Sequence record: MH159197.1
Source: Staphylococcus phage VB_SavM_JYL01
Reading direction: 5' to 3' (one strand)
Length of the DNA stretch: 64,000 bases
Shown here: positions 1 to 64,000 of the stretch, piece by piece
How the letters are laid out: every line of letters starts with the position of its first letter
How positions within the stretch are numbered: the stretch's first letter is position 1
Made by a program: the position numbers and the translations under genes
Notes under the pieces: model-generated
The model's input: the letters and a program-made list of their open reading frames with translations, nothing else
Told to the model about the DNA's origin: nothing
The model's database searches: none

Positions 1-1974
1 AAAAAATACATTCAGTTAGGTCTTTCACCTGAAATTGTAAACATGAATTTAGTTATGAACAACGATGAATTTATTAGTATTGCAGAGCAATCACCTGAAT
101 ATATGGGATTATCTGATTACGCTAAATCTTACACACTGAATACTGCAATTGATTTAATTAACAAGTATAGAGATGTAAAAGATGTAATTAATGATATTGA
201 TGGAGGTAACTTTAACTATGATTGGTTCCCTATTGAGTTAATGCACCCGTACGCATCAGGAGACACTGATGTATGTAGAAGAATTCATTGTGATGTTGTT
301 AAGAAACTTAAAGAGCAAGATAGACCTAAGTCAATGCATTTATTAGAAGTTAATTACCCAAGACTTACTAAATCATTAGCTAGAATTGAATCAAATGGTT
401 TATACTGTGATTTAGATTACATGAAAGAAAATGATGAGTCATACGAATCTGAGATGGCTAAGAACCACGCTACTATGAGAGAACATTGGGCTGTTAAAGA
501 ATTTGAAGAGTATCAATATAACCTTTACCAAATGGCGTTAGAAGAGCATGAGAAAAAGCCAAAAGATAGAGACAAAGAGATTCATCAGTATAGAGATAAG
601 TTTAAAGATGGTAAATGGATGTTTTCTCCTAGCTCAGGAGACCATAAAGGTAGAGTAATTTATGATATTTTAGGAATTCAGTTACCTTATGATAAAGAGT
701 ATGTTAAAGAAAAACCATTTAACGCTAATGTTAAAGAAGCAGACCTTACTTGGCAGGATTATAAAACAGATAAGAAAGCTATTGGTTATGCATTAGATAA
801 CTTAGAATTAAAAGATGATGTTAAAGAACTTCTTGAATTACTTAAATATCATGCTAGTATGCAGACAAAACGTAACTCATTTACTAAGAAATTACCTAAT
901 ATGATTAATAAACAAAAACGAACATTACATGGTTCTTTTTCTGAGACAGGTACAGAGACATCAAGATTAAGTAGTAGTAATCCTAACTTACAAAACTTAC
1001 CTGCTCATACATCAGATGTAAACAAGTTTGATTATAAACATCCAATTAAACGTTCATTTGTTTCTAGATTTGAAAATGGAGTACTACTAGGAGCCGACTA
1101 TAGTGCCCTAGAGATGCGTATTATTGGATTATTTACTAAAGACCCTGATATGCTACAATCATTCTTAAATGGTGAGGATATTCATAAGGCTACGGCAAGT
1201 ATTGTTTATAATAAACCAGTAGAAGAAGTAACTAAAGAAGAGAGACAAGCAACTAAAGCAGTTAACTTTGGGCTAGCCTTTGGAGAATCACCATTCTCAT
1301 TTGCAGGTAAAAATAATATGGAAGTAAGTGAAGCAGAAGAAATATTTGAAAAGTACTTCCAAACAAAACCTAGTGTAAAAACTTCTATTGACAATGTACA
1401 TGAATTTGTGCAACAATATGGTTATGTTGATACAATGCACGGTCATAGAAGATTTATACGTTCAGCACAATCAACAGATAAAAAGATAAAAAATGAAGGT
1501 CTAAGACAATCATTTAATACTATTATCCAGGGTTCAGGTAGTTTCCTAACAAATATGTCTTTAACTTACTTAGATGATTTTATTCAGTCTCGTAACTTGA
1601 AATCAAAAGTTATTGCTACAGTACACGATAGTATCTTAATTGATTGCCCTCCTGAAGAGGCTAAGATTATGGCTAAAGTGACAATTCATATTATGGAGAA
1701 TTTACCGTTTGATTTCTTAAAAGCAGAAATTGACGGGAAAGAAGTACAATACCCAATAGAAGCTGATATGGAAATTGGTTTAAATTATAATGATATGGTT
1801 GAATACGATGAAGAAGAAATTGATACATTTAATTCTTACCAAGGTTATATTAAGTACATGATGAATTTACAGACTTTAGAAGATTATAAAGAGTCAGGTA
1901 AATTAACTGATGAACAATTTGAAAAAGCTACTAATGTTGTTAAAAGTGAAAAACATATCTATCAAGAAATTTAA
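1..1974 (+). CDS. DNA polymerase, family A (Pol I-like), C-terminal polymerase domain; 5' end truncated by window
   Basis: The reading frame is open from base 1, and the first in-frame ATG is at 43. PolA motifs are present: DYSALEMRI (motif A), RQATKAVNFGLAFG (motif B) and VHDS (motif C). Confidence 0.85.
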   Translation, partial: KKYIQLGLSPEIVNMNLVMNNDEFISIAEQSPEYMGLSDYAKSYTLNTAIDLINKYRDVKDVINDIDGGNFNYDWFPIELMHPYASGDTDVCRRIHCDVVKKLKEQDRPKSMHLLEVNYPRLTKSLARIESNGLYCDLDYMKENDESYESEMAKNHATMREHWAVKEFEEYQYNLYQMALEEHEKKPKDRDKEIHQYRDKFKDGKWMFSPSSGDHKGRVIYDILGIQLPYDKEYVKEKPFNANVKEADLTWQDYKTDKKAIGYALDNLELKDDVKELLELLKYHASMQTKRNSFTKKLPNMINKQKRTLHGSFSETGTETSRLSSSNPNLQNLPAHTSDVNKFDYKHPIKRSFVSRFENGVLLGADYSALEMRIIGLFTKDPDMLQSFLNGEDIHKATASIVYNKPVEEVTKEERQATKAVNFGLAFGESPFSFAGKNNMEVSEAEEIFEKYFQTKPSVKTSIDNVHEFVQQYGYVDTMHGHRRFIRSAQSTDKKIKNEGLRQSFNTIIQGSGSFLTNMSLTYLDDFIQSRNLKSKVIATVHDSILIDCPPEEAKIMAKVTIHIMENLPFDFLKAEIDGKEVQYPIEADMEIGLNYNDMVEYDEEEIDTFNSYQGYIKYMMNLQTLEDYKESGKLTDEQFEKATNVVKSEKHIYQEI

Positions 1975-1982
1975 TAAAAGTA

Positions 1983-2011
1983 TTGACAATATGTTTCACT
2001 TATGTTATACT
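1983..2011 (+). promoter_or_regulatory. sigma-A-type promoter TTGACA-17-TATACT
   Basis: ttgacaatatgtttcacttatgttatact precedes an SD taaggagg. Confidence 0.5.
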
Positions 2012-2043
2012 ATATAGGTAATAAGTATAAGGAGGAAAAAAGA

Positions 2044-2286
2044 GTGAATACAGGAGAGATTAGATTTAATCGTTCTATGGATGAATGGATTATAACAAGT
2101 ATGTACCAGGATGAATTAGGTGAAATGAATATTGTTGTTACATTCTATAATAGAGAAGAAAATAAACATGGCTCTACCGTTTTACCAACAGAGTCATCTA
2201 CTGGAGAAGTAACAGAAGAATTAGCAAGTCTTGAAGAAGAATATCCTTTAGCTTTACCGTTAAGTAGTATTTCAGTTAATATTTAA
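2044..2286 (+). CDS. hypothetical protein (start probably GTG 2044; the track ORF start at 2002 lies inside the promoter)
   Basis: An SD taaggagg at 2026 sits 10 nt before an in-frame GTG, and the -10 box at 2006-2011 overlaps the annotated ATG at 2002. Confidence 0.45.
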   Translation: MNTGEIRFNRSMDEWIITSMYQDELGEMNIVVTFYNREENKHGSTVLPTESSTGEVTEELASLEEEYPLALPLSSISVNI

Positions 2287-2302
2287 AAGGAGGAACTGAT
2301 AA

Positions 2303-2785
2303 ATGGAGATACACATTGATTCCCTAGATTTTACAAATTTTACTATTAAAGATAGAAATGGGAACTCACAAGAGTTTGATATTACAGATGAATTAAAGAT
2401 TACAGAATATACAATACAAGAAGATTTTATGCAACAATCAGCTAAGTACGCTTTTTGGGCTTCTATATTAGAGAAGGTCAGAGCATATTCTGAAATGGAG
2501 CAAAGAAATTTAGAAACAATTGGTAGTAAGCTTAATCTCACAATTAGACAAGAGTATGAACAACAAGGTAAAAAGCCTACTAAAGATATGATTGAGTCTA
2601 GTGTGTATATTCATGATTCCTATCAACAACAACTTAAAGTTGTTGAGGCTTGGAATTATAAAGTTAAACAACTTCAATATGTTGTAAAAGCTTTTGAAAC
2701 AAGAAGAGATATGATGATTCAATTAGGTGCAGAGTTACGACAAACAAATAAAAATGGTGGAATTACTAACCCATTTTCACATTAA
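2303..2785 (+). CDS. hypothetical protein
   Basis: 160-aa ORF with an SD aaaggagg 8 nt upstream. Confidence 0.6.
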   Translation: MEIHIDSLDFTNFTIKDRNGNSQEFDITDELKITEYTIQEDFMQQSAKYAFWASILEKVRAYSEMEQRNLETIGSKLNLTIRQEYEQQGKKPTKDMIESSVYIHDSYQQQLKVVEAWNYKVKQLQYVVKAFETRRDMMIQLGAELRQTNKNGGITNPFSH

Positions 2786-2806
2786 AAAAGAAAGTAAAGA
2801 ATATAA

Positions 2807-2834
2807 TTGACAAATATAAAAAACTATGTTATAA
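2807..2834 (+). promoter_or_regulatory. sigma-A-type promoter TTGACA-16-TGtTATAAT (extended -10)
   Basis: ttgacaaatataaaaaactatgttataat. Confidence 0.5.
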
Positions 2835-2871
2835 TAAATAAGTAAATTAATTAAAAGGAGAAAAGATAATT

Positions 2872-4143
2872 ATGGATTTCAATCAATTTATTAACAATGA
2901 GGCAAGCAAATTAGAAAGTAATAACAGTTCTTTTAACAACAATGTAGAGAGCTATAAACCTAAAAACCCTGTATTACGATTAGGTAATATTAAAGATGCA
3001 AATGGAAATAAAGTTACTAAAGAAAATGCTTTTGTACGAGTATTACCTCCTGCACAAGGAACAAATGTTTTCTTTAAAGAATTTAGAACAACAGGTATTA
3101 ACTACTCTAAGAAAGATGGTTCTCAAGGATTCACAGGACTAACATTACCTGCAGAACCAGGTTCATCTGTCCTTGACCCTTACATTCAGGACTGGATAAC
3201 AAATGGCGTTCAATTTAGTAGATTCCCTAATAAACCTGGAGTACGTTATTACATTCATGTTATTGAATACTTTAATAATAACGGACAAATTCAACCTAAA
3301 ACAGATGAGCAAGGAAATGTAATGATTCAACCTATGGAGTTATCAAACACAGGATATAAAGAATTGGTAGCAAACCTTAAGGATACTATGTTAAAACCGT
3401 CACCTAATGCACCTCATAGTTTTATTTCAGCAAATGAAGCATTCTTAGTTAATATTGCTAAAGCTAAAAAAGGTGAAATGTCATGGAAAGTAAGTGTTTA
3501 TCCTAATGCTCCTTTAGGTGCATTACCTCAAGGATGGGAACAACAATTATCAGACTTAGAACAATTAGCAAAACCAACAGAAGAACAAAACCCTAACTTT
3601 GTTAACTTCTTAATCAATAACGTTAATAACACAGAGTTAAGTCATGATAACTTTAAATTTAACCGTGAGTCTAATGTATTAGGTGAAGAACCTTCAGAAC
3701 CTAAACAAGCTCCTACTCAACAAGATATTGATAGTCAGATGCCAAGTAATATTGGAGGTCAACCTAACCAACCACAACAAGGTCAAGTAGGTCAGTATAC
3801 TCAACAAGGTCAAAATAATGGTCAAGGACAGCAGTTACAAGGTAACCAACAGCCAATTAGTAATACTCAATTTGGTCAAGGAACACCTTCAGGACAACAA
3901 CCTAATAATACAGGTTCAGTTGATTGGGATAACTTAGCTCAACAACAATCACAACCGGATTCAAATCCTTTTAATGACTTTGATGTAAACAGTGTTGATG
4001 ATTCACAAGTACCTTTTGAGACACAACCTCAAAACACACAACAAGCACCTGAACCACAACAAACTACTCAGGAGCCTCCAAAACAAAAACAAACACAAAG
4101 TATTGACGATGTATTAGGTGGTCTAGACTTAGATAACCTATAA
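2872..4143 (+). CDS. hypothetical protein with a Q/N/P-rich low-complexity C-terminal half and an acidic C-terminal tip
   Basis: 423-aa ORF with an SD aaaggag. The C-terminal half has QGQ repeats and the protein ends ...DDVLGGLDLDNL. Confidence 0.65.
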   Translation: MDFNQFINNEASKLESNNSSFNNNVESYKPKNPVLRLGNIKDANGNKVTKENAFVRVLPPAQGTNVFFKEFRTTGINYSKKDGSQGFTGLTLPAEPGSSVLDPYIQDWITNGVQFSRFPNKPGVRYYIHVIEYFNNNGQIQPKTDEQGNVMIQPMELSNTGYKELVANLKDTMLKPSPNAPHSFISANEAFLVNIAKAKKGEMSWKVSVYPNAPLGALPQGWEQQLSDLEQLAKPTEEQNPNFVNFLINNVNNTELSHDNFKFNRESNVLGEEPSEPKQAPTQQDIDSQMPSNIGGQPNQPQQGQVGQYTQQGQNNGQGQQLQGNQQPISNTQFGQGTPSGQQPNNTGSVDWDNLAQQQSQPDSNPFNDFDVNSVDDSQVPFETQPQNTQQAPEPQQTTQEPPKQKQTQSIDDVLGGLDLDNL

Positions 4144-4202
4144 GATATAGAGTGCCTTAGAGCACTCTTTTATTTGAGATATAATTACTAGGAGGATATT
4201 AA

Positions 4203-5459
4203 ATGGCAAGAGCAAAAAAAGGTAAAGAAGTAGATTTAACAGATTTAAATACAATTGATTTAGGTAAAGAATTAGGATTAACATTATTATCAGATACAAA
4301 TAGAGCAGATATTAAGAATGTTATACCTACAATGGTACCTCAGTATGACTATATTTTAGGTGGAGGTATACCGTTAGGTAGATTAACAGAGGTTTATGGT
4401 TTAACTGGTAGTGGTAAATCAACATTTGCAGTTCATTTGTCTAGGATTGCAACACAATTAGGTGTTATTACCATTTGGATTGATATTGAAGGAACAGCAG
4501 ACAATAATCGTATGGAACAACTTGGAGTAGATGTTTCAAAATTATTCTCTATTCAATCAGGAGAAGGTAGACTTAAAAATACAGTAGAATTATCTGTAGA
4601 GGCTGTAGGTAAAGAATTAGAGTACTGGATTGACACATTTAATGAAAAGATACCTGGAGTACCTATTGTGTTTATTTGGGACTCACTAGGAGCTACACGA
4701 ACTCAGAAAGAGATTGACGGCGGTATTGATGAGAAACAAATGGGTCTTAAAGCATCAGCTACTCAAAAAGTAATTAATGCAGTAACACCTAAATTAAATG
4801 ATACAAATACAGGGTTAATTGTTATTAATCAAGCACGTGACGATATGAATGCAGGTATGTATGGTGACCCTATTAAGTCTACAGGTGGTAGAGCATTTGA
4901 ACATAGTGCTAGTTTACGTATTAAGGTTCATAAAGCATCACAATTAAAACAAAAAAGTGAATTAACTGGTAAAGATGAATATCATGGTCATATCATGCGT
5001 ATTGAAACTAAGAAATCTAAATTATCGAGACCGGGACAAAAAGCAGAAGCAGACTTACTATCTGATTATATGGTAGGTAAAGAAGATGACCCTATATTAT
5101 TAAATGGTATTGACTTAGAACATACTGTATATAAAGAAGCAGTTGAAAGAGGTTTAATTACTAAAGGTGCATGGAGAAACTATGTTACATTGAATGGTGA
5201 AGAGATTAAACTTAGAGATGCTGAATGGGTTCCTGTATTAAAAGATAATAGAGAGTTATATTTAGAATTATTCAGTAGAGTATATGGAGAGCATTTCCCT
5301 AACGGTTACTCACCATTGCTTAATAATAAAGTAATTGTAACTCAACTAGAAGAGTATCAAGCTCTTGAAAATTACTATAAAGAATGGGCTACAGATAATA
5401 AACAAAAGGAACAAGAGGAAGAACTAAAAGGAGAATCTCAAGAAAAGGATTCTGAATAA
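4203..5459 (+). CDS. RecA/UvsX-like recombinase (repair recombinase)
   Basis: Walker A GLTGSGKST and Walker B IVFIWDSLGA are present in a RecA-like core. The SD is ctaggagg. Confidence 0.9.
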   Translation: MARAKKGKEVDLTDLNTIDLGKELGLTLLSDTNRADIKNVIPTMVPQYDYILGGGIPLGRLTEVYGLTGSGKSTFAVHLSRIATQLGVITIWIDIEGTADNNRMEQLGVDVSKLFSIQSGEGRLKNTVELSVEAVGKELEYWIDTFNEKIPGVPIVFIWDSLGATRTQKEIDGGIDEKQMGLKASATQKVINAVTPKLNDTNTGLIVINQARDDMNAGMYGDPIKSTGGRAFEHSASLRIKVHKASQLKQKSELTGKDEYHGHIMRIETKKSKLSRPGQKAEADLLSDYMVGKEDDPILLNGIDLEHTVYKEAVERGLITKGAWRNYVTLNGEEIKLRDAEWVPVLKDNRELYLELFSRVYGEHFPNGYSPLLNNKVIVTQLEEYQALENYYKEWATDNKQKEQEEELKGESQEKDSE

Positions 5460-5462
5460 TAA

Positions 5463-5816
5463 ATGGATAATTTAATAGATAAAAACATGAATCAGGTAAA
5501 AGAATCTTTGGGGAATGCAAATTCCTCAGATGTTCTTCCTTTACCTTATAAAGATATAGCAAAGAAATTTGAAGAAGTAAAAGAAAAAGGTGAATCAATT
5601 ATCATTGAAGAAGGTGGATTCCCTTACACAGATTCTACAGTGATGTATATAGAACATGTAACAGATAGATGGGCAGGAGGATACTCCTTAATTAGACATG
5701 AAGGTGAAGAGGTTAAAGTGCCTAAAACTATCCATTTCTCTGATATATATGTTAAGGATAAGTCACATAAAGTAAGAATAATCTTCGAGGGGGCTAATCC
5801 TTATGAAGAAAGCTAA
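5463..5816 (+). CDS. hypothetical protein
   Basis: 117-aa ORF immediately downstream of the recombinase gene. Confidence 0.5.
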   Translation: MDNLIDKNMNQVKESLGNANSSDVLPLPYKDIAKKFEEVKEKGESIIIEEGGFPYTDSTVMYIEHVTDRWAGGYSLIRHEGEEVKVPKTIHFSDIYVKDKSHKVRIIFEGANPYEES

Positions 5817-6465
5817 CAATGGTAATAGATATGTAATAGATATAGATGGTATTCCTGTTGATTTTGAAAGAGACTTGGATAGTTTACTTAACAGGTATAA
5901 AAACCTTAGATGGTCGTTGTATCATAGATATGCAGGTATATTATCTAATGACTTTGAAAGACAAGAATTAAGAGAATATATTGATGAGCAATTTATTAAA
6001 CTAGTTAAAGAATATAATATTAGAAGTAAAGTAGATTTTCCAGGGTATATTAAAGCTAAATTAACTTTGAGAGTTCAAAATAGTTATGTTAAAAAGAATG
6101 AAAAGTATAAACGTACTGAAATTATCGGTAAAAAAGATTATACGGTAGAGTCCTTAACAGAAGATTTAAATGAGGACTTTGAGGATAATCAAATTATGAG
6201 TTATGTATTTGATGATATAGAATTTACAGAAGTTCAAAGTGAGCTACTTAAAGAATTACTTATTAATCCTGAAAGAGAAGATGATGCCTTTATAGTTTCT
6301 CAAGTAGCGGAGAAGTTTGATATGAAAAGAAAAGAAGTAGCAAGTGAATTGACAGAATTAAGAGATTATGTTAGATTTAAAATAAATGCATATCATGAGT
6401 ACTACGCAAAGAAAGAATTAAATAATCATAGAGTTAATACTGAAAATCATATTTGGGAAAACTAG
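5803..6465 (+). CDS. sigma-70-family RNA polymerase sigma factor-like protein
   Basis: A region-2-like stretch (EYIDEQFIKLVKEYNIRSKVDFPGYIKAKLTLRVQNSYVKK) and a C-terminal HTH-like region-4 stretch are present. The SD is gaggggg. Confidence 0.6.
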   Translation: MKKANNGNRYVIDIDGIPVDFERDLDSLLNRYKNLRWSLYHRYAGILSNDFERQELREYIDEQFIKLVKEYNIRSKVDFPGYIKAKLTLRVQNSYVKKNEKYKRTEIIGKKDYTVESLTEDLNEDFEDNQIMSYVFDDIEFTEVQSELLKELLINPEREDDAFIVSQVAEKFDMKRKEVASELTELRDYVRFKINAYHEYYAKKELNNHRVNTENHIWEN

Positions 6466-6592
6466 TTACAGTGCCTTCCTTGTGTTATATTATTATCGAG
6501 AATTCAATAATAAAGCATAGGGAAGGCTTTTTTCTATGTCTTATAGAATGCTTTAAAATAGATTACTAAAATAAAGATTGGAGATTAAGCTT

Positions 6593-7225
6593 ATGGCTAA
6601 AAAGAATGTTAATGATGTATTACAACAAGAATCTGTTACAGTAGCAGATAAGTATTTACAAGTTAAAGTTAACCGTGACGGTTATACTCGTACACACGAA
6701 GGACAATATGCGTACAAAGTAGTTTCAGAGGGAGAAGAGTTATTCTTATACCCAGTACAAACAGATGGTAAAGGTACATTAAATGTAATGAAGAAATCAC
6801 CTATTGCTTACACTGATGGAGACAATATCCATTTTGTAGTAAATACAGTAGTAGACCCTTATAATCACTCATTTATCCGTACTGAAGATATTAAAGGATT
6901 AGATAAAGGTAAACAACTTATTCAAGCTTTCTTAGCTTTCGTTGAAGACCGTTTCAAATTTGGTGTTTATAACGTATTTGTTGCAAATAACAAAGAAGAT
7001 GTATTATCTATCGTAGACCCTGCAGATAATGATGCAGATGAAGTTAAAGATAGTTTAGAGCATGCACATGAAGATGTAATTGCGGATTTCCCTGCTAGCC
7101 CTGCTCGTAAGGACGTTAAAGGCGTAGATTCAGGAGAAGGTCAAGGAGACACTTCAGAACCATCAGCACCTAAGAACGTTCAAGTTACTCCTAAGGAAGA
7201 CGGAGCAGACGTATCAGCAGAATAA
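6593..7225 (+). CDS. hypothetical protein with an acidic C-terminal region (start MAKKNVN...)
   Basis: ORF with an SD ggag about 20 nt upstream. The acidic tail reads DPADNDADEV. Confidence 0.6.
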   Translation: MAKKNVNDVLQQESVTVADKYLQVKVNRDGYTRTHEGQYAYKVVSEGEELFLYPVQTDGKGTLNVMKKSPIAYTDGDNIHFVVNTVVDPYNHSFIRTEDIKGLDKGKQLIQAFLAFVEDRFKFGVYNVFVANNKEDVLSIVDPADNDADEVKDSLEHAHEDVIADFPASPARKDVKGVDSGEGQGDTSEPSAPKNVQVTPKEDGADVSAE

Positions 7226-7246
7226 TATAGATAAAGGATGGTAAAT

Positions 7247-7759
7247 TTGGCTAAGTTAAATTTATACAAAGGTAATGAGTTACTAAACAGCGTAGAGAAA
7301 ACAGAAGGAAAATCAACAATCACGATTGAGAATTTAGATGCTAACACAGATTACCCTAAAGGTACTTTTAAAGTATCATTCTCAAATGATTCAGGAGAAT
7401 CAGAGAAGGTCGATGTCCCTCAGTTTAAGACAAAAGCAATTAAAGTTATTTCAGTTACCCTTGACGTTGATAGTTTAGACCTTACAGTTGGAGATACTCA
7501 CCAACTATCAACAACTATCACGCCTAGTGAAGCATCTAACAAAAATGTGTCATTTGAATCAGACAAATCAGGTGTTGCTAGTGTAACATCAGAAGGATTA
7601 ATTGAAGCAGTTAGTGCAGGAACAGCTAATATTACTGTAACTACTGAGGATGGTAGTCATACTGATATTGTTGCGGTAACAGTTAAGGAACCTATTCCTG
7701 AAGCACCTACAGATGTAACAGTTGAACCTGGTGAAAATAGCGCAGATATTACTGCATAG
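7247..7759 (+). CDS. bacterial Ig-like (Big_2) domain protein; probable TTG start
   Basis: The C-terminal Big_2-like segment is ISVTLDVDSLDLTVGDTHQLSTTITPSEASNKNVSFESDKSGVASVTSEGLIEAVSAGTANITVT. Its N-terminus aligns with the 7774 and 50590(-) proteins when started at TTG 7247, 8 nt after the SD aaagga. Confidence 0.6.
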   Translation: MAKLNLYKGNELLNSVEKTEGKSTITIENLDANTDYPKGTFKVSFSNDSGESEKVDVPQFKTKAIKVISVTLDVDSLDLTVGDTHQLSTTITPSEASNKNVSFESDKSGVASVTSEGLIEAVSAGTANITVTTEDGSHTDIVAVTVKEPIPEAPTDVTVEPGENSADITA

Positions 7760-7773
7760 GAGGACAATAAAGA

Positions 7774-8001
7774 ATGGAAAAGACATTAAAAGTTTATAGT
7801 AATGGTGAAGTTGTAGGCTCTCAAGTAGCTAATAACGATGGAGCTACTACAGTATCTATTACAGGCTTAGAAGCCGGAAAAACTTATGCTAAGGGAGCTT
7901 TTAAAGTAGCATTTGCTAATGATTCAGGTGAATCAGAAAAAGTAGATGTTCCTGAATTTACAACTAAAACTCCTGCTGAAGAACCTTCAGAAGAAGCATA
8001 A
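7774..8001 (+). CDS. hypothetical protein; N-domain paralogous to 7247..7759 and 50590..52458(-)
   Basis: The shared motif is KGxFKVxFxNDSGESEKVDVPxFxTK. The SD is ataggagg. Confidence 0.6.
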   Translation: MEKTLKVYSNGEVVGSQVANNDGATTVSITGLEAGKTYAKGAFKVAFANDSGESEKVDVPEFTTKTPAEEPSEEA

Positions 8002-8007
8002 TAATTA

Positions 8008-8036
8008 AGACCAACTAAAAAGTTGGTCTTTTTTTA
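8008..8036 (+). terminator. rho-independent terminator
   Basis: agaccaact-aaaa-agttggtct followed by a T7 run. Confidence 0.7.
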
Positions 8037-8065
8037 TTGACAATTTATAATATCTATGATACACT
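8037..8065 (+). promoter_or_regulatory. sigma-A-type promoter TTGACA-17-TACACT directly abutting the terminator
   Basis: ttgacaatttataatatctatgatacact. Confidence 0.45.
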
Positions 8066-8095
8066 ATATAAGAATTAAGAAAAGGAGGGAAAGTA

Positions 8096-8356
8096 ATGGA
8101 TATTCCAACAATATTATTTAGAAATCCATATGATTACACAAAAGTAAAAAAATTAATGGAAAACAAAGAACAGTACATTGTAGTAAAATTTGATTCAGTT
8201 TCTGTTCATAATTTAAATGTTCAAGGTATGATGAATGTTATTCAAGATTACCTGCACATCTATGGTTACAGAGTCAAAGAATACGGACAAGAAAATGCTT
8301 CTAAAGATGATGAAAGAGACGTTAAAGGTTACTTATACGAAAGAGTAGGTGAGTAA
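8096..8356 (+). CDS. hypothetical protein
   Basis: 86-aa ORF with an SD aaaaggaggg. Confidence 0.55.
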   Translation: MDIPTILFRNPYDYTKVKKLMENKEQYIVVKFDSVSVHNLNVQGMMNVIQDYLHIYGYRVKEYGQENASKDDERDVKGYLYERVGE

Positions 8357-8359
8357 GGT

Positions 8360-9115
8360 ATGGGTGTTATAATAAATTCTAACCATATTCAGTCAGATAC
8401 TTTATATGAGTACGATAGTTTTTTTGATATTGAGAAAGTAGATACGTTTGAAGAAGGATTACTATCAATACAGGATGAACCAACTGTTTTAGCAGGATTT
8501 ATCTATGATGATATTACATTTAATAAGGTTATTAACTCTAATTCAAATATTGATAACAATATTAAGAATAATGATATTTATTATGTTTCTGATATAGGGT
8601 TACTTCCGGATACTTTTATCACTGTTGATTCTAATAAAAAATACTATTCATTATTACAGCAGATAGTTGAGTTAAGTAAAGACCCTTTCCCTAAATGGGT
8701 AGAAACGGATGCAAAAGATTTAACTAGGTATTATAACTTTCAAGATTTTGAAGATGTATTCGATTTAAATAGTTTTTATAAAAAAGAAGTTGACATGGTA
8801 AGAGAAAAGTGCTATAATAATGGTAATGTATATTTATTATATGAAGTCTTGCCTGATTATAAATTACCTCTAGCTTATAGTTTACTTTCAAATAAAGAGC
8901 ATGGTATTGTTATTATCGGTTCACAGACACGTTCTAATAATGATATACTGACTTTTTACGTTAAAGGTATGGATGCTAAGGCAATAGCTAGCATGTTTAA
9001 TGTAGAACATGATTATGATTCTAATATTTTTCATACATTCGTAAATAGTCACATTAATATTTTAGGAAATCAAATAACTAAGTTTATAAGAGAGAAAGGA
9101 AGCAGTTATGAGTAA
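8360..9115 (+). CDS. hypothetical protein
   Basis: 251-aa ORF in the co-directional array. Confidence 0.6.
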   Translation: MGVIINSNHIQSDTLYEYDSFFDIEKVDTFEEGLLSIQDEPTVLAGFIYDDITFNKVINSNSNIDNNIKNNDIYYVSDIGLLPDTFITVDSNKKYYSLLQQIVELSKDPFPKWVETDAKDLTRYYNFQDFEDVFDLNSFYKKEVDMVREKCYNNGNVYLLYEVLPDYKLPLAYSLLSNKEHGIVIIGSQTRSNNDILTFYVKGMDAKAIASMFNVEHDYDSNIFHTFVNSHINILGNQITKFIREKGSSYE

Positions 9116-10358
9116 CTATAAAACAATAGAAGAAGTACAAGCAGTTATTATCGGAGTATTATTTAAAGATGAAGGTAAAATTGTAACATCTAAGTTTAAT
9201 AAAATTACTAAAGAGTTTGGTTTAGATAGAATTGGTAAAGACGACCTTAAAGAAATTGTTGAAGATATTAGACAAGATGCCTATCTAAATGAGCTTAAGA
9301 ATAAAGCAATTAAAGGTAAGGTAACTTTAGGAGACCTTAAAGATGTTGCAGATAATCAAGTATTCGAAGGTAATAACTATCATGAAGAAGTCTCTACTTA
9401 TGTAGTAGCTAAAGAAAAAGAACTATCTCACTTGAGAGAACAACGTAAGCACAACAGACATACCGCATACCCTCAAATTATGTTTGATGAACTTAAAGAA
9501 CATATGGTTAAAGAATTACAAGGGGAAACATTAGTAGAGCATCATGGAAGTAAAGTTAACATTAATGATACAGAGTTAATTGTATTACTATCAGATTTCC
9601 ATATTGGAAGTATTGTATCCGATATGACTAATGGTAAATATGATTTTGAAGTATTGAAGTCAAGACTAAATCACTTTATTGATACGACAGTTAAAGAGAT
9701 TGAGGATAGAGAGATTTCTAATGTAACTGTTTACTTTGTTGGAGACTTAGTAGAACATATTAATATGAGAGACGTTAACCAGGCATTTGAAACAGAGTTT
9801 ACTTTAGCAGAACAAATCTCTAAAGGTACTCGATTACTTATTGATATCTTAAATGTACTATCTAATGTAGTTACAGGAGAATTAAGATTTGGTATTATTG
9901 GTGGTAATCATGACCGTATGCAAGGTAACAAAAATCAGAAGATTTATAATGATAATATTGCTTATGTAGTACTAGACTCTTTATTGCTATTCCAAGAGCA
10001 GGGATTATTAAACGGTATAGATATTATTGATAATCGTGAAGATATTTATACTATTAGGGATAATTTCGGAGGTAAATCTATTATCGTTAACCACGGTGAT
10101 GGATTAAAAGGTAAAGGCAATCATATTAATAAATTTATCTTAGATAGCCATATTGATTTACTAATTACAGGTCACGTACACCATTTCTCAGTAAAACAAG
10201 AAGATTTTAATAGAATGCATATTGTAGCTTCATCTCCGATGGGATATAATAATTATGCTAAAGAGCTACATTTATCAAAAACTAAACCTTCACAGCAATT
10301 ATTATTTGTAAATAAAGAAAATAAAGATATTGATATTAAAACAGTATTTTTAGATTAA
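9108..10358 (+). CDS. calcineurin-like metallophosphoesterase
   Basis: Motifs DFHIGS, GDLVEH, GGNHD and GHVHH are present. The SD is aaaggaag. Confidence 0.75.
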   Translation: MSNYKTIEEVQAVIIGVLFKDEGKIVTSKFNKITKEFGLDRIGKDDLKEIVEDIRQDAYLNELKNKAIKGKVTLGDLKDVADNQVFEGNNYHEEVSTYVVAKEKELSHLREQRKHNRHTAYPQIMFDELKEHMVKELQGETLVEHHGSKVNINDTELIVLLSDFHIGSIVSDMTNGKYDFEVLKSRLNHFIDTTVKEIEDREISNVTVYFVGDLVEHINMRDVNQAFETEFTLAEQISKGTRLLIDILNVLSNVVTGELRFGIIGGNHDRMQGNKNQKIYNDNIAYVVLDSLLLFQEQGLLNGIDIIDNREDIYTIRDNFGGKSIIVNHGDGLKGKGNHINKFILDSHIDLLITGHVHHFSVKQEDFNRMHIVASSPMGYNNYAKELHLSKTKPSQQLLFVNKENKDIDIKTVFLD

Positions 10359-10371
10359 GGATGGTTAATAA

Positions 10372-10740
10372 ATGGATACAATTTTTATTATAGGTGTAGC
10401 GTTTATAACTTTTGCAACATTTAATATAGTCTTTAGATTATTTGATTTATGGACTACAGAGAAGAAAATGGTAAGTCAAGGACAACCTCCACTAAGTAAT
10501 TTTGAGTACTATCATGTGATAGTACCCTACTTAGTTGGTGTTATTGTTATTATACTGAGTATTATTTTTAGAGATTCCTTGTATTCTGCGCAATCAGGAT
10601 TCGGTGTTATTATTACAAGCTTTATTTATATGCTAGTTTATGTTATAATCGGTCTTGTAGGGTCGTTTGTACTTACAATATTCCAAGCTAGAAAGGCTAG
10701 ACAGTATCAAACACAGGAGGATAATAATGAAGTTCAATGA
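10372..10740 (+). CDS. membrane protein
   Basis: 122-aa ORF with three hydrophobic helices and an SD ttaaggatgg. Confidence 0.6.
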   Translation: MDTIFIIGVAFITFATFNIVFRLFDLWTTEKKMVSQGQPPLSNFEYYHVIVPYLVGVIVIILSIIFRDSLYSAQSGFGVIITSFIYMLVYVIIGLVGSFVLTIFQARKARQYQTQEDNNEVQ

Positions 10741-11038
10741 TATTTATGAGCAATTAATTAAAAATGATACAATACAAAACATTCATGAATCTCAAGATGA
10801 TGAAGGAAATATTTATACAATACAATTTGATAAAGGTAATGATAAGTATTTATTTAATGTTATCAATGATGGATTCTTGAAAGAAATGACAAATGGTATG
10901 GTAGACCATCCTAAAGGTCAACCATATTCAGTAAGTCTAATCAATAAAGAAACTCCTAGTATGTCAGTGAAACAATATTTAACAGACGTAGAAGATATTG
11001 TACCTACTATTAGAAAAATGGAAAAGGATTTCTTATAG
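10727..11038 (+). CDS. hypothetical protein (start MKFNDIYEQ)
   Basis: An SD caggagg sits 9 nt before ATG 10727, which overlaps the upstream stop. Confidence 0.55.
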   Translation: MKFNDIYEQLIKNDTIQNIHESQDDEGNIYTIQFDKGNDKYLFNVINDGFLKEMTNGMVDHPKGQPYSVSLINKETPSMSVKQYLTDVEDIVPTIRKMEKDFL

Positions 11039-11085
11039 AGTCAAGTCTTTACTTGACTCTTTTTACTATATATGGTATATTAATA
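11037..11085 (+). terminator. terminator hairpin whose 3' arm carries a TTGACT -35 (TTGACT-17-TATATT with a TGG extension)
   Basis: agagtcaagt-cttt-acttgactct followed by ttttt, then ...tatggtatattaatata. The same cassette recurs at 17031. Confidence 0.6.
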
Positions 11086-11101
11086 TAGAGGTGACTTAAA
11101 A

Positions 11102-11638
11102 ATGGATTTTAATTTTAGTGCTTTTGATAATAGCTCATTAGCAATGAGAATTAGTGAGGGTGTATACTATTTCAATGATACCCCTTATTACTTTATTGAA
11201 CATATAGAAGAAGAAATGTCTGAGTATGTTATTGTGTATGACATACATGATAGAGAGGAAAAAGAAAATCCTCAGAAGAAATATAGAGTAGAACCTTACC
11301 AACGGACAATACCTGGAGGTACACCTCTTAGTAATTTGATTAAGAGTATGATGCCTCAACGTAAATATCCTAAGAAGGTTGTAGAAGACCCTATATTTGT
11401 AGCTAATGTTATTCCTTTAGGAACAGATACAGTTACAGGTAAAACTGGAAAAGGTTTTTTTGAAAGAGATAAGGATAGAACTATTTACTCACAGAAAGAA
11501 CCAACTAAGGTAGTCCATGGTCAATACACAGGTGTTTTCATAGGTCTAACAAGTGTTAAATGGAATAGAACATATACTCCTTTAGAAAGTGTTGTTGAGT
11601 ATTGCAAGAGAGTAAAAGGAGATAGGTTAAATGTCTAA
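11102..11638 (+). CDS. hypothetical protein
   Basis: 178-aa ORF with an SD tagaggtga. Confidence 0.6.
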   Translation: MDFNFSAFDNSSLAMRISEGVYYFNDTPYYFIEHIEEEMSEYVIVYDIHDREEKENPQKKYRVEPYQRTIPGGTPLSNLIKSMMPQRKYPKKVVEDPIFVANVIPLGTDTVTGKTGKGFFERDKDRTIYSQKEPTKVVHGQYTGVFIGLTSVKWNRTYTPLESVVEYCKRVKGDRLNV

Positions 11639-12398
11639 TGATGTAGTTAAGTTTTATGAAAAAGATATTAAAGACCTTATAAGAACTAAAAAACACATGT
11701 TTAAAGACGATGAGATAACTAGTGATATAAATGATATACGTATATTTAATGAGAAAGTAATTTGTCAAGGTAAGTGTAGAACAGATTGCTTAGTACTAGA
11801 CCGTAATGGTACTGTCATGGGTATAGAAATAAAAACGGAAAGAGATTCTACACAGAGATTAAATAACCAATTAAAATATTATAGTCTAGTATGTAAGTAT
11901 GTATATGTAATGTGCCATGATAAACATGTACCTAAAGTAGAGCAGATACTTAAAAGATATAAACATAATCATGTAGGTATAATGAGTTACATTAATTTTA
12001 AAGGTAAACCTGTTGTAGGTAAATATAAAGATGCTACACCATCACCACATAGAAGCCCTTATCATACAATGAATATACTATGGAAGACAAATTTAATGAC
12101 AATACTTAGGTTGATTAGAGACCCTCATACTTATAGAACAGGGTATAGTTATAATGCTAGCGGTAGGTATAGTGGTGGGGAAGGCAACTTCTCTCAAACA
12201 ACTCAAAGTAAAAGAATGAAAAAACCTGCTATTATTAACCAAATAATTCATTATGTAGGGGTAGATAATACTTATAAACTCTTTACAAGAGGTGTTATTT
12301 ATGGTTATAATAATAGATGGGAAGTTATAGAAGAAGATTTCTTTAATACTATGAAAAATGGGGTAAGAGTAATCAATGAGCAAAGACAAACCAAATAG
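11631..12398 (+). CDS. hypothetical protein; possible PD-(D/E)XK nuclease fold
   Basis: 255-aa ORF with an SD aaaaggag. LVLDRNGTVMGIEIK resembles the D...E.K nuclease core. This is weak. Confidence 0.55.
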   Translation: MSNDVVKFYEKDIKDLIRTKKHMFKDDEITSDINDIRIFNEKVICQGKCRTDCLVLDRNGTVMGIEIKTERDSTQRLNNQLKYYSLVCKYVYVMCHDKHVPKVEQILKRYKHNHVGIMSYINFKGKPVVGKYKDATPSPHRSPYHTMNILWKTNLMTILRLIRDPHTYRTGYSYNASGRYSGGEGNFSQTTQSKRMKKPAIINQIIHYVGVDNTYKLFTRGVIYGYNNRWEVIEEDFFNTMKNGVRVINEQRQTK

Positions 12399-12822
12399 AC
12401 GTAAAGAGATACAGCATCAACCTGTTAACTTTGCCCCAACAAATACTTTAACAGGAGCTAATAATAGTTTCTTTGCTAAAAAGCCCTCAGAACCTAAGGA
12501 TACAACATCTGTTATTGAATATAGAATACTTTTTATTAAAAGATTTGATAATGTAACAAGTACAGATGTTAAGTTACAAAAAAAATATGCATTAAATCTT
12601 ATTAGTGAGGCACTTGATGTTAAAGAAACTTATCTATCTCTTAAACAAAAAGGAAAGAAAACAGAATCTATTTTACACACAGATAGAGTTTATTATGTGC
12701 ATAGAGGTAAAAAACTTATTGGAAAATGTAGTATTAGGGAGCAAAGAACATTTAAAGGTAAACATTTGATATTTATATTTAAGACAAGACATAGAGTTAA
12801 AGCAGAAAGGAAAGATAAATAA
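12376..12822 (+). CDS. hypothetical basic protein
   Basis: 148-aa Lys/Arg-rich ORF. Confidence 0.55.
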   Translation: MSKDKPNRRKEIQHQPVNFAPTNTLTGANNSFFAKKPSEPKDTTSVIEYRILFIKRFDNVTSTDVKLQKKYALNLISEALDVKETYLSLKQKGKKTESILHTDRVYYVHRGKKLIGKCSIREQRTFKGKHLIFIFKTRHRVKAERKDK

Positions 12823-13685
12823 TGTTAAAAGGATTTTCAGAACATGTAGATAAACCTACAACTATTAAAACCTTATATAAGACCTTAACAAGTGGTAAAG
12901 TAGAATTACTAGGTGTATCTTATGGTAGTGATTACTTCCCTTCAGGTGTTACAGTACAAGCTTATATTGAAGATATAGGTAATGAAGATGAAGGTCTGCA
13001 GTTTGTTAATAAAGTAAACGTAGTGGAATCAATGAAACAGGCTGTAGTAGGTATGAACAATCAATTAGGTTCCTCAGGTCTTGGATATGTTAGAACTGAA
13101 CAACTTAAAAAAGAGCTAGAAGAAACTGGATTAATGACAGATTTACTTGCTAGAGGTACTAACTTAACTTCTACTAAGAAAGTGGATATTGTAAGTACTT
13201 TTATTGAGCCTGAAGTAACATATCAAGACATTACTATAGCTAAAGATATTAAGTTACGTCTATACAAACTAGAAGAAGAGTCACCATTAAACGGTTATAC
13301 ACATATTGTATATCTTCTTACTACAGAGAAATTATATGATGGTCAAACACTATTTGGTATGCTATCTAAGAAAGATAAGTTATCTAAAGGAGATACTGAT
13401 AAATTATTAGCATTCTTTAGAAATAATAGTTTAATAAGTAAAAGTGTATTTTGTGTTAAGTTATTAAGTAAAGACTACTACTTCAATTTATATAATACAC
13501 ATGAAACAGGTATATTCTTTTTAGAAGATACGGATATTATTACTATTGCTTGTGGTCAGTCATACGTTAAAGTTAATACTAAAGATATTAAATCTAGTCA
13601 TGTTAAAATTGAAGATGAGACTCATAAATTAACTGAGCTAGTAATTAACTTAAAAGGTGACGACACATTAACTATTTTATTCTAA
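12822..13685 (+). CDS. hypothetical protein
   Basis: 287-aa ORF. Confidence 0.6.
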   Translation: MLKGFSEHVDKPTTIKTLYKTLTSGKVELLGVSYGSDYFPSGVTVQAYIEDIGNEDEGLQFVNKVNVVESMKQAVVGMNNQLGSSGLGYVRTEQLKKELEETGLMTDLLARGTNLTSTKKVDIVSTFIEPEVTYQDITIAKDIKLRLYKLEEESPLNGYTHIVYLLTTEKLYDGQTLFGMLSKKDKLSKGDTDKLLAFFRNNSLISKSVFCVKLLSKDYYFNLYNTHETGIFFLEDTDIITIACGQSYVKVNTKDIKSSHVKIEDETHKLTELVINLKGDDTLTILF

Positions 13686-13758
13686 TAGAATGTTATAAAT
13701 ATGTGATAATTAAGTATAAATATACGTTATATAGAAAGTTTTCATAATGTTTTTAATA

Positions 13759-13800
13759 CAGAAACTAGTTAAGTTTTTTACACTTGTCCTAGTTTCTGTG
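13759..13800 (+). other. 11-bp perfect inverted repeat (stem-loop) in a 370-bp AT-rich intergenic region
   Basis: acagaaactag...(19 nt)...ctagtttctgt with no trailing T-run. Confidence 0.5.
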
Positions 13801-14056
13801 AAATTATATTTATGAAAAGTTAAAATATCTTTTAGGTAAAGGCTTTGTAAATAGTTAAAAAATATATTAAAATTTTATACAAAGTAGTTAATAAAATTAT
13901 ATTACATTTATATATTATGAAATAATAACAGAAATTGTGATATATTATATAGTGTAACCTTGAAACAGTTGATGTTGTAGGGTTTGTTTATGTTCGTTAA
14001 ACTGGTTTCAGAACATCAGTTACCATAAATAAATGACAGTTAAGGAGAGCTATATA

Positions 14057-14788
14057 ATGGCTAGAAAAAAGAATTTACGAAATAAAAACAGTGATATAAA
14101 AGTTGTTCCTGATAAAGAAAAAGAAAGTATATTATCTAAGCTATACCATAATAAATTACTACGCTCAAAGGTAGATAATGCTTTAGATGAAGATATGAGT
14201 TATGATGATATTATAGAACTATGTAAAGAATATGATTTAGAATTGTCTAAATCAGCTATTACAAGATACAAAAGTAAAAGAAAAGAAGCTATTGAAAATG
14301 GTTGGGATTTAGGAGAATTAATTGATAAACGTAAAAAAACAAGCGTAAAAGATATTAAGGAAAAAGAAACTCCTATATTAGAAGAGGAGCAACTTTCTCC
14401 ATTTGAACAATCAAAACATCACACACAAACAATCTATGATGATATTCAAGTACTAGATATGATTATTTCTAAAGGTGCAAAAGGATTAGAATTTGTGGAA
14501 ACTTTAGACCCTGCTTTAATGATACGTGCAATGGAAACTAAAGATAAGATTACCGGAAACCAATTAAAAGGTATGTCATTTATTGGACTTAGAGAATTAC
14601 AATTAAAACAAACAGCTCAAGATACGGCTATGAGTGAAGTATTATTAGAGTTTATACCTGAAGAAAAACATGAAGAGGTATTACAACGATTAGAAGAACT
14701 ACAAAATGAATTCTACAAAAATCTAGATTTAGATGAAGAAAGTAGAAAATTAAAAGAAGCTCTTGATAGAGTAGGCTATACAATTTAG
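14057..14788 (+). CDS. hypothetical protein (start MARKKNL)
   Basis: An SD aaggag sits 10 nt before ATG 14057. The track start at 14033 lies within the SD region. Confidence 0.6.
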   Translation: MARKKNLRNKNSDIKVVPDKEKESILSKLYHNKLLRSKVDNALDEDMSYDDIIELCKEYDLELSKSAITRYKSKRKEAIENGWDLGELIDKRKKTSVKDIKEKETPILEEEQLSPFEQSKHHTQTIYDDIQVLDMIISKGAKGLEFVETLDPALMIRAMETKDKITGNQLKGMSFIGLRELQLKQTAQDTAMSEVLLEFIPEEKHEEVLQRLEELQNEFYKNLDLDEESRKLKEALDRVGYTI

Positions 14789-14805
14789 ATAGTGAGGTTA
14801 GAGTA

Positions 14806-15264
14806 ATGGCAGATGAGATTAGTTTAAATCCAATACAAGATGCTAAGCCAATTGATGATATAGTAGATATCATGACATACTTAAAAAACGGAAAAGTACT
14901 GAGAGTTAAACAAGACAACCAAGGGGATATCCTTGTTAGAATGAGTCCAGGGAAACATAAATTTACTGAAGTATCTAGAGACTTGGATAAAGAATCATTC
15001 TACTATAAAAGACATTGGGTTCTCTATAATGTATCTGTTAACTCTCTTATAACATTTGATGTTTACCTAGATGAAGAATACTCAGAAACAACTAAGGTTA
15101 AGTATCCTAAAGATACTATTGTAGAATATACAAGAGAAGACCAAGAAAAAGATGTTGCTATGATTAAAGAAATACTTACAGATAATAATGGTAATTATTT
15201 CTATGCACTTACAGGAGAAACAATGCTCTTTGATGAAAATAAATTAAATAAAGTTAAAGATTAG
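14806..15264 (+). CDS. hypothetical protein
   Basis: 152-aa ORF with an SD gtgaggtta. Confidence 0.6.
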   Translation: MADEISLNPIQDAKPIDDIVDIMTYLKNGKVLRVKQDNQGDILVRMSPGKHKFTEVSRDLDKESFYYKRHWVLYNVSVNSLITFDVYLDEEYSETTKVKYPKDTIVEYTREDQEKDVAMIKEILTDNNGNYFYALTGETMLFDENKLNKVKD

Positions 15265-15266
15265 GG

Positions 15267-15295
15267 TTGACAGTTCTGAAAGTATATGATATAGT
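15267..15295 (+). promoter_or_regulatory. sigma-A-type promoter TTGACA-17-TATAGT
   Basis: ttgacagttctgaaagtatatgatatagt. Confidence 0.55.
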
Positions 15296-15328
15296 ATATG
15301 TATACTAAAAATAAAGGAGCTAACAATT

Positions 15329-15772
15329 ATGTTTATTTCATTAAATCAAGAAGAGAAAGAATTATTAACTAAAGAGGAAAACAAGTATACACCATTAGAA
15401 ACATCAAGAGAGTTTAACACACCTAAAGAAGAATTCATTGTAACAAGTTATAATGAAGGTAAACCTTTAGATTACATTGCAAAAGAAGCTAAAGTAAGTA
15501 TGGGATTAATTTACACAGTCTTAAACTACTATAAAGTAGGTAAGCGTAACAAGAAATCACCTGTAGAAGAAAGAATTGCACATATCTTGAAAGACAAAAA
15601 CTTAGTTAAAGAGATTATTAAGGATTACCAGTATATGAATTTACAGGACATTTATAGTAAATATAATCTTCATAAGAATGGTTTATATTACATCTTGGAT
15701 TTATACCATGTGGAAAGAAAATCTGAACTTAAGGACAAAGCATTGGAAGAGGATAATATTGTCGTTGAGTAA
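15329..15772 (+). CDS. hypothetical protein
   Basis: 147-aa ORF with an SD aaaggag. Confidence 0.6.
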   Translation: MFISLNQEEKELLTKEENKYTPLETSREFNTPKEEFIVTSYNEGKPLDYIAKEAKVSMGLIYTVLNYYKVGKRNKKSPVEERIAHILKDKNLVKEIIKDYQYMNLQDIYSKYNLHKNGLYYILDLYHVERKSELKDKALEEDNIVVE

Positions 15773-15788
15773 GTAAAGAGGTTATAAT

Positions 15789-16493
15789 ATGAGAAATAAA
15801 AAATCATTTCAAGAGCAATTAAATGACATGCGTAATAAAGAGAAATGGGTATCTGAAGAGGAGTTCACTGAAGAAGTGACTCCTTCTGAAGAACCTGAAG
15901 TAGAAGAAGAAAAGTTATATACTTTAAATGAGTTAAAAGAAAATTTATTGGATGCTCAGGGATTAAAAGATGTTGTCGATAATTTTCCTGCATCTAAGCC
16001 AGTATATGAATCTAATAAGCTTTATATTTGTACAATACCAAAAGGATATCGTTCTACAGAAGTACAACCAGGTCAATATATTGGTATCAGTACAGGGTTA
16101 TTATCAGAATCAGAAGATTTTAGTCATTTAAGAGGTCAAATGCCTAGAAATCTTTATGAAACTTCTCATGTTTTAAAACCTTTAGTACGTATTAATAATA
16201 CAAATCTCGAATATCAACAGCATGAGTTACTTGAAGATATTAAAGATGACAAGAAGATATATGATGTTGAATTAGAAGACCTGAGGTTAGTAACAGGAGA
16301 AGAAATATCCCATTTAGAAATTGTCGATAGTAAGTTTTTTGAAAGTCGTATTAATGAAATTCTCGACCGCTATACTGAATTAACGGATTCCGATGATTTG
16401 CTTATATACTATAGTAAATTACGAGAATTAGTAGGCAGTGACAAAATGATTTATTGCTCACTTCTAGATAAATGTGTTAAAATTATAGATTAA
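15789..16493 (+). CDS. hypothetical acidic protein
   Basis: 234-aa ORF with an SD aagagg. Confidence 0.6.
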   Translation: MRNKKSFQEQLNDMRNKEKWVSEEEFTEEVTPSEEPEVEEEKLYTLNELKENLLDAQGLKDVVDNFPASKPVYESNKLYICTIPKGYRSTEVQPGQYIGISTGLLSESEDFSHLRGQMPRNLYETSHVLKPLVRINNTNLEYQQHELLEDIKDDKKIYDVELEDLRLVTGEEISHLEIVDSKFFESRINEILDRYTELTDSDDLLIYYSKLRELVGSDKMIYCSLLDKCVKIID

Positions 16494-16500
16494 TAGTTAG

Positions 16501-16538
16501 TCTCCTCTTATATTATAACTGTAAGAGGAGACATTTTT
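16501..16538 (+). terminator. rho-independent terminator
   Basis: tctcctctta-(11 nt)-taagaggaga followed by cattttt. Confidence 0.65.
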
Positions 16539-16554
16539 TATAGAGGTGTTAATT

Positions 16555-16953
16555 ATGTCAAGAAAAGCAAGTATATTCTATATACTAGTAGTTATTGTTT
16601 TGGCTTTTTCTATTTCATCTTATTATATATCTTCTTTCATGTATCACGACAAAGCAAAGAATGAAGTCTCTACTGAGTTATCAAACACGGGAAAGATTAA
16701 AGAAGAAAAGAACGTAGAATTTGTCGGTGACTATACACTTAAAAAAGTGGAAAATAATAAAGCTTACTTTATGGAAACATTACCTACTTACCTACCCGGT
16801 AGAACAGGAGATAACAGCATAGATATGAGGTACTACAAAACAAGTAGATTTAAAGAAGGGGTAAATTTCAAGCTTATTAGGGTATATACTGAAGATGGGG
16901 AAGATAATCCAATTCATAAGTATAGGTTTGAAGCAGTACCAACCAAAAAGTAA
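16555..16953 (+). CDS. membrane-anchored protein (N-terminal TM)
   Basis: An SD agaggtg sits 6 nt before ATG 16555. The N-terminus is hydrophobic. Confidence 0.6.
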   Translation: MSRKASIFYILVVIVLAFSISSYYISSFMYHDKAKNEVSTELSNTGKIKEEKNVEFVGDYTLKKVENNKAYFMETLPTYLPGRTGDNSIDMRYYKTSRFKEGVNFKLIRVYTEDGEDNPIHKYRFEAVPTKK

Positions 16954-16969
16954 TAAGGAGGTGACTTAA

Positions 16970-17032
16970 ATGACAACATTAATTGTCGTCATCTTTATTG
17001 CTATCATTTATTACTTATGGAACAGTGATTGA
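16970..17032 (+). CDS. 20-aa hydrophobic micro-ORF MTTLIVVIFIAIIYYLWNSD
   Basis: A strong SD aaggaggtga sits 6 nt upstream. The 3' end overlaps the terminator stem. Confidence 0.35.
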   Translation: MTTLIVVIFIAIIYYLWNSD

Positions 17033-17079
17033 GTCAAGTTAATTCTTGACTCTCTTTTTGTTTTATGGTATATTAATAT
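17031..17079 (+). terminator. terminator hairpin with embedded TTGACT -35 (TTGACT-17-TATATT); duplicate of the 11037 cassette
   Basis: gagtcaag-ttaatt-cttgactc followed by tcttttt, then ...tatggtatattaatata. Confidence 0.6.
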
Positions 17080-17099
17080 ATAGAAAGGAGAGATTAATT

Positions 17100-17342
17100 A
17101 TGGAAATGGCAGATTTAGAAAGATTTGATACGTTTGTAAGATTAGTTTCAGACGATGAGCTTTCGGAGGAAAGAATATTAGAATTGAGTGTAGACTTATT
17201 AAATCCGATACTAGAAGGAGGTACAGCTTACCAAGCTAAAAAACGCATTAGAAGTAAGTTCGGTAAAATAGAAGCAAAAAACTTTAAAAGAAATTATAAA
17301 TTCTTACTCAAGTCGATAGCTCAAATAGACCAAGGGAGATAG
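17100..17342 (+). CDS. hypothetical protein (start MEMADLERF)
   Basis: An SD aaaggagag sits 8 nt before ATG 17100. Confidence 0.55.
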   Translation: MEMADLERFDTFVRLVSDDELSEERILELSVDLLNPILEGGTAYQAKKRIRSKFGKIEAKNFKRNYKFLLKSIAQIDQGR

Positions 17343-17346
17343 GACA

Positions 17347-17904
17347 ATGACAGAAAGGGAAAAGTTAGTTAAAGAGATTGAAGATGCTAATAGGGACATA
17401 CAATTAAGGTTAAAAGAAGTAGATGATTATAAGGATAGTATACGTTCTAAAGGAACAAGAAACTATGTATCTACTAAGGTATTAGATTCAGTTATGGTAG
17501 GGCTAATTATAAGTTTCTTTATTCTTGTAATGTTACGTGTACTTGAATATTTTGTAACAGGTAATGCTGTTTATTCACCTTTAGCGCCTGCAGTTATTAT
17601 TATGTTTGTTTTAGCCTTAGGTACATGGAAAGTAAGTAAAATGAATAAAATAGTATCCTACAGGGGAACTATTAAAATGTATTGGGAATTAAGTAATGCT
17701 GAGCAGAACCAAGCTAAGATATTTAAGTATCCTAATGATGAAGTAGATATCGTATCAAAACATAACTTAAGACAAATAACTTTTAGTGAGATTAATATCC
17801 TTCATCTTAAATATATGAGATATAATAAGGCAGTAGAACAGCATACTAAGTTATCTAAAGAACTTTTTAAAAAAGATAAAGAAACTATTGACAAGAACAA
17901 ATAA
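17347..17904 (+). CDS. membrane protein (2 TM)
   Basis: 185-aa ORF with an SD caagggag. Confidence 0.6.
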   Translation: MTEREKLVKEIEDANRDIQLRLKEVDDYKDSIRSKGTRNYVSTKVLDSVMVGLIISFFILVMLRVLEYFVTGNAVYSPLAPAVIIMFVLALGTWKVSKMNKIVSYRGTIKMYWELSNAEQNQAKIFKYPNDEVDIVSKHNLRQITFSEINILHLKYMRYNKAVEQHTKLSKELFKKDKETIDKNK

Positions 17905-17916
17905 GTGTAGTATAGT
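17888..17916 (+). promoter_or_regulatory. sigma-A-type promoter TTGACA-17-TATAGT
   Basis: ttgacaagaacaaataagtgtagtatagt. Confidence 0.55.
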
Positions 17917-17939
17917 ATTACTAAAGGAGGAGAGATATT

Positions 17940-18116
17940 ATGGTTATACCTAGTATTAAAGCACAAAATAAATTCAAGAATGAATTAGAGTATTATAAGC
18001 AAGGTCACATTAGTGAAAGTAAAATGTTAGAATTAGCTTTTGATTACATTCAAGAATTAGAACAAAATAATGAATATGTTACTAATTTGCTAGAAGAGGA
18101 GAGATATGGTGAGTAA
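17940..18116 (+). CDS. 58-aa hypothetical protein (below the 60-aa track cutoff)
   Basis: An SD aaaggagg sits 9 nt before the ATG. The protein is MVIPSIKAQNKF...EEERYGE. Confidence 0.5.
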   Translation: MVIPSIKAQNKFKNELEYYKQGHISESKMLELAFDYIQELEQNNEYVTNLLEEERYGE

Positions 18117-18357
18117 ATTTATCGGAGTGTACTTATTTAATTTATTAGTAGTAGCGCTAATTTATACAGTAGGATTTTTATTCTTTTATGGTGTAGCTAG
18201 TTTAGTTATTATTATAACTCATGCCACTATTGACCCATTTGTATTAGCTACTTTCTTAGGAATAGGATTCTTGGTTATTAGAACTGCACACAGAATCATG
18301 GCACGAGTAATCAATGATGCAGTAGCCCAAGCCATTAAGGATAAAGAAAATGAATAA
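18106..18357 (+). CDS. membrane protein
   Basis: 83-aa ORF with two TM helices and an SD gaggag. Confidence 0.55.
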   Translation: MVSKFIGVYLFNLLVVALIYTVGFLFFYGVASLVIIITHATIDPFVLATFLGIGFLVIRTAHRIMARVINDAVAQAIKDKENE

Positions 18358-18370
18358 AGGGGAATTTATT

Positions 18371-18583
18371 ATGGATAAAACATTACCAAAGTTTAGTGTA
18401 TATGAAGTTATTGTAAAGACTGTAATTATGACACCAACAGAAGGAAGTTCTGACCGAGAATCATTTTACTTTTCAACTCAAGAGTTAGCAGAAAGATTTG
18501 TTAAAGAAAACCAAGTAGAAACAAAAGATGGAAAGCGTGTATCTTTTTCTATTAAAGAGCGTAAAGTAAATCAACCAGGCTAA
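18371..18583 (+). CDS. hypothetical protein (start MDKTLPKF)
   Basis: An SD aaagggg sits 8 nt before ATG 18371. Confidence 0.5.
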   Translation: MDKTLPKFSVYEVIVKTVIMTPTEGSSDRESFYFSTQELAERFVKENQVETKDGKRVSFSIKERKVNQPG

Positions 18584-18635
18584 CATTAATTTGTTAGCTT
18601 TTTTTATTGACAAATCATTTTATATAGTGTATAGT
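18579..18635 (+). terminator. rho-independent terminator immediately followed by promoter TTGACA-17-TATAGT
   Basis: gctaaca-ttaatt-tgttagc followed by a T8 run, then ttgacaaatcattttatatagtgtatagt. Confidence 0.65.
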
Positions 18636-18663
18636 AATATTATACTGAAAAGGAGGAATTATT

Positions 18664-19308
18664 ATGAAAGTTTCAGAAGAAGTAAAACAGAGCTACTTAG
18701 AGAATAAAGCTAATACTAAAATGGATAAGATAAGTTGGTCTGAGTTAAGGTCTAGTCCTGCAGGTAGAACATTAGGAGACTTAATATACTTTAGTGTAGT
18801 TATAATAAATAATATCATAGCTATAGCATTAACATTAATGCTTGGAGATATTATCAAAGATTTAACGGATAGTACCCTAGTAAAAATAATAAGTATATTA
18901 CTTATTATCATCGTTGTATACGGTATACTATCGGCTTTAATACCTATACTAATATTTAAATCTGTATTTCCTGGATGGGAATATACTGAATGGAATAATT
19001 CTTACTATTTGAGATTACCTGGAGAAAAAGATTATAAATACTATAGCTACTGGTATTTAAATTTATTAGGTGTTACTGAGTTTTATCGGACAAATGATGA
19101 GGGTAAAGAAATTAAAGAAACTAGTTTAAGTTGGGTTTTTTATACTAAGGTTGATAGACCTGAGGATATTGACCATTGGAAAAATCAATTAATAACTAAT
19201 AGACCTTTAACAATTTCTGAGTACAAAAAACTAAAGAAGCTAGATAAAGAAAGTGAAATTAGAAAACAAGAAGATTTAGAAGAATACAAGCAATACAATA
19301 GTAATTAA
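18664..19308 (+). CDS. membrane protein
   Basis: 214-aa ORF with an SD aaaaggagg. Confidence 0.6.
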   Translation: MKVSEEVKQSYLENKANTKMDKISWSELRSSPAGRTLGDLIYFSVVIINNIIAIALTLMLGDIIKDLTDSTLVKIISILLIIIVVYGILSALIPILIFKSVFPGWEYTEWNNSYYLRLPGEKDYKYYSYWYLNLLGVTEFYRTNDEGKEIKETSLSWVFYTKVDRPEDIDHWKNQLITNRPLTISEYKKLKKLDKESEIRKQEDLEEYKQYNSN

Positions 19309-19323
19309 AGAGGTGAAAAACCA

Positions 19324-19572
19324 ATGATAAGTTCATTTGATAGTGTATTACTTGTAATATACATTATTATAGCTTTTGCAGTAGCTATGGCAATACTTTA
19401 TTTAGTATTTAAAGGTATGACCCTTTTATTAGATAAACTAATGATGTTATTACTAAGTAAAACTACCTTAGATGTAGAAGCTTGCTCCATGATAATGGCA
19501 GTAGTCAGTACAATTGTGTTTGGAATTATTGTACTTTTAATATGGTTAGCAGTAAATAATATTTTATTGTAA
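19324..19572 (+). CDS. membrane protein
   Basis: 82-aa ORF with two TM helices and an SD agaggtg. Confidence 0.55.
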   Translation: MISSFDSVLLVIYIIIAFAVAMAILYLVFKGMTLLLDKLMMLLLSKTTLDVEACSMIMAVVSTIVFGIIVLLIWLAVNNILL

Positions 19573-19583
19573 GGAGTTTTACT

Positions 19584-19760
19584 ATGGATTTTAATGACTT
19601 TATAAACAGTGAATCAGATAGAGTGGGTAAACCTAAACAAAAGAAGAAGGTAGAAAATAAACTACCTTCTTCTACTCCTATTGAAGAGAAGGAAAAAATG
19701 TTGAAAAGAATAAGAGAAAAATCATTATACATTGATTTAAGGAGAAAAAGAAATGACTAA
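19584..19760 (+). CDS. 58-aa basic hypothetical protein (below the track cutoff)
   Basis: An SD aaggag sits 8 nt upstream. The stop overlaps the start of the next gene. Confidence 0.45.
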   Translation: MDFNDFINSESDRVGKPKQKKKVENKLPSSTPIEEKEKMLKRIREKSLYIDLRRKRND

Positions 19761-20049
19761 AGAAACAAATGTACTTTACAAAGATAAGTATAGAGATTAT
19801 ACTATAGTTGTAAGACTAGTAGGTAATATTATTGTTACTGAAGTAGATAAGAAGCATAAAACAAAATTTTCACCTATTATATTTGATAATGGTCGAGAAG
19901 GTGTAGAGCTTGTAATGCGTATCGGCTCAGAAGAACTTGATATGAAAGAACTTAGAGAATTTACTAAAGAGGTATCAACAGCTCAGAAAGCTTTAGAATA
20001 TTTTAATAAAAAACTTTACATTAAAGGCTTGACAGATGAAGCCTTTTAA
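19753..20049 (+). CDS. hypothetical protein
   Basis: 98-aa ORF with an SD aaggagaaaaag. Confidence 0.55.
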   Translation: MTKETNVLYKDKYRDYTIVVRLVGNIIVTEVDKKHKTKFSPIIFDNGREGVELVMRIGSEELDMKELREFTKEVSTAQKALEYFNKKLYIKGLTDEAF

Positions 20050-20096
20050 TATATACTAAGATTATAACTAAAACAAAGAAAAGAGGAATGATTATT

Positions 20097-20279
20097 ATGT
20101 TATTAGGAATTTTATGGTTTATATGGGGATTTGTATCTTATTTTGTAGTGATGTTTGGAATTGAATTTTGGAAAGACAGATGGTTACCAGGAGTTATTGG
20201 TGCAGGAGTTTTATTAATATTCTTATTTTGGATTATGAAGTCTATTCATAATGCTATGACAGTAGTTTACTTGTATTAG
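20097..20279 (+). CDS. small membrane protein (start MLLGILWF)
   Basis: An SD aagagga sits 10 nt before the second ATG. Confidence 0.5.
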   Translation: MLLGILWFIWGFVSYFVVMFGIEFWKDRWLPGVIGAGVLLIFLFWIMKSIHNAMTVVYLY

Positions 20280-20291
20280 GAGGTAATATAG

Positions 20292-20660
20292 ATGAATATA
20301 TTAGTTATCCATTATGAAGAAACAAATAAACGAGTTCTAAAAGAAACAATAAAAACAATACAAAATCATTTAAACGATGAACATGGTTTGGTTAAAATGA
20401 CAGCAACAAGACTTAGTAGAAAAGCCATAGAAGAAGAGTTTAATGATTACAATATAGTTATTGCAGAAAATGACCCTGATAGTTTTTACAGCTACTCAGA
20501 TGCAGTAGACGATGTAGATTTTGTTATAGATATACCAATTTCATATTTAGATATACATGCAGGTGTAGAGTGGGATGTTGATAATCCTGTAGATATGCTA
20601 GATAGGAACCCTGATTTTATAGAAGCTATGGGTCAATTAAACGAGGACTTAATGTTATAA
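20292..20660 (+). CDS. hypothetical protein
   Basis: 122-aa ORF with an SD attaggagg. Confidence 0.6.
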   Translation: MNILVIHYEETNKRVLKETIKTIQNHLNDEHGLVKMTATRLSRKAIEEEFNDYNIVIAENDPDSFYSYSDAVDDVDFVIDIPISYLDIHAGVEWDVDNPVDMLDRNPDFIEAMGQLNEDLML

Positions 20661-20672
20661 GGAGGAAATAAA

Positions 20673-21020
20673 ATGTTAAATGAAAAACTAAAAAATTTAG
20701 AAGATACGAAAGTGTATATGATTAATAGTATTGCAAGTTTACTAAGTGCAAGTACAGGTAAATCAAGTAAAGTATTTTTTGATGAAGGAACTATTAAAAT
20801 TGTAAGTGGTGATACAAAAGCGGTAGAAGTTATTGATAATTTAGTTCACCCTCATTCAGGACGTTTACCTATTAAAACAACAGAACGTATTGCTCTTGGT
20901 AGACTAACAGATTCTTTACAGTTTGTTATTTCAGAAATAGAGTCGGTTAAAGACCAAATTATAGATGAAGAAAATGAAGCTTACATTGATTTTGTAATGG
21001 AAGACTGGAATTGGGATTAA
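20673..21020 (+). CDS. hypothetical protein
   Basis: 115-aa ORF with an SD taaggagg. Confidence 0.6.
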   Translation: MLNEKLKNLEDTKVYMINSIASLLSASTGKSSKVFFDEGTIKIVSGDTKAVEVIDNLVHPHSGRLPIKTTERIALGRLTDSLQFVISEIESVKDQIIDEENEAYIDFVMEDWNWD

Positions 21021-21298
21021 TGCCTATGGACTTAATGACAATAGCTTCTGTTGCCTTTATAGCTGTCGTTATTATTGATTTAATTAATGATGATATGAGC
21101 TATATGTTAACTGGTACTGCAATATTAATAAACATTTGGGCAGGTTTTTATGGATGGTTCTTTTTACTACAAGCAGGTATGCTACTTTTCTTACTCTTAG
21201 CTAGAAAAGTTAAAGATGATAAGGAATCAATACTATACTCAGGTGCTTCGTTAATATGTGCATTAGGGATGATAATAAATCTTCTTATATTTTCTTAA
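21011..21298 (+). CDS. membrane protein (start uncertain, 21011 or 21026)
   Basis: 95-aa hydrophobic ORF. Confidence 0.5.
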   Translation: MGLMPMDLMTIASVAFIAVVIIDLINDDMSYMLTGTAILINIWAGFYGWFFLLQAGMLLFLLLARKVKDDKESILYSGASLICALGMIINLLIFS

Positions 21299-21307
21299 AA
21301 ATAAGTG

Positions 21308-21336
21308 TTGACACTTCTAAACTTTTGTATTATACT
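21308..21336 (+). promoter_or_regulatory. sigma-A-type promoter TTGACA-17-TATACT
   Basis: ttgacacttctaaacttttgtattatact. Confidence 0.55.
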
Positions 21337-21367
21337 ATAAGTATAACAAGTACAGGAGATGATTAAT

Positions 21368-21673
21368 ATGAGTAAAGAAACAATTAGAAGACAATTTTCA
21401 AACGCAATTGAGATTATGGCAACAACTAAGGAATGGTGGAATTTCCCTAAAAGCTTTAATACAAATAAAGAGTTTAAAATTAAAACTTTTAAAAATGACA
21501 CACTTGTATTTGAAGTTCGAGAAGGTAATAGAAACTTAGGAAGCTTTGTAGTTTTCACATGTATTGACTTTGATTATGATAAACTTGAAGGAACTTCAAC
21601 ACAGTATATGATTAATTACTTTGCTAAGAAATTAACTAAAGATATGTTTAACTATCATAAGTTACAACTATAG
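21368..21673 (+). CDS. hypothetical protein (start MSKETIRRQ)
   Basis: An SD caggag sits 9 nt before ATG 21368. Confidence 0.55.
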   Translation: MSKETIRRQFSNAIEIMATTKEWWNFPKSFNTNKEFKIKTFKNDTLVFEVREGNRNLGSFVVFTCIDFDYDKLEGTSTQYMINYFAKKLTKDMFNYHKLQL

Positions 21674-21687
21674 TAGGAGGTGGAAAG

Positions 21688-22038
21688 ATGAGAGAGGAAT
21701 TAAAACCTTTTAATAGAAAACAAGTTAATGTTAAAGGGTACTTAGATGATGTTAAGTACTCAAAGCGTAGAAGACATAAAGGTAATCAACATGGATGTGT
21801 AAAAATAACAGTTACTGACGTAAAGATTAATGGTATATCTATTGACCATGTTAATATTGAAGTTGGAATTTCTTTTTATGAAAAACTAAAAGAATTACAA
21901 GGAAAAAGAATTCAATTTGTAGGTACTGTCTACAAATACGTTAAACATGCTAGAGGTCATAAAGGTAGAATTAAAGGATTTTATAAAGAGGATTATAGTG
22001 TAACTTTGGATAAGAAGTTACAAAAGGAGGAAAAATAA
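21688..22038 (+). CDS. hypothetical basic protein
   Basis: 116-aa ORF with an SD taggaggtgg. Confidence 0.55.
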   Translation: MREELKPFNRKQVNVKGYLDDVKYSKRRRHKGNQHGCVKITVTDVKINGISIDHVNIEVGISFYEKLKELQGKRIQFVGTVYKYVKHARGHKGRIKGFYKEDYSVTLDKKLQKEEK

Positions 22039-22640
22039 TGATTAAAAGAAGAAAACATTTAGACCATACAGTACAACCTGAGAAAGGATGGAGAACAGTA
22101 CCTTTTAATGGTTACTATGAAGCCCACCCTTCAGGTTTAATTAGAAATAAAGTAACAAGAAAACTAATTAAAGGAACACAGACAAGGAAAAATCATCCTA
22201 AGTGGACTGCTCATGAGATTGTATATTTAATTAACCCTAAGAAAACAAGTTATTCACGAGGTGTTGTTATTGCACATACCTTTCCTGAAATGATTAGCCA
22301 ATCACGAGGAGACCTTAAGAACGGTCACGTATGTTTTAAAGATGGTGACAGAAGTAATTGTCATGTAAATAATATGTTTATTGGTAAAGGTAATGTTAAT
22401 AAGAATATCTACAAATTAAATGATTCCTATTTGACTAGAAAAGATATTGAAGAGGATATCAACAACTTAGTTAATGAGAGACTATTCTCTCAGTTAGAGT
22501 TACTTATTAAGAAAAATGAACCTGAAAGAATTACACCTAGCAATCACTTTATTAAAAGAGATAATAATGTATTCAGTATCACGGATTTATCTAAAAACTC
22601 TTTAGTAGAATTTGAATTAGAAATCAAAAATATTAAATAA
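22038..22640 (+). CDS. HNH homing-endonuclease-like protein
   Basis: An N-terminal GWRTVPFNGYYEAHPSGLIRN motif is followed by an HNH-like NGHVCFKDGDRSNCHVNN. The SD is aaaaggagg. Confidence 0.6.
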   Translation: MIKRRKHLDHTVQPEKGWRTVPFNGYYEAHPSGLIRNKVTRKLIKGTQTRKNHPKWTAHEIVYLINPKKTSYSRGVVIAHTFPEMISQSRGDLKNGHVCFKDGDRSNCHVNNMFIGKGNVNKNIYKLNDSYLTRKDIEEDINNLVNERLFSQLELLIKKNEPERITPSNHFIKRDNNVFSITDLSKNSLVEFELEIKNIK

Positions 22641-22653
22641 GGTGGCTATATAA

Positions 22654-22833
22654 ATGAATGAGTGGTATGCTTTATGTTACTATGATAAAGTAGGTAAAAA
22701 GAAAATACCTAGGCAAGTTAGAGCACACAGAGATATTTCAGTATTAGAAGAGCTAAAAGAAAGATTAGAAGAAAGAAATCCTAGTACAGAATACTCTATA
22801 AAAACAACAAAAGAATTTGATGAGGAGAGATAG
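22654..22833 (+). CDS. 59-aa hypothetical protein (below the track cutoff)
   Basis: An SD aaggtgg sits 9 nt before the ATG. The protein is MNEWYALCYYDKVGKK... Confidence 0.45.
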   Translation: MNEWYALCYYDKVGKKKIPRQVRAHRDISVLEELKERLEERNPSTEYSIKTTKEFDEER

Positions 22834-22907
22834 GGATGTTAACACCACAGCAAAAAGATTCATTAAAAAAGCAACAAAAGAAATTAAGTAAAAAGAAGAA
22901 ATAACTG

Positions 22908-22936
22908 TTGACAAATGAGTGTACATAGGTTATACT
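22908..22936 (+). promoter_or_regulatory. sigma-A-type promoter TTGACA-17-TATACT
   Basis: ttgacaaatgagtgtacataggttatact. Confidence 0.55.
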
Positions 22937-22967
22937 TAAGTTAACAAATAAAGAGGAGGTATGACCT

Positions 22968-23042
22968 ATGTTATTCATAATTTTTTTCTTAGCAGTATTC
23001 TTTGTATTAGGATTTATTAACGGATGGAACTCAGAAGACTAA
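22968..23042 (+). CDS. 24-aa hydrophobic micro-ORF MLFIIFFLAVFFVLGFINGWNSED
   Basis: A strong SD aagaggagg sits 7 nt upstream. The C-terminal WNSED resembles the WNSD of the 16970 micro-ORF. Confidence 0.35.
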   Translation: MLFIIFFLAVFFVLGFINGWNSED

Positions 23043-23049
23043 AAAAGGA

Positions 23050-23469
23050 GTGGTTATAGTGAAGTTAGAAGATAAAGTATTAGAAAGAATTGATTCTCTT
23101 GGAGGTAAGTTAGGTGATATTAGCCAACATGCTTGGGAAGCTTTAGTAAAGTATCAAATTATATATGGTATTATAGACCTTATAGTAGGTATTATAGTTA
23201 TAGCATTAACTGTATTTTTATGGAAGTTATTTATTAACCAACATAAAAAGGTAAATGATATAGATAGAGATGATGATTATAGTTTACTATTTGAAGATTG
23301 TGAAGATTTATCAGGTATAGGTTTGTTTTATGTAATAGCTACATCAATCATATCACTATTTGCATTTATATACTTAGTATATGGAATACCTATGGATATT
23401 ATAAAAATACTGAACCCTGAGGTATTTGCAGTAAAAGATTTAATCGAACAAGCTAAAGGAGGAAACTAA
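23050..23469 (+). CDS. membrane protein (GTG start, 23050 or 23059)
   Basis: About 136-139-aa ORF with an SD aaaggag and two TM helices. Confidence 0.55.
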   Translation: MVIVKLEDKVLERIDSLGGKLGDISQHAWEALVKYQIIYGIIDLIVGIIVIALTVFLWKLFINQHKKVNDIDRDDDYSLLFEDCEDLSGIGLFYVIATSIISLFAFIYLVYGIPMDIIKILNPEVFAVKDLIEQAKGGN

Positions 23470-23470
23470 A

Positions 23471-23764
23471 ATGAAACAAAGAGATTTTGAATTTGAGGAA
23501 GATTTTGTATTAACTTACGAGTGTGAGGATTGCAAACATTTTGAAGATTGGGGTCATGATGAAGAGCCTGAAGAATGTAGTGAATGTGGTAGTAGTGACT
23601 TAATTAACAATACAAGTCATGAAGACACTGAGTGTGACATGTGTAAAGGGTACATTGATATGTGGCAAGATGGATATAGATACATGGGAGATAATAAAGC
23701 ATACCTTGAAAAAGAAGATTCAGGTTTAATTTGTGAAGATTGTTATGAGAAATTAGATATTTAA
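23471..23764 (+). CDS. Cys-rich zinc-ribbon protein
   Basis: CEDCKHF...CSECGS...CDMCKG...CEDCYE motifs are present. The SD is aaaggagg. Confidence 0.6.
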   Translation: MKQRDFEFEEDFVLTYECEDCKHFEDWGHDEEPEECSECGSSDLINNTSHEDTECDMCKGYIDMWQDGYRYMGDNKAYLEKEDSGLICEDCYEKLDI

Positions 23765-23780
23765 TAAGGAGGAAATTAAA

Positions 23781-24068
23781 ATGAACAAAGCAGTAGAGCA
23801 AGCAAGTAGTGCATTAGGGCAAGGTTTTTCAGCTATGGTATGGCACCAGGTGTTAGTAGGTTTAGGATTTATTTTACTAGGGGTGTTATTATCTTTATTA
23901 GTTTGGGTACTAGTAAAAAAATTACAGGTACCATTTAACCATCCAACAGCTTTTGTAGTATACTCAATTATGTTAGTTAGTATTGTTGCTAGTTTTATTT
24001 GGGGTGGTTTACACGTAATTAACCCTGAGTATTATGCTATTTTAGAACTTAAAGGGTTTATAAAGTAG
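23781..24068 (+). CDS. membrane protein
   Basis: 95-aa ORF with two TM helices and an SD taaggagg. Confidence 0.55.
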   Translation: MNKAVEQASSALGQGFSAMVWHQVLVGLGFILLGVLLSLLVWVLVKKLQVPFNHPTAFVVYSIMLVSIVASFIWGGLHVINPEYYAILELKGFIK

Positions 24069-24078
24069 GAGGAATTCT

Positions 24079-24192
24079 ATGACTAAAGAAGAGTTAGAGC
24101 AAAGAGTAAAAGAACTTGAAGCAGAGAATAAAGAACTTAAAAAACAAATAGAACGTTTTGAAGACGAGGGAGGAAAAACAAAAGATGAATAG
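24079..24192 (+). CDS. 37-aa coiled-coil micro-ORF
   Basis: An SD taggagg sits 7 nt before the ATG. The protein is MTKEELEQRVKELEAENKELKKQIERFEDEGGKTKDE. Confidence 0.4.
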   Translation: MTKEELEQRVKELEAENKELKKQIERFEDEGGKTKDE

Positions 24193-24454
24193 TAGACAAA
24201 AGAAAATTCTAACATTAACAATAAATAATTTTTTAATGTTAGCCTTAGATACTGTAGCACTAATTAGATATAAAAAAGGTAAAATTAAACAAGAGAACTA
24301 TAATACAGGACAGATTACAAGAACAATAGTTACAACAGCTAACTCATTAGGTATTCTTTACTTAGAAGAACAAGAGCGTAAAGAAGTTAAAGATATTAAA
24401 ATAGGTACTTTTGAAACTGGAGACCTTAAAAGATTTATGAATACAAATAAATAA
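24158..24454 (+). CDS. hypothetical protein
   Basis: 98-aa ORF with an SD gagggagg. Confidence 0.5.
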   Translation: MKTREEKQKMNSRQKKILTLTINNFLMLALDTVALIRYKKGKIKQENYNTGQITRTIVTTANSLGILYLEEQERKEVKDIKIGTFETGDLKRFMNTNK

Positions 24455-24462
24455 AAAGTTTA

Positions 24463-24500
24463 AGAAACCTATTGACATTAGGTTTCTTTTATTATATACT
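24463..24500 (+). terminator. terminator hairpin with TTGACA in its loop; doubles as promoter TTGACA-16-TATACT
   Basis: agaaacc-tattgacatta-ggtttct followed by ttttattatatact. Confidence 0.6.
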
Positions 24501-24529
24501 AATATTATAAGAAATAAGGAGGTTAACTT

Positions 24530-24835
24530 ATGAAAGGTATTATTATATTTTACAAAGAAGAGACCAAAGAGGATTTAGGATATTTTCTTGGGTTTATAAA
24601 CTTTAAGCTAGAAGGATTATCTTACACAACTGAAGGTACTTTAGTAGATAATGATGTAGTAGTTTTAAAGGATAACCAAATTAATGAGGATAATTTAGAA
24701 CAGTTTAGTATGTCAAACAATAATTTAGTTATTGGAATACTAGGTCATTCATCTCTTTCAGTACGTATCTATGAAAAAGGTATTAGACAAGAAATTGAAA
24801 GAGTAGAAGAATATTTAGAGGAGTTGAGACAATAA
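24530..24835 (+). CDS. hypothetical protein
   Basis: 101-aa ORF with an SD taaggagg. Confidence 0.55.
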   Translation: MKGIIIFYKEETKEDLGYFLGFINFKLEGLSYTTEGTLVDNDVVVLKDNQINEDNLEQFSMSNNNLVIGILGHSSLSVRIYEKGIRQEIERVEEYLEELRQ

Positions 24836-25242
24836 TGTTAGCAATATTTGCATTAATTTTTGGTTTACTATTTATTTTATCTTTATTAGGTATTTTTATT
24901 TATTCTATATTTTTACGAAAGAAAAAACAATTAATAGAAGAAAGAGAATCATTTGGTATTTATAATAGAACGAAAGAAAAACTGGGTGATGTAACACGTT
25001 TAGGGTATGAGGAAGATGTATATAAGTTAATCCATAACCAATCTAATAAGACAATCATAGAGGATAAAAAGAGTAAAGTTGTAGATACAATTAAAAAGAT
25101 GTATGAATTAGAATTAACATCTGTAGATGTTTCTAAGGTAGAAGGATTATCTCCACTCGATACAGAACCTATGACAAATATGAAATTACTTTCATATAAG
25201 CTAGATAGAGAAGGATTATATAGTTTGAGTAAATTTATTTAG
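24835..25242 (+). CDS. membrane-anchored protein
   Basis: 135-aa ORF with an N-terminal TM helix. Confidence 0.55.
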   Translation: MLAIFALIFGLLFILSLLGIFIYSIFLRKKKQLIEERESFGIYNRTKEKLGDVTRLGYEEDVYKLIHNQSNKTIIEDKKSKVVDTIKKMYELELTSVDVSKVEGLSPLDTEPMTNMKLLSYKLDREGLYSLSKFI

Positions 25243-25252
25243 GAGTGATACA

Positions 25253-25489
25253 ATGGAATTTATAGATAAAAATAATGTGATTAAAGCTTACGATATACCA
25301 AATGTTTATTTAAAAGGTTATGTATTACAGGCATGTGATAAAAATGGAGATACAACAGCTTATGATGGTTATGACCAAATACACTATAAAAAAGGTAGAG
25401 TATTAACATTCCCTTTTGATAAACCATTAAGAAAGATAAATGTACTATCAGGATATTACAAACTATTTAAAAAGGAGGACATAATATGA
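25253..25489 (+). CDS. hypothetical protein
   Basis: 78-aa ORF with an SD taggagtga. Confidence 0.5.
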   Translation: MEFIDKNNVIKAYDIPNVYLKGYVLQACDKNGDTTAYDGYDQIHYKKGRVLTFPFDKPLRKINVLSGYYKLFKKEDII

Positions 25490-26013
25490 TTTATTTTGTT
25501 AGTGATTTACATTTTGGTCATGATAATATTAGAGAATTTGAAGCACCTACAAGAAGTCACTGGAACTCAGTAGAAGAGATGGATGAAGGTTTAATTGAGT
25601 TGTGGAATAATACAATTACAAATAACGATATTGTTTATAATATTGGAGACTTCTTTTTCAATATGAAACCGTCTAAAGTAGAAGATATACTTAATAGACT
25701 AAATTACAAAGAGATGATACTGATTGCAGGTAACCATGACCATAAGAAACTTATAAAACTATATGAACGTAATGGTATTACAGTAAAGTACGCAGATATG
25801 ATTAAAAAGGATGGTAAAAGATTTTATCTAAGCCATTACCCTACGCTAATAGGTAGAAAAAACATGTTTAATATTCATGGTCATATACATTCACAGTTAA
25901 TGGATACAGAGTATCACATTAATGTAGGTTATGATGTAGAGGGTAAGATTGCCTATAGTTTTGATGATATTATAAGTAGAGCAGGTGAATATAATGGAGA
26001 AATTCAAAGGTAA
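25486..26013 (+). CDS. calcineurin-like metallophosphatase
   Basis: Motifs SDLHFGHD, GDFF, AGNHD and GHIH are present. The SD is aaaaggagg. Confidence 0.75.
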   Translation: MIYFVSDLHFGHDNIREFEAPTRSHWNSVEEMDEGLIELWNNTITNNDIVYNIGDFFFNMKPSKVEDILNRLNYKEMILIAGNHDHKKLIKLYERNGITVKYADMIKKDGKRFYLSHYPTLIGRKNMFNIHGHIHSQLMDTEYHINVGYDVEGKIAYSFDDIISRAGEYNGEIQR

Positions 26014-26305
26014 AGATTTATATAAAACTAGAATTAGAAAGCAAACAATTAAAAATTTAGTTATAAAAACAGAGAAGCTACATAATAAACATGGAAAGTA
26101 TAGACCTATCGGTCATGTCTATTATTACCCGAAAACAAAAGAGTTTACTTTATCCAAACCTGAGCAGAAAATATTTATAGAGTACATGAAGGCATTAGGT
26201 TTTAGTGTTAAACACAAGAGACGTAAGAAAATAATTATAGTATACAAGAATGTGTCAGATGAATATCTTAGTATGTATCAGGAAGCAATTGAAAGTACGT
26301 GTTGA
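25985..26305 (+). CDS. hypothetical basic protein
   Basis: 106-aa ORF. Confidence 0.5.
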   Translation: MNIMEKFKGKDLYKTRIRKQTIKNLVIKTEKLHNKHGKYRPIGHVYYYPKTKEFTLSKPEQKIFIEYMKALGFSVKHKRRKKIIIVYKNVSDEYLSMYQEAIESTC

Positions 26306-26330
26306 CAATTAAGGTATACTATGTTATAGT
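26302..26330 (+). promoter_or_regulatory. sigma-A-type promoter TTGACA-17-TATAGT
   Basis: ttgacaattaaggtatactatgttatagt. Confidence 0.55.
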
Positions 26331-26350
26331 ATAGAAAAGGAGGTTAACTG

Positions 26351-26530
26351 ATGAAGCATTTTATTTTGATTTTAGGAATTGTAATTCTAGTTATTGCATT
26401 AGGTATTGTTTTACCTGCATGGATTTTACAATTAGTGTTATCTGCATTTGGTGTTAAAGTAAGTATTTGGGTATGTATCGGGATATTTATCTTAATCAGT
26501 GCAGTAGGAAGTATGTTTAGTAGAAATTAA
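26351..26530 (+). CDS. 59-aa membrane protein (below the track cutoff)
   Basis: An SD aaaggagg sits 8 nt before the ATG. The protein has two TM helices. Confidence 0.5.
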   Translation: MKHFILILGIVILVIALGIVLPAWILQLVLSAFGVKVSIWVCIGIFILISAVGSMFSRN

Positions 26531-26544
26531 AGGAGGAACTATAA

Positions 26545-26808
26545 ATGGCAAAATATGAATCAAATATCAACGGAGAAAATTATATTGCAACACCATCACA
26601 AGCTTTAAGAGAGGCACTAGCAGAATTAATTAAAGAAGAAAAGAACTTTGCAGATTACCAAACTAAGGGTGAGGAACAGTATGAATCACAGTTACAACTA
26701 AGACACTTCGATGCAATGATTTCTCAGTATGAAGAAGCTATTCGAGTATTAGAGGATAGATATTTATCTCAGATTTTTATTCCAAAAGATAATAAGGAGG
26801 AAAAGTAA
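26545..26808 (+). CDS. hypothetical protein
   Basis: 87-aa ORF with an SD aaaggagg. Confidence 0.55.
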   Translation: MAKYESNINGENYIATPSQALREALAELIKEEKNFADYQTKGEEQYESQLQLRHFDAMISQYEEAIRVLEDRYLSQIFIPKDNKEEK

Positions 26809-26810
26809 TT

Positions 26811-27128
26811 ATGAAAGCAGAGTCAATAGCACGATTTTTTCAGGATAAGGTATTACAAATAGAAGGGTATAAGGTAAGATTCACTCAAGCTAGTTCATCA
26901 TATATTTTAGATATAGATACTATGGATGAATCAGTATTGTTTTTAGATACTGTAGTTTTCACTCTATCAGGCAAGTACTTATTAGATACACATATTACGA
27001 TTAATAAACCTGAAACACTAAGCTCTAAGGAATTATACACAGAGATTGGTAATAAACTACAAGAGATTGTAGGAGACCAAACGAAAACAGATATCGAATT
27101 AACTCGATACTTTAAGGAGGTAAAATAA
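26811..27128 (+). CDS. hypothetical protein
   Basis: 105-aa ORF with an SD aaggagg. Confidence 0.55.
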   Translation: MKAESIARFFQDKVLQIEGYKVRFTQASSSYILDIDTMDESVLFLDTVVFTLSGKYLLDTHITINKPETLSSKELYTEIGNKLQEIVGDQTKTDIELTRYFKEVK

Positions 27129-27782
27129 ATGAAATCAGATGCTATTATAAATTCATTATTAAATATGAAACATATAAATATACAAAAACACAATATAAAA
27201 GTAACACTTGAGAAAGGTAGATATAAGGGTGTAGGGTATCTAATAGAGTTTGAAACCTCAATACAATACAGAAATAATTATAAATTACAATCTCCAATAA
27301 TTATATCTTACGAAAATGAAGAGCCTAAAGAAATCATTACTCAAATTAAAGATAAAGTATTGAAAATTGTAGAAGAGCAGATAAAGACAGATGATTTATT
27401 TATTGAAGCAATTGATGATATTAATAAGGAGACAGCTCTTAGAAAACTAAAGCCTTATATTAATGAAGAATACTACTCAGTGTTTAAATCATCTATTGAT
27501 AAGGGAGTACCTGTAGTTTTACCTTCTGAACTTTTAGATAGATGCACAGGAAAAACATCAACAATGGCTTATTTAGCTATAGAATATGATTTACCTCTTA
27601 TAGTATCAAACACAGTCATGGTTAGAGTGCTATTAAATGATTATCCGACTATTAAAGTTACATCGAAAAAAAGAGAAGGTTACAAAGACTCAATAGTGTT
27701 AATTGACGAGCCTGACTCTGAAATACTAAATCTTTACTTAGGTATGCCTGAGTGTGATATTATTGGTATTACGAAAAAATAA
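27129..27782 (+). CDS. hypothetical protein (degenerate P-loop-like CTGKTST / hhhhDEPD)
   Basis: 217-aa ORF with an SD aaggagg. Confidence 0.6.
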   Translation: MKSDAIINSLLNMKHINIQKHNIKVTLEKGRYKGVGYLIEFETSIQYRNNYKLQSPIIISYENEEPKEIITQIKDKVLKIVEEQIKTDDLFIEAIDDINKETALRKLKPYINEEYYSVFKSSIDKGVPVVLPSELLDRCTGKTSTMAYLAIEYDLPLIVSNTVMVRVLLNDYPTIKVTSKKREGYKDSIVLIDEPDSEILNLYLGMPECDIIGITKK

Positions 27783-27794
27783 ATAAATTTATAA

Positions 27795-27830
27795 ATACCT
27801 GTTGACAACAGGTATTTTTTATAGTATACT
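27795..27830 (+). terminator. terminator hairpin with embedded TTGACA; promoter TTGACA-17-TATACT
   Basis: atacctgtt-gac-aacaggtat followed by tttttt, then atagtatact. Confidence 0.6.
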
Positions 27831-27859
27831 TTAGATATAAAGAAAAAGGAGAGGTTAAC

Positions 27860-28063
27860 ATGAATAACAAACAAATTGAAAGATTACACAAGAAAGCAAA
27901 CGAGGTAGTAAGTAAATCAGAAGATATTGAAGATTTAGGTTATGTGCAGGCACATAAAATTATTAAAGGATATCTTGATTTACCAGTGTCTGATTTTGAA
28001 AAGAGAGATGTAATGACTGAATTACTATTAGCGTTAGATAAAGCTAATAAATCTATAGATTAA
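27860..28063 (+). CDS. hypothetical protein
   Basis: 67-aa ORF with an SD aaaaggagagg. Confidence 0.5.
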   Translation: MNNKQIERLHKKANEVVSKSEDIEDLGYVQAHKIIKGYLDLPVSDFEKRDVMTELLLALDKANKSID

Positions 28064-28078
28064 TAAGGGGGTAGTAAT

Positions 28079-28237
28079 ATGGTAGATATTATAATTTTAA
28101 TTGTCGGTTTAATATTATTTTTAGCTAGCGGATATAAATTAGTTTTAGGTAAATATTATGATAACACAGATTTAAAAATGTTATTTACAATCTTTGGTAT
28201 CGGTACTATACTATTACTTGTAGGATTTATATTATAA
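28079..28237 (+). CDS. 52-aa membrane protein (below the track cutoff)
   Basis: An SD taagggggt sits 7 nt before the ATG. The protein has two TM helices. Confidence 0.5.
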   Translation: MVDIIILIVGLILFLASGYKLVLGKYYDNTDLKMLFTIFGIGTILLLVGFIL

Positions 28238-28252
28238 AGGAGGAAATTATAA

Positions 28253-28477
28253 ATGAACTATAAAGAAGTACTAGAAGTTATTAAAAAGAATAAGCCATGT
28301 AAGGTTAGATTTACTGGAAGTATTTTAGCAATTGTTAATAAGGAATTTAACGCAGATACTGATAAAGGTGTGTTACAAATTGATGTATCAAATATTAATA
28401 AAAATGACTACATTAAGTTACAACAGTATTGTTTAGAAAGAGATGATTATACTGTAGCAGGAGCTATTTTATTTTAA
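28253..28477 (+). CDS. hypothetical protein
   Basis: 74-aa ORF with an SD aaggagg. Confidence 0.5.
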   Translation: MNYKEVLEVIKKNKPCKVRFTGSILAIVNKEFNADTDKGVLQIDVSNINKNDYIKLQQYCLERDDYTVAGAILF

Positions 28478-28489
28478 GGGGGAGTAATT

Positions 28490-28690
28490 ATGAATTATAG
28501 AGATTTTATTACGGATTGTATTAGCGGGGGTTATAACGTCCACATTAGTGTTACTGAGAAAAGAGTTCATATTATTTCAGAAATGACATCAGCATCTTAT
28601 CCGAAGAAAGAAATTAATTTGGATGAACTGCAAGCTTATGTTTATTATATGAATAATTTTGGAAGTCAGATTACAACGGAGGGATTATAA
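28490..28690 (+). CDS. hypothetical protein
   Basis: 66-aa ORF with an SD aagggggag. Confidence 0.5.
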   Translation: MNYRDFITDCISGGYNVHISVTEKRVHIISEMTSASYPKKEINLDELQAYVYYMNNFGSQITTEGL

Positions 28691-28981
28691 ATGGAATTAG
28701 TTATTAATATTATAGCAGTATTAATTGGTATGTACGGTATTTACTTTTATGTTACAAAATTTAGTACTGGTCTATCAGGTATTTTAATTGTACTAGGTAT
28801 GGCTGTAGGTCTTTACTTTTACTTAGATTACTTAAATGTTAGAGAGAATGTTATTCGATTAGTATCTGTAATGTTTGGTGCTTTCTTATTTAGTATCGAG
28901 ATGATTTATAATAAGATTATGTTCGAAATTAAAAAATCTAAGTATGATAAGACTGTTAGAACGTACAGAGGAGACCAATAA
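28691..28981 (+). CDS. membrane protein
   Basis: 96-aa ORF with three TM helices. Confidence 0.55.
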   Translation: MELVINIIAVLIGMYGIYFYVTKFSTGLSGILIVLGMAVGLYFYLDYLNVRENVIRLVSVMFGAFLFSIEMIYNKIMFEIKKSKYDKTVRTYRGDQ

Positions 28982-29073
28982 GAATTTTACTATAAAGAGT
29001 ACTTAAAATAGGTTAAGTGCTCTATATGGTACCTTAAAATGGCTTAGAATTGAAATTAAGGAGATGAAAAGTT

Positions 29074-29367
29074 ATGTATCCTGATATAGGTGAGTTAGCT
29101 TATAAATTAAAAAGTACTAGAGAAAGACTAGAAGGTATTATGATGGAGGAAGTTTGGGAAATACATCATAGAGAGACAGGAAAATTAGTTTTTAAAGGTG
29201 GATACTTAGAAGTAAAAGAAATATTAAGAAAAATGTATAAGGAGAATTTAACATTAGTAGATGTAGACACAATGTTAAATATCGGTCAAGGGTTTTTTGA
29301 TGTTGCTAAAAGTATATCAGCAGAAAATGTATTTCAAATAAACTATAAAAAGGAGTTACCACGATGA
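29074..29367 (+). CDS. hypothetical protein
   Basis: 97-aa ORF with an SD aaggagatg. Confidence 0.55.
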   Translation: MYPDIGELAYKLKSTRERLEGIMMEEVWEIHHRETGKLVFKGGYLEVKEILRKMYKENLTLVDVDTMLNIGQGFFDVAKSISAENVFQINYKKELPR

Positions 29368-30272
29368 TTAAAGTATTTTCAGAAATGGATACAAAATATA
29401 GAACGATTGTACCGGAGAAATTCCCTAATGGAGAAATTAATTTTAAATATGATGACCTAAAATATTTAGTAGAAGGAGAACTATGGTTTGATGTTTTCTT
29501 TAAATGGGAAACTGATGCAGACTTAATGCATTTGTATATGTTTACTAAGTATCTAGAACAATTAGGTATTAAAAATAATGTTTCCTTCCTGGAAATTGCA
29601 TATTTACCTTATAGTAGAATGGATAGAGTAGAAAAAGGTCATAGCAATATGTTTAGTCTTAAGTATATTGCAGAATTTATTAACAATCTTAATTATAAAT
29701 CTGTGTTAATAGCAGAAGCTCATAGCCCTGTCACAGAAAATCTAATTAAAAATTCTGTTTCTATAGGTGTCACACTTAAATTATTAGACCAATATATTGA
29801 AATGTCTGAAGAACCTGCAACAATTGTACTACCGGATAAGGGAGCTTATGACAGATACCTATCTGATGTGGAAGACATCTTAAGGGATTCCAATATTGAA
29901 AATTATTCAATTGTATATGGTGAAAAGAAACGTGATTTTGAAACAGGTAAAATTAAAGGTATTAAAATTGTTAAAGATAAAAATACTCTATATGATAACT
30001 GTATTATACTAGATGATTTAACAAGTTATGGTGGTACATTTGTAGGTTGTAAAAAAGCCCTTGACAATCTTAAGGTAGATAATGTATCATTAATATTGAC
30101 TCATGCAGAAAAAGTATTTCAAGACGGTAAATTATTTGAGTCAGGATTTAAAGATATTATTGTAACAGACTCAATGTTACCTGATAATCAGTGGGAAAAA
30201 GCTATTGCTAAACATAGAGCACAAGAAAACGAAACAGAATTACAAATAAAGAGTATCGAAAGATATTTATAA
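29364..30272 (+). CDS. ribose-phosphate pyrophosphokinase (Prs) family protein, divergent; candidate ADPR-PP synthetase of a NARP1-type pathway
   Basis: Prs-like SRMDRVEK and the PRPP-binding loop LDDLTSYGGT are present. The SD is aaaaaggag. It is adjacent to the NAMPT homologue. Confidence 0.75.
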   Translation: MIKVFSEMDTKYRTIVPEKFPNGEINFKYDDLKYLVEGELWFDVFFKWETDADLMHLYMFTKYLEQLGIKNNVSFLEIAYLPYSRMDRVEKGHSNMFSLKYIAEFINNLNYKSVLIAEAHSPVTENLIKNSVSIGVTLKLLDQYIEMSEEPATIVLPDKGAYDRYLSDVEDILRDSNIENYSIVYGEKKRDFETGKIKGIKIVKDKNTLYDNCIILDDLTSYGGTFVGCKKALDNLKVDNVSLILTHAEKVFQDGKLFESGFKDIIVTDSMLPDNQWEKAIAKHRAQENETELQIKSIERYL

Positions 30273-30289
30273 AAGGAGAAGAATAAACT

Positions 30290-31759
30290 ATGCTAAATCC
30301 AACATTAATGTGTGACTTTTATAAATTAAGTCACAGAGAACAATACCCTGAAGGTACAGAAATTGTATACAGTACACTTGTACCTAGAAGTAATAAGTAC
30401 TATGAACATAGTGATAATATTGTAGTATTTGGTATTCAATCACTTGTTAAAAAATATTTTATTGATATGTTTAATAAAGAATTCTTTAATAGACCTAAAG
30501 AGGAAGTTATTAATGAATATAAACGTACAGTTAAATTCACATTAGGACAAGAAAACCCTGACGCTAAACATTTAGAGCAGTTACATGACCTAGGTTACTT
30601 ACCTATTGATGTAAGAGCTTTAAAAGAAGGTACAGTAGTTCACCCTAATACACCTGTTATGACAATTGAAAATACCCACTCAGATTTCTTTTGGCTAACT
30701 AATTATTTAGAAACTATTATTAGTACTCAAACATGGCAAGCAATGACTAGTGCTACACTAGCATATGATATGCGTAAAATGCTAGATAAGTATGCATTAG
30801 AAACAGTAGGTAATATTGAAGCAGTAGATTTCCAAGGTCATGACTTTAGTATGCGTGGAATGAGTTCATTAGAAACAGCTCAATTAAGCTCTGCAGGACA
30901 TGCAATTAGTTTTAAAGGTAGTGACACTGTACCTGTAGTAGACTTTTTAGAATCTTACTACAATGCAGATGTAGAAAAAGAAATGGTCGTTGCTTCCATC
31001 CCTGCTACCGAACATTCGGTTATGTGTGCAAATGGTGATTACGAGACAATGGATGAATATGAAACATACAAACGTATGTTAACAGAAATTTATCCAACAG
31101 GAGTATTCTCTATTGTATCTGATACTTGGGATTTTTGGGGTAATATGACTAAAACTTTACCTAGATTAAAAGATATTATTATGGAACGTGACGGTAAAGT
31201 AGTAATCAGACCTGATAGCGGAGACCCTGTTAAGATTATTTGTGGAGACCCTGATGCAGATACTGAGTATGAACGTAAAGGTGCTGTAGAAGTACTTTGG
31301 GATACTTTTGGAGGTACTGAAACTGAAAAAGGATATAAAGTACTAGATGAACATGTAGGATTAATCTATGGTGATTCTATTAACTATGAGCGTGCTCAGC
31401 AAATTTGTGAAGGATTAAAAGAAAAAGGTTTTGCAAGTATTAACGTTGTATTAGGTGTAGGTAGCTTCTCTTACCAATTTAATACTCGTGATACTCATGG
31501 GTTTGCAATCAAAGCAACATATGCTAAGATTAAAAATGAAGAGAAACTTATCTATAAGAATCCTAAAACAGACAGTGGGAAACGTTCACATAAAGGTAGA
31601 GTAGCTGTTTACAAAGATGGTTCATGGGAAGATAACCTAACTCTTCATCAGTGGTTAAATAAACAAAATTTAAACCAATTAGAACGAGTATTTGAAGACG
31701 GTAAACTGTACAGAGACCAGTCACTAAGTGAAATTAGAGAAAGAATTAAAAATAATTAA
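30290..31759 (+). CDS. nadV: nicotinamide phosphoribosyltransferase (NAMPT/NadV) family protein
   Basis: 489-aa ORF with NAMPT-type signature GVGSFSYQ. The SD is aaaggagaag. Confidence 0.85.
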   Translation: MLNPTLMCDFYKLSHREQYPEGTEIVYSTLVPRSNKYYEHSDNIVVFGIQSLVKKYFIDMFNKEFFNRPKEEVINEYKRTVKFTLGQENPDAKHLEQLHDLGYLPIDVRALKEGTVVHPNTPVMTIENTHSDFFWLTNYLETIISTQTWQAMTSATLAYDMRKMLDKYALETVGNIEAVDFQGHDFSMRGMSSLETAQLSSAGHAISFKGSDTVPVVDFLESYYNADVEKEMVVASIPATEHSVMCANGDYETMDEYETYKRMLTEIYPTGVFSIVSDTWDFWGNMTKTLPRLKDIIMERDGKVVIRPDSGDPVKIICGDPDADTEYERKGAVEVLWDTFGGTETEKGYKVLDEHVGLIYGDSINYERAQQICEGLKEKGFASINVVLGVGSFSYQFNTRDTHGFAIKATYAKIKNEEKLIYKNPKTDSGKRSHKGRVAVYKDGSWEDNLTLHQWLNKQNLNQLERVFEDGKLYRDQSLSEIRERIKNN

Positions 31760-31779
31760 TAAATATTTAAACTCCCTAT

Positions 31780-31817
31780 TGACAAAGGGAGTTTTTTATT
31801 ATATAGTATAACTATAG
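31780..31817 (+). terminator. terminator hairpin with TTGACA in its loop; promoter TTGACA-17-TATAGT
   Basis: aactccct-attgacaa-agggagtt followed by ttttt, then attatatagt. Confidence 0.65.
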
Positions 31818-31828
31818 TAAATAAAGGA

Positions 31829-32083
31829 GTGAAAGAGATGATTTATAAAATATCAAAACATAATTATTATAGTAGGTTTGAGTATTCTACTTACCCTCCT
31901 GATGAAGGGTTTGCGTATGTAGATTATGTAGATGTGATTCTTATCGGTGTAGATAATCCTAAGAAAAAAAAGGTTATTACCTTAAAAGTAAATGAGTTCA
32001 ATTCGGATGACTATAAAGTAGGTCATAAGTACAATATTATAAAAATACTATGGTTTGAAAAATGGGAATGGTTAAAGCCATAA
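31829..32083 (+). CDS. hypothetical protein
   Basis: 84-aa ORF with an SD aaaggagtg. Confidence 0.5.
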   Translation: MKEMIYKISKHNYYSRFEYSTYPPDEGFAYVDYVDVILIGVDNPKKKKVITLKVNEFNSDDYKVGHKYNIIKILWFEKWEWLKP

Positions 32084-32102
32084 GTAAAAGGAGAGAAATA
32101 AA

Positions 32103-32495
32103 ATGATTATAGATAAATTAAATGGAGTTAAACTAGAAATAAGCGGTCATGTCGTATCATTTAGTGTAAGAAAGTTTGATACAATTAATGGTGAGAGACA
32201 ATTAATAGACTACCATCATATTAAAAGAAATAGACAAAAGTACTTTAGAACTACTGAAGAATTTTATAATGAATATAAAGAAATTAAGCCTGACAAAAAT
32301 GAAATAGATGAAATGTTTGAATCTCTAGGTTACGTAGATACTGAGTTAGATGATGTAGTAAGACACCTGGAAAAGGTTACTGAAATATTAGGAGTTAGTG
32401 AACAATATTTAAATCAGTTATCTTATAAAGCTATAGAAGAGTATGTAGATAAAGTAGTTACACTTGAAATTAAAGAGTTGAAAGGAGAGAAATAG
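32103..32495 (+). CDS. hypothetical protein
   Basis: 130-aa ORF with an SD aaaggagag. Confidence 0.55.
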   Translation: MIIDKLNGVKLEISGHVVSFSVRKFDTINGERQLIDYHHIKRNRQKYFRTTEEFYNEYKEIKPDKNEIDEMFESLGYVDTELDDVVRHLEKVTEILGVSEQYLNQLSYKAIEEYVDKVVTLEIKELKGEK

Positions 32496-32496
32496 C

Positions 32497-32694
32497 ATGA
32501 ATAATAACTGGGAAAAAGAAAGGGTTAACTATTGGGAAAACGAAGACTGTCCGAGGGAATACTTAGAAAAAGCATTCATTGACCTAGTAGAATATGTCGA
32601 AGGAGTTACAGTATCATCTAAAGATGTTAAGCAGTTAAGAGAAGATAAACTTAGAGAAGATATTGGGTTTTATGAGTACGTAGCTGATAAATAA
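32497..32694 (+). CDS. hypothetical protein
   Basis: 65-aa ORF. Confidence 0.5.
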   Translation: MNNNWEKERVNYWENEDCPREYLEKAFIDLVEYVEGVTVSSKDVKQLREDKLREDIGFYEYVADK

Positions 32695-32700
32695 ATTAGT

Positions 32701-32738
32701 ATCTACCTATTGACTTAGGTAGATATCTATTATATAAT
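32701..32738 (+). promoter_or_regulatory. hairpin with TTGACT in its loop; promoter TTGACT-17-TATAAT
   Basis: atctacct-attgactt-aggtagat, then atctattatataat. Confidence 0.55.
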
Positions 32739-32759
32739 AGTATACAAGGAGATGAAAAT

Positions 32760-33071
32760 ATGAAAAAGTTAATAGTATTACTTACAATTACTATTTCTCT
32801 ATTACTAGGAGGTTGCTCTCCTGATAACCATGAGGGTAAAGTAGTAGGGGTAGGTGAATACAGAGAACCAACTACTTATATAAAATCAGGTAGCGTTACT
32901 GTCCCAGTCATTGGTGAAATGAAATATTATGTAGATTTAGAGACAGATAAAGGAGAAGACCGTGTATATCTTAATAAAGAGGTCTATCATAAGTTTGATA
33001 AAGGTGATGGTTTCTCTAATGTAGGTAAGAAAGTGTACAAGAATGATGAATTAATATATAAAGGAGACTAA
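32760..33071 (+). CDS. lipoprotein
   Basis: Signal peptide plus lipobox LLGGC. The SD is caaggagatg. Confidence 0.6.
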   Translation: MKKLIVLLTITISLLLGGCSPDNHEGKVVGVGEYREPTTYIKSGSVTVPVIGEMKYYVDLETDKGEDRVYLNKEVYHKFDKGDGFSNVGKKVYKNDELIYKGD

Positions 33072-33076
33072 GTAGT

Positions 33077-33376
33077 ATGACACAATTTATACATGATAAG
33101 AAAGATAGTTATAATAGTACAAATCGTAATTTTGATACTCAATATTATAAAAATATACCTTTACAACAAATTGATAGGGGCTATGGTCAAGCAAAAGCTA
33201 GGAGGTTTACAATAAATAATACGAACCAAAATATATGGATACCTATGACATATTTAAGACCTAACGGTACTCTTAAAAATAATATTGATATAGATTGGAT
33301 ATTTGTTAAAGAAAAAAATAGTTTAAAGAAAGCAGGATTAGAAATAAAAATAGAAATTACAGAAGGTGGATTATAA
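33077..33376 (+). CDS. hypothetical protein
   Basis: 99-aa ORF with an SD aaaggagac. Confidence 0.55.
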   Translation: MTQFIHDKKDSYNSTNRNFDTQYYKNIPLQQIDRGYGQAKARRFTINNTNQNIWIPMTYLRPNGTLKNNIDIDWIFVKEKNSLKKAGLEIKIEITEGGL

Positions 33377-33615
33377 TGTATATACTAGAGAGAACAATTA
33401 AAGGTTTTGTAGGTCAAAAAGATGATATCTTACCTTATTACTTCAGAAGTAAAAGGGAAATTGTTCATTTCTTAAAATTAATGGAATTCCGTAAGAAAGA
33501 AACAAATTATTGGGTTAAAAAGAATGGTGATTTTACTATTATAATAAGAGCTAAAAAATTATTATATATTGAAGAATATATACAAAAACTAAAGGAGTGG
33601 GAAAATGACTTATGA
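33376..33615 (+). CDS. hypothetical protein
   Basis: 79-aa ORF with an SD gaaggtgg. Confidence 0.5.
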   Translation: MYILERTIKGFVGQKDDILPYYFRSKREIVHFLKLMEFRKKETNYWVKKNGDFTIIIRAKKLLYIEEYIQKLKEWENDL

Positions 33616-33766
33616 TGTGTTTGTATTATACAAAAGAAGAGAACCTATTGCACAAGGTAGTATGGAACATTGTTTAGATGTCTATTATTGGGAAAGATTA
33701 CATGGATATAGTAATAAAGGGTATGAGCTATTACCTATAGAATATGACCAGGAGGAACAATTATGA
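33605..33766 (+). CDS. 53-aa hypothetical protein (below the track cutoff)
   Basis: ATG 33605 overlaps the upstream gene end, and the stop overlaps the next start (ATGA). Confidence 0.4.
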   Translation: MTYDVFVLYKRREPIAQGSMEHCLDVYYWERLHGYSNKGYELLPIEYDQEEQL

Positions 33767-34098
33767 ATAGTACAAAATTAGTAGATTATTTTACAAGTAA
33801 ACAAGGTAAATATCTAATATTACCTGATGAAACTAAAGTTAGGTTATCTAATGTAGATTTAATGTCTTACATTATGAGACTCACTTTTACTTATAACACA
33901 GAAGTTGTGTCTATAGATATTGATAAGTTATACTCAGATTCTATAGAAATGCATATACCACAAGGTCTTTATATGACAACTGTTGTTAAAATTCCTAATA
34001 CACAGAGTGTTAGTTCAGTTCTTCATAAGGTATTAGAGGAATGGGTAAGACAAGTACAAAATGATGGTATATTCGGATTCGTATGGGAGGAATTTTAA
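33763..34098 (+). CDS. hypothetical protein
   Basis: 111-aa ORF with an SD caggaggaac. Confidence 0.55.
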   Translation: MNSTKLVDYFTSKQGKYLILPDETKVRLSNVDLMSYIMRLTFTYNTEVVSIDIDKLYSDSIEMHIPQGLYMTTVVKIPNTQSVSSVLHKVLEEWVRQVQNDGIFGFVWEEF

Positions 34099-34316
34099 TG
34101 TATAGATTTTTATTGTTTAGCTATTCTGATTATTACCCTTGCGGTGGGATGGATGATGTAGAGCTTAAGTTTAATGGTTTTTCTGAGTTAATAAGTAACA
34201 AAGATGATTTGTATTTAAGTGAAAATATTGAAATATACGATACTAAGTATGACAATATACTATATATTAGTAACAAAGAAACGATATTAAGTGAATTTAG
34301 AGACTATTTAGGATAA
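34098..34316 (+). CDS. hypothetical protein (start MYRFLLF)
   Basis: An SD tgggagg sits 7 nt before ATG 34098. Confidence 0.5.
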   Translation: MYRFLLFSYSDYYPCGGMDDVELKFNGFSELISNKDDLYLSENIEIYDTKYDNILYISNKETILSEFRDYLG

Positions 34317-34353
34317 TGGTAAAAATAATTAAAAAATAAAGGAGAAATGTAAA

Positions 34354-34629
34354 ATGGCAAGAGAAGCTAAACAAACAGTAAATACATTATTACAAAGATA
34401 CAGAACAGCATTAAGAGCAAAGAAAATTATTTTTAACTTAACAGATGACCAAATTGAAGAAATGGACTTAGAAGTAACACTTACTACAAAGTATAGTAAT
34501 AGTGTGACAAATCAGGTAATTAAAGGTACTGACAAGGATGTTTCAATGCTTATCCTGATTTTAAGTAACGAAGAATTTAATGATAAGGTTATTAATATTG
34601 AAATTGAAGAAATCAATATTATTTTATAA
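34354..34629 (+). CDS. hypothetical protein
   Basis: 91-aa ORF with an SD aaaggagaaatg. Confidence 0.55.
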   Translation: MAREAKQTVNTLLQRYRTALRAKKIIFNLTDDQIEEMDLEVTLTTKYSNSVTNQVIKGTDKDVSMLILILSNEEFNDKVINIEIEEINIIL

Positions 34630-34690
34630 AAACTTTAACTCTATTAAGAGAAGGGCAACTAGTATTTAATTTTAAATGGGAGGAATTAAT

Positions 34691-34858
34691 ATGATAAATA
34701 GATATAAAAAGGTATGGGATGAAATAACCCAACAAATTGTTAATGTAGAAATTATTAACTTTAAAAATGAAACAGTAACAATAGAATCTACAGATGATTC
34801 AGGATTATCAGAGATAAGAGGTTTTGAAGAAGTAGAGTTTATAGATTACTATGGATAA
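34691..34858 (+). CDS. hypothetical protein (start MINRYKK)
   Basis: An SD tgggagg sits 8 nt before ATG 34691. Confidence 0.45.
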   Translation: MINRYKKVWDEITQQIVNVEIINFKNETVTIESTDDSGLSEIRGFEEVEFIDYYG

Positions 34859-34894
34859 GATGTTTAAAGTATATAATTTATAAGGAGGAAACAT

Positions 34895-34996
34895 ATGGAC
34901 TTGTTTGCAAAAATAATTATTATGTCTATAGGAGTTGTCCCTTTAATTACATTTATGGTATGTTTAGCTATAACAGATTATTATAATAGACATTAG
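34895..34996 (+). CDS. 33-aa membrane micro-ORF
   Basis: An SD taaggagg sits 7 nt before the ATG. The protein is MDLFAKIIIMSIGVVPLITFMVCLAITDYYNRH. Confidence 0.35.
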   Translation: MDLFAKIIIMSIGVVPLITFMVCLAITDYYNRH

Positions 34997-35282
34997 GACT
35001 AATAGGAGTATGTTGACTAATAAGGAAGATATATAGGAGAGGAGTTAATCAAGTAAAACCAATAAAATCAATTAAAACCAAGTAAAGTAACTAAACAATA
35101 CCTAGAGCCTGGGAAAACTTTTACCTCTCCCACTCAGCCTATTACTTACTACCGACTTCCCTAACTATGTATTCTATAGTTATAATATTCATTTATTATA
35201 CAATACTTAAACTATAGTATTGTAACCTTAATCTATACTGAAGCGGTATTAATCTATTGTTATTATATAATAATCTTATATA

Positions 35283-35414
35283 ATGGTGGTATAATCTAGG
35301 TTATTACATTAGAATCATTCTAATCTAGAATTTTAATCTTTAGACCCTAGGAAAAGTGGTACTAAAATATAGAACCCTATAGGTATGGGATTCTTATTTT
35401 TAAAATTACTAAAA
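35283..35414 (+). ncRNA. candidate small RNA (extended -10 TGGTATAAT to a terminator-like hairpin)
   Basis: An extended -10 aatggtggtataat precedes about 110 nt with no ORF. This ends in agaaccctataggtatgggattct plus tattttt. Confidence 0.25.
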
Positions 35415-35534
35415 AGTATTAGGTTTTCCCTAGGGTAAAGTTTTAATGTACCTAAAATCGTAAGTAGCTCCTTATCATTTAGGTCTGTTTAATTGAGAAT
35501 ATTAGAAGATATCCGCTTCAATTACAATTAAAGG

Positions 35535-35665
35535 TTGACAACTATGAAGCGGTATGTTATACTTAGTATTGTAGGGGTGGTTCCCTACAGACCTAGACTA
35601 TGGTCGTGATTTTGGTTTGCATATTAGTGTCATTCATAACCCCTACTGGAATAGGGGTTATTTTT
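35535..35665 (+). ncRNA. candidate small RNA (promoter TTGACA-17-TATACT to a rho-independent terminator)
   Basis: ttgacaactatgaagcggtatgttatact precedes about 95 nt with no ORF. It holds an internal hairpin tgtaggg-gtggtt-ccctaca and ends in aaccccta-ctggaa-taggggtt plus ttttt. Confidence 0.3.
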
Positions 35666-35674
35666 ATTTAAGTA

Positions 35675-35703
35675 TTGACATACTCTAAGTAGTATGGTAT
35701 GAT
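35675..35703 (+). promoter_or_regulatory. sigma-A-type promoter TTGACA-17-TATGAT
   Basis: ttgacatactctaagtagtatggtatgat. Confidence 0.5.
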
Positions 35704-35726
35704 TAGTATATAAGGAGATGAATAAT

Positions 35727-36023
35727 ATGATTGATATATACTTAGGGGAAAACTATAATACTGATTACTTATCTACTATTATGAATATTATAAAGACTTC
35801 CGCTTCAAGAGAGTTAAGTTATGGGTTTAATAATAAAGAAGCGGATGTAAATATAGAGGATATGAAGTATGAAGGTGATGTTATGCATGTATATGGTACG
35901 ATGTCTATGGATTATCCAGGCTGTATTATTATATGTATTACTAGTGAAGAGACTAAGGTTATATATGGTGGTAACTTTCTAACAGGTACAGGTCTTAGTC
36001 AAGAAGTTAGAGAAAAATTCTAG
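35727..36023 (+). CDS. hypothetical protein, paralog family A member (start MIDIYLGENYN)
   Basis: An SD aaggag sits 9 nt before ATG 35727. The N-terminus matches the 37000, 37290 and 37577 proteins. Confidence 0.65.
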   Translation: MIDIYLGENYNTDYLSTIMNIIKTSASRELSYGFNNKEADVNIEDMKYEGDVMHVYGTMSMDYPGCIIICITSEETKVIYGGNFLTGTGLSQEVREKF

Positions 36024-36034
36024 GGGGAGTTATT

Positions 36035-36205
36035 ATGATTATACCATTAATTATATTCATGATGACCTTCGGTACATTTGCATTCAGTTATGTTGCACAT
36101 GATGCATACAAAGTAGATGAAAAAGGTATCATGTATGCTATGGTAGTTGGTATTGTAGTTATAAATGGGATTGGTTTAGAAATGATAATTGTAGAATGTT
36201 TATAA
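36035..36205 (+). CDS. 56-aa membrane protein (below the track cutoff)
   Basis: An SD tagggggag sits 6 nt before the ATG. The protein has two TM helices. Confidence 0.45.
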   Translation: MIIPLIIFMMTFGTFAFSYVAHDAYKVDEKGIMYAMVVGIVVINGIGLEMIIVECL

Positions 36206-36218
36206 AGGAGGTAGTAAA

Positions 36219-36404
36219 ATGATAGGTCAAATTATACTATTAGCTATTGTTAGTATAGTTACAATAGGTTGTGTAGGATTATTTTTCTATGAGACGTTCA
36301 AGAGTATTAAGTATGATGCTAATGATAAAATCTTTATGATTACTGGGAGTATATTAATGTTAGTTATTATCGTTAGTGGTGCATTAGCTATACTTGGCAT
36401 TTAG
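36219..36404 (+). CDS. small membrane protein
   Basis: 61-aa ORF with two TM helices and an SD aaaggaggt. Confidence 0.5.
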   Translation: MIGQIILLAIVSIVTIGCVGLFFYETFKSIKYDANDKIFMITGSILMLVIIVSGALAILGI

Positions 36405-36672
36405 AGCTCATTTAAGAAGCGGTTAAGTAGTTCATGATAAATTGGTCTAGAAATATATGACCGCTTCTCTATGGAAGGCTGAGAGGGTTTAGAATTGAAA
36501 GGAGAGATATAATGGCTATATTTTTTAGTATTTTATTATTGATTAACATATACTTAATATACTATGAATGTACTTCAGTTACGTTTGATTGGTGTGCACT
36601 GCTTATTTACGTATGCTCATTATGCTCTTGTATTTATTTAATAGTATATTTTGTATAAAAGGAGGAGATATA

Positions 36673-36987
36673 ATGCAAGCAACTATATACTGTGCTAATA
36701 GGTATAGTAAAAATACATTAAAGAGTCTTTTAGAAAAATTAGAAGCGGAGAATAGAAACTTAACATATAGTACTGACATATCAGATATGGAGGAAGTGGA
36801 TGTTATTGTACAACACACTGACTTATCTTTTGCAGAGTTAATGGATTCTTGTGATAGAGTAAGTAAAGGGTCTGACCGCTTCCAAGTATTTGTAGGTAAT
36901 CACGCAGGGTATTATATAAACGGTGATTTATATATTAACGAAGTAGGTAAGTTTATTGTACCTAGGAAAACGAATATGATGATGTAA
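36673..36987 (+). CDS. hypothetical protein, divergent paralog family A member (start MQATIYCANRY)
   Basis: An SD aaaggaggag sits 6 nt before ATG 36673. The shared pattern is IYxxxxYxxxxLKxLLExL...R.LTY. Confidence 0.55.
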   Translation: MQATIYCANRYSKNTLKSLLEKLEAENRNLTYSTDISDMEEVDVIVQHTDLSFAELMDSCDRVSKGSDRFQVFVGNHAGYYINGDLYINEVGKFIVPRKTNMMM

Positions 36988-36999
36988 GGAGGAAATATA

Positions 37000-37290
37000 A
37001 TGATTCATATATTTGTAAAAGAGGATTATAATAAAGAAACATTAAGGAGTTTACTTGAATATATTAATGATACTGTAGGTAGGGAATTAACTTATGGTAT
37101 TAATACAGACTATGATAAGGATGTAGTGATTGAAACCGATGACCCTATAGATGAGGAGAATACGATTGATTTATCAAATCTTCCTCACTTTAAAGATGAC
37201 TTATGTATTCTTATAGAAGAATTATACTGTAAGGCATTTGTTAATGGGGAACCTATTATTATACGTAAGTATGTAGAGGGGATGTTATAA
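37000..37290 (+). CDS. hypothetical protein, paralog family A
   Basis: The protein is MIHIFVKEDYNKETLRSLLEYINDTVGRELTYGIN... The SD is gtaaggagg. Confidence 0.65.
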   Translation: MIHIFVKEDYNKETLRSLLEYINDTVGRELTYGINTDYDKDVVIETDDPIDEENTIDLSNLPHFKDDLCILIEELYCKAFVNGEPIIIRKYVEGML

Positions 37291-37577
37291 TGATTATAAT
37301 ATTTTTAACTGAAAAATATGATGCCAAGGCTTTAAAGAAAGTATTAGAACATATTGATAATTGTAGTAGCAGAGGTCTTAGCTATTTAATGGGAAAAGGA
37401 GAAGCGGATGTATGTATAGAGAAGAATGTATTCAGAGAAAGAGATGATGTAAGGATTAACTCAAACATTATTGATGAAGGTAAACTTTGTATACTCATAA
37501 ATAAAAATGGTTTAGAATGTAGTTACTATAGAGGTGTATCATGTAATATTGGTGCCTTTGTAAAGGAGAGATTATAA
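37290..37577 (+). CDS. hypothetical protein, paralog family A
   Basis: The protein is MIIIFLTEKYDAKALKKVLEHIDNCSSRGLSY... The SD is gagggg. Confidence 0.65.
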   Translation: MIIIFLTEKYDAKALKKVLEHIDNCSSRGLSYLMGKGEADVCIEKNVFRERDDVRINSNIIDEGKLCILINKNGLECSYYRGVSCNIGAFVKERL

Positions 37578-37870
37578 TGATAGAAATATATCTCAGTGAA
37601 AACTATGATAGGGATTTACTCAAAGCAGAATTAAAATGGATTAAAGAGACCGCTTCAAGAGAACTAACTTATGATGTTAATAGAAGCCCAGGATTAGATG
37701 TACATATTAGTCCTTTTAGATATACCAAGGATGAGGTTGAAGAAATGAGCTTACATCCTCAGTTTGAAGATGATGTATGTGTATTTATAGCTGAAACATG
37801 GATACATGAGTATCGTAATGGTAAATCAATAGGTGTAGATAGTATGGAAGAATATGTAAAGGAGATGTAA
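37577..37870 (+). CDS. hypothetical protein, paralog family A
   Basis: The protein is MIEIYLSENYDRDLLKAELKWIKETASRELTY... The SD is aaaggagag. Confidence 0.65.
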   Translation: MIEIYLSENYDRDLLKAELKWIKETASRELTYDVNRSPGLDVHISPFRYTKDEVEEMSLHPQFEDDVCVFIAETWIHEYRNGKSIGVDSMEEYVKEM

Positions 37871-37873
37871 TTA

Positions 37874-38122
37874 ATGGTAGAAACTTATTATACAGTATAT
37901 CATAAGAATAGTATGAAAACTATTAAGGATTACTTAAGTAGAAGTGATTTAATTGACTTCTTATATAAGACTTGGCATAAGGATATAAGTAATATATACC
38001 CAACAGATTATACTACGTATGAAACAAAATTCTGTATAGACATAGATGTAGTTAGATTAATTGAAGCGGTTAATGAAGAAGGTGTATTACTTATTAATGA
38101 AGGTAATATTGTAGAGTGGTAG
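37874..38122 (+). CDS. hypothetical protein, paralog family B
   Basis: The protein contains YTVYHKNSMKTIKDYLSRSD... The SD is aaggagatg. Confidence 0.6.
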   Translation: MVETYYTVYHKNSMKTIKDYLSRSDLIDFLYKTWHKDISNIYPTDYTTYETKFCIDIDVVRLIEAVNEEGVLLINEGNIVEW

Positions 38123-38134
38123 GAGGAGATAAAT

Positions 38135-38374
38135 ATGAGTCAGTTTTTCACGTATACAGTGTATCATACAGAAACAGCTAAAGTAGTAGCTAAGAATTTG
38201 TTTGATGCATCATTGGTGCACCTTATTAACAAGATGATAGAGAAAGATATAGTTAAGGATATTAATTTAGAATATTACATGAATACACGTGGTGTAGTTA
38301 TAGATATGAGTAGACTACTGGATGATATAGAATCACAGGGTGTATTTCTATTCAAACGTAAGCTACATGGATAA
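38135..38374 (+). CDS. hypothetical protein, paralog family B
   Basis: The protein contains TYTVYHTETAKVVAKNL...LLDDIESQGVFLF. The SD is taggaggag. Confidence 0.6.
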   Translation: MSQFFTYTVYHTETAKVVAKNLFDASLVHLINKMIEKDIVKDINLEYYMNTRGVVIDMSRLLDDIESQGVFLFKRKLHG

Positions 38375-38485
38375 TAGGTTAGACCCTAAAAAGTTTGAGA
38401 TACAATAGGATGCTTAGGATAATAGGATAAAAATAACTTAGGATGCTTAGGATGAAATACGATACGATAGGGAGGTTAAGTTAAG

Positions 38486-38725
38486 ATGCAAGAGTTAATA
38501 ACTTATATAATTTACCATAAAGAATCAGGTAAAGTAGTAGCACAGGATTTAAGTGAATTAGAAACTATTGAACTTATATACAAAATGATAGAAGAGGGAT
38601 TAGTAAAAGATATAGAATTATCTAACTACCGTCTTTTTAGTGGGAATATAGATATACTTAACTTATTAGTAGACATACGTAAACAAGGTATATTTGATTT
38701 TGAACATACTTGGCACACAAGATAA
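38486..38725 (+). CDS. hypothetical protein, paralog family B
   Basis: The protein contains TYIIYHKESGKVVAQDL...LLVDIRKQGIFDF. The SD is atagggagg. Confidence 0.6.
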   Translation: MQELITYIIYHKESGKVVAQDLSELETIELIYKMIEEGLVKDIELSNYRLFSGNIDILNLLVDIRKQGIFDFEHTWHTR

Positions 38726-38736
38726 GGAGGGATAGG

Positions 38737-39081
38737 ATGATAGTTATATATTCAGATGAGTCTAGGGATTACTTAAGAGATGAGTTCTTACCTTGGCTTA
38801 ATGATAGAGATAGATATTTAAAATATTATAAGAATGAGTTACCTGAAGATATAGACTCTTCTTATGTTGTATCAGTTGTATACTGTAGGGATATGGAAGG
38901 TCTTATGAATAGGAAAGATATTCTTATTGGTAATAGTTATAGAGAGCCTGTAGCTGTATTAGGTGTTCCTGAATTTTTTGGTAACTATTCTAATTATTAC
39001 TATTATAAAGGAGAGCATATAAGTAAGCATGACCTAGGAGAGATAATTAGGTTAAAGGCTTGGCAACGTAATTTTGACTAA
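38737..39081 (+). CDS. hypothetical protein (start MIVIYSDE)
   Basis: An SD aaggaggg sits 7 nt before ATG 38737. Confidence 0.55.
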   Translation: MIVIYSDESRDYLRDEFLPWLNDRDRYLKYYKNELPEDIDSSYVVSVVYCRDMEGLMNRKDILIGNSYREPVAVLGVPEFFGNYSNYYYYKGEHISKHDLGEIIRLKAWQRNFD

Positions 39082-39165
39082 GTAGCTCTCTCTAATTTCA
39101 CTAAGTAGCTCCCTAGGAATTGCCTAAGTAGCTCGGTGTGATTTTACCCTAAGTAGCTCCCTCTG
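39077..39165 (+). repeat. four direct repeats of CTAAGTAGCTC with 22-25 bp periodicity (iteron-like)
   Basis: gaCTAAGTAGCTCtctc, caCTAAGTAGCTCccta, gcCTAAGTAGCTCggtg and ccCTAAGTAGCTCcctc. Confidence 0.7.
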
Positions 39166-39196
39166 TTTTCTATTAGTTTATTTTAACCGCTTCACG

Positions 39197-39212
39197 TGTC
39201 TATATATAGACA
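39197..39212. promoter_or_regulatory. 16-bp perfect palindrome TGTCTATATATAGACA (operator-like)
   Basis: Read directly from the sequence. It lies in ORF-free DNA between the iteron-like repeats and -10-like boxes. Confidence 0.5.
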
Positions 39213-39565
39213 ATCGGAATAATAGCAGACCGCAAAAAGAAATACACTAGGATATTATTCCCAGTGTATTGTATAATTTTTTTATATAATATTTGTAGAA
39301 GCGGTTGGGGTTTGTCCCTTGCCTTACTACACTTAATATATTACAGTATAGTTATTCAGAAGTCAATACTTTTGAGTAACTTTTTTTTAAATTCTTTTTT
39401 CTTCTATATAATAGTAGTTTTTAGCCCTAAAAAAAGTTTTTTAAAAGAATTTACATTTTCTTATTGACTTATTAATCATATGATAGTAATATAAAGGTAC
39501 AGCAAGAGAACAGCAACAAGGTATTAGAATTATATAAAAAAATTATTTAATTGGAGATGATTTAA

Positions 39566-39874
39566 ATGGATGTAAAAGAAATTGCAGACACTATAATGGA
39601 GTTGTGGCAAATGGACGGATACAGATGTACAGAACCGCCATTATATGAAAGCACATTAAACCACACACGCACATACACGGCTTTAATTGTAAGCATTAAA
39701 GGTAATTACGACACTGTTCAAATGTTCCGTAAAACGCCTATAATGAGCATGAGAGGGCAAAGCCAACCGGCTAGCATGTTAGTAAATGTAATTGATGACG
39801 TGATTATAATCGTATATGAAAATACGGTTTACGGGGTACAGAATAAAGAAATAAAATTTATTGAAGAAATTTAA
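39566..39874 (+). CDS. hypothetical protein
   Basis: 102-aa ORF with an SD aattggagatg. Confidence 0.55.
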   Translation: MDVKEIADTIMELWQMDGYRCTEPPLYESTLNHTRTYTALIVSIKGNYDTVQMFRKTPIMSMRGQSQPASMLVNVIDDVIIIVYENTVYGVQNKEIKFIEEI

Positions 39875-39972
39875 AAATAGGGGTTGCAATACCCCTTAAG
39901 ATGTAGTAATATAATAGATGTAAGGGATAGCAACACACCTTAAAAAACTTTTTAAAAAAGTTAAAGAAAAGT

Positions 39973-40001
39973 GTTGACACCTTACAAGATACATGTTAAT
40001 A
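39973..40001 (+). promoter_or_regulatory. LTR early-type promoter TTGACA-N15-cATGTTAATATTAgt (extended -10 TGTTAATAT) with an upstream A6/T6 UP-like element
   Basis: ttaaaaaactttttaaaaaagttaaagaaaagtgttgacaccttacaagatacatgttaatattag. Confidence 0.5.
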
Positions 40002-40079
40002 TTAGTATAGAAGTTAAGACAAGCCACATAGCAAATAACGAAATTAAATAAAAAAATTATAGAATAGGATTTGATTATT

Positions 40080-40367
40080 ATGACAAACAAAAATTACTTA
40101 TACGAAGAAACTCACACAGTACAAGGGCAAGATATTACGGCTTTCAGAATTCCAAATGACACAAACGGCAACCCACGTTATGTAGTGCATTTCATGGATT
40201 TAGACATTAAACTAGCAGACTATGACAACATCAATAAGCTATACGGATTTAAAAAATATACTGCTAAATGGTTTGGCGGTGGTGTAGTATTCCAAAGCTA
40301 TAATATTGAAGATACATTAAATTACGCACTATCTAATGTTAAAGAAATAGAAGCGGTTAAGAATTAA
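40080..40367 (+). CDS. hypothetical protein (start MTNKNYLY)
   Basis: The conserved leader aggatttgattattATG is present. Confidence 0.55.
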   Translation: MTNKNYLYEETHTVQGQDITAFRIPNDTNGNPRYVVHFMDLDIKLADYDNINKLYGFKKYTAKWFGGGVVFQSYNIEDTLNYALSNVKEIEAVKN

Positions 40368-40376
40368 AACCGCTTC
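40350..40376. other. inverted repeat GAAGCGGTT-(9)-AACCGCTTC overlapping the gene stop
   Basis: gaagcggttaagaattaaaaccgcttc. Confidence 0.6.
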
Positions 40377-40416
40377 TGAATTAAATAAAAAAATTATATA
40401 AAAAGGGTATGATATT

Positions 40417-40608
40417 ATGAAATTTAAAATAGAAAAAAATAACAGTGATATAAAAACTTTATGGAATTTAGCTAAAAATGGATATATGAGTTATCAAACT
40501 GTACACAATATATTTAAAAATGAATCAGATGAATTTATTATATTTAACAGTAAACAAACTTATAATAAATTTATGGAATTAAGATATAATAGAAGTGCAA
40601 TTCAATAG
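40417..40608 (+). CDS. hypothetical protein
   Basis: 63-aa ORF with an SD aaaagggtatg. Confidence 0.5.
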   Translation: MKFKIEKNNSDIKTLWNLAKNGYMSYQTVHNIFKNESDEFIIFNSKQTYNKFMELRYNRSAIQ

Positions 40609-40619
40609 TATAAAAAAGT

Positions 40620-40665
40620 TATATAATTCCCTAGGATTAAATTCCTAGGGATTTTTATTTGTTTT
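40620..40665 (+). terminator. terminator-like hairpin
   Basis: ccctaggatt-aaa-ttcctaggg followed by atttttattt. Confidence 0.5.
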
Positions 40666-40699
40666 AATTTATATAAAAAAATTATTTAATAAATAAATT

Positions 40700-41100
40700 A
40701 GTGTAAAATTGACTGTTGACAAGAATATATTTTTTATGGTATAATGAAGTGAAGACCTTTTTTAGTATAAAAAAATTATTATATAAAAAAATTATATAAA
40801 AAAGTTTAGTTCCGGTCTTTCTCCCCACCTTGTCATATTTATAGTGGAAGGGTTAGGCGGGTTACCACTGTTTTACTTTCTATATATAGTATACTATGAA
40901 TAATGGTAATTGTCAACACCTTTCAGAAACTTTTTTTACTTTATTTTATTATTATATAAAAAAATTATACATATTTTAGGGCTCCACTTCCATTATATAA
41001 TAATTCGGTCTTAATGTCAATACTTTTATTCAAAAAAGTTTTTTAAATTAGTTTCAACAAATCTATTGACTTATGTTTATTTCTATAGTAATATATAGTT
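40700..41100. repeat. intergenic repeat element, copy A (about 390 bp; homologous to 42890..43150, with a diverged core at 45520..45600)
   Basis: The shared order is as follows. A + promoter ttgaca..tataatgaagtgaa comes first, followed by ttttttagtataaaaa and attatataaaaaaattatataaa. A GC-rich core ggtcttt..cccc follows, then a leftward TTGACA-17-TATACT promoter. It closes with aaaaaagtttt..aaatctattgactta..taatatatag. Confidence 0.65.
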
Positions 41101-41124
41101 ATACCAACAAGGGAGGCAATACAA

Positions 41125-41283
41125 ATGCTAAAATTTAAATGGAAAAACAAAACAATCAAATCAACTCAAAAAACGGATAACATTCTTTTACTTCTTATAG
41201 GTGGTTTAGTTGCAACAGTCACACCTAAACTTGTAAACTGGTTTTTACTACTACAAGATAATATAAATATTTTTTTAAGATAA
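41125..41283 (+). CDS. 52-aa membrane protein (below the track cutoff)
   Basis: An SD caagggagg sits 9 nt before the ATG. The protein has one TM helix. Confidence 0.45.
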   Translation: MLKFKWKNKTIKSTQKTDNILLLLIGGLVATVTPKLVNWFLLLQDNINIFLR

Positions 41284-41331
41284 CTATTGACAACTTAGAA
41301 ACAACGTGTTAATATTAAGATACAAGGTAAG

Positions 41332-41351
41332 GGAAGCGGTTGACCGCTTCC
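41332..41351. promoter_or_regulatory. palindrome GGAAGCGGT-tg-ACCGCTTCC directly downstream of promoter 41287 (operator-like)
   Basis: ttgacaacttagaaacaacgtgttaatattaagatacaaggtaagggaagcggttgaccgcttccgacc. Confidence 0.5.
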
Positions 41352-41449
41352 GACCTAAATAAAAAAAGTTTAAAAAAACTATTGACAGTCACTTGAAACC
41401 ATGATATTATTAAGATAACAAAAAACAAACAGAAAAGGAATTGATTATA

Positions 41450-41773
41450 ATGAAATTTATCAAAACTATCGAAAACTTATTAGAAAAAGCAGAAAACAAA
41501 GGGCAAGCAATTTTAAACGGTCGTTACTTTGATGGGTATAGCAAAGGTGAGCTTGAGGAAAAATATGCAATTGAAATTGATGGCAACAAATTGATTATGC
41601 GTCACTGGGGTACACAAACAATTGAGATTGATTTAAGCATAAATGAGATTGTTTCATATTACGGTGAAAGCAATTCAGACCGTGACAGTTTAAACACACT
41701 TGTATATTGCTTAGGAATTGCGCCAAACTTTAGATACTTACCAAGCAAAAACTTATTCATTTACGAAAATTAA
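41450..41773 (+). CDS. hypothetical protein (start MKFIKTIENL)
   Basis: The conserved leader aaaaggaattgattataATG is present. Confidence 0.55.
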   Translation: MKFIKTIENLLEKAENKGQAILNGRYFDGYSKGELEEKYAIEIDGNKLIMRHWGTQTIEIDLSINEIVSYYGESNSDRDSLNTLVYCLGIAPNFRYLPSKNLFIYEN

Positions 41774-41782
41774 TTAAATAAA

Positions 41783-41815
41783 GGGCTTGACTTCCAAGCC
41801 CTACCATGTTATTAT
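41783..41815 (+). promoter_or_regulatory. hairpin with TTGACT in its loop followed by an extended -10 (hairpin-embedded -35 cassette)
   Basis: agggcttg-acttc-caagccct, then accatgttattattaa. Confidence 0.5.
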
Positions 41816-41872
41816 TAAATTGTAAGGTAATCAAGCACAACGACAAAATAAACTGAAAAGGGATTGATGAAA

Positions 41873-42379
41873 ATGACAAATAATAAGGATTTTAATAAAA
41901 ATTTCTTAAGACTACTAAAAGTTAAAAATGTAAATGACAAAAGGGTGCAAGGTTTCATAAACAAGCATGACATTAAACTTAAAGACAAAGAAGAAAGCTC
42001 ACAAGGATATGTTAACGTATTATATAAGGGTTATGACTTTGTAATATCAAAAGACTATGCAGGTCAAACGGCGTTATATGTTAACATGCGTAATTTAGGG
42101 GTTGACTACAAACATTTTAAACATTTAGATTTTAATAATATTGTTCAAGCGTTAGACAGAAAAAATAATAATCGTGTTGAATGTAAGGAAACAAAAACAC
42201 AACAATATAAAGAATTTAAACACCGTCAAAAGACAGAAAAAGAAATGTTAACATACTATGAAAAGGATATCGAAAAGCTAAAAGAAGAACTGGAACGAAC
42301 ACAAAAAATCTACAATGATAAAATAAAGAAAATAGAAAATTACGATAAAAAAATATCTAGACTAAAAAAATCAAAATAA
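41873..42379 (+). CDS. hypothetical basic/coiled-coil protein (start MTNNKDF)
   Basis: The conserved leader aaagggattgatgaaaATG is present. Confidence 0.55.
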   Translation: MTNNKDFNKNFLRLLKVKNVNDKRVQGFINKHDIKLKDKEESSQGYVNVLYKGYDFVISKDYAGQTALYVNMRNLGVDYKHFKHLDFNNIVQALDRKNNNRVECKETKTQQYKEFKHRQKTEKEMLTYYEKDIEKLKEELERTQKIYNDKIKKIENYDKKISRLKKSK

Positions 42380-42448
42380 GGCTTGACACTTTCAAGCCCT
42401 CATGATATACTTAGTATAACAAATCAAAAAGAAAAGGAATTGATGAAA

Positions 42449-42829
42449 ATGTTCAAATTACAAAATAAAGTGGAAATTATCGTACCTAAGGAAGATAACA
42501 ACGGCGTTGAGATTGCAGACAAACGTATTAAAGAATATGTAAATAGCATCACAATGGAAGCGGGTGGTTGTACTATTACAGAAATCAAAGGGCAATGGTA
42601 CTCAGAAGATGAAAAACGTATAATGGAAGATAACAACTTAAATCTTGAGTGGTACTACATGCAAGACAGTGCCAAATTCATGACAGTTGAATTAAAAGGC
42701 ATTGTAAGACGTTTAATTGAAGTTTACGGACAAGAAGCAATAAGCATTAAAGTTAACGGCACATTGTACATTGTAGACCAATCAGACATTGAAGAATTAC
42801 ACACAACATTATTAAATATCATGAAATAA
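42449..42829 (+). CDS. hypothetical protein (start MFKLQNKVEI)
   Basis: The conserved leader aaaaggaattgatgaaaATG follows the hairpin-promoter aaggcttgacactttcaagccct. Confidence 0.55.
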   Translation: MFKLQNKVEIIVPKEDNNGVEIADKRIKEYVNSITMEAGGCTITEIKGQWYSEDEKRIMEDNNLNLEWYYMQDSAKFMTVELKGIVRRLIEVYGQEAISIKVNGTLYIVDQSDIEELHTTLLNIMK

Positions 42830-42889
42830 AAAATTTATATAAACCGCTTCGGATTAAATTCTTGAAGTGGTTATTTTCTTTTAAATTAG

Positions 42890-43150
42890 TGCTTGACAAA
42901 TGTACTAAAAAATGAGATAATGAAGTGAACGCATTTTTTAGTATAAAAATAATATTATATAAAAAAATTATATAAATGAATTTATTTCAGGTCTTTCCCG
43001 TAACCCCTCTTGGGCTACCCTGGTATCTCTACAATTATTATTATACTATAGGTCATGAAGATTGTCAATAACTTTCTTCAAAATAATTTATTTAAAAAAG
43101 TTTCATAAATCTATTGACTTACTATTAATTATGGTGTAATATATAGATAT
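42890..43150. repeat. intergenic repeat element, copy B
   Basis: Aligns with copy A. It contains the leftward promoter TTGACA-17-TATAAT (RC of attattatactataggtcatgaagattgtcaata) and the GC core ggtctttcccgtaacccctcttgggctaccctggta. Confidence 0.65.
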
Positions 43151-43271
43151 AAGGTTAAGGAAGCGGAACACCTAAAAAAGAAATTAAAAAAACTTTTAAA
43201 AAGGTGTTGACAAACTTCAAACCACATGTTAATATTAAGATAACAAATAAAACAAAAAGGAATTGATAATT

Positions 43272-43493
43272 ATGAACAGATTAGAAATAATAAAAGACAC
43301 GGCAATGGAATACATCATTATGATGGATAACGGAGTTATGGACGGACAATTGACACAAGAAGAATACAACGAAGCGGTTAGCTTTGAAAAGGTTTACGAT
43401 TACACTTTATCAGAAGCAAATCAAGAATGTAAATTCTTAGGCGGTAAAATTTTAACTTTCCTAGTACATGAAGCAATTGAAGAATACGCATAA
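43272..43493 (+). CDS. hypothetical acidic protein (start MNRLEIIK)
   Basis: The conserved leader aaaaggaattgataattATG is present. Confidence 0.5.
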   Translation: MNRLEIIKDTAMEYIIMMDNGVMDGQLTQEEYNEAVSFEKVYDYTLSEANQECKFLGGKILTFLVHEAIEEYA

Positions 43494-43574
43494 AAAAACT
43501 TAATCAAAGGGGTTGACATTCAACCCCTTACCATGTTAATATTAATATATACCAAATGAGAGGAATTGATAATT

Positions 43575-43712
43575 ATGAGATACGAAATCGTAACATTAGT
43601 TAATGGAGAATTATTCATGTTTGCAACATTTAAGAAAGCAGAGGCAGAAAATAAATATCAAGAATGGTGTGACTTGTACGGTCAAGAAAATGTAAGCATG
43701 GAAAAAAATTAA
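43575..43712 (+). CDS. 45-aa hypothetical protein (below the track cutoff)
   Basis: The leader agaggaattgataattATG follows the hairpin-promoter aaggggttgacattcaacccctt. Confidence 0.4.
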   Translation: MRYEIVTLVNGELFMFATFKKAEAENKYQEWCDLYGQENVSMEKN

Positions 43713-43782
43713 AATAAGGGGTTGACACTTAACCCCTTAGATGTTATTATTAATATATACTAAAGAAAAGGAAATGATAAAA

Positions 43783-44019
43783 ATGAAATTATTAAACCAA
43801 GAAAATGAAATCGTAAAAGAAATGGTAACTTTTAGAGACGTAAAACAAGCCCTAATTTGGGAATACATCGACCACATAGATAATAACATCCTAAACAATG
43901 AAATTCATGACACAGAAGCGGTTGTGGTTACTTCTGAGACTCTACAATCAATCAAATTTGCAGACACTATGGAAGACCTGCAGGAATACATTGCAGATAT
44001 CAATTGGAAATTAGTTTAA
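43783..44019 (+). CDS. hypothetical protein (start MKLLNQENEIV)
   Basis: The leader aaaaggaaatgataaaaATG follows the hairpin-promoter aaggggttgacacttaacccctt. Confidence 0.5.
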   Translation: MKLLNQENEIVKEMVTFRDVKQALIWEYIDHIDNNILNNEIHDTEAVVVTSETLQSIKFADTMEDLQEYIADINWKLV

Positions 44020-44113
44020 AAAAAGTTTTAAATAACTGTTGACACCTTAGCAAATAGATGGTAATATAAGAGTATAAAGAAAAACAAAAAAAAACGAAAA
44101 GGATTTGATTATA

Positions 44114-44458
44114 ATGACAAACTTACTAAACACTATTGAGATGGATTTTGAATACTATGGAGTACAATTTGAAAATGGATGGAAACACAATGCCTACACT
44201 GTAGAGCTAACACATAATGGAGTTACCGAAGAATTTGACTGGAAACAAGGAATAGGAATTCACGAAGAGCCTGAACTAGAAAGCATCTTAGAAAGCTTAA
44301 TGCTAGATATTCATTACTATGAAGAAGATATTTATTCAATGTATGAGGACGAAGAACAGGCAGAAAAAATAATTGAGAAGTTAGAAGAACAAACTAAAAA
44401 GGTAAATAAACTATTTACAGATGAGGAACAAGCAGACCTAGTTGAATACTTTGAATAG
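44114..44458 (+). CDS. hypothetical acidic protein (start MTNLLNTIEM)
   Basis: The leader aaaaggatttgattataATG follows promoter 44039 ttgacaccttagcaaatagatggtaatat. Confidence 0.55.
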   Translation: MTNLLNTIEMDFEYYGVQFENGWKHNAYTVELTHNGVTEEFDWKQGIGIHEEPELESILESLMLDIHYYEEDIYSMYEDEEQAEKIIEKLEEQTKKVNKLFTDEEQADLVEYFE

Positions 44459-44483
44459 TATCAGGAAACACACAGAGACCCAC

Positions 44484-44505
44484 AGAAGCGGATTAATCCG
44501 CTTCT
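44484..44505. other. 22-bp perfect palindrome AGAAGCGGATTAATCCGCTTCT
   Basis: Read directly from the sequence. It sits immediately after the stop of 44114..44458. Confidence 0.6.
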
Positions 44506-44532
44506 AATATAATTAATCAGGAGATGTTAAAG

Positions 44533-44697
44533 ATGACAATTAAAGAGGTTATAAGCCAATTAGAATTAGTAGAAAATAAAGAACTTGAATTGTACGTATG
44601 CGACAAGGAAAATAATAACATTTCAATTAATGATATTATTTTGTTCGATAGTGAAGCAGAGCACACAGAAAACAACCCACTAGGGATTAATTATTAG
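44533..44697 (+). CDS. 54-aa hypothetical protein (below the track cutoff)
   Basis: The leader aatcaggagatgttaaagATG duplicates the leader of the 44710 gene. Confidence 0.45.
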   Translation: MTIKEVISQLELVENKELELYVCDKENNNISINDIILFDSEAEHTENNPLGINY

Positions 44698-44709
44698 GAG
44701 ATGTTGAAC

Positions 44710-44883
44710 ATGAACACAAGAAGGGTAAACAAAGCGTTAAACGAAGCAGTTAGATTATTAGACAAGCAAATAGCAGACACACAGAAAACAATGCAGGAGT
44801 TAAATAAACAACTAGAACAACAGATAAAAGCTAAGCAGGAGCTAATGACATTAGTTGATGCTATGACTGGTGATGATGAGTAA
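44710..44883 (+). CDS. hypothetical coiled-coil protein (start MNTRRVNK)
   Basis: The leader attaggagatgttgaacATG is present. Confidence 0.5.
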   Translation: MNTRRVNKALNEAVRLLDKQIADTQKTMQELNKQLEQQIKAKQELMTLVDAMTGDDE

Positions 44884-45152
44884 TGAACGTTAGAGAGGTT
44901 CATGATGTCGTTAAGAGTGCAAAGAGCAAACTCCTGCAGGAGCAGAATAATATTAATAATGTAATGATATATGAATACATCACAGAAGAGCTTCACAGAC
45001 GCACACAGAGAAGCGGAACAATACAGATGAACAATAACACCGCTTCATATAGTAATGGCTCATATGGTAGCTTAGAAGAGCTTAGAGAAGCTTATGACCT
45101 CTCTTCTCTATCTACTGATGAGATTAAAGAACTACTTGAAACATTTGTTTAA
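44883..45152 (+). CDS. hypothetical protein
   Basis: 89-aa ORF whose start overlaps the upstream stop. Confidence 0.5.
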   Translation: MNVREVHDVVKSAKSKLLQEQNNINNVMIYEYITEELHRRTQRSGTIQMNNNTASYSNGSYGSLEELREAYDLSSLSTDEIKELLETFV

Positions 45153-45236
45153 ATTATTTTATCAAAACGCTTTACAATCTTTTAGTTTGTATGATATAAT
45201 GAACTTAACAAATTAAAAGAAAAGGAAATGATGAAC

Positions 45237-45458
45237 ATGAGAGACTTACAAGAGAGAAAAAGAGAATTAAAAACATTACTATTTAACTTAGCCATAGAGA
45301 AGAATAGAGCAACGGATGAGCAGTTAAGAGAAGTATTAGAACAATCACATCAAGAAGTGATGTATCAATTAAATAAAGTTAGAAAAGAAATTGAAATTTT
45401 AGTTGAAGAAAAAGAAAGAGAATTTTGGAATGATTTCGATTTTAATGGATTAGATTAA
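45237..45458 (+). CDS. hypothetical protein (start MRDLQERK)
   Basis: Promoter TTTACA-18-TGaTATAAT is followed by the leader aaaaggaaatgatgaacATG. Confidence 0.5.
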   Translation: MRDLQERKRELKTLLFNLAIEKNRATDEQLREVLEQSHQEVMYQLNKVRKEIEILVEEKEREFWNDFDFNGLD

Positions 45459-45486
45459 GAGGGAATAAAATCCCTCTTTTATTTTT
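45459..45486 (+). terminator. rho-independent terminator
   Basis: agaggga-ataaaa-tccctct followed by tttatttttat. Confidence 0.65.
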
Positions 45487-45519
45487 ATCCTATTATATAA
45501 TTTTTTTATATTATACGGG

Positions 45520-45600
45520 GGCAGGGGTAAAATGCCACTCAATGGGGGTGGGTCTATATACCCCTACGGTCTACCCAGGTACTTATTTTTTGGGGAAAAT
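45520..45600. repeat. GC-rich structured element, third diverged copy of the repeat core
   Basis: gggtctatatacccctacggtctacccaggtac aligns with copy B ggtctttcccgtaacccctcttgggctaccctggta. It is followed by ttattttttgggg. Confidence 0.4.
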
Positions 45601-45620
45601 TATGAAAATAAATATTTAAA

Positions 45621-45742
45621 AGTCAACACATAAAATATAGAAAGTAAGTCAACATCCCTTATAATAAGTCAACATTATAACCTTACTTGGTAAGTCAACA
45701 ATTTATAGTACAAATATAAAGCCTCTAAATATAAAGTCAACA
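45621..45742. repeat. five direct repeats of (T/A)AAGTCAACA at irregular spacing (26/20/26/42 bp)
   Basis: Copies lie at 45621, 45647, 45667, 45693 and 45735. The reverse complement TGTTGACTT matches the left-side copy atgttgactaataagg at 35007-35024. Confidence 0.65.
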
Positions 45743-45783
45743 TATATAAAATAAGAAGAGAGGTATATCCTCTCCTCTCTTAA

Positions 45784-46074
45784 CTAGATAAGTACGATTC
45801 TATTATTTAGTTCCTGTTCTATTCTATTTAAATGCTCCCAAACCTCAATCCAGTTTACTCTTGAATCATCATAATAAAGGTGGAAATCTTGAGGGTTTTC
45901 TAAATATGCTTCTAGTTCATCATAGTATAGAACATCAAAAGCTGTGTCATCAAGACCTATTTGAATCTTTAGTATATCTCTATATCCTAATTGTTTATTA
46001 CCGCAATAAGCTGTATCTTCTAACCGCTTCTCTAGTTTATTAAATAGTGTTTGTATACCTTGTAGTTCATTCAT
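45784..46074 (-). CDS. hypothetical protein
   Basis: 96-aa ORF with an SD aggagg (RC) 9 nt before the start. It contains one GAAGCGG motif. Confidence 0.6.
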   Translation of the reverse strand: MNELQGIQTLFNKLEKRLEDTAYCGNKQLGYRDILKIQIGLDDTAFDVLYYDELEAYLENPQDFHLYYDDSRVNWIEVWEHLNRIEQELNNRIVLI

Positions 46075-46163
46075 AATGTATGACCTCCTAATTGATTATA
46101 TACTTAGTATAAAGGATAGGTGTTAGAATGTCAACCTTTATATATAAAAAAAGAGAAAGAATA

Positions 46164-46412
46164 TTATTCTTCCTCTAAGGTATTACTAATAACTTCTAAT
46201 TCATGAATAGTAATCATATCCATTCTATCGAATCCTCTTGGGTCTCCTTTAATGAACTCTTGTTCTCCTCTATGGGTTATACTTTCTTTGTATCCTTCTT
46301 CTTTAATACGTTTAATTAAGTTCTCCTTATTTGTGTATATCTCATCTTCCCTGAAATGGAAATTATCTTCATAAGGTTCACAATTATCGTGTTCTACTTG
46401 ATATAGTTTCAT
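46164..46412 (-). CDS. hypothetical protein
   Basis: 82-aa ORF with an SD aaggagg (RC). Confidence 0.55.
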   Translation of the reverse strand: MKLYQVEHDNCEPYEDNFHFREDEIYTNKENLIKRIKEEGYKESITHRGEQEFIKGDPRGFDRMDMITIHELEVISNTLEEE

Positions 46413-46427
46413 ATTAGTTATCCTCCT

Positions 46428-46673
46428 TTACTCTCTATAATAATCATATATTTCTAAGTAAGGTGAGAATGGTGAGTCACCTCTAGTATTAATAATAACT
46501 TCTCCCTCTTTGTTACTTAACTCTATAAGCTCTTCTAAGCTATTAATTTCTACACACCAACGTTCTATAGTAAATGGATTACCTTTTTGGTCTACACGTT
46601 CTAATTCCTTTATATAGGCACCTTCTATAGGCTTTTTATTAATTGTGCTTGTTCTATCTATAAAAAATTCCAT
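46428..46673 (-). CDS. hypothetical protein
   Basis: 81-aa ORF with an SD aaggagg (RC). Confidence 0.55.
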   Translation of the reverse strand: MEFFIDRTSTINKKPIEGAYIKELERVDQKGNPFTIERWCVEINSLEELIELSNKEGEVIINTRGDSPFSPYLEIYDYYRE

Positions 46674-46689
46674 TAGTTACCCTCCTTTT

Positions 46690-46803
46690 TTAAAATTTAA
46701 TAACTACTTCTATCTTTACACTAGGTTCTTTTTGTTTTGCTAATTGTTTTGCAATTAAATCTTTATTTTTTAGTTCTTCTTGTATTTCATACATAGACTT
46801 CAT
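46690..46803 (-). CDS. 37-aa small protein (start MKSMYEIQ)
   Basis: An SD aaggagg (RC) sits 8 nt before the internal ATG of the track ORF 46690..46878. Confidence 0.35.
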   Translation of the reverse strand: MKSMYEIQEELKNKDLIAKQLAKQKEPSVKIEVVIKF

Positions 46804-46805
46804 GC

Positions 46806-47048
46806 TTAATCCTCCTTTATATTCTCTTCTAATATTTGTTTTAATGTTTGACAATCTTTTTGGTCTAGGGTGTCCCAACTCTCTAGATTCTGTAATTGAT
46901 AGTGGAGTTCATTTGCAATTTCATCGAAGGCTTTTGCTTTTTGATAGACTTCTTGTAACTCTTCTAATTCTTTTTCATTATCAATACACCAGTAGTTCTC
47001 GTTGTCAGTTATAATATCTTGAATTTTATTTTTATATTCATAAGCCAT
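46806..47048 (-). CDS. hypothetical acidic protein
   Basis: 80-aa ORF with an SD aggaggg (RC). Confidence 0.5.
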   Translation of the reverse strand: MAYEYKNKIQDIITDNENYWCIDNEKELEELQEVYQKAKAFDEIANELHYQLQNLESWDTLDQKDCQTLKQILEENIKED

Positions 47049-47239
47049 TATTTATCCCTCCTATCTTCTATCCTTTGTTTTATCTCTTCTCTCTTGCGGT
47101 GGTGTTCTTTACTCATTTCTTTACGTTCCTTATTTGTTAATCTTATTCTATAAATAAGGTAATTAATATATAATGTTCCGGCTGACCATAGTAGTAGAAA
47201 TGATATTAGGTAAGTCCATGAGACACTTATTTCTATCAT
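47048..47239 (-). CDS. small membrane protein
   Basis: 63-aa ORF with one TM helix and a basic tail. The SD is aaggaggg (RC). Confidence 0.5.
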   Translation of the reverse strand: MIEISVSWTYLISFLLLWSAGTLYINYLIYRIRLTNKERKEMSKEHHRKREEIKQRIEDRRDK

Positions 47240-47721
47240 TGTGAGCCCTCCTTATATTCTTTATAACTTTTAATAACAATCTTACAGATACCTCTATTAA
47301 CAGCTAAGAATAACATAAATAATAATAAAGTTATAACTGCTCTAATGTCTCCTGTAAAAGGTAATAATTTAAATAGTAAAACACTTTCTAAAATACTTGT
47401 AGCTGTAATAATTGTAAGATATAAGATAGATAGTAAATAATCTTTTAATTTTAGTTTAACGAAAGGTTTTTTATTATCTTGTGTTCTTACTATACCATAT
47501 AGAATTATAAACCATGCAACAGGTATGAGCTGAGTTATAAAGTCATTGTTTATGCCTAATGCATATAAACCATAAATGATACCCGCAGGAATACCAATAA
47601 TGAATGCTAAGAATACAGAGAATATAATTAGCATTATAGGAAGAGCTACAAGTAATCCTAATCCTTGTATTGAATACTCTAGTGTATTCTTTCCTAAGGC
47701 TTTAAAGAATGTTTTATTCAT
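47236..47721 (-). CDS. polytopic membrane protein
   Basis: 161-aa ORF with 4-5 TM helices. The SD is aggaggtag (RC). Confidence 0.6.
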   Translation of the reverse strand: MNKTFFKALGKNTLEYSIQGLGLLVALPIMLIIFSVFLAFIIGIPAGIIYGLYALGINNDFITQLIPVAWFIILYGIVRTQDNKKPFVKLKLKDYLLSILYLTIITATSILESVLLFKLLPFTGDIRAVITLLLFMLFLAVNRGICKIVIKSYKEYKEGSQ

Positions 47722-47968
47722 CTTCTACCTCCTTGTAATATACAGTATCTATATGAGTAATATTATCTTTAAACCATAGAGATGTATCCCCTTTGTTAGA
47801 CTCTAAAGTTTTAGCACCATTAAAAACAAGACCCTCAATAAAAGAATTTAAATTAGTTTTAGTATCTTTTTGTTGTACAATAATAGAAGACCCTGATACA
47901 TCACAAATTCTTATAAAATTAATATCTTTTTTTATTTCTTTTTCTACTTTATTATTTTTAAATATCAT
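47714..47968 (-). CDS. hypothetical protein
   Basis: 84-aa ORF. Confidence 0.5.
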   Translation of the reverse strand: MIFKNNKVEKEIKKDINFIRICDVSGSSIIVQQKDTKTNLNSFIEGLVFNGAKTLESNKGDTSLWFKDNITHIDTVYYKEVEDE

Positions 47969-48426
47969 TATAATTCCCCCTCTATATAATCAACTGTTTT
48001 AATATACTCACTATTTTTTAGTACCTTTTTCACATTTTCACTAATAAATTTTTCTTGCTCTATTTCATCTATTTTTGTCTGTATTCTAAGATACAACACT
48101 TTGGGAACACATGAAGGGTTTTCTAGCTCTTCTTCTGTAACTGAGTCGGTAAAACTTGCCATATCATCATTAGCTAGAATAAGACAATCTGTTATTCTAG
48201 TCAATTCCTCTCCATCAGGTTTATAATATATAACTTCATAAATCTCTTCATTTTTAAATAACTCCTCACGAGGTATTCTTCTAGAGGTAAAGCTATAACC
48301 ATTTTTAAAGGTGATAATTGTATTTTGAGTTTCTCTTAAAAATACTCTTAAAGTATTTTCAAAAATATCCCATTTTTTCTTTTCTTCATCTGTTATAGTT
48401 ATATTTTCCTTGCTTTTTTTAAACAT
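47968..48426 (-). CDS. hypothetical protein
   Basis: 152-aa ORF with an SD gaggagg (RC). Confidence 0.55.
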   Translation of the reverse strand: MFKKSKENITITDEEKKKWDIFENTLRVFLRETQNTIITFKNGYSFTSRRIPREELFKNEEIYEVIYYKPDGEELTRITDCLILANDDMASFTDSVTEEELENPSCVPKVLYLRIQTKIDEIEQEKFISENVKKVLKNSEYIKTVDYIEGEL

Positions 48427-48431
48427 CGTTA

Positions 48432-48863
48432 TTATTCCTCCTCTTCTTCTATAGAATTACTTTCCGTAATAGTTACTTCTAGCATACTATTGTAATACTC
48501 ATTCTTTTGATTAATATTATAGTTATCATTATATTCATTGAAGTCTACATAAATGTATTCATTTGTTCCATCTTCATAAATAATATCTATAGCTGTAATA
48601 TCTGAATAAGCTGTAATCATTTCATAAGCATTTGTATTATCGGGGTAAGAAAAACCAACTTGAGGTATTTCTTTAGGCTTATTAATGAGAATACCAAAGT
48701 AAGTACAATGACGTGTTCTATTTATGTGTGAAGTCCCTTTATACGTACCATAGTAATCTATTCCTCCTGTAACACCTTCTATATGGAACCTGTTTACATC
48801 TTTAGGTTCTAACCTTACTACATCACAATTTTCTAATACTAAGTCTATATATTTTATATCCAT
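48432..48863 (-). CDS. hypothetical protein
   Basis: 143-aa ORF with an SD aaaaggagag (RC). Confidence 0.55.
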   Translation of the reverse strand: MDIKYIDLVLENCDVVRLEPKDVNRFHIEGVTGGIDYYGTYKGTSHINRTRHCTYFGILINKPKEIPQVGFSYPDNTNAYEMITAYSDITAIDIIYEDGTNEYIYVDFNEYNDNYNINQKNEYYNSMLEVTITESNSIEEEEE

Positions 48864-48878
48864 TTTAACTCTCCTTTT

Positions 48879-49373
48879 TTATTTGTATTTGTTGTATACA
48901 CAATGTACTCGAACGTCTTCCATTACTTTACCTAATAGATTCTGACCTTTCCAGTTACTCTCATCTAATATTTTAGGGTCACTTGCTTTAAGACCTACTC
49001 CCCATATTTTATCATAAGGTGATGCCTCTACGAAATCTTTACGTAAATCTGTATCGAGTATTTCCCGTTTTAAGTGTGTAGTCATAAATTTACCTTTAAC
49101 CACTTCTACCATAATGTCATATCTTACCTTATTCCATTGCTCTTCATTAAAATTACGAACTTTACGACCTAGACTTTTAGCATGGTTCGGATTCTTAGCA
49201 TTTAATATTTCTCCTGCTATTTGCCAGTCTTTAAAATATTGCGCTTTGCGCCACATAAAAGCTTGTTCTGAGTTATTAAATGTTCTCCCTTTATGTTTAA
49301 ATGTTATTGGGTAAAAGTTAGAATAAATATCTTCCTTACCCCAAAACATAATGTATCTGCTTGTTTCTTTCAT
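48879..49373 (-). CDS. NADAR (DUF1768/YbiA-like) domain protein
   Basis: FWGKEDIYSNFYPITFKHKGRTFNNSEQAFMWRKAQYF matches the NADAR core (SNF...SEQAFM.RKA). Confidence 0.7.
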   Translation of the reverse strand: MKETSRYIMFWGKEDIYSNFYPITFKHKGRTFNNSEQAFMWRKAQYFKDWQIAGEILNAKNPNHAKSLGRKVRNFNEEQWNKVRYDIMVEVVKGKFMTTHLKREILDTDLRKDFVEASPYDKIWGVGLKASDPKILDESNWKGQNLLGKVMEDVRVHCVYNKYK

Positions 49374-49385
49374 AATATCTCTCCT

Positions 49386-49790
49386 TTAATTCCATAATGA
49401 TGGTAACACAATTTTGAAATTATCTAATATTTTATTTTGTACTTGTTCAAGCTCATCATACTTATCCATATCAAAATCATCCATTTCTTCATGATAATAT
49501 TGTATTAAGCTTAAAATATGTTTTATCATATCTATTTGTGTTCTTTCTTCACCATCTACATCTACAAAAGTATTCCATTCCATATCTATACAAGAACGTT
49601 CACTACTTTCTATAAAGGCATTTAAATCGGCATATAATTGAACAAAAAAGGACATATCATAGTTCCAATACTTAGGTTCATTTCTTCCTAATTTTTTATT
49701 CATTTTTCTATACTTTTTATTTCTCTTTAACCCAAAAACTTCTTTTTCAAAATCATTTAATTTTAAACCTTTAAAATATTTTTTCTTCAT
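49386..49790 (-). CDS. hypothetical protein
   Basis: 134-aa ORF with an SD aaggag (RC). Confidence 0.55.
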   Translation of the reverse strand: MKKKYFKGLKLNDFEKEVFGLKRNKKYRKMNKKLGRNEPKYWNYDMSFFVQLYADLNAFIESSERSCIDMEWNTFVDVDGEERTQIDMIKHILSLIQYYHEEMDDFDMDKYDELEQVQNKILDNFKIVLPSLWN

Positions 49791-50494
49791 ATATAATCCT
49801 CCAATTTAATAAGTGGTAAATCTATATCTCTAAATACAGAACCTACGTCACACAGCAGTATATCATTATGTTCTTCTACTTCACCACTACTAGTAGGTGT
49901 ATGACCACACACATATATAAATCCATCTTTTCTAGGTTGGAAGTCTCTAGACCATATTAACTGGTCTACTGTTTGTTCTTCTATAGGCTTCCAACTAACT
50001 CCTCCTGAGTGAGAAAATATATACTTACCTTCTTTATAATACTTTCTACAGTTGACCATAAGTATTTTAAACTTTCTATAATCTTCAGATTCTTTAAGTT
50101 TTTTTAGTTCACTTTTAATAAAATCATAATGATTTCTTAAATTATCTTCTACACTTTTATATTTTAAAGTTACAGTACTAACACCGTAAGAGTTAAGTGT
50201 TTCTATGCAATACCTTGATAACCATTCAATATCATAGATACTTAACCGGTCTACGTTTTCCATAATATTATAAAACTCATCATCGTGATTTCCTAGTAAA
50301 GCTACTACATTATCATCATTTGATAGTAAATCAAACATGTAGTTAACAACGTCTTTTGACCTTTTACCTCTATCTACGTAATCTCCTAGAAATACAATAG
50401 TATCTTCAGGTCTTCTTTCTTCATTTATCTTACTCATTAATGTTAGTAGTTTATTATACTCTCCGTGAATATCAGGAACCACGTATATAGCCAT
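49787..50494 (-). CDS. PPP-family Ser/Thr protein phosphatase (lambda-phosphatase-like metallophosphatase)
   Basis: Motifs VVPDIHGE, GDYVDRG, GNHDDEF and GHTP are present. The SD is aggagg (RC). Confidence 0.85.
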   Translation of the reverse strand: MAIYVVPDIHGEYNKLLTLMSKINEERRPEDTIVFLGDYVDRGKRSKDVVNYMFDLLSNDDNVVALLGNHDDEFYNIMENVDRLSIYDIEWLSRYCIETLNSYGVSTVTLKYKSVEDNLRNHYDFIKSELKKLKESEDYRKFKILMVNCRKYYKEGKYIFSHSGGVSWKPIEEQTVDQLIWSRDFQPRKDGFIYVCGHTPTSSGEVEEHNDILLCDVGSVFRDIDLPLIKLEDYI

Positions 50495-50551
50495 TTAATC
50501 TCCTCCTTACTGTATATAACTATCTTACCATACTTAGTAAAAAAAGTCAAT

Positions 50552-50586
50552 AAAAAAACACCTATTTGAATTAATAGGTGTTTTAG
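50552..50586 (-). terminator. rho-independent terminator (bidirectional: A-run / T-run flanks)
   Basis: aaaaaa-acacctatt-tgaatta-aataggtgt-tttt. The same stem sequence recurs at 52503. Confidence 0.7.
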
Positions 50587-50589
50587 TAT

Positions 50590-52458
50590 TTACTTATATG
50601 TTATTTTAATAGGGATTGGTTTATATACAATTCTCCCATCAAATTCCGTATTACTAAGTTCTAACTCAGTAACAAAGTTAGATATTAGCTCTGTTCTATT
50701 ATATTCAGTACCTTCTTCACTTGTAGGTACCGAGAACCAGTAGAAATAATTACTTGCTGTTTCGTTAGGATTTGTTAATTGTGTTCCGTTAACTTCAATA
50801 TTTTGTACCTTTTTACCTGTTAAGTTTAACTGACTTTCATTGATATTAATCATGAAACTTTGGTCTTGTTTCCAAGACATCTTGATAGGTGTTAGTGTAA
50901 CTGTAAATGTCCCATCTTCATTATCTATAGGTGTAATTACGGGCATACTTGGTTCTGATGGTGTAGGGGTTGTTCCTTCTGTTGGTATAGAATTATCTTC
51001 TATATTTATATCTGAGCCTTTTATTCCAGTATTAGATATATCTGTAAAATATAGAGTCATATAGTCTCTTAAATACTCTATCCTACCATCATTAACAATA
51101 TCTATAGTATCTAAACCTTTTTTAAACTCTGATACTAAGCTAGTTTTATTGTAATCATTTCCATCCTCATAGTTAGGTAACGTGTACCAATAAGGTGAAT
51201 TCTCTAATACACCATTAGGGTCATTTATTTGATGCTCATTGTATACTACTTTTAATACTTTATTTTTTGATAGGTCTATATCTTCTTTATTTATATTAAT
51301 AATGAAGCTTTGGTCTTCCTTATGAAATATACCTGTTGGTCTTATTACCTTTGTAAATACACCATTACCTAAATCTTGTATTTCATGGTTTATTATAGGT
51401 TTTTCTATTCTAGAACCTAATACTGCTTTTAATTCTAAAAAGGGCTGTATAAGATTAGAAAGCCATTCATGCCCTGCTGTATTAGGATGTAACCCATCTG
51501 CAGGACTGCTATCAGAAGAGAAAAAAACATTATTAACATTAGAATCCCAAACCCTTATATTACTATCATGGTATAAATCTAAAACAGGAAAAGAAAATAA
51601 TTTAGCTATATCTTTGATAACTTGAACAAGCTCTCCTAGTGTATACCCTTTACTATTTGTATTTTCTTTGTACGGATTACTTTCTATCCTAGGTGTAGGG
51701 GTTAAAACTACTATTGGTGTAGTAGGAAATTCTCTTGATAACTGAAGATAAGTATAATAAATGGAGCCTGCTACAGTACCATAACTATGTTCCTTAGAAT
51801 TTCCTAACTCCCTATTATTACCTCCGACAACCCCATAATCATTTGTACCTAGCATTATACAAATAAAATCAGGTTGTTCTGTAATGTCATATGCTACATT
51901 TTTTCTATCTTGGTAACCTGTACCACTTATACCTAGATTACGGACTTCTAAACCAGTCCTATTTGCAATGAAACCATGATAATTATTTCGAGTTCTTCCA
52001 TTTATTTCAGTAATACTATCACCGATAAATAGTCCTATTTTATTTTCCAAAGGAGAAATACGTTTACCTCTAATCTCACTTTTAAGGTCAACTATTTTCC
52101 CTTCAGTACTATTTTTTACAATATCTATAACATCATAATAAAGGTTACCATAAAAATAGTCATCTATACTATTTTCTAACCCTTCTATATTTTGTGCAGT
52201 TATTGTTGTTGGACTTTCTACATTATAGCTTACTATAAGTATTTTCTCAGTAGAATTCTTTAAAGTAGAGAACCCTGGAACATCAACGTGTATTGATTCT
52301 TTACCATTTATATCCCAACATACTTTAAAATCACCTTCTTTATACACAGTATCAGGTGTTAAATTGTCTATAGTTATCTCCCCTATAGAACCTTCAATAT
52401 ATTGGCTTTCTTTGAGTAGCTCATTATTTTTATTATAAATTTTAAGTTTTTTTGACAT
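50590..52458 (-). CDS. SGNH/GDSL-hydrolase domain protein with an N-terminal Ig-like domain shared with 7247 and 7774
   Basis: SGNH blocks IGLFIGDSITE, MLGTNDY and DGLHPNTAGH are present. The N-terminus MSKKLKIYNKNNELL...GDFKV...VDVPGF matches the paralogs. The SD is aagggg (RC). Confidence 0.7.
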   Translation of the reverse strand: MSKKLKIYNKNNELLKESQYIEGSIGEITIDNLTPDTVYKEGDFKVCWDINGKESIHVDVPGFSTLKNSTEKILIVSYNVESPTTITAQNIEGLENSIDDYFYGNLYYDVIDIVKNSTEGKIVDLKSEIRGKRISPLENKIGLFIGDSITEINGRTRNNYHGFIANRTGLEVRNLGISGTGYQDRKNVAYDITEQPDFICIMLGTNDYGVVGGNNRELGNSKEHSYGTVAGSIYYTYLQLSREFPTTPIVVLTPTPRIESNPYKENTNSKGYTLGELVQVIKDIAKLFSFPVLDLYHDSNIRVWDSNVNNVFFSSDSSPADGLHPNTAGHEWLSNLIQPFLELKAVLGSRIEKPIINHEIQDLGNGVFTKVIRPTGIFHKEDQSFIININKEDIDLSKNKVLKVVYNEHQINDPNGVLENSPYWYTLPNYEDGNDYNKTSLVSEFKKGLDTIDIVNDGRIEYLRDYMTLYFTDISNTGIKGSDINIEDNSIPTEGTTPTPSEPSMPVITPIDNEDGTFTVTLTPIKMSWKQDQSFMININESQLNLTGKKVQNIEVNGTQLTNPNETASNYFYWFSVPTSEEGTEYNRTELISNFVTELELSNTEFDGRIVYKPIPIKITYK

Positions 52459-52502
52459 TTAAATACCCCTTTTTTACTTTATCTATTTATAATATATCAA
52501 AA

Positions 52503-52532
52503 TAAAAAACACCTATTAATGAAAATAGGTGT
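52503..52532 (-). terminator. rho-independent terminator
   Basis: aaaaaa-acacctat-taatgaaa-ataggtgt. On the - strand it is followed by a T-run. Confidence 0.65.
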
Positions 52533-52639
52533 CCGACAGAGCTCCCGTACTTAGATTACGGTTAATAATATTTTACGACAATTATATGAGACCCTCTGTC
52601 GTTAAAACACTCGTCACTGCGTTATTCCACAAGATATTT

Positions 52640-52900
52640 TAGAAGTTAGCTTGTGGAAGAAGATTGTTTTTTATGATTTCTACCTTCTCGTATGGTGAGA
52701 GGCATACTCTCATATTTAGATACGGAATGGAAGGATACTACCATCCGGAGTCTACGGTCAGATACAAAGCCTCTGCCGGGCAACATACGGTATCTCTCGT
52801 ACATCAGGTTGACTAGACCTTTATAGATTTTCACTCCTTCTCTTATAACCAGTAACTTAAGAGAAATAGGTTTTACTTAGTAGATATGAAACAATAAATC
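52640..52900. ncRNA. candidate structured RNA locus (GC about 48% in a 30% GC genome, no credible ORF); strand unresolved
   Basis: Several nested stem-loops are present, for example cgtat-g-gtgagag-gcata-ctctca-...-atacg. On the - strand an 8-bp long-range stem cgacagag/ctctgtcg (52534/52595) flanks it, closing onto terminator 52503. Confidence 0.2.
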
Positions 52901-52976
52901 CACATATAATATTAAATCATAGTCAAGTGATTGCACATATGTCTAATACCTATAAGTTTTTTGCTAGCCTGGTATA

Positions 52977-53048
52977 TGGACTCTGTAGGATTCGAACCTA
53001 CAGTCAAACCGTTATGAGCGGTTGGCTTTACCTTTAAGCTAAGAGTCC
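52977..53048 (-). tRNA. tRNA-Met (anticodon CAU), elongator-type (or a lysidine tRNA-Ile2; cannot be distinguished)
   Basis: The RC reads GGACTCT-TA-GCTT-AAAGGTA-AAGC-C-AACCG-CTCATAA-CGGTT-TGACT-GTAGG-TTCGAAT-CCTAC-AGAGTCC-A. All four stems are perfect, G1-C72 is paired, and CCA is not encoded. Confidence 0.8.
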
Positions 53049-53056
53049 TAGAAATA

Positions 53057-53120
53057 TCCTGAGAGAGGACTCGAACCTCAACGACTAGGTAGCTACAACT
53101 AGCCAATGCCATTACTCAGG
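53057..53120 (-). other. tRNA-like remnant (acceptor stem plus T-arm retained; no canonical D or anticodon arm)
   Basis: The RC reads TCCTGAG...TGAGG-TTCGAGT-CCTCT-CTCAGGA-T. Only 34 nt lie between the acceptor and the T-arm, and no 5-7-5 anticodon arm can be folded. Confidence 0.3.
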
Positions 53121-53327
53121 ATTGCTAGTAACGCTAAATAGAGTCATAACGTTACCGTAGACCTTTTCTACTCTTGGTAGATAGGTAAAATATAATGATT
53201 TCAAAGTACCTATATAGTCAGGCTCTTACTCTCATTATAAGGTTAAAAAGGTTAACTGTGTTTAGCATTATATAAGAGGCTTTAGTTAACTACTATACTA
53301 ATAGTATATCATAAATAGTACTTAGTG

Positions 53328-53876
53328 TCAAGATAATTTATCAATTGAATCCATAATTTTTGATGTACTTCTTATATCCGCTTCTTTACTGTGTTTAAGA
53401 AGATATTTTAATTTCATTAGAAAAGAATTCTTTTCCTTTTCTATAGTATCTTTCTTGTTACTATATTCTGAATACATCATAAATTCTATAAATATACTAT
53501 TTCTGTCAGATGAAAACATATCTATAGAAAATGGACAATCAAAACTTATGTCATCTTTATTAATACTAAAACATTCAGTAACATTTAAGTCATTTATTTC
53601 ATATACCTCGAAATATCTATCAACTCTTTTAATTTCTATAGCACTATTATATCTATAATAACGTTGTTCCTCTATTAACTTATCTTTTGTTAGATAAGGA
53701 TATTCATTTATAAATATAGGATTACTTGTTCCATAGTTATTTTTAATATATTCAGCATCTTCTAAGGAATCAGTATAACCTAAAACTTCGTAACTTGTTG
53801 TATACACAGTATCTTCTTCCCACAAGTCATAGTCCATTTCCTCTATTTCTTCCTCTAGTATATAAATTTTTTTCAT
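53328..53876 (-). CDS. hypothetical protein
   Basis: 182-aa ORF. Confidence 0.6.
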   Translation of the reverse strand: MKKIYILEEEIEEMDYDLWEEDTVYTTSYEVLGYTDSLEDAEYIKNNYGTSNPIFINEYPYLTKDKLIEEQRYYRYNSAIEIKRVDRYFEVYEINDLNVTECFSINKDDISFDCPFSIDMFSSDRNSIFIEFMMYSEYSNKKDTIEKEKNSFLMKLKYLLKHSKEADIRSTSKIMDSIDKLS

Positions 53877-53879
53877 ATA

Positions 53880-54098
53880 TTACTCCCAAACACCAATAAG
53901 ATTTTTAAGTTTAGCTATAACCTCTTCTTCTGTCTGATAAGAAAATACTCCTGTAATGTGTTCATAGTTACCTACAATTTCATAATCCTGCGTACCGTGT
54001 CTGTCTACTAGATACGAGTTACTCATAACATTTAAACTATCTTCTGAATAACTAAAATTTATATTATAGTCTACTAAAAAATTAATAATTTTTTTCAT
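53880..54098 (-). CDS. hypothetical protein
   Basis: 72-aa ORF. Confidence 0.5.
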   Translation of the reverse strand: MKKIINFLVDYNINFSYSEDSLNVMSNSYLVDRHGTQDYEIVGNYEHITGVFSYQTEEEVIAKLKNLIGVWE

Positions 54099-54293
54099 TT
54101 ACATAATCTCTCCTATCGGATATTGTCCTAACATTCTTGTTCCATTTTCATTATAAAAAGTATATTCTACTACAATAATATTCATCATATCTACATATAT
54201 AGCTTCTATATAAGGTGTAATATTTTCTTCTTCTTGTATATGCTTACCTATAATATCATATAATAATTCAGAGTGTATTCTTTTATCTCTCAT
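54099..54293 (-). CDS. hypothetical protein
   Basis: 64-aa ORF. Confidence 0.5.
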   Translation of the reverse strand: MRDKRIHSELLYDIIGKHIQEEENITPYIEAIYVDMMNIIVVEYTFYNENGTRMLGQYPIGEIM

Positions 54294-55020
54294 TGTAGAC
54301 CTCCGTAAGAAATGCTACAGTCTTATCTTTTAAAGATTTTTCTACTAGTTCCATAGCATCTTTATAATGTTTTATGCTAGATTCATTAGATTTAAGTTTA
54401 TCTTTTACTTCTTGGATTAAAGGTTCTACTTTATTAACCAAATCTTTTTTCTTTTCAATACTTACATTACTTCTCTTGTTATCTAATACTTCTTTTGGTA
54501 TATATTTAACTTTTGCAAAGTCTTTATAGCTAACATTTAAGTTATCTAAATCATCTAATAAATCATTATAATATTCTAAATGATTATAGAATGTGTAAAA
54601 CTTAACAAGGTCTTTACCAGTTAATTCTTCTTTTTTTAATATACTATTGATATTACCAATAACAGAATATGCTATAGGCTTAAAATTAGCTCTAACATAA
54701 GTTAAAAATATAAAATCATCATAAAACAAGTCTAAAACAGTTTTATTGAATCTAGTATTTTTAGCTTGCTCTAATTGAGCACATAAATTAAGAACATTAT
54801 CAAATCCACTCTTTAATACCAAAGAAATAAATCTCTCCACTGCATAGTATCGAGATACTTCTGTATGTTTACTTGCCTTTTCACTATTTCTAAATATAGT
54901 ATCTGATAAAGGTTGAACTACTAAACTCATGTAATCTTTATCTGAATACTCATCTGATGTTCCTTGATAGGTACTTCCAAATTCTATTGTTGATAATAAG
55001 AAACTTTTTTCTAAGTTCAT
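54283..55020 (-). CDS. Pol-beta-superfamily nucleotidyltransferase-fold protein
   Basis: The N-terminal motif FGSTYQGTSDEYSDKDYM fits hG[GS]x3Gx5SDxD. The C-terminal half is helical. The SD is aaaaggagg (RC). Confidence 0.55.
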   Translation of the reverse strand: MNLEKSFLLSTIEFGSTYQGTSDEYSDKDYMSLVVQPLSDTIFRNSEKASKHTEVSRYYAVERFISLVLKSGFDNVLNLCAQLEQAKNTRFNKTVLDLFYDDFIFLTYVRANFKPIAYSVIGNINSILKKEELTGKDLVKFYTFYNHLEYYNDLLDDLDNLNVSYKDFAKVKYIPKEVLDNKRSNVSIEKKKDLVNKVEPLIQEVKDKLKSNESSIKHYKDAMELVEKSLKDKTVAFLTEVYNER

Positions 55021-55082
55021 TATAACATCCTCCTTTTACTTGTTATTTAAATAATAACATATGTTGATAGTAATGTCAAGCA

Positions 55083-55187
55083 TTAAATATCTTCTGTTGT
55101 GTCAACTTCATCTTGTTTATATTTAAAGTGTTCATAAACTTTAAATAAAATAACCCCTAGTGTTATTAATCCTAAAATATATTTCAT
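55083..55187 (-). CDS. 34-aa membrane micro-ORF MKYILGLITLGVILFKVYEHFKYKQDEVDTTEDI
   Basis: An SD aaggagg (RC) sits 8 nt before the ATG, which is coupled to the stop of the upstream gene. Confidence 0.35.
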   Translation of the reverse strand: MKYILGLITLGVILFKVYEHFKYKQDEVDTTEDI

Positions 55188-55198
55188 AACAATCCTCC

Positions 55199-55447
55199 TT
55201 AATAACCGTGTTTAGTTACCCATCCTGCTAAAGCATCCATAGCCATATCATATTCTTCTTCATTTTTAATTCTTATAATTTTCTCTATTTCTTCTTTTGC
55301 TTGTTTAGAATTCATAAAATCAATATCTACTGTATCTAAATTTGTATAATCAATATTTTCTTTTATAAACTCTTTTTGCGGTAAGGTTATAGAATTAACT
55401 CGTACATTTTCGTGATTTAAAAATTGATAGAAGTCCATACTATTCAC
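55199..55447 (-). CDS. hypothetical protein
   Basis: 82-aa ORF. Confidence 0.5.
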   Translation of the reverse strand: MNSMDFYQFLNHENVRVNSITLPQKEFIKENIDYTNLDTVDIDFMNSKQAKEEIEKIIRIKNEEEYDMAMDALAGWVTKHGY

Positions 55448-55829
55448 CTTCTTTTAAACAGTCTGCCATATCTTTTAAAGTATTAAGTACATATTTCAAA
55501 TCTCTATAATAACTATCAGAAAAACTAATAACAGCATATGGTGTCATATCACTATAGTGTGCACAATCAAAACCTAATACCCTATAGTCACCCTCATGTT
55601 CATCGTATGTTATACCTCCATGGGAACAATCTTCTATACTATTAAACTGTTCTTTGGTTATATTCGTAGGCACATTAATATAACCATTTAGATGTCCTGA
55701 ATGAGGGTGACGTTTAACAGTTAGGTTTATTCCCTTATAATCTATATTTAAAGTTAAGTCCTCTCCTAATATATTATCCTCTTTATCTATAATTTCCATA
55801 ATATGTTCCGGTGCTTTTCCAAACATCAT
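55440..55829 (-). CDS. hypothetical protein
   Basis: 129-aa ORF with an SD agggagg (RC). Confidence 0.55.
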   Translation of the reverse strand: MMFGKAPEHIMEIIDKEDNILGEDLTLNIDYKGINLTVKRHPHSGHLNGYINVPTNITKEQFNSIEDCSHGGITYDEHEGDYRVLGFDCAHYSDMTPYAVISFSDSYYRDLKYVLNTLKDMADCLKEGE

Positions 55830-55855
55830 AATTCCTCCCTTTTATTTATACTTTT

Positions 55856-55914
55856 ACTATACACTACTTTTTCTATTTTGTCAACAAAAAAAGGCTACTA
55901 ATTAAAGTAGCCTA
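55856..55914 (-). promoter_or_regulatory. leftward promoter TTGACA-17-TATAGT immediately downstream of a leftward terminator
   Basis: The RC reads aggctact-ttaat-tagtagcct-ttttttt-gttgacaaaatagaaaaagtagtgtatagt. Confidence 0.55.
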
Positions 55915-55922
55915 AGAATTAA

Positions 55923-56096
55923 TTATTTAGCGTTATAAGACCAACGCCAATAACCATTTTTCTGTGAGAACTCAAAGTGAAAACCGTCATAGTCAAATTC
56001 AATATTATAGTCTCCATCTTGAAGTGGTTTTGAATTTAGTACAGGACTATTACTCTTTGCCAATTCTGCTAGAAACTCATGATTTACTTTTTCCAT
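55923..56096 (-). CDS. 57-aa hypothetical protein (below the track cutoff)
   Basis: An SD aggagg (RC) sits 10 nt before the ATG. The protein is MEKVNHEFLAELAKSNSPVLNSKPLQDGDYNIEFDYDGFHFEFSQKNGYWRWSYNAK. Confidence 0.45.
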   Translation of the reverse strand: MEKVNHEFLAELAKSNSPVLNSKPLQDGDYNIEFDYDGFHFEFSQKNGYWRWSYNAK

Positions 56097-56136
56097 AGGG
56101 TTTATTCCTCCTAATTATTCTTACAGTACTAATATA

Positions 56137-56619
56137 TCACAGGTCTTTTTCTAGGTCGTTTTTAAACTTCTCCTCGTAAGAGCTAGCATAAGTAACCTCA
56201 TATCCTATTATCTTAGTATAATCTATGCAAAGTAATTTATAATTGGATTTTACTTTAATATCTTCTGATTGTTCTATTTTGTTGATAATTTCATTTAGTT
56301 CATCTGAAGAGTAGTGTTCATTATCAACTTTTATTGTTTTTCCTTGAGTATAGATATCAATTTCTTGTATCATCATTTCATCCTTTTGATTATTCATTAT
56401 TTGATTATAAGTTTCTAAATCATCAATATTATCTGTATCTGAACCTTTTACTAACCATTCTCCTCTCTTTTTAAGGAGGTCATCAAACTTCTCATGCTCT
56501 TTAATTATCTTCTCTACTTCACTTGGTATTAGAACAGCTCTAGCGTAATTTATATGCCACATAGACATATTATCAATAAGATAATTAATCATTCTTATAA
56601 GTTCCTTCTCATTTGCCAT
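56137..56619 (-). CDS. hypothetical protein
   Basis: 160-aa ORF with an SD aggaggttgg (RC). Confidence 0.6.
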   Translation of the reverse strand: MANEKELIRMINYLIDNMSMWHINYARAVLIPSEVEKIIKEHEKFDDLLKKRGEWLVKGSDTDNIDDLETYNQIMNNQKDEMMIQEIDIYTQGKTIKVDNEHYSSDELNEIINKIEQSEDIKVKSNYKLLCIDYTKIIGYEVTYASSYEEKFKNDLEKDL

Positions 56620-56668
56620 ATACCAACCTCCTTATATCTAATACTAATATAAGAGAAAAGCAGACTTA

Positions 56669-57211
56669 TTAAAAGTCTGCTTCTGTACCTAATTCTAATC
56701 TTCTATTTTTCGTATGAGGAATCGTTTTTCTATATCCTATTAATAGAGATAATTCTCTAGCTTTTTCTTTAGATAATGTTAATAGTCCATTATAATTATC
56801 TACTTTACTATTATATTGTCTGACTAAGTACTCTAGTTCATCTTCTATATCTGATAGTTCTCCTGATTTAACTCCAAGTAACTTTCTATACATATCATAA
56901 TCTTCAGAAAGACTTTCTACTTTATTTTTAGATACAGAATCATAAACTGCTTGTAAATTACCTTCTTCAATAAGTTTAAAGTTATGTTCACCTATGATTA
57001 ATTCTTCCTCAGAAGAATCAAGTGTCACTAATCCACTTGTATTACCTGTAAAGTCACCTTTATAATCTACAACAATACCTTCAGTTACTTTGTCACCTAA
57101 TTCAATAGTCCCATCTTCATTTTCTTTAAATTTATGAGCATCATATACTTCTACTTTGTCACCTAATCTCAAATCTTGAGTTAAGTTATGTTTACCAATA
57201 ATTCTATCCAT
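56669..57211 (-). CDS. hypothetical protein
   Basis: 180-aa ORF. Confidence 0.6.
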   Translation of the reverse strand: MDRIIGKHNLTQDLRLGDKVEVYDAHKFKENEDGTIELGDKVTEGIVVDYKGDFTGNTSGLVTLDSSEEELIIGEHNFKLIEEGNLQAVYDSVSKNKVESLSEDYDMYRKLLGVKSGELSDIEDELEYLVRQYNSKVDNYNGLLTLSKEKARELSLLIGYRKTIPHTKNRRLELGTEADF

Positions 57212-57741
57212 TACTCAATCTCTCCTTTATTAATAGGGTCTTGTGTTAAGAACATTTCTAAATTCTCTTTTGTAATAGGTAACCAAAAATATTTACTTTC
57301 CGGAATTGTAACTGTATAGAAATCCTCATCATTGTTAACTTTAATATTAACATCTGTAAACTCATCTTGCATTAACCAATGAGTTACAGTTAAGTTATAT
57401 GACCCATCACTAACATACCCTAAATCAATATCATGTTTAAAAGCTAAATCTTCTAAGTGCTCTAATAAATCATCCTTTTCATTTTGTTCTTCTTCTGTAT
57501 TATTTTTGATTGGATTAATTAACTCTGTACAAACGATATCATACAACTCACCATCTGTAACTTCATAATTCTTTTCTATTAATACATCTTGTATTTTATT
57601 GATTGAATTTGTAACTACTGCTCCATATTCTTCTTCTGTAAAATTACATTTATCTAAATCAACATCTGTAATTAATTCTGCAATCCATTTATTTAAAATT
57701 GATACCGCCATTGTTCTAGAAATAATACTATCATATACCAT
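57211..57741 (-). CDS. hypothetical acidic protein
   Basis: 176-aa ORF with an SD aaggagat (RC). Confidence 0.6.
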   Translation of the reverse strand: MVYDSIISRTMAVSILNKWIAELITDVDLDKCNFTEEEYGAVVTNSINKIQDVLIEKNYEVTDGELYDIVCTELINPIKNNTEEEQNEKDDLLEHLEDLAFKHDIDLGYVSDGSYNLTVTHWLMQDEFTDVNIKVNNDEDFYTVTIPESKYFWLPITKENLEMFLTQDPINKGEIE

Positions 57742-57743
57742 AT

Positions 57744-57908
57744 TTATTTAATCTCCTTGTTTAGGTGAATGTGGTCTTCTAATGAAAAATCAAAAGGCGC
57801 TACACCATTTCTTTTATTGTTTGTTTCTTTTTTAAGTATAACATAAGTTAGTGAAAAAGTCAAGATAGTTACTACAACCATTAATAAAAGTTTAATCAGA
57901 TTCTTCAT
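57744..57908 (-). CDS. 54-aa signal-anchored small protein (below the track cutoff)
   Basis: An SD aaggagttag (RC) precedes the ATG. The protein is MKNLIKLLLMVVVTILTFSLTYVILKK... Confidence 0.45.
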   Translation of the reverse strand: MKNLIKLLLMVVVTILTFSLTYVILKKETNNKRNGVAPFDFSLEDHIHLNKEIK

Positions 57909-57910
57909 AA

Positions 57911-58189
57911 TTACTCTAACTCCTTAAGTTTATTTTTTACTTTTTCTTTATCATACTTATAATCTTTTTCTGAGTTTTCATTTTTTTCTTCCTCTTCTTC
58001 ATTAAGTTCTCTGTATTGAGCTTCTTCTACCTCTTGTTCCTTATTATCTTTGCCTGCGTCTGATTTTTGAATTTCTACATTTTTACTACTACCGCCACTC
58101 ACCTTTTTTCTAAAAAGAAACCAAAGTATTAATAAAATGATGAGTAAAATAATAATGCTTAATACAACCGCCCAAATATTATTAGCCAT
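57911..58189 (-). CDS. membrane protein with an acidic Glu-rich tail
   Basis: 92-aa ORF with an N-terminal TM helix. Confidence 0.55.
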   Translation of the reverse strand: MANNIWAVVLSIIILLIILLILWFLFRKKVSGGSSKNVEIQKSDAGKDNKEQEVEEAQYRELNEEEEEKNENSEKDYKYDKEKVKNKLKELE

Positions 58190-59034
58190 TACAACCTACC
58201 TCCAAATAGTTTTTTTACAGCTCTTAAGTTTTCTGCTGACTCATTGTTTATATGAATACCTGTACTTGAATCGAAAATAACAGCATTATCAAGTAAGTGT
58301 TTTTTAAGTTCATTTTCATAACTTCCTTTACCTACTACACTACCATAACCATCGTGTGTTAAATCAGTCATATCAGATTCAACTTCTAATACTCTAAACG
58401 ATACTCTACGTAAAAATGATGGGTTTACTAAGTAAAAGGATGATTTAAAAACATTTAATCTTTGATAAGAATGTTTTATATTAACAACAAACCCAGTAAG
58501 TTTATCATTATAACTTGAGTTTGATAGCTTACCTAAATATAAATTTATACTATACCCTTTTGTTTCTAAAGTTTGTATAGCACTAAGCAATATAGCCCCT
58601 CTATAAGCAAGATTCTCAGGGTCTTCCATCCAACTTATACTAGAATTATAGAATACATCAATAACTTTCTTCTCTGCTTTAACTCTCTGTTGAGACATCA
58701 TAGAATTAGGTAAACCTTTTATAGCGTTAGGTACATGAGGTTGATAACCTTCAGGAGCCACAACTGGTTTTCTTTTTACAGATTTATCCATTCTGAATAA
58801 TGCATCTGTCATCTTTTTAAGCTTAACAACCATATCATAGGACTCTCTATCTCCTTTAACCATTAAGTTATAGGCTTCATTAAAGCTATGAGTGCCTGTG
58901 AAGTCGTAGCTACCTGTATCTGATGAATTGTCTCTACCTGAAACTCTATTCTTTTTTAAAGCAGAAAAGAAATCAGGTAGACCATCATATTTAATTACAT
59001 TTAATTCTAAGTTATCTATTAATCGTCTACCCAT
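58189..59034 (-). CDS. hypothetical protein; probable partner of the upstream AAA+ ATPase
   Basis: 281-aa ORF whose start abuts the ATPase gene stop. Confidence 0.6.
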   Translation of the reverse strand: MGRRLIDNLELNVIKYDGLPDFFSALKKNRVSGRDNSSDTGSYDFTGTHSFNEAYNLMVKGDRESYDMVVKLKKMTDALFRMDKSVKRKPVVAPEGYQPHVPNAIKGLPNSMMSQQRVKAEKKVIDVFYNSSISWMEDPENLAYRGAILLSAIQTLETKGYSINLYLGKLSNSSYNDKLTGFVVNIKHSYQRLNVFKSSFYLVNPSFLRRVSFRVLEVESDMTDLTHDGYGSVVGKGSYENELKKHLLDNAVIFDSSTGIHINNESAENLRAVKKLFGGRL

Positions 59035-59046
59035 TGTTTTTTCCTC

Positions 59047-60165
59047 CTATTCTAATCCTAGTTTATCCATGATAGTGTCAAAGTCCATTGAATCACTAGA
59101 TGAACTTTGAGTTTTTCTTGGTTCTTGTTTAGGTTCTTGTTTAATACCTAGAAGATTTTTTGTTGCTTCTGTGTATCTGTTATCTTTAGGTAAAGAACTA
59201 ATAAATTGATTAATTTCATCTTTAGGTACAGACTTGAAGATGATGCTTTCTACAACAAACTCATCGTCCATTACTCCATCTAATTTACTTCCATTAATAA
59301 TTGCACGCATTGAAAAGACATAAGGTAATCCTTTTTCATCGTTCTCATATCTTAATTTTTGTACAAAGTTTACTAAATCCTCATTACTTGATAGTTGGTG
59401 TTCTACCTTATTATCATAATCAAATTCAACTTGAGCAAAACGGTCTAATGTAGCTCCATCCAGTTGCTGTCTTCCTACATAAATGTGGTCTGCTCCAGTT
59501 CCCATAGTATTACCTGCTGATACTACTCTAAAGTCTTCATGTGCTGTCACACGACCAATAGGGAAGTCAAAGTATTTATTTGCAATAGCTGAGTTAAGAA
59601 TTAATAATACTTCAGGGATAGATGCATCCATCTCATCTAGGAAGAATAATCCTCCATTTGTAAATGCTTTATAAAACTGAGTTTCATGAAACTTACCATT
59701 TGCATCAATAAATCCTGTTAATTTAAATTCTTGAGTAATTGCATTACTGAAATAGAAATCTAAGTCTAGAGCTTCTGCTACTTGCTCTAATACATGGTTC
59801 TTTCCTGAACCTGCTCCACCTTTTAAAAACACTGGAATATTTTGATTAACTAGTTTTAATATATCTTGATATCTATAATGAAAGATTCCTGAGATATCTT
59901 TAATTGTTTTACCTTCTTGTTGTAATTCAATCTTAACTGGTAAATTATTAAGTTGCTCCTCTACGTATTCTTCAATTTGTTTTTTAACATCAGTAATAAT
60001 TATTTCTCTACTCTCAGTTCCTGCTTTCTCTACAATTGCATCCACAATTGCTTGTTCATAAGGGTTAGAGTTTTTCTCTCCTAGTTTATCTGCTAAGTCT
60101 TTCGTTGTCTGCATTTGTTGTTCTACCAATCTCTCTAATCTTTCAATAGTATCTTGCTTTGCCAT
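59047..60165 (-). CDS. AAA+ ATPase (MoxR/CbbQ-like, AAA_5-type); start MAKQDTI
   Basis: Walker A GGAGSGKN and Walker B LFFLDEMD are present. An SD aaggag (RC) sits 10 nt before the second ATG. Confidence 0.8.
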   Translation of the reverse strand: MAKQDTIERLERLVEQQMQTTKDLADKLGEKNSNPYEQAIVDAIVEKAGTESREIIITDVKKQIEEYVEEQLNNLPVKIELQQEGKTIKDISGIFHYRYQDILKLVNQNIPVFLKGGAGSGKNHVLEQVAEALDLDFYFSNAITQEFKLTGFIDANGKFHETQFYKAFTNGGLFFLDEMDASIPEVLLILNSAIANKYFDFPIGRVTAHEDFRVVSAGNTMGTGADHIYVGRQQLDGATLDRFAQVEFDYDNKVEHQLSSNEDLVNFVQKLRYENDEKGLPYVFSMRAIINGSKLDGVMDDEFVVESIIFKSVPKDEINQFISSLPKDNRYTEATKNLLGIKQEPKQEPRKTQSSSSDSMDFDTIMDKLGLE

Positions 60166-60198
60166 ATTTATCATTCTCCTTTGATTTGTTATATATTT

Positions 60199-60227
60199 AT
60201 TATAGTATAAGTATTTATATTTGTCAA
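60199..60227 (-). promoter_or_regulatory. leftward promoter TTGACA-17-TATAAT
   Basis: The RC reads ttgacaaatataaatacttatactataat. Confidence 0.55.
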
Positions 60228-60258
60228 CAACTTTCTAAAACTTTTTTTAGTTGTTAAT

Positions 60259-60300
60259 AAAAAAATACCTTACACCTATAACTTAACATAGGGTAAGGTA
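60259..60300 (-). terminator. leftward rho-independent terminator
   Basis: The RC reads taccttac-cctatgttaagttatagg-tgtaaggta followed by ttttttt. Confidence 0.55.
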
Positions 60301-60315
60301 ATTGTCAACACTTTT

Positions 60316-60657
60316 TTAAAAATACATTAATTTAAAAAAGTCATCAATGTCTTTAGTTCCATGTGTATCCATATCATACATAAACATACAATTATATGTA
60401 TGTTTATTCACTATTTCTAGCATATTGTGCATAGAAGTTGCATTATTGAATTCTTCTAAATCAATAGTTATCGTAAGTTCTTGACCTTCGTAAAGTATTT
60501 TTGCTATATAGTATGTTTTAACACCTTCCATTGTTCCGTGGGAAGTTTCATTATGATTAAGAACTTCTATACCTAATGAAGGTAAATAATCTGAAAAATA
60601 GTATTTGCAGAAATATATAAAATTGTCTGTTCTTTTAGACACGAGTACTATCCCCAT
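60316..60657 (-). CDS. hypothetical protein
   Basis: 113-aa ORF. Confidence 0.55.
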   Translation of the reverse strand: MGIVLVSKRTDNFIYFCKYYFSDYLPSLGIEVLNHNETSHGTMEGVKTYYIAKILYEGQELTITIDLEEFNNATSMHNMLEIVNKHTYNCMFMYDMDTHGTKDIDDFFKLMYF

Positions 60658-61051
60658 ATTTTATATTTCTTTCTAATCTTACATAATATGTTTTAATCTT
60701 TTGAACTTCTTTGTCTACTGCATCTTTTCTTCCTAATCTTGTAGTATATTTTACAATATTAAATATCATAGAATCAACAAAACCATCATAAGAAAAGTGT
60801 TCTTCTAGAAAAGAAATAACATCCTTACTACCTTTATAGTGCCCAGGTAAATGTGCATCTACTTGTATATTATAGTAATCTTCTAAAAGACCTATACTTT
60901 CACCAAGACTAGATAAAGCATAGCCTAAATCATTAGAGTCATTAGACCATTCTTTAGATACTGATAACGCATCTTCTATAATTGTTATTTTTAATTTATC
61001 TAAGTAATCTTCTACTTGAGCTTGTGTTTTCATAAATTCTTTTGCATTCAT
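60635..61051 (-). CDS. hypothetical protein; possible all-alpha NTP-pyrophosphatase-like fold
   Basis: 138-aa ORF with an SD aggaggg (RC). IVKYTTRLGRKD resembles the MazG/dimeric-dUTPase K-x-x-R motif. This is weak. Confidence 0.55.
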   Translation of the reverse strand: MNAKEFMKTQAQVEDYLDKLKITIIEDALSVSKEWSNDSNDLGYALSSLGESIGLLEDYYNIQVDAHLPGHYKGSKDVISFLEEHFSYDGFVDSMIFNIVKYTTRLGRKDAVDKEVQKIKTYYVRLERNIKYGDSTRV

Positions 61052-61183
61052 TTAATACCCTCCTAAATTGTATAAAAAAAACACCCTGCTTGGATACAAG
61101 CAAGGTGAAAAAGGAAAGATATTATGGAAGTGTACTATCTAAGTACACCTCATAATATAACAGTTTTCCTTGCTAGTTATTAC

Positions 61184-61486
61184 TTATTTTTTAAGGTCTT
61201 CTTCTTTAACAAACACTCCGTTAATAAGCTTACCTTTCCTGTCTTTTATCTCATCATAAGCCATATCAATACACTCTTCAATATCTATATCTAATTGTAA
61301 ACATAGTACTGTTAATACTACAAAAATATCTCCTACACTATCTCGTGTTACATGGTCATTACTTTTAGCAATACCTGAAGCTAATTCTCCTGCTTCTTCT
61401 AATAACTTTAACATTTGACCTTCAGGTTTACCTGTTTGTAAATTTCTATCTTTTGCCCATTGCTTAATAAGTTCTACTTTTTCCAT
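61184..61486 (-). CDS. MazG-like nucleotide pyrophosphohydrolase
   Basis: LLEEAGELASGIAKSN...VGDIFVVLTVLCLQLDIDIEECIDMAYDEIKDRKG follows the MazG EExGE...D pattern. Confidence 0.7.
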   Translation of the reverse strand: MEKVELIKQWAKDRNLQTGKPEGQMLKLLEEAGELASGIAKSNDHVTRDSVGDIFVVLTVLCLQLDIDIEECIDMAYDEIKDRKGKLINGVFVKEEDLKK

Positions 61487-61674
61487 TATTCTATATCTCC
61501 TTTAATTTCTGTATCTTTTATAATTAGATTATCAGAATCACTTATTACAGTTAAGTTATCTTCGACTAATTCATGTAGGTTATTAGTAATATCTTCTTCA
61601 TACCTATAACCTACACGAACATAAGCTTTCACCCTGACATCTATATTAACATAATCTTCTTGGAATTTTTCCAT
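61486..61674 (-). CDS. hypothetical protein
   Basis: 62-aa ORF coupled to the MazG-like gene. Confidence 0.45.
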   Translation of the reverse strand: MEKFQEDYVNIDVRVKAYVRVGYRYEEDITNNLHELVEDNLTVISDSDNLIIKDTEIKGDIE

Positions 61675-61879
61675 TTCTAACTTCCTTTATTATACCATAT
61701 TGTTATACCTTTGTCAATTAATCTGAGTAGTTTCCTTTGGCAAGTTGATACTTTTTGTGTAATTCTTCATATAATTCTCTCATACCTTCGTAGTTTCTCA
61801 TATCATCTTCCAAGAAACTAAGATAATCTAATAATAATTTAGTTTCTTCTACTTCTAAAGTTATAACTGGTTTGACCAT

Positions 61880-63931
61880 TTATGCAACCTCCTTAAATTC
61901 TTCTTTATTTATTTTCTTAATATCTTTTTCTAATGCTTCTTTTAGTTCATTAGGTAATTTATATGCATCAATTGATTGTTGCTGTCCTAACACATAACCA
62001 TTATCTGTAATACGTATTTCAACTGTAAACCATGAATTATCTAAATCTTCTTCTAATCTTGCTAATAATATTAAACAGCTATTCTTTAGAATTCTATTAG
62101 CATATCCTCCAACACAATGAGATAACATTCTACCTTCATCTTTTAATTTACTTACAGTATCTGCAGGAAGGAATTTTACTTTTCTACCATCTTTTAATTT
62201 ATAAGTTTTATCAATTATTTTTTCTAACTTATTATCATACTTAGCTTTAAGTTCTGCATCATCTAATTGTTGTTGAATGGATTGTTTTTCATCTGTAACT
62301 ATATCATGCTCTAACTTCAGTGAAAAAGGCGTTAAGTTAACACTCTCTAATGTTCTATACCCTTCTCGGATTAGTATTGATAAATCTTGTAAATAGTCAA
62401 GGTAATATCTATCTAGTGCATATCCTGTTATACGTTGTCTGTCTTGAGCATCTACATCTAAATAGTGCGTCATCTTTTTGTAGTTAGCAAAAGATATAGA
62501 TAATATTTGATTTACAATAGGTTTAACTTTTAAAGCATCAGTAACATCTCTTGAATCTCGAACCATTAAAAAAGTATCATCAAATAATTGGTGTAAATTA
62601 ACCTCATTGTGTAAATGATTATAGTACTTATATAGAGTATTAGCAAATCTTAAGTAATTACCTTGCTCAAATTTATTTAAAGTTAGTAATTTTTTATAAG
62701 TCTGTTTTGTAAGATTGAAAGCTTCATGAACTTTCCATTTAGGATTTTTAGGTATATGAAATAGTAATGCATTTCTTTCAAATAATCCAAATTCCTCTAA
62801 GTTATTTATTTTGTCAATATTTTTAACAATATCTGTTAAAGTTGTTAAGTAATTAGAAGTTGAATTTTCTCCTATAAAAATCCTATATTTGTCTCCTCTA
62901 TAATTTATATGACCATAAACATCTATATTATCCGGACACCAACTAGAAAAATCAAAATTATGGTGTTCTAATGTTTGTTCTATTATCTTTATTATAACCC
63001 CTCTATTTAAGTTAGGTTGTGAGTAATTTTTTAAAATAACATTTAATAAAACAGATAATGTCAATTCATTTTTATATTCACTTTTACTTATATCATCTTT
63101 ATACAAATTTAAAGTTAGTTCTTTATTAACAAGGCTATCTGTTAAGAAAACTTTAACCTCCCCTGTTTTAACATCAAATGAACTTTTATTTTCTAAAACC
63201 CATTTATTACCCATATTATGTTTATCTCTGATATGTCTAACTTTAAGACCGAAAGATGAATTATTCTCAGTACCTGGATGCATGTACCAAGCACTACTAT
63301 ACAATGAATCTGATATTTCCTTATAATACTTACTTGAGCCTTTTTCTGTATCTTCATTCATATAAGAAGTAATAGATGATTTTATTAAACCGTACTTACC
63401 TTGGTCTAGAATATCCATAATATCATCATTTAAACTCTCTACTACTTCCTTATACTCATCTAATTGTCTAGCTTCATACCCCCATAATCGGGTTTCATTT
63501 TCTAATTCTTTAATTTTTTCTTCTACATAACCTTTAGATTTTATTTGTCTTCTGCTCTTATTACCATATAAAGGAAATTCTTTTCTTTCTTCTCTACTGG
63601 ATTCAATATATTCTTTGTAATTTCTTCCTTTATTTTCTCCAATTACACCTTCAACTAATTTTTCAACTGTTTCATAAGGGTTACCTGTAAAGTTTGTTAC
63701 TTCTTTATTACCACATAGTGCTAAGAATAAATGTATTTCTGTAGCAGTATCAAAACTAAATATATTATGAATATCTCTAAATAATTCCTTAGAGCCTAAG
63801 TTAATTATATTATTTTTCTTCTTCTTAAGGAATACATCTTCTTCTCCTATGTAGATACATCCTTTATTAACTTTAGGTAAATTAATAATTTCTTGTTCTG
63901 TTAATCCTTTTTGTTTATATGTTATTGCCAT
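61880..63931 (-). CDS. large hypothetical protein (683 aa); C-terminal ...GRMLSHCVGGYANRILKNSCLILLARLE... motif
   Basis: An SD aaggag (RC) sits 10 nt before the ATG, and a leftward promoter lies upstream. Confidence 0.65.
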   Translation of the reverse strand: MAITYKQKGLTEQEIINLPKVNKGCIYIGEEDVFLKKKKNNIINLGSKELFRDIHNIFSFDTATEIHLFLALCGNKEVTNFTGNPYETVEKLVEGVIGENKGRNYKEYIESSREERKEFPLYGNKSRRQIKSKGYVEEKIKELENETRLWGYEARQLDEYKEVVESLNDDIMDILDQGKYGLIKSSITSYMNEDTEKGSSKYYKEISDSLYSSAWYMHPGTENNSSFGLKVRHIRDKHNMGNKWVLENKSSFDVKTGEVKVFLTDSLVNKELTLNLYKDDISKSEYKNELTLSVLLNVILKNYSQPNLNRGVIIKIIEQTLEHHNFDFSSWCPDNIDVYGHINYRGDKYRIFIGENSTSNYLTTLTDIVKNIDKINNLEEFGLFERNALLFHIPKNPKWKVHEAFNLTKQTYKKLLTLNKFEQGNYLRFANTLYKYYNHLHNEVNLHQLFDDTFLMVRDSRDVTDALKVKPIVNQILSISFANYKKMTHYLDVDAQDRQRITGYALDRYYLDYLQDLSILIREGYRTLESVNLTPFSLKLEHDIVTDEKQSIQQQLDDAELKAKYDNKLEKIIDKTYKLKDGRKVKFLPADTVSKLKDEGRMLSHCVGGYANRILKNSCLILLARLEEDLDNSWFTVEIRITDNGYVLGQQQSIDAYKLPNELKEALEKDIKKINKEEFKEVA

Positions 63932-63961
63932 TTAAAATCACTCCTTATTTGTTATGTACTA

Positions 63962-63990
63962 ATCATATCATAGTAAGTCATATTTGTCAA
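63962..63990 (-). promoter_or_regulatory. leftward promoter TTGACA-17-TATGAT
   Basis: The RC reads ttgacaaatatgacttactatgatatgat. Confidence 0.5.
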
Positions 63991-64000
63991 CAAAAAAAAA

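What the first reader, a model, noticed from the sequence alone, without database searches (positions are those of the whole stretch)
45621..45742. Five direct (T/A)AAGTCAACA repeats at the right edge of the block, with an inverted partner at the left edge (35007-35024)
Right edge: five copies lie within 120 bp, just downstream of the 3' end of the first leftward gene. Left edge: atgttgactaataagg lies immediately after the last rightward micro-ORF. The reverse complement of right copy 3 is atgttgacttattataagg, so the two edges carry inverted copies of ATGTTGACT..AAGG. Terminal-repeat borders in related phage groups have been reported to carry short inverted repeats. These could mark the redundancy boundaries or act as terminase or replication recognition sites. 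The repeats do not form properly spaced promoters on either strand.
Basis: partly seen in the sequence, partly recalled or inferred. Interest (0 to 1): 0.6.

Follow-up and report, generated by a model that had tools for sequence, protein, structure and literature searches.

The report
Conserved promoter-box array beside terminal repeat
Five same-direction copies of a 9-base box, identical to this Staphylococcus phage's own promoter "-35" element, lie just outside the right end of its long terminal repeat, and the first box keeps the same ~44-base distance from the repeat's end even in a Listeria phage, so it is a real conserved junction signal whose exact job is still open.

Summary
The five (T/A)AAGTCAACA copies are real (45619-45742; 0 of 100 shuffles reach five). 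The window is a Staphylococcus Kayvirus. By homology to mapped relatives its long terminal repeat (LTR) is about 35112-45575. The published border marker is a different 12-bp inverted repeat, whose right copy CCCAGGTACTTA lies at 45574-45585.

The boxes therefore lie 44-167 bp outside the LTR, in unique DNA. All 17 relatives compared keep 2-5 co-oriented boxes. The first always sits 43-45 bp beyond the LTR end, also in Silviavirus and, as a single exact 10-mer, in Listeria phage A511. SPO1 has five different direct repeats at the same place.

On the minus strand each box reads TGTTGACTT, a consensus extended sigma-A -35. The same 9-mer is the -35 of a published early promoter. Only box 1 has a conserved, well-spaced -10. 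It would fire leftward across the border, inside the published snc004 RNA, but no study has confirmed this promoter.

The left-edge "inverted partner" varies in distance, is missing in some relatives, and is absent in A511.

Best reading: an RNA-polymerase docking and promoter array tied to the LTR terminus. Main rival: a genome-end processing site.

In passing, the host Chi heptamer GAAGCGG is heavily concentrated in the LTR.

The parts
45619..45628 (-). Box 1 (AAAGTCAACA on +; TGTTGACTTT on -). It is the border-proximal copy and the -35 of the predicted leftward promoter.
   Evidence: Exact match. It sits at a fixed offset from the conserved core in all 17 relatives, 44 bp outside the LTR end. 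The same 10-mer lies 44 bp outside the A511 terminal-repeat end.
45645..45654 (-). Box 2, an orphan -35-like box
   Evidence: Exact match. No usable -10 at 16-18 nt in any relative.
45665..45674 (-). Box 3, an orphan -35-like box
   Evidence: Internal copies vary in number among relatives.
45691..45700 (-). Box 4, an orphan -35-like box (AAGTCAATA in A3R, LM12, Sa83 and RODI)
45733..45742 (-). Box 5, next to the terminator of the leftward gene. TTGACT-16-TATATT in this genome only.
   Evidence: The -10 decays to TCTATT or CTTATT in relatives.
45599..45604 (-). -10 hexamer CATAAT of the box-1 promoter. Predicted start is about 45592, some 16 nt outside the LTR end.
   Evidence: Consensus scan. 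Spacing of 16-17 nt is kept in all Kayvirus-type relatives, and Silviavirus has an unrelated spacer with TAATAT at 17 nt. PhagePromoter predicted the same site in 515A1 with score 0.894, but RNA-seq did not confirm it.
45574..45585 (.). Right copy of the published 12-bp LTR-border inverted repeat, CCCAGGTACTTA. The LTR ends at 45575|45576.
   Evidence: Border placed by homology to annotated LTR ends of Stab20, A3R and Sa83. Literature.
35112..45575 (.). Long terminal repeat (single copy in this circularly assembled window), 10,464 bp, with rightward early tre genes
   Evidence: Homology to the Stab20 LTR 1..10814 / 142525..153338 and the A3R R-LTR start. Many relatives lose homology to the window exactly at 35101-35119.
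35102..35113 (.). Degenerate left copy of the border inverted repeat (CTAGAGCCTGGG instead of TAAGTACCTGGG)
   Evidence: Read from the sequence. Aligned with the left borders of Stab20 and A3R.
35010..35025 (+). A single inward-facing box with one mismatch, 87-102 bp outside the LTR start.
   Evidence: Variable distance, absent in RODI and in the A511 outer flank.
45507..45539 (.). 33-bp invariant GC-rich core, TATATTATACGGGGGCAGGGGTAAAATGCCACT, inside the LTR near its right end
   Evidence: Identical in Kayvirus and all four Silviavirus phages, including StAP1. G-runs at 45517, 45524, 45544 and 45550. On the minus strand it reads GTGGCA-17-TATAAT.
45452..45593 (-). Putative ~140-nt C-rich leftward RNA running from the box-1 promoter across the LTR border to the TreU terminator. 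It corresponds to the 3' part of published snc004.
   Evidence: Fold z-score -3.1. Phage K snc004 is minus strand 8370-8665; K boxes are at 8531-8627 and the predicted K start is about 8503. The stem is not conserved in Silviavirus.
45457..45478 (+). Terminator after treU, listed as bidirectional in phage K
45753..45779 (-). Terminator of the first leftward gene (45784-46074), which bounds the array on the right

Best explanation
The five repeats are a conserved cis-acting array at the junction between the left LTR and the unique DNA. Each box is a consensus 'extended -35' element (TGTTGACTT on the minus strand) of the type the host sigma-A RNA polymerase uses at this phage's early promoters. 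All boxes face the LTR.

The most likely docking partner is host RNA polymerase (sigma-A region 4). Box 1, together with CATAAT 16 nt away, forms a leftward promoter, probably weak. Its transcripts would start about 16 nt outside the LTR, cross the 12-bp border repeat and the GC-rich core, and stop at the TreU terminator. Boxes 2-5 have no -10 and would act only as extra docking sites upstream of that promoter.

Shown:
- The sequence identity of the boxes to functional -35 contexts.
- The conservation of the boxes, their shared orientation, and the distance of box 1 from the terminus.
- The conserved promoter geometry at box 1.
- Published minus-strand RNA over the region.

Inferred:
- That RNA polymerase actually binds the boxes.
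- That box 1 initiates transcription.
- That the fixed 43-45 bp distance to the genome end matters functionally. A polymerase sitting on box 1 would reach roughly +20, which is the position of the LTR end.
For: - The information content is confined to the 9 bp. Flanks and spacers are free, and T-SE-G2 and Silviavirus keep the boxes with unrelated spacers.
- One of the only two other exact copies in the 141-kb genome matches the published 515A1 early promoter p79, TTGACT-17-TATAGT. Kayvirus early promoters show T(A/G)TTGAC(A/T)(A/T) contexts.
- TTGACTT is the conserved -35 of Pecentumvirus immediate-early promoters. That explains why a Listeria phage carries the identical 10-mer.
- Only box 1 has a good -10 at 16-17 nt. 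This holds in all Kayvirus-type relatives and, with unrelated spacer sequence, in 3 of 4 Silviavirus phages.
- PhagePromoter independently predicted this site in 515A1, score 0.894.
- Minus-strand RNA snc004 covers the whole gap in phage K.
- An exact 10 of 10 match between Staphylococcus and Listeria phages, 43-45 bp from the terminus, is easier to explain by a shared, highly conserved host protein than by a phage-specific factor.
Against: - Boxes 2-5 lack a -10 in every relative.
- A511's box has only TAAAAA at 17 nt.
- None of the three transcriptome studies lists a promoter here. The 515A1 study searched genome-wide with coverage steps and a weight matrix and still did not retain it.
- snc004 equals the entire intergenic gap and may simply be read-through from bofL.
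- There are no binding data.
- SPO1's analogous repeats (TTGAAT on the minus strand) are poor -35 matches.
Confidence: 0.4

Rival explanations
1. Genome-end processing site. The boxes, above all box 1, are recognised by a phage protein such as a terminase subunit or an accessory factor. That protein positions the cut, or the duplication of the LTR, a fixed distance away. This would resemble small-terminase binding sites next to lambda cosN or the hexamer arrays flanking the P1 pac cut.
For: - Box 1 sits 43-45 bp outside the mapped or annotated terminal-repeat end in Kayvirus, Silviavirus and Listeria phage A511, although the sequence in between has diverged.
- The chance of the 10-mer at one given position is about 2e-6.
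- SPO1 has five co-oriented direct repeats starting about 48 bp outside its terminal redundancy.
- The array occurs only at this junction.
- Orphan boxes without a -10 are conserved.
Against: - A phage-specific recognition site would be expected to diverge between Staphylococcus and Listeria phages, yet the 10-mer is identical and equals the host -35 consensus.
- Copy number varies from 1 to 5.
- No equivalent box lies at a fixed distance from the left border.
- No DNA-binding domain was found in the neighbouring small proteins.
Confidence: 0.25
2. Operator-like sites for a phage-encoded regulator that recognises early-promoter -35 regions, for example the factor proposed to shut off early transcription. 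In this reading the array is a high-affinity cluster.
For: - The boxes equal early -35 contexts.
- PMC9241854 speculates about a factor that binds the conserved -35 region.
- The phage encodes an HU/IHF-like protein.
Against: - No such regulator has been identified.
- The array lies between two convergent terminators, where nothing obvious needs regulating.
- The identical box in a Listeria phage would require a conserved regulator.
Confidence: 0.1
3. A DNA-entry pause or anchoring signal of the T5 type. Host-protein boxes just beyond the early-gene-bearing LTR would hold the incoming genome until the LTR genes have been expressed.
For: - The array exists only after the left LTR copy, because it is outside the repeat.
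- In T5 a conserved untranslated repeat region with arrays of DnaA boxes and direct repeats sits at the LTR right end and overruns into unique DNA. It has been proposed, in silico, as the injection-stop signal.
Against: - I found no evidence of two-step DNA transfer in Herelleviridae.
- It is unknown which genome end enters first.
- The T5 signal lies mostly inside the LTR.
Confidence: 0.08
4. Iterons of a replication origin.
For: Several direct repeats lie in a very AT-rich stretch (GC 0.23 against 0.30 for the genome).
Against: - The boxes are only 9 bp, with irregular spacing of 26, 20, 26 and 42 bp.
- Copy number drops to one in A511.
- There is no initiator gene nearby.
- The site is a convergent-transcription zone.
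Confidence: 0.05
5. One reading: the right array and the left element form an inverted pair that marks both redundancy boundaries.
For: An inward-facing TGTTGACTA is present left of the LTR in 5 of 7 Kayvirus-type phages.
Against: - Its distance from the border ranges from 58 to 522 bp.
- It is absent in RODI, has 2 mismatches in Metroid, and is absent in the A511 outer flank.
- The five phages that have it share a homologous flank, so it may be retained by descent alone.
Confidence: 0.03

Closest known systems
12-bp LTR-border inverted repeat of Twort-like phages (TAAGTACCTGGG / CCCAGGTACTTA; Lobocka 2012 as cited in PMC7596081, PMC4111496, PMC6022877)
   Same: Both are short conserved motifs at the LTR/unique-DNA junction. 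The right copy is only 34 bp from box 1.
   Different: The sequence is different. The 12-mer spans the actual cut and has a true partner at the other border. The boxes are direct repeats, lie wholly outside the LTR, and have no consistent partner.
Sigma-A early promoters of Kayvirus (for example p79 of vB_SauM-515A1) and Pecentumvirus (TTGACTT -35)
   Same: The -35 context is the identical 9-mer, TGTTGACTT. Box 1 has a -10 at 16-17 nt.
   Different: Four of the five boxes have no -10. There is no extended TG element. No RNA-seq study has confirmed the site as an active promoter.
snc004, a small non-coding RNA of phage K (PMC9241854)
   Same: It lies on the same strand and covers the whole TreU-BofL gap, including the array and the border.
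   Different: snc004 was defined by coverage as the entire intergenic region. No promoter, 5' end or function was assigned. The boxes themselves are not mentioned.
T5 Repeat Region 3 / injection-stop region (Davison, bioRxiv 10.1101/866236)
   Same: A conserved untranslated repeat cluster at the right end of a ~10-kb LTR that reaches into unique DNA, built partly from arrays of boxes for a host DNA-binding protein.
   Different: The T5 boxes are DnaA boxes arranged in pairs within large inverted repeats, mostly inside the LTR. Here the boxes are -35-type, unidirectional and entirely outside the LTR. The T5 function itself is only a hypothesis.
Terminase recognition arrays (lambda cosB R sites, P1 pac hexamers); from general knowledge
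   Same: Short repeated motifs lie next to a specific cut and set its position.
   Different: No terminase binding has been shown here. The motif equals a host promoter element. It lies on the unpackaged side of the right-end cut.
SPO1 junction repeats (observed here, NC_011421.1 about 13233-13364)
   Same: Five co-oriented direct repeats at 22-33 bp spacing start about 48 bp outside the terminal redundancy. A GC-rich block lies just inside the border.
   Different: The repeat unit is ATTCAAAACTA, interleaved with GGTATGGTACCATACC palindromes. It resembles a -35 only weakly (TTGAAT).

Membership tests
Sigma-70/sigma-A type promoter | -35 hexamer close to TTGACA | tested here: met
   All five boxes read TTGACT on the minus strand. 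The same 9-mer forms the -35 of the homologue of published promoter p79.
Sigma-70/sigma-A type promoter | -10 hexamer close to TATAAT, 16-18 nt downstream | tested here: inconclusive
   Met for box 1 (CATAAT at 16 nt; conserved) and for box 5 in this genome only (TATATT). Not met for boxes 2-4.
Sigma-70/sigma-A type promoter | Experimentally mapped transcription start | not testable with these tools
   Published lists hold no promoter here. There is only a PhagePromoter prediction, score 0.894. Minus-strand RNA exists as snc004.
Twort-like LTR-border inverted repeat | Sequence TAAGTACCTGGG / CCCAGGTACTTA spanning the LTR end, one copy at each border in inverted orientation | tested here: not met
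   The boxes have a different sequence and lie 44 bp or more outside the LTR. The true right copy is at 45574-45585. The left partner of the boxes is inconsistent.
Terminase recognition / pac-cos type site | Fixed position relative to the physical genome end across relatives | tested here: met
   The start of box 1 is 43-45 bp from the LTR end in Kayvirus, Silviavirus and A511.
Terminase recognition / pac-cos type site | Specific binding by a terminase subunit, and a requirement for correct end formation | not testable with these tools
   No biochemical or genetic data were found.
Iteron-type replication origin | Three or more direct repeats of about 17-22 bp at regular, helical spacing, next to an initiator gene | tested here: not met
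   The conserved unit is 9 bp. Spacing is 26, 20, 26 and 42 bp. Neighbouring ORFs have no recognisable domains. A511 has a single copy.
T5-type injection-stop repeat region | Conserved non-coding repeat cluster at the LTR right end, with boxes for a host DNA-binding protein | tested here: inconclusive
   The location and host-factor-like boxes match loosely. The array is outside, not inside, the LTR and is far simpler.
T5-type injection-stop repeat region | Two-step DNA transfer that pauses at the site | not testable with these tools
   I found no report for Herelleviridae.

The most novel reading that the evidence does not exclude
The box array, the 12-bp border repeat and the GC-rich core together form a family-wide cis-acting module that defines the right end of Herelleviridae terminal repeats, using host RNA polymerase as a molecular ruler.

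A polymerase docked on box 1 (-35 at 45621-45626, predicted start about 45592) would extend to roughly +20. The LTR ends between +17 and +18 (45576|45575). A promoter-bound polymerase, or the short leftward RNA or R-loop it makes, could therefore mark where the terminase cuts or where LTR duplication stops.

This would explain three things at once: why the same host -35 box sits 43-45 bp from the terminus in Staphylococcus and Listeria phages, why productive transcription is weak or undetected, and why SPO1 carries five repeats at the same place.
Probability: 0.15. Interest if true: 0.8.

Novelty: new variant of a known kind. Interest (0 to 1): 0.5.

Why it matters
How SPO1-like and Twort-like phages create exact, kilobase-long terminal repeats is still unknown, and these phages are leading candidates for therapy and biocontrol.

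A short box that keeps the same sequence and the same distance from the genome end across Staphylococcus and Listeria phages gives a concrete, mutable target for testing how the end is defined. It also bears on whether a junction RNA or host RNA polymerase takes part.

Practically, the box together with the 12-bp repeat predicts the LTR end from sequence alone. That helps to orient and annotate the many circularly assembled Kayvirus genomes.

The separate observation that the host Chi sequence is concentrated in the LTR suggests how the incoming linear DNA resists RexAB and recombines through its repeats.

Tried and rejected
- **Rfam**, E-value mode, 44500-46500: only sub-threshold chance hits.
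- **Pfam** on TreU, TreT, the 96-aa ORF, BofL, the next ORF, BofR and its neighbour: no domains, so no candidate DNA binder next door.
- **IMG/VR scan for two boxes within 8-38 nt:** 119+ hits, consistent with chance. They are unrelated tandem repeats plus one GC-rich virus whose two matching stretches carry the same sequence on opposite strands.
- **IMG/VR scan for the GC-rich core:** only one Silviavirus contig.
- **IMG/VR composite scan** (GGTAC..GGGAA..AAAGTCAACA): 13 chance hits. The scan returned no Kayvirus or A511 contig, so it is uninformative.
- **Structured-RNA reading of the junction:** the minus-strand RNA folds well in this genome (z = -3.1), but the main stem is not kept in Silviavirus. 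The plus-strand fold is not significant (z = -1.2). No covariation case could be made.
- **Five tandem promoters:** rejected, because only box 1 has a conserved -10.
- **Iteron origin:** rejected on unit length, spacing and context.
- **Left 'inverted partner':** rejected as a conserved feature.
- **Brochothrix phage A9:** no terminal repeat is annotated in the record, and its exact boxes look like ordinary promoter -35s, so it was uninformative.
- **Literature:** Lobocka 2012 and the SPO1 genome paper could not be read, so I cannot exclude that they mention the array. A search for bofL/BofR returned only plant papers.

Full report
**What the window is.** The region 45300-46100 is 100% identical to Staphylococcus phage vB_SauM-SDQ and 83-94% identical to many Kayvirus genomes. 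The flanking genes are annotated TreT/TreU on the left and BofL-type on the right. Several relatives have annotated long terminal repeats (LTRs): Stab20 (1..10814 and 142525..153338), A3R (L-LTR 1..8306), Sa83 ('inferred from NGS coverage data') and fGlntSau01 ('identified by PhageTerm analysis'). Transferring these borders by alignment gives an LTR of 35112-45575 in the window (10,464 bp). The right end falls at ...ggtctacc|caggtactta and the left start at ...gagcctg|ggaaaac. Many relatives lose homology to the window exactly at 35101-35119, which independently marks the left border.

**The observation.** Five exact WAAGTCAACA copies lie at 45619, 45645, 45665, 45691 and 45733, all on the + strand. 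Shuffles average 0.52 copies and none of 100 reaches five. The window and the rest of the SDQ record assemble into a 140,887-bp unit genome. There the 9-mer occurs seven times against 1.7 expected, all on one strand, with five in this array and none inside the LTR. The left element ATGTTGACTAATAAGG is at 35010-35025, after a 33-aa ORF that corresponds to BofR of A3R.

**Where the array sits.** The literature gives the LTR-border marker of Twort-like phages as the 12-bp inverted repeat TAAGTACCTGGG / CCCAGGTACTTA. Its right copy is at 45574-45585. The left copy is degenerate in this phage (CTAGAGCCTGGG, 35102-35113). The five boxes therefore start 44 bp outside the LTR. They occupy unique DNA between the LTR end and the terminator (45753-45779) of the first leftward gene.

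**Comparison with relatives, right side.** I anchored 17 phages on the conserved core GGGGCAGGGGTAAAATGCCAC: the window, 12 other Kayvirus or unclassified Twortvirinae, and 4 Silviavirus.
- Box 1 always starts 98-103 bp from the core.
- Total copies are 5, 4 or 3 in Kayvirus types, and 2 to 5 in Silviavirus, where they can form two clusters.
- Every copy has the same orientation.
- T-SE-G2 and the Silviaviruses have unrelated spacers yet keep the 9-mer.
- A logo over 43 distinct contexts shows information only in the 9 bp.
- The Silviavirus LSA2311 record ends at ...ggggctacct. This is the position homologous to the Kayvirus LTR end, so box 1 is again about 43 bp outside.

**A distant relative.** Listeria phage A511 belongs to another subfamily, and its record annotates the repeat as 1..3125. 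Beyond the border the sequence reads ggggtacgtttttcgggaac...ttcttAAAGTCAACAagg. The identical 10-mer starts 44 bp outside the repeat, and the layout in between is similar: GGTAC, a T-run, GGGAA, about 24 AT-rich bp, then the box. The chance of that 10-mer at one given position is about 2e-6. In SPO1 the terminal redundancy is taken as 1..13185 (figure from memory; the record only marks the gene at 13504-13767 as the first outside it). A GC-rich block, ggagggggtatagacccctcccccc, lies just inside the border. It resembles the Kayvirus minus strand gtaggggtatatagacccaccccc. Five co-oriented repeats of ATTCAAAACTA at 22-33 bp spacing begin about 48 bp outside. A unidirectional repeat array just beyond the right border of the left repeat therefore looks like a family-level architecture.

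**Comparison with relatives, left side.** An inward-facing TGTTGACTA lies at -101 (window), -74 (Stab20), -58 (A3R), -431 (812 K1/420) and -522 (fGlntSau01). In the last two a 35-bp tandem array intervenes. It is absent within 516 bp in phiIPLA-RODI and carries two mismatches in Metroid. The A511 outer left flank has none; a 1-mismatch TGTTGGCTT lies inside gp190 at -126. One-mismatch hits occur at 0.25 per kb per orientation. The phages that have the element share a homologous flank, so descent alone can explain it.

**What the box is.** On the minus strand each box reads TGTTGACTT.
- One of the two other exact copies in the genome matches the published 515A1 early promoter p79, TTGACT-17-TATAGT.
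- The 58 early promoters listed for 515A1 show T(A/G)TTGAC(A/T)(A/T) contexts.
- In the P100-like phage CKA15, TTGACTT is the conserved -35 of immediate-early promoters.

The box is thus an optimal extended -35 element for the host sigma-A polymerase in both hosts. That is the simplest explanation for an identical 10-mer in phages this far apart.

**Promoter geometry.** Across relatives only box 1 keeps a good -10: CATAAT at 16-17 nt in all Kayvirus types, and an unrelated spacer with TAATAT at 17 nt in 3 of 4 Silviaviruses. Boxes 2-5 are orphans, and box 5's -10 decays to TCTATT or CTTATT. The predicted start is about 45592, 16 nt outside the LTR, reading into it.

**Transcription evidence.** Published RNA-seq of phage K reports snc004 on the minus strand at 8370-8665. 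That is the whole TreU-BofL gap. The study ends the bofL transcription unit only at the bidirectional terminator at 8370. In K coordinates the boxes are at 8531-8627 and the predicted start is about 8503. However, none of three transcriptome studies lists a promoter here. The 515A1 study searched genome-wide with coverage steps and a weight matrix. Its supplement holds only a PhagePromoter prediction of exactly this site, score 0.894. A511's box has only TAAAAA at 17 nt. If box 1 is a promoter, it is a weak one.

**Interpretation.** Two facts must be reconciled. The boxes are indistinguishable from host -35 elements, and box 1 sits at a fixed distance from the genome end even where no usable -10 exists.
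- I rate host RNA polymerase docking, with box 1 as a weak leftward promoter across the border, as most likely (0.4).
- A phage-protein recognition site for end processing is the main rival (0.25).
- A regulator operator (0.1), a T5-like entry pause (0.08; T5 precedent) and an iteron origin (0.05) are less likely.
- A combined reading is attractive but untested. A polymerase bound at box 1 would extend to about +20, and the LTR ends between +17 and +18, so the bound polymerase or its short RNA could act as the ruler for the cut.

**Other features of the junction.** A 33-bp core, TATATTATACGGGGGCAGGGGTAAAATGCCACT (45507-45539), is invariant from Kayvirus to all four Silviaviruses. Four G-runs follow. 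The minus-strand junction RNA folds well (z = -3.1), but its main stem is not conserved in Silviavirus. Rfam has no match.

**Side finding.** GAAGCGG is the S. aureus RexAB/AddAB Chi sequence. It occurs 29 times in the unit genome against about 4.3 expected. Twenty-seven copies lie inside the LTR: 16 on the + strand and 11 on the - strand, with unrelated flanks. Among 105 same-composition heptamers the next-best LTR count is 5. Stab20's LTR has 25 copies and its 3 kb of adjacent unique DNA has none. The host genome carries about 1 per 8.4 kb, against 1 per 0.39 kb in the LTR. This suggests that both virion ends are armoured with Chi in both orientations. It parallels the proposal made for the Chi-dense terminal region of phage P1.

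**Limits.** There are no binding, 5'-end or genetic data. Lobocka 2012 and the SPO1 genome paper were not readable, so an earlier description of the array cannot be excluded. The Silviavirus LTR end rests on where a depositor ended the record.

Noticed in passing
window 35240-45040 (inside the LTR 35112-45575): The S. aureus Chi heptamer GAAGCGG occurs 29 times in the 141-kb unit genome against about 4.3 expected. 27 copies lie inside the 10.5-kb LTR (16 on +, 11 on -), with unrelated flanks. Stab20's LTR has 25 and its adjacent unique DNA none. This suggests Chi-armoured genome ends that resist RexAB and promote LTR-LTR recombination.
   Followed up: partly
window 45507-45539: The 33-bp GC-rich core TATATTATACGGGGGCAGGGGTAAAATGCCACT is invariant between Kayvirus and all four Silviavirus phages, including StAP1 where the rest of the junction differs. 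Four G-runs follow, giving G-quadruplex potential. The minus strand reads GTGGCA-17-TATAAT, and the plus strand carries TATATTA, resembling the late-promoter consensus TGTTATATTA.
   Followed up: partly
L147 (SPO1 NC_011421.1) locus 420-760, record about 13119-13459: At SPO1's terminal-redundancy border there is a GC-rich block inside the repeat. Five ATTCAAAACTA direct repeats, interleaved with two perfect 16-bp palindromes (GGTATGGTACCATACC), begin about 48 bp outside, followed by a second GC-rich block (ggtattagaccccctcccccc).
   Followed up: partly
L148 (A511 NC_009811.2) locus 426-532: In A511 the single box (locus 470) lies between inverted repeats CGGGGTAC (426-433, at the repeat border) and GTACCCCG (525-532). 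A GGTAC motif occurs at or near the repeat border in A511, Kayvirus (CAGGTAC) and SPO1 (GGGGTACCCC).
   Followed up: no
window 35102-35113: The left copy of the 12-bp border repeat is degenerate in this phage (CTAGAGCCTGGG). Stab20 has TAAGCACCTGGG and A3R the canonical TAAGTACCTGGG, so only CCTGGG is constant at the left border.
   Followed up: partly
window 35026-35111; L012 and L015: This phage lacks the 35-bp tandem array (TATTAYTACTACTAAGTACCTTTGTTATGTACTAC) found between bofR and the R-LTR in the phage 812 lineage (812 K1/420 here) and fGlntSau01, and reported in the literature for phage K. Each array unit contains a copy of the outer part of the border repeat (TAAGTACCT).
   Followed up: no
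window 45532-45633 (+): A 33-aa ORF annotated in some relatives (for example LM12_0210A) spans the LTR border and the G-rich core. Because it would differ between the two LTR copies, it is probably not a gene.
   Followed up: no
window 39462, 41064, 43112 (+ strand TATTGACTT): One-mismatch versions of the box in the opposite orientation lie inside the LTR. They look like the -35 elements of rightward early promoters. The exact TGTTGACTT form is never used inside the LTR.
   Followed up: no
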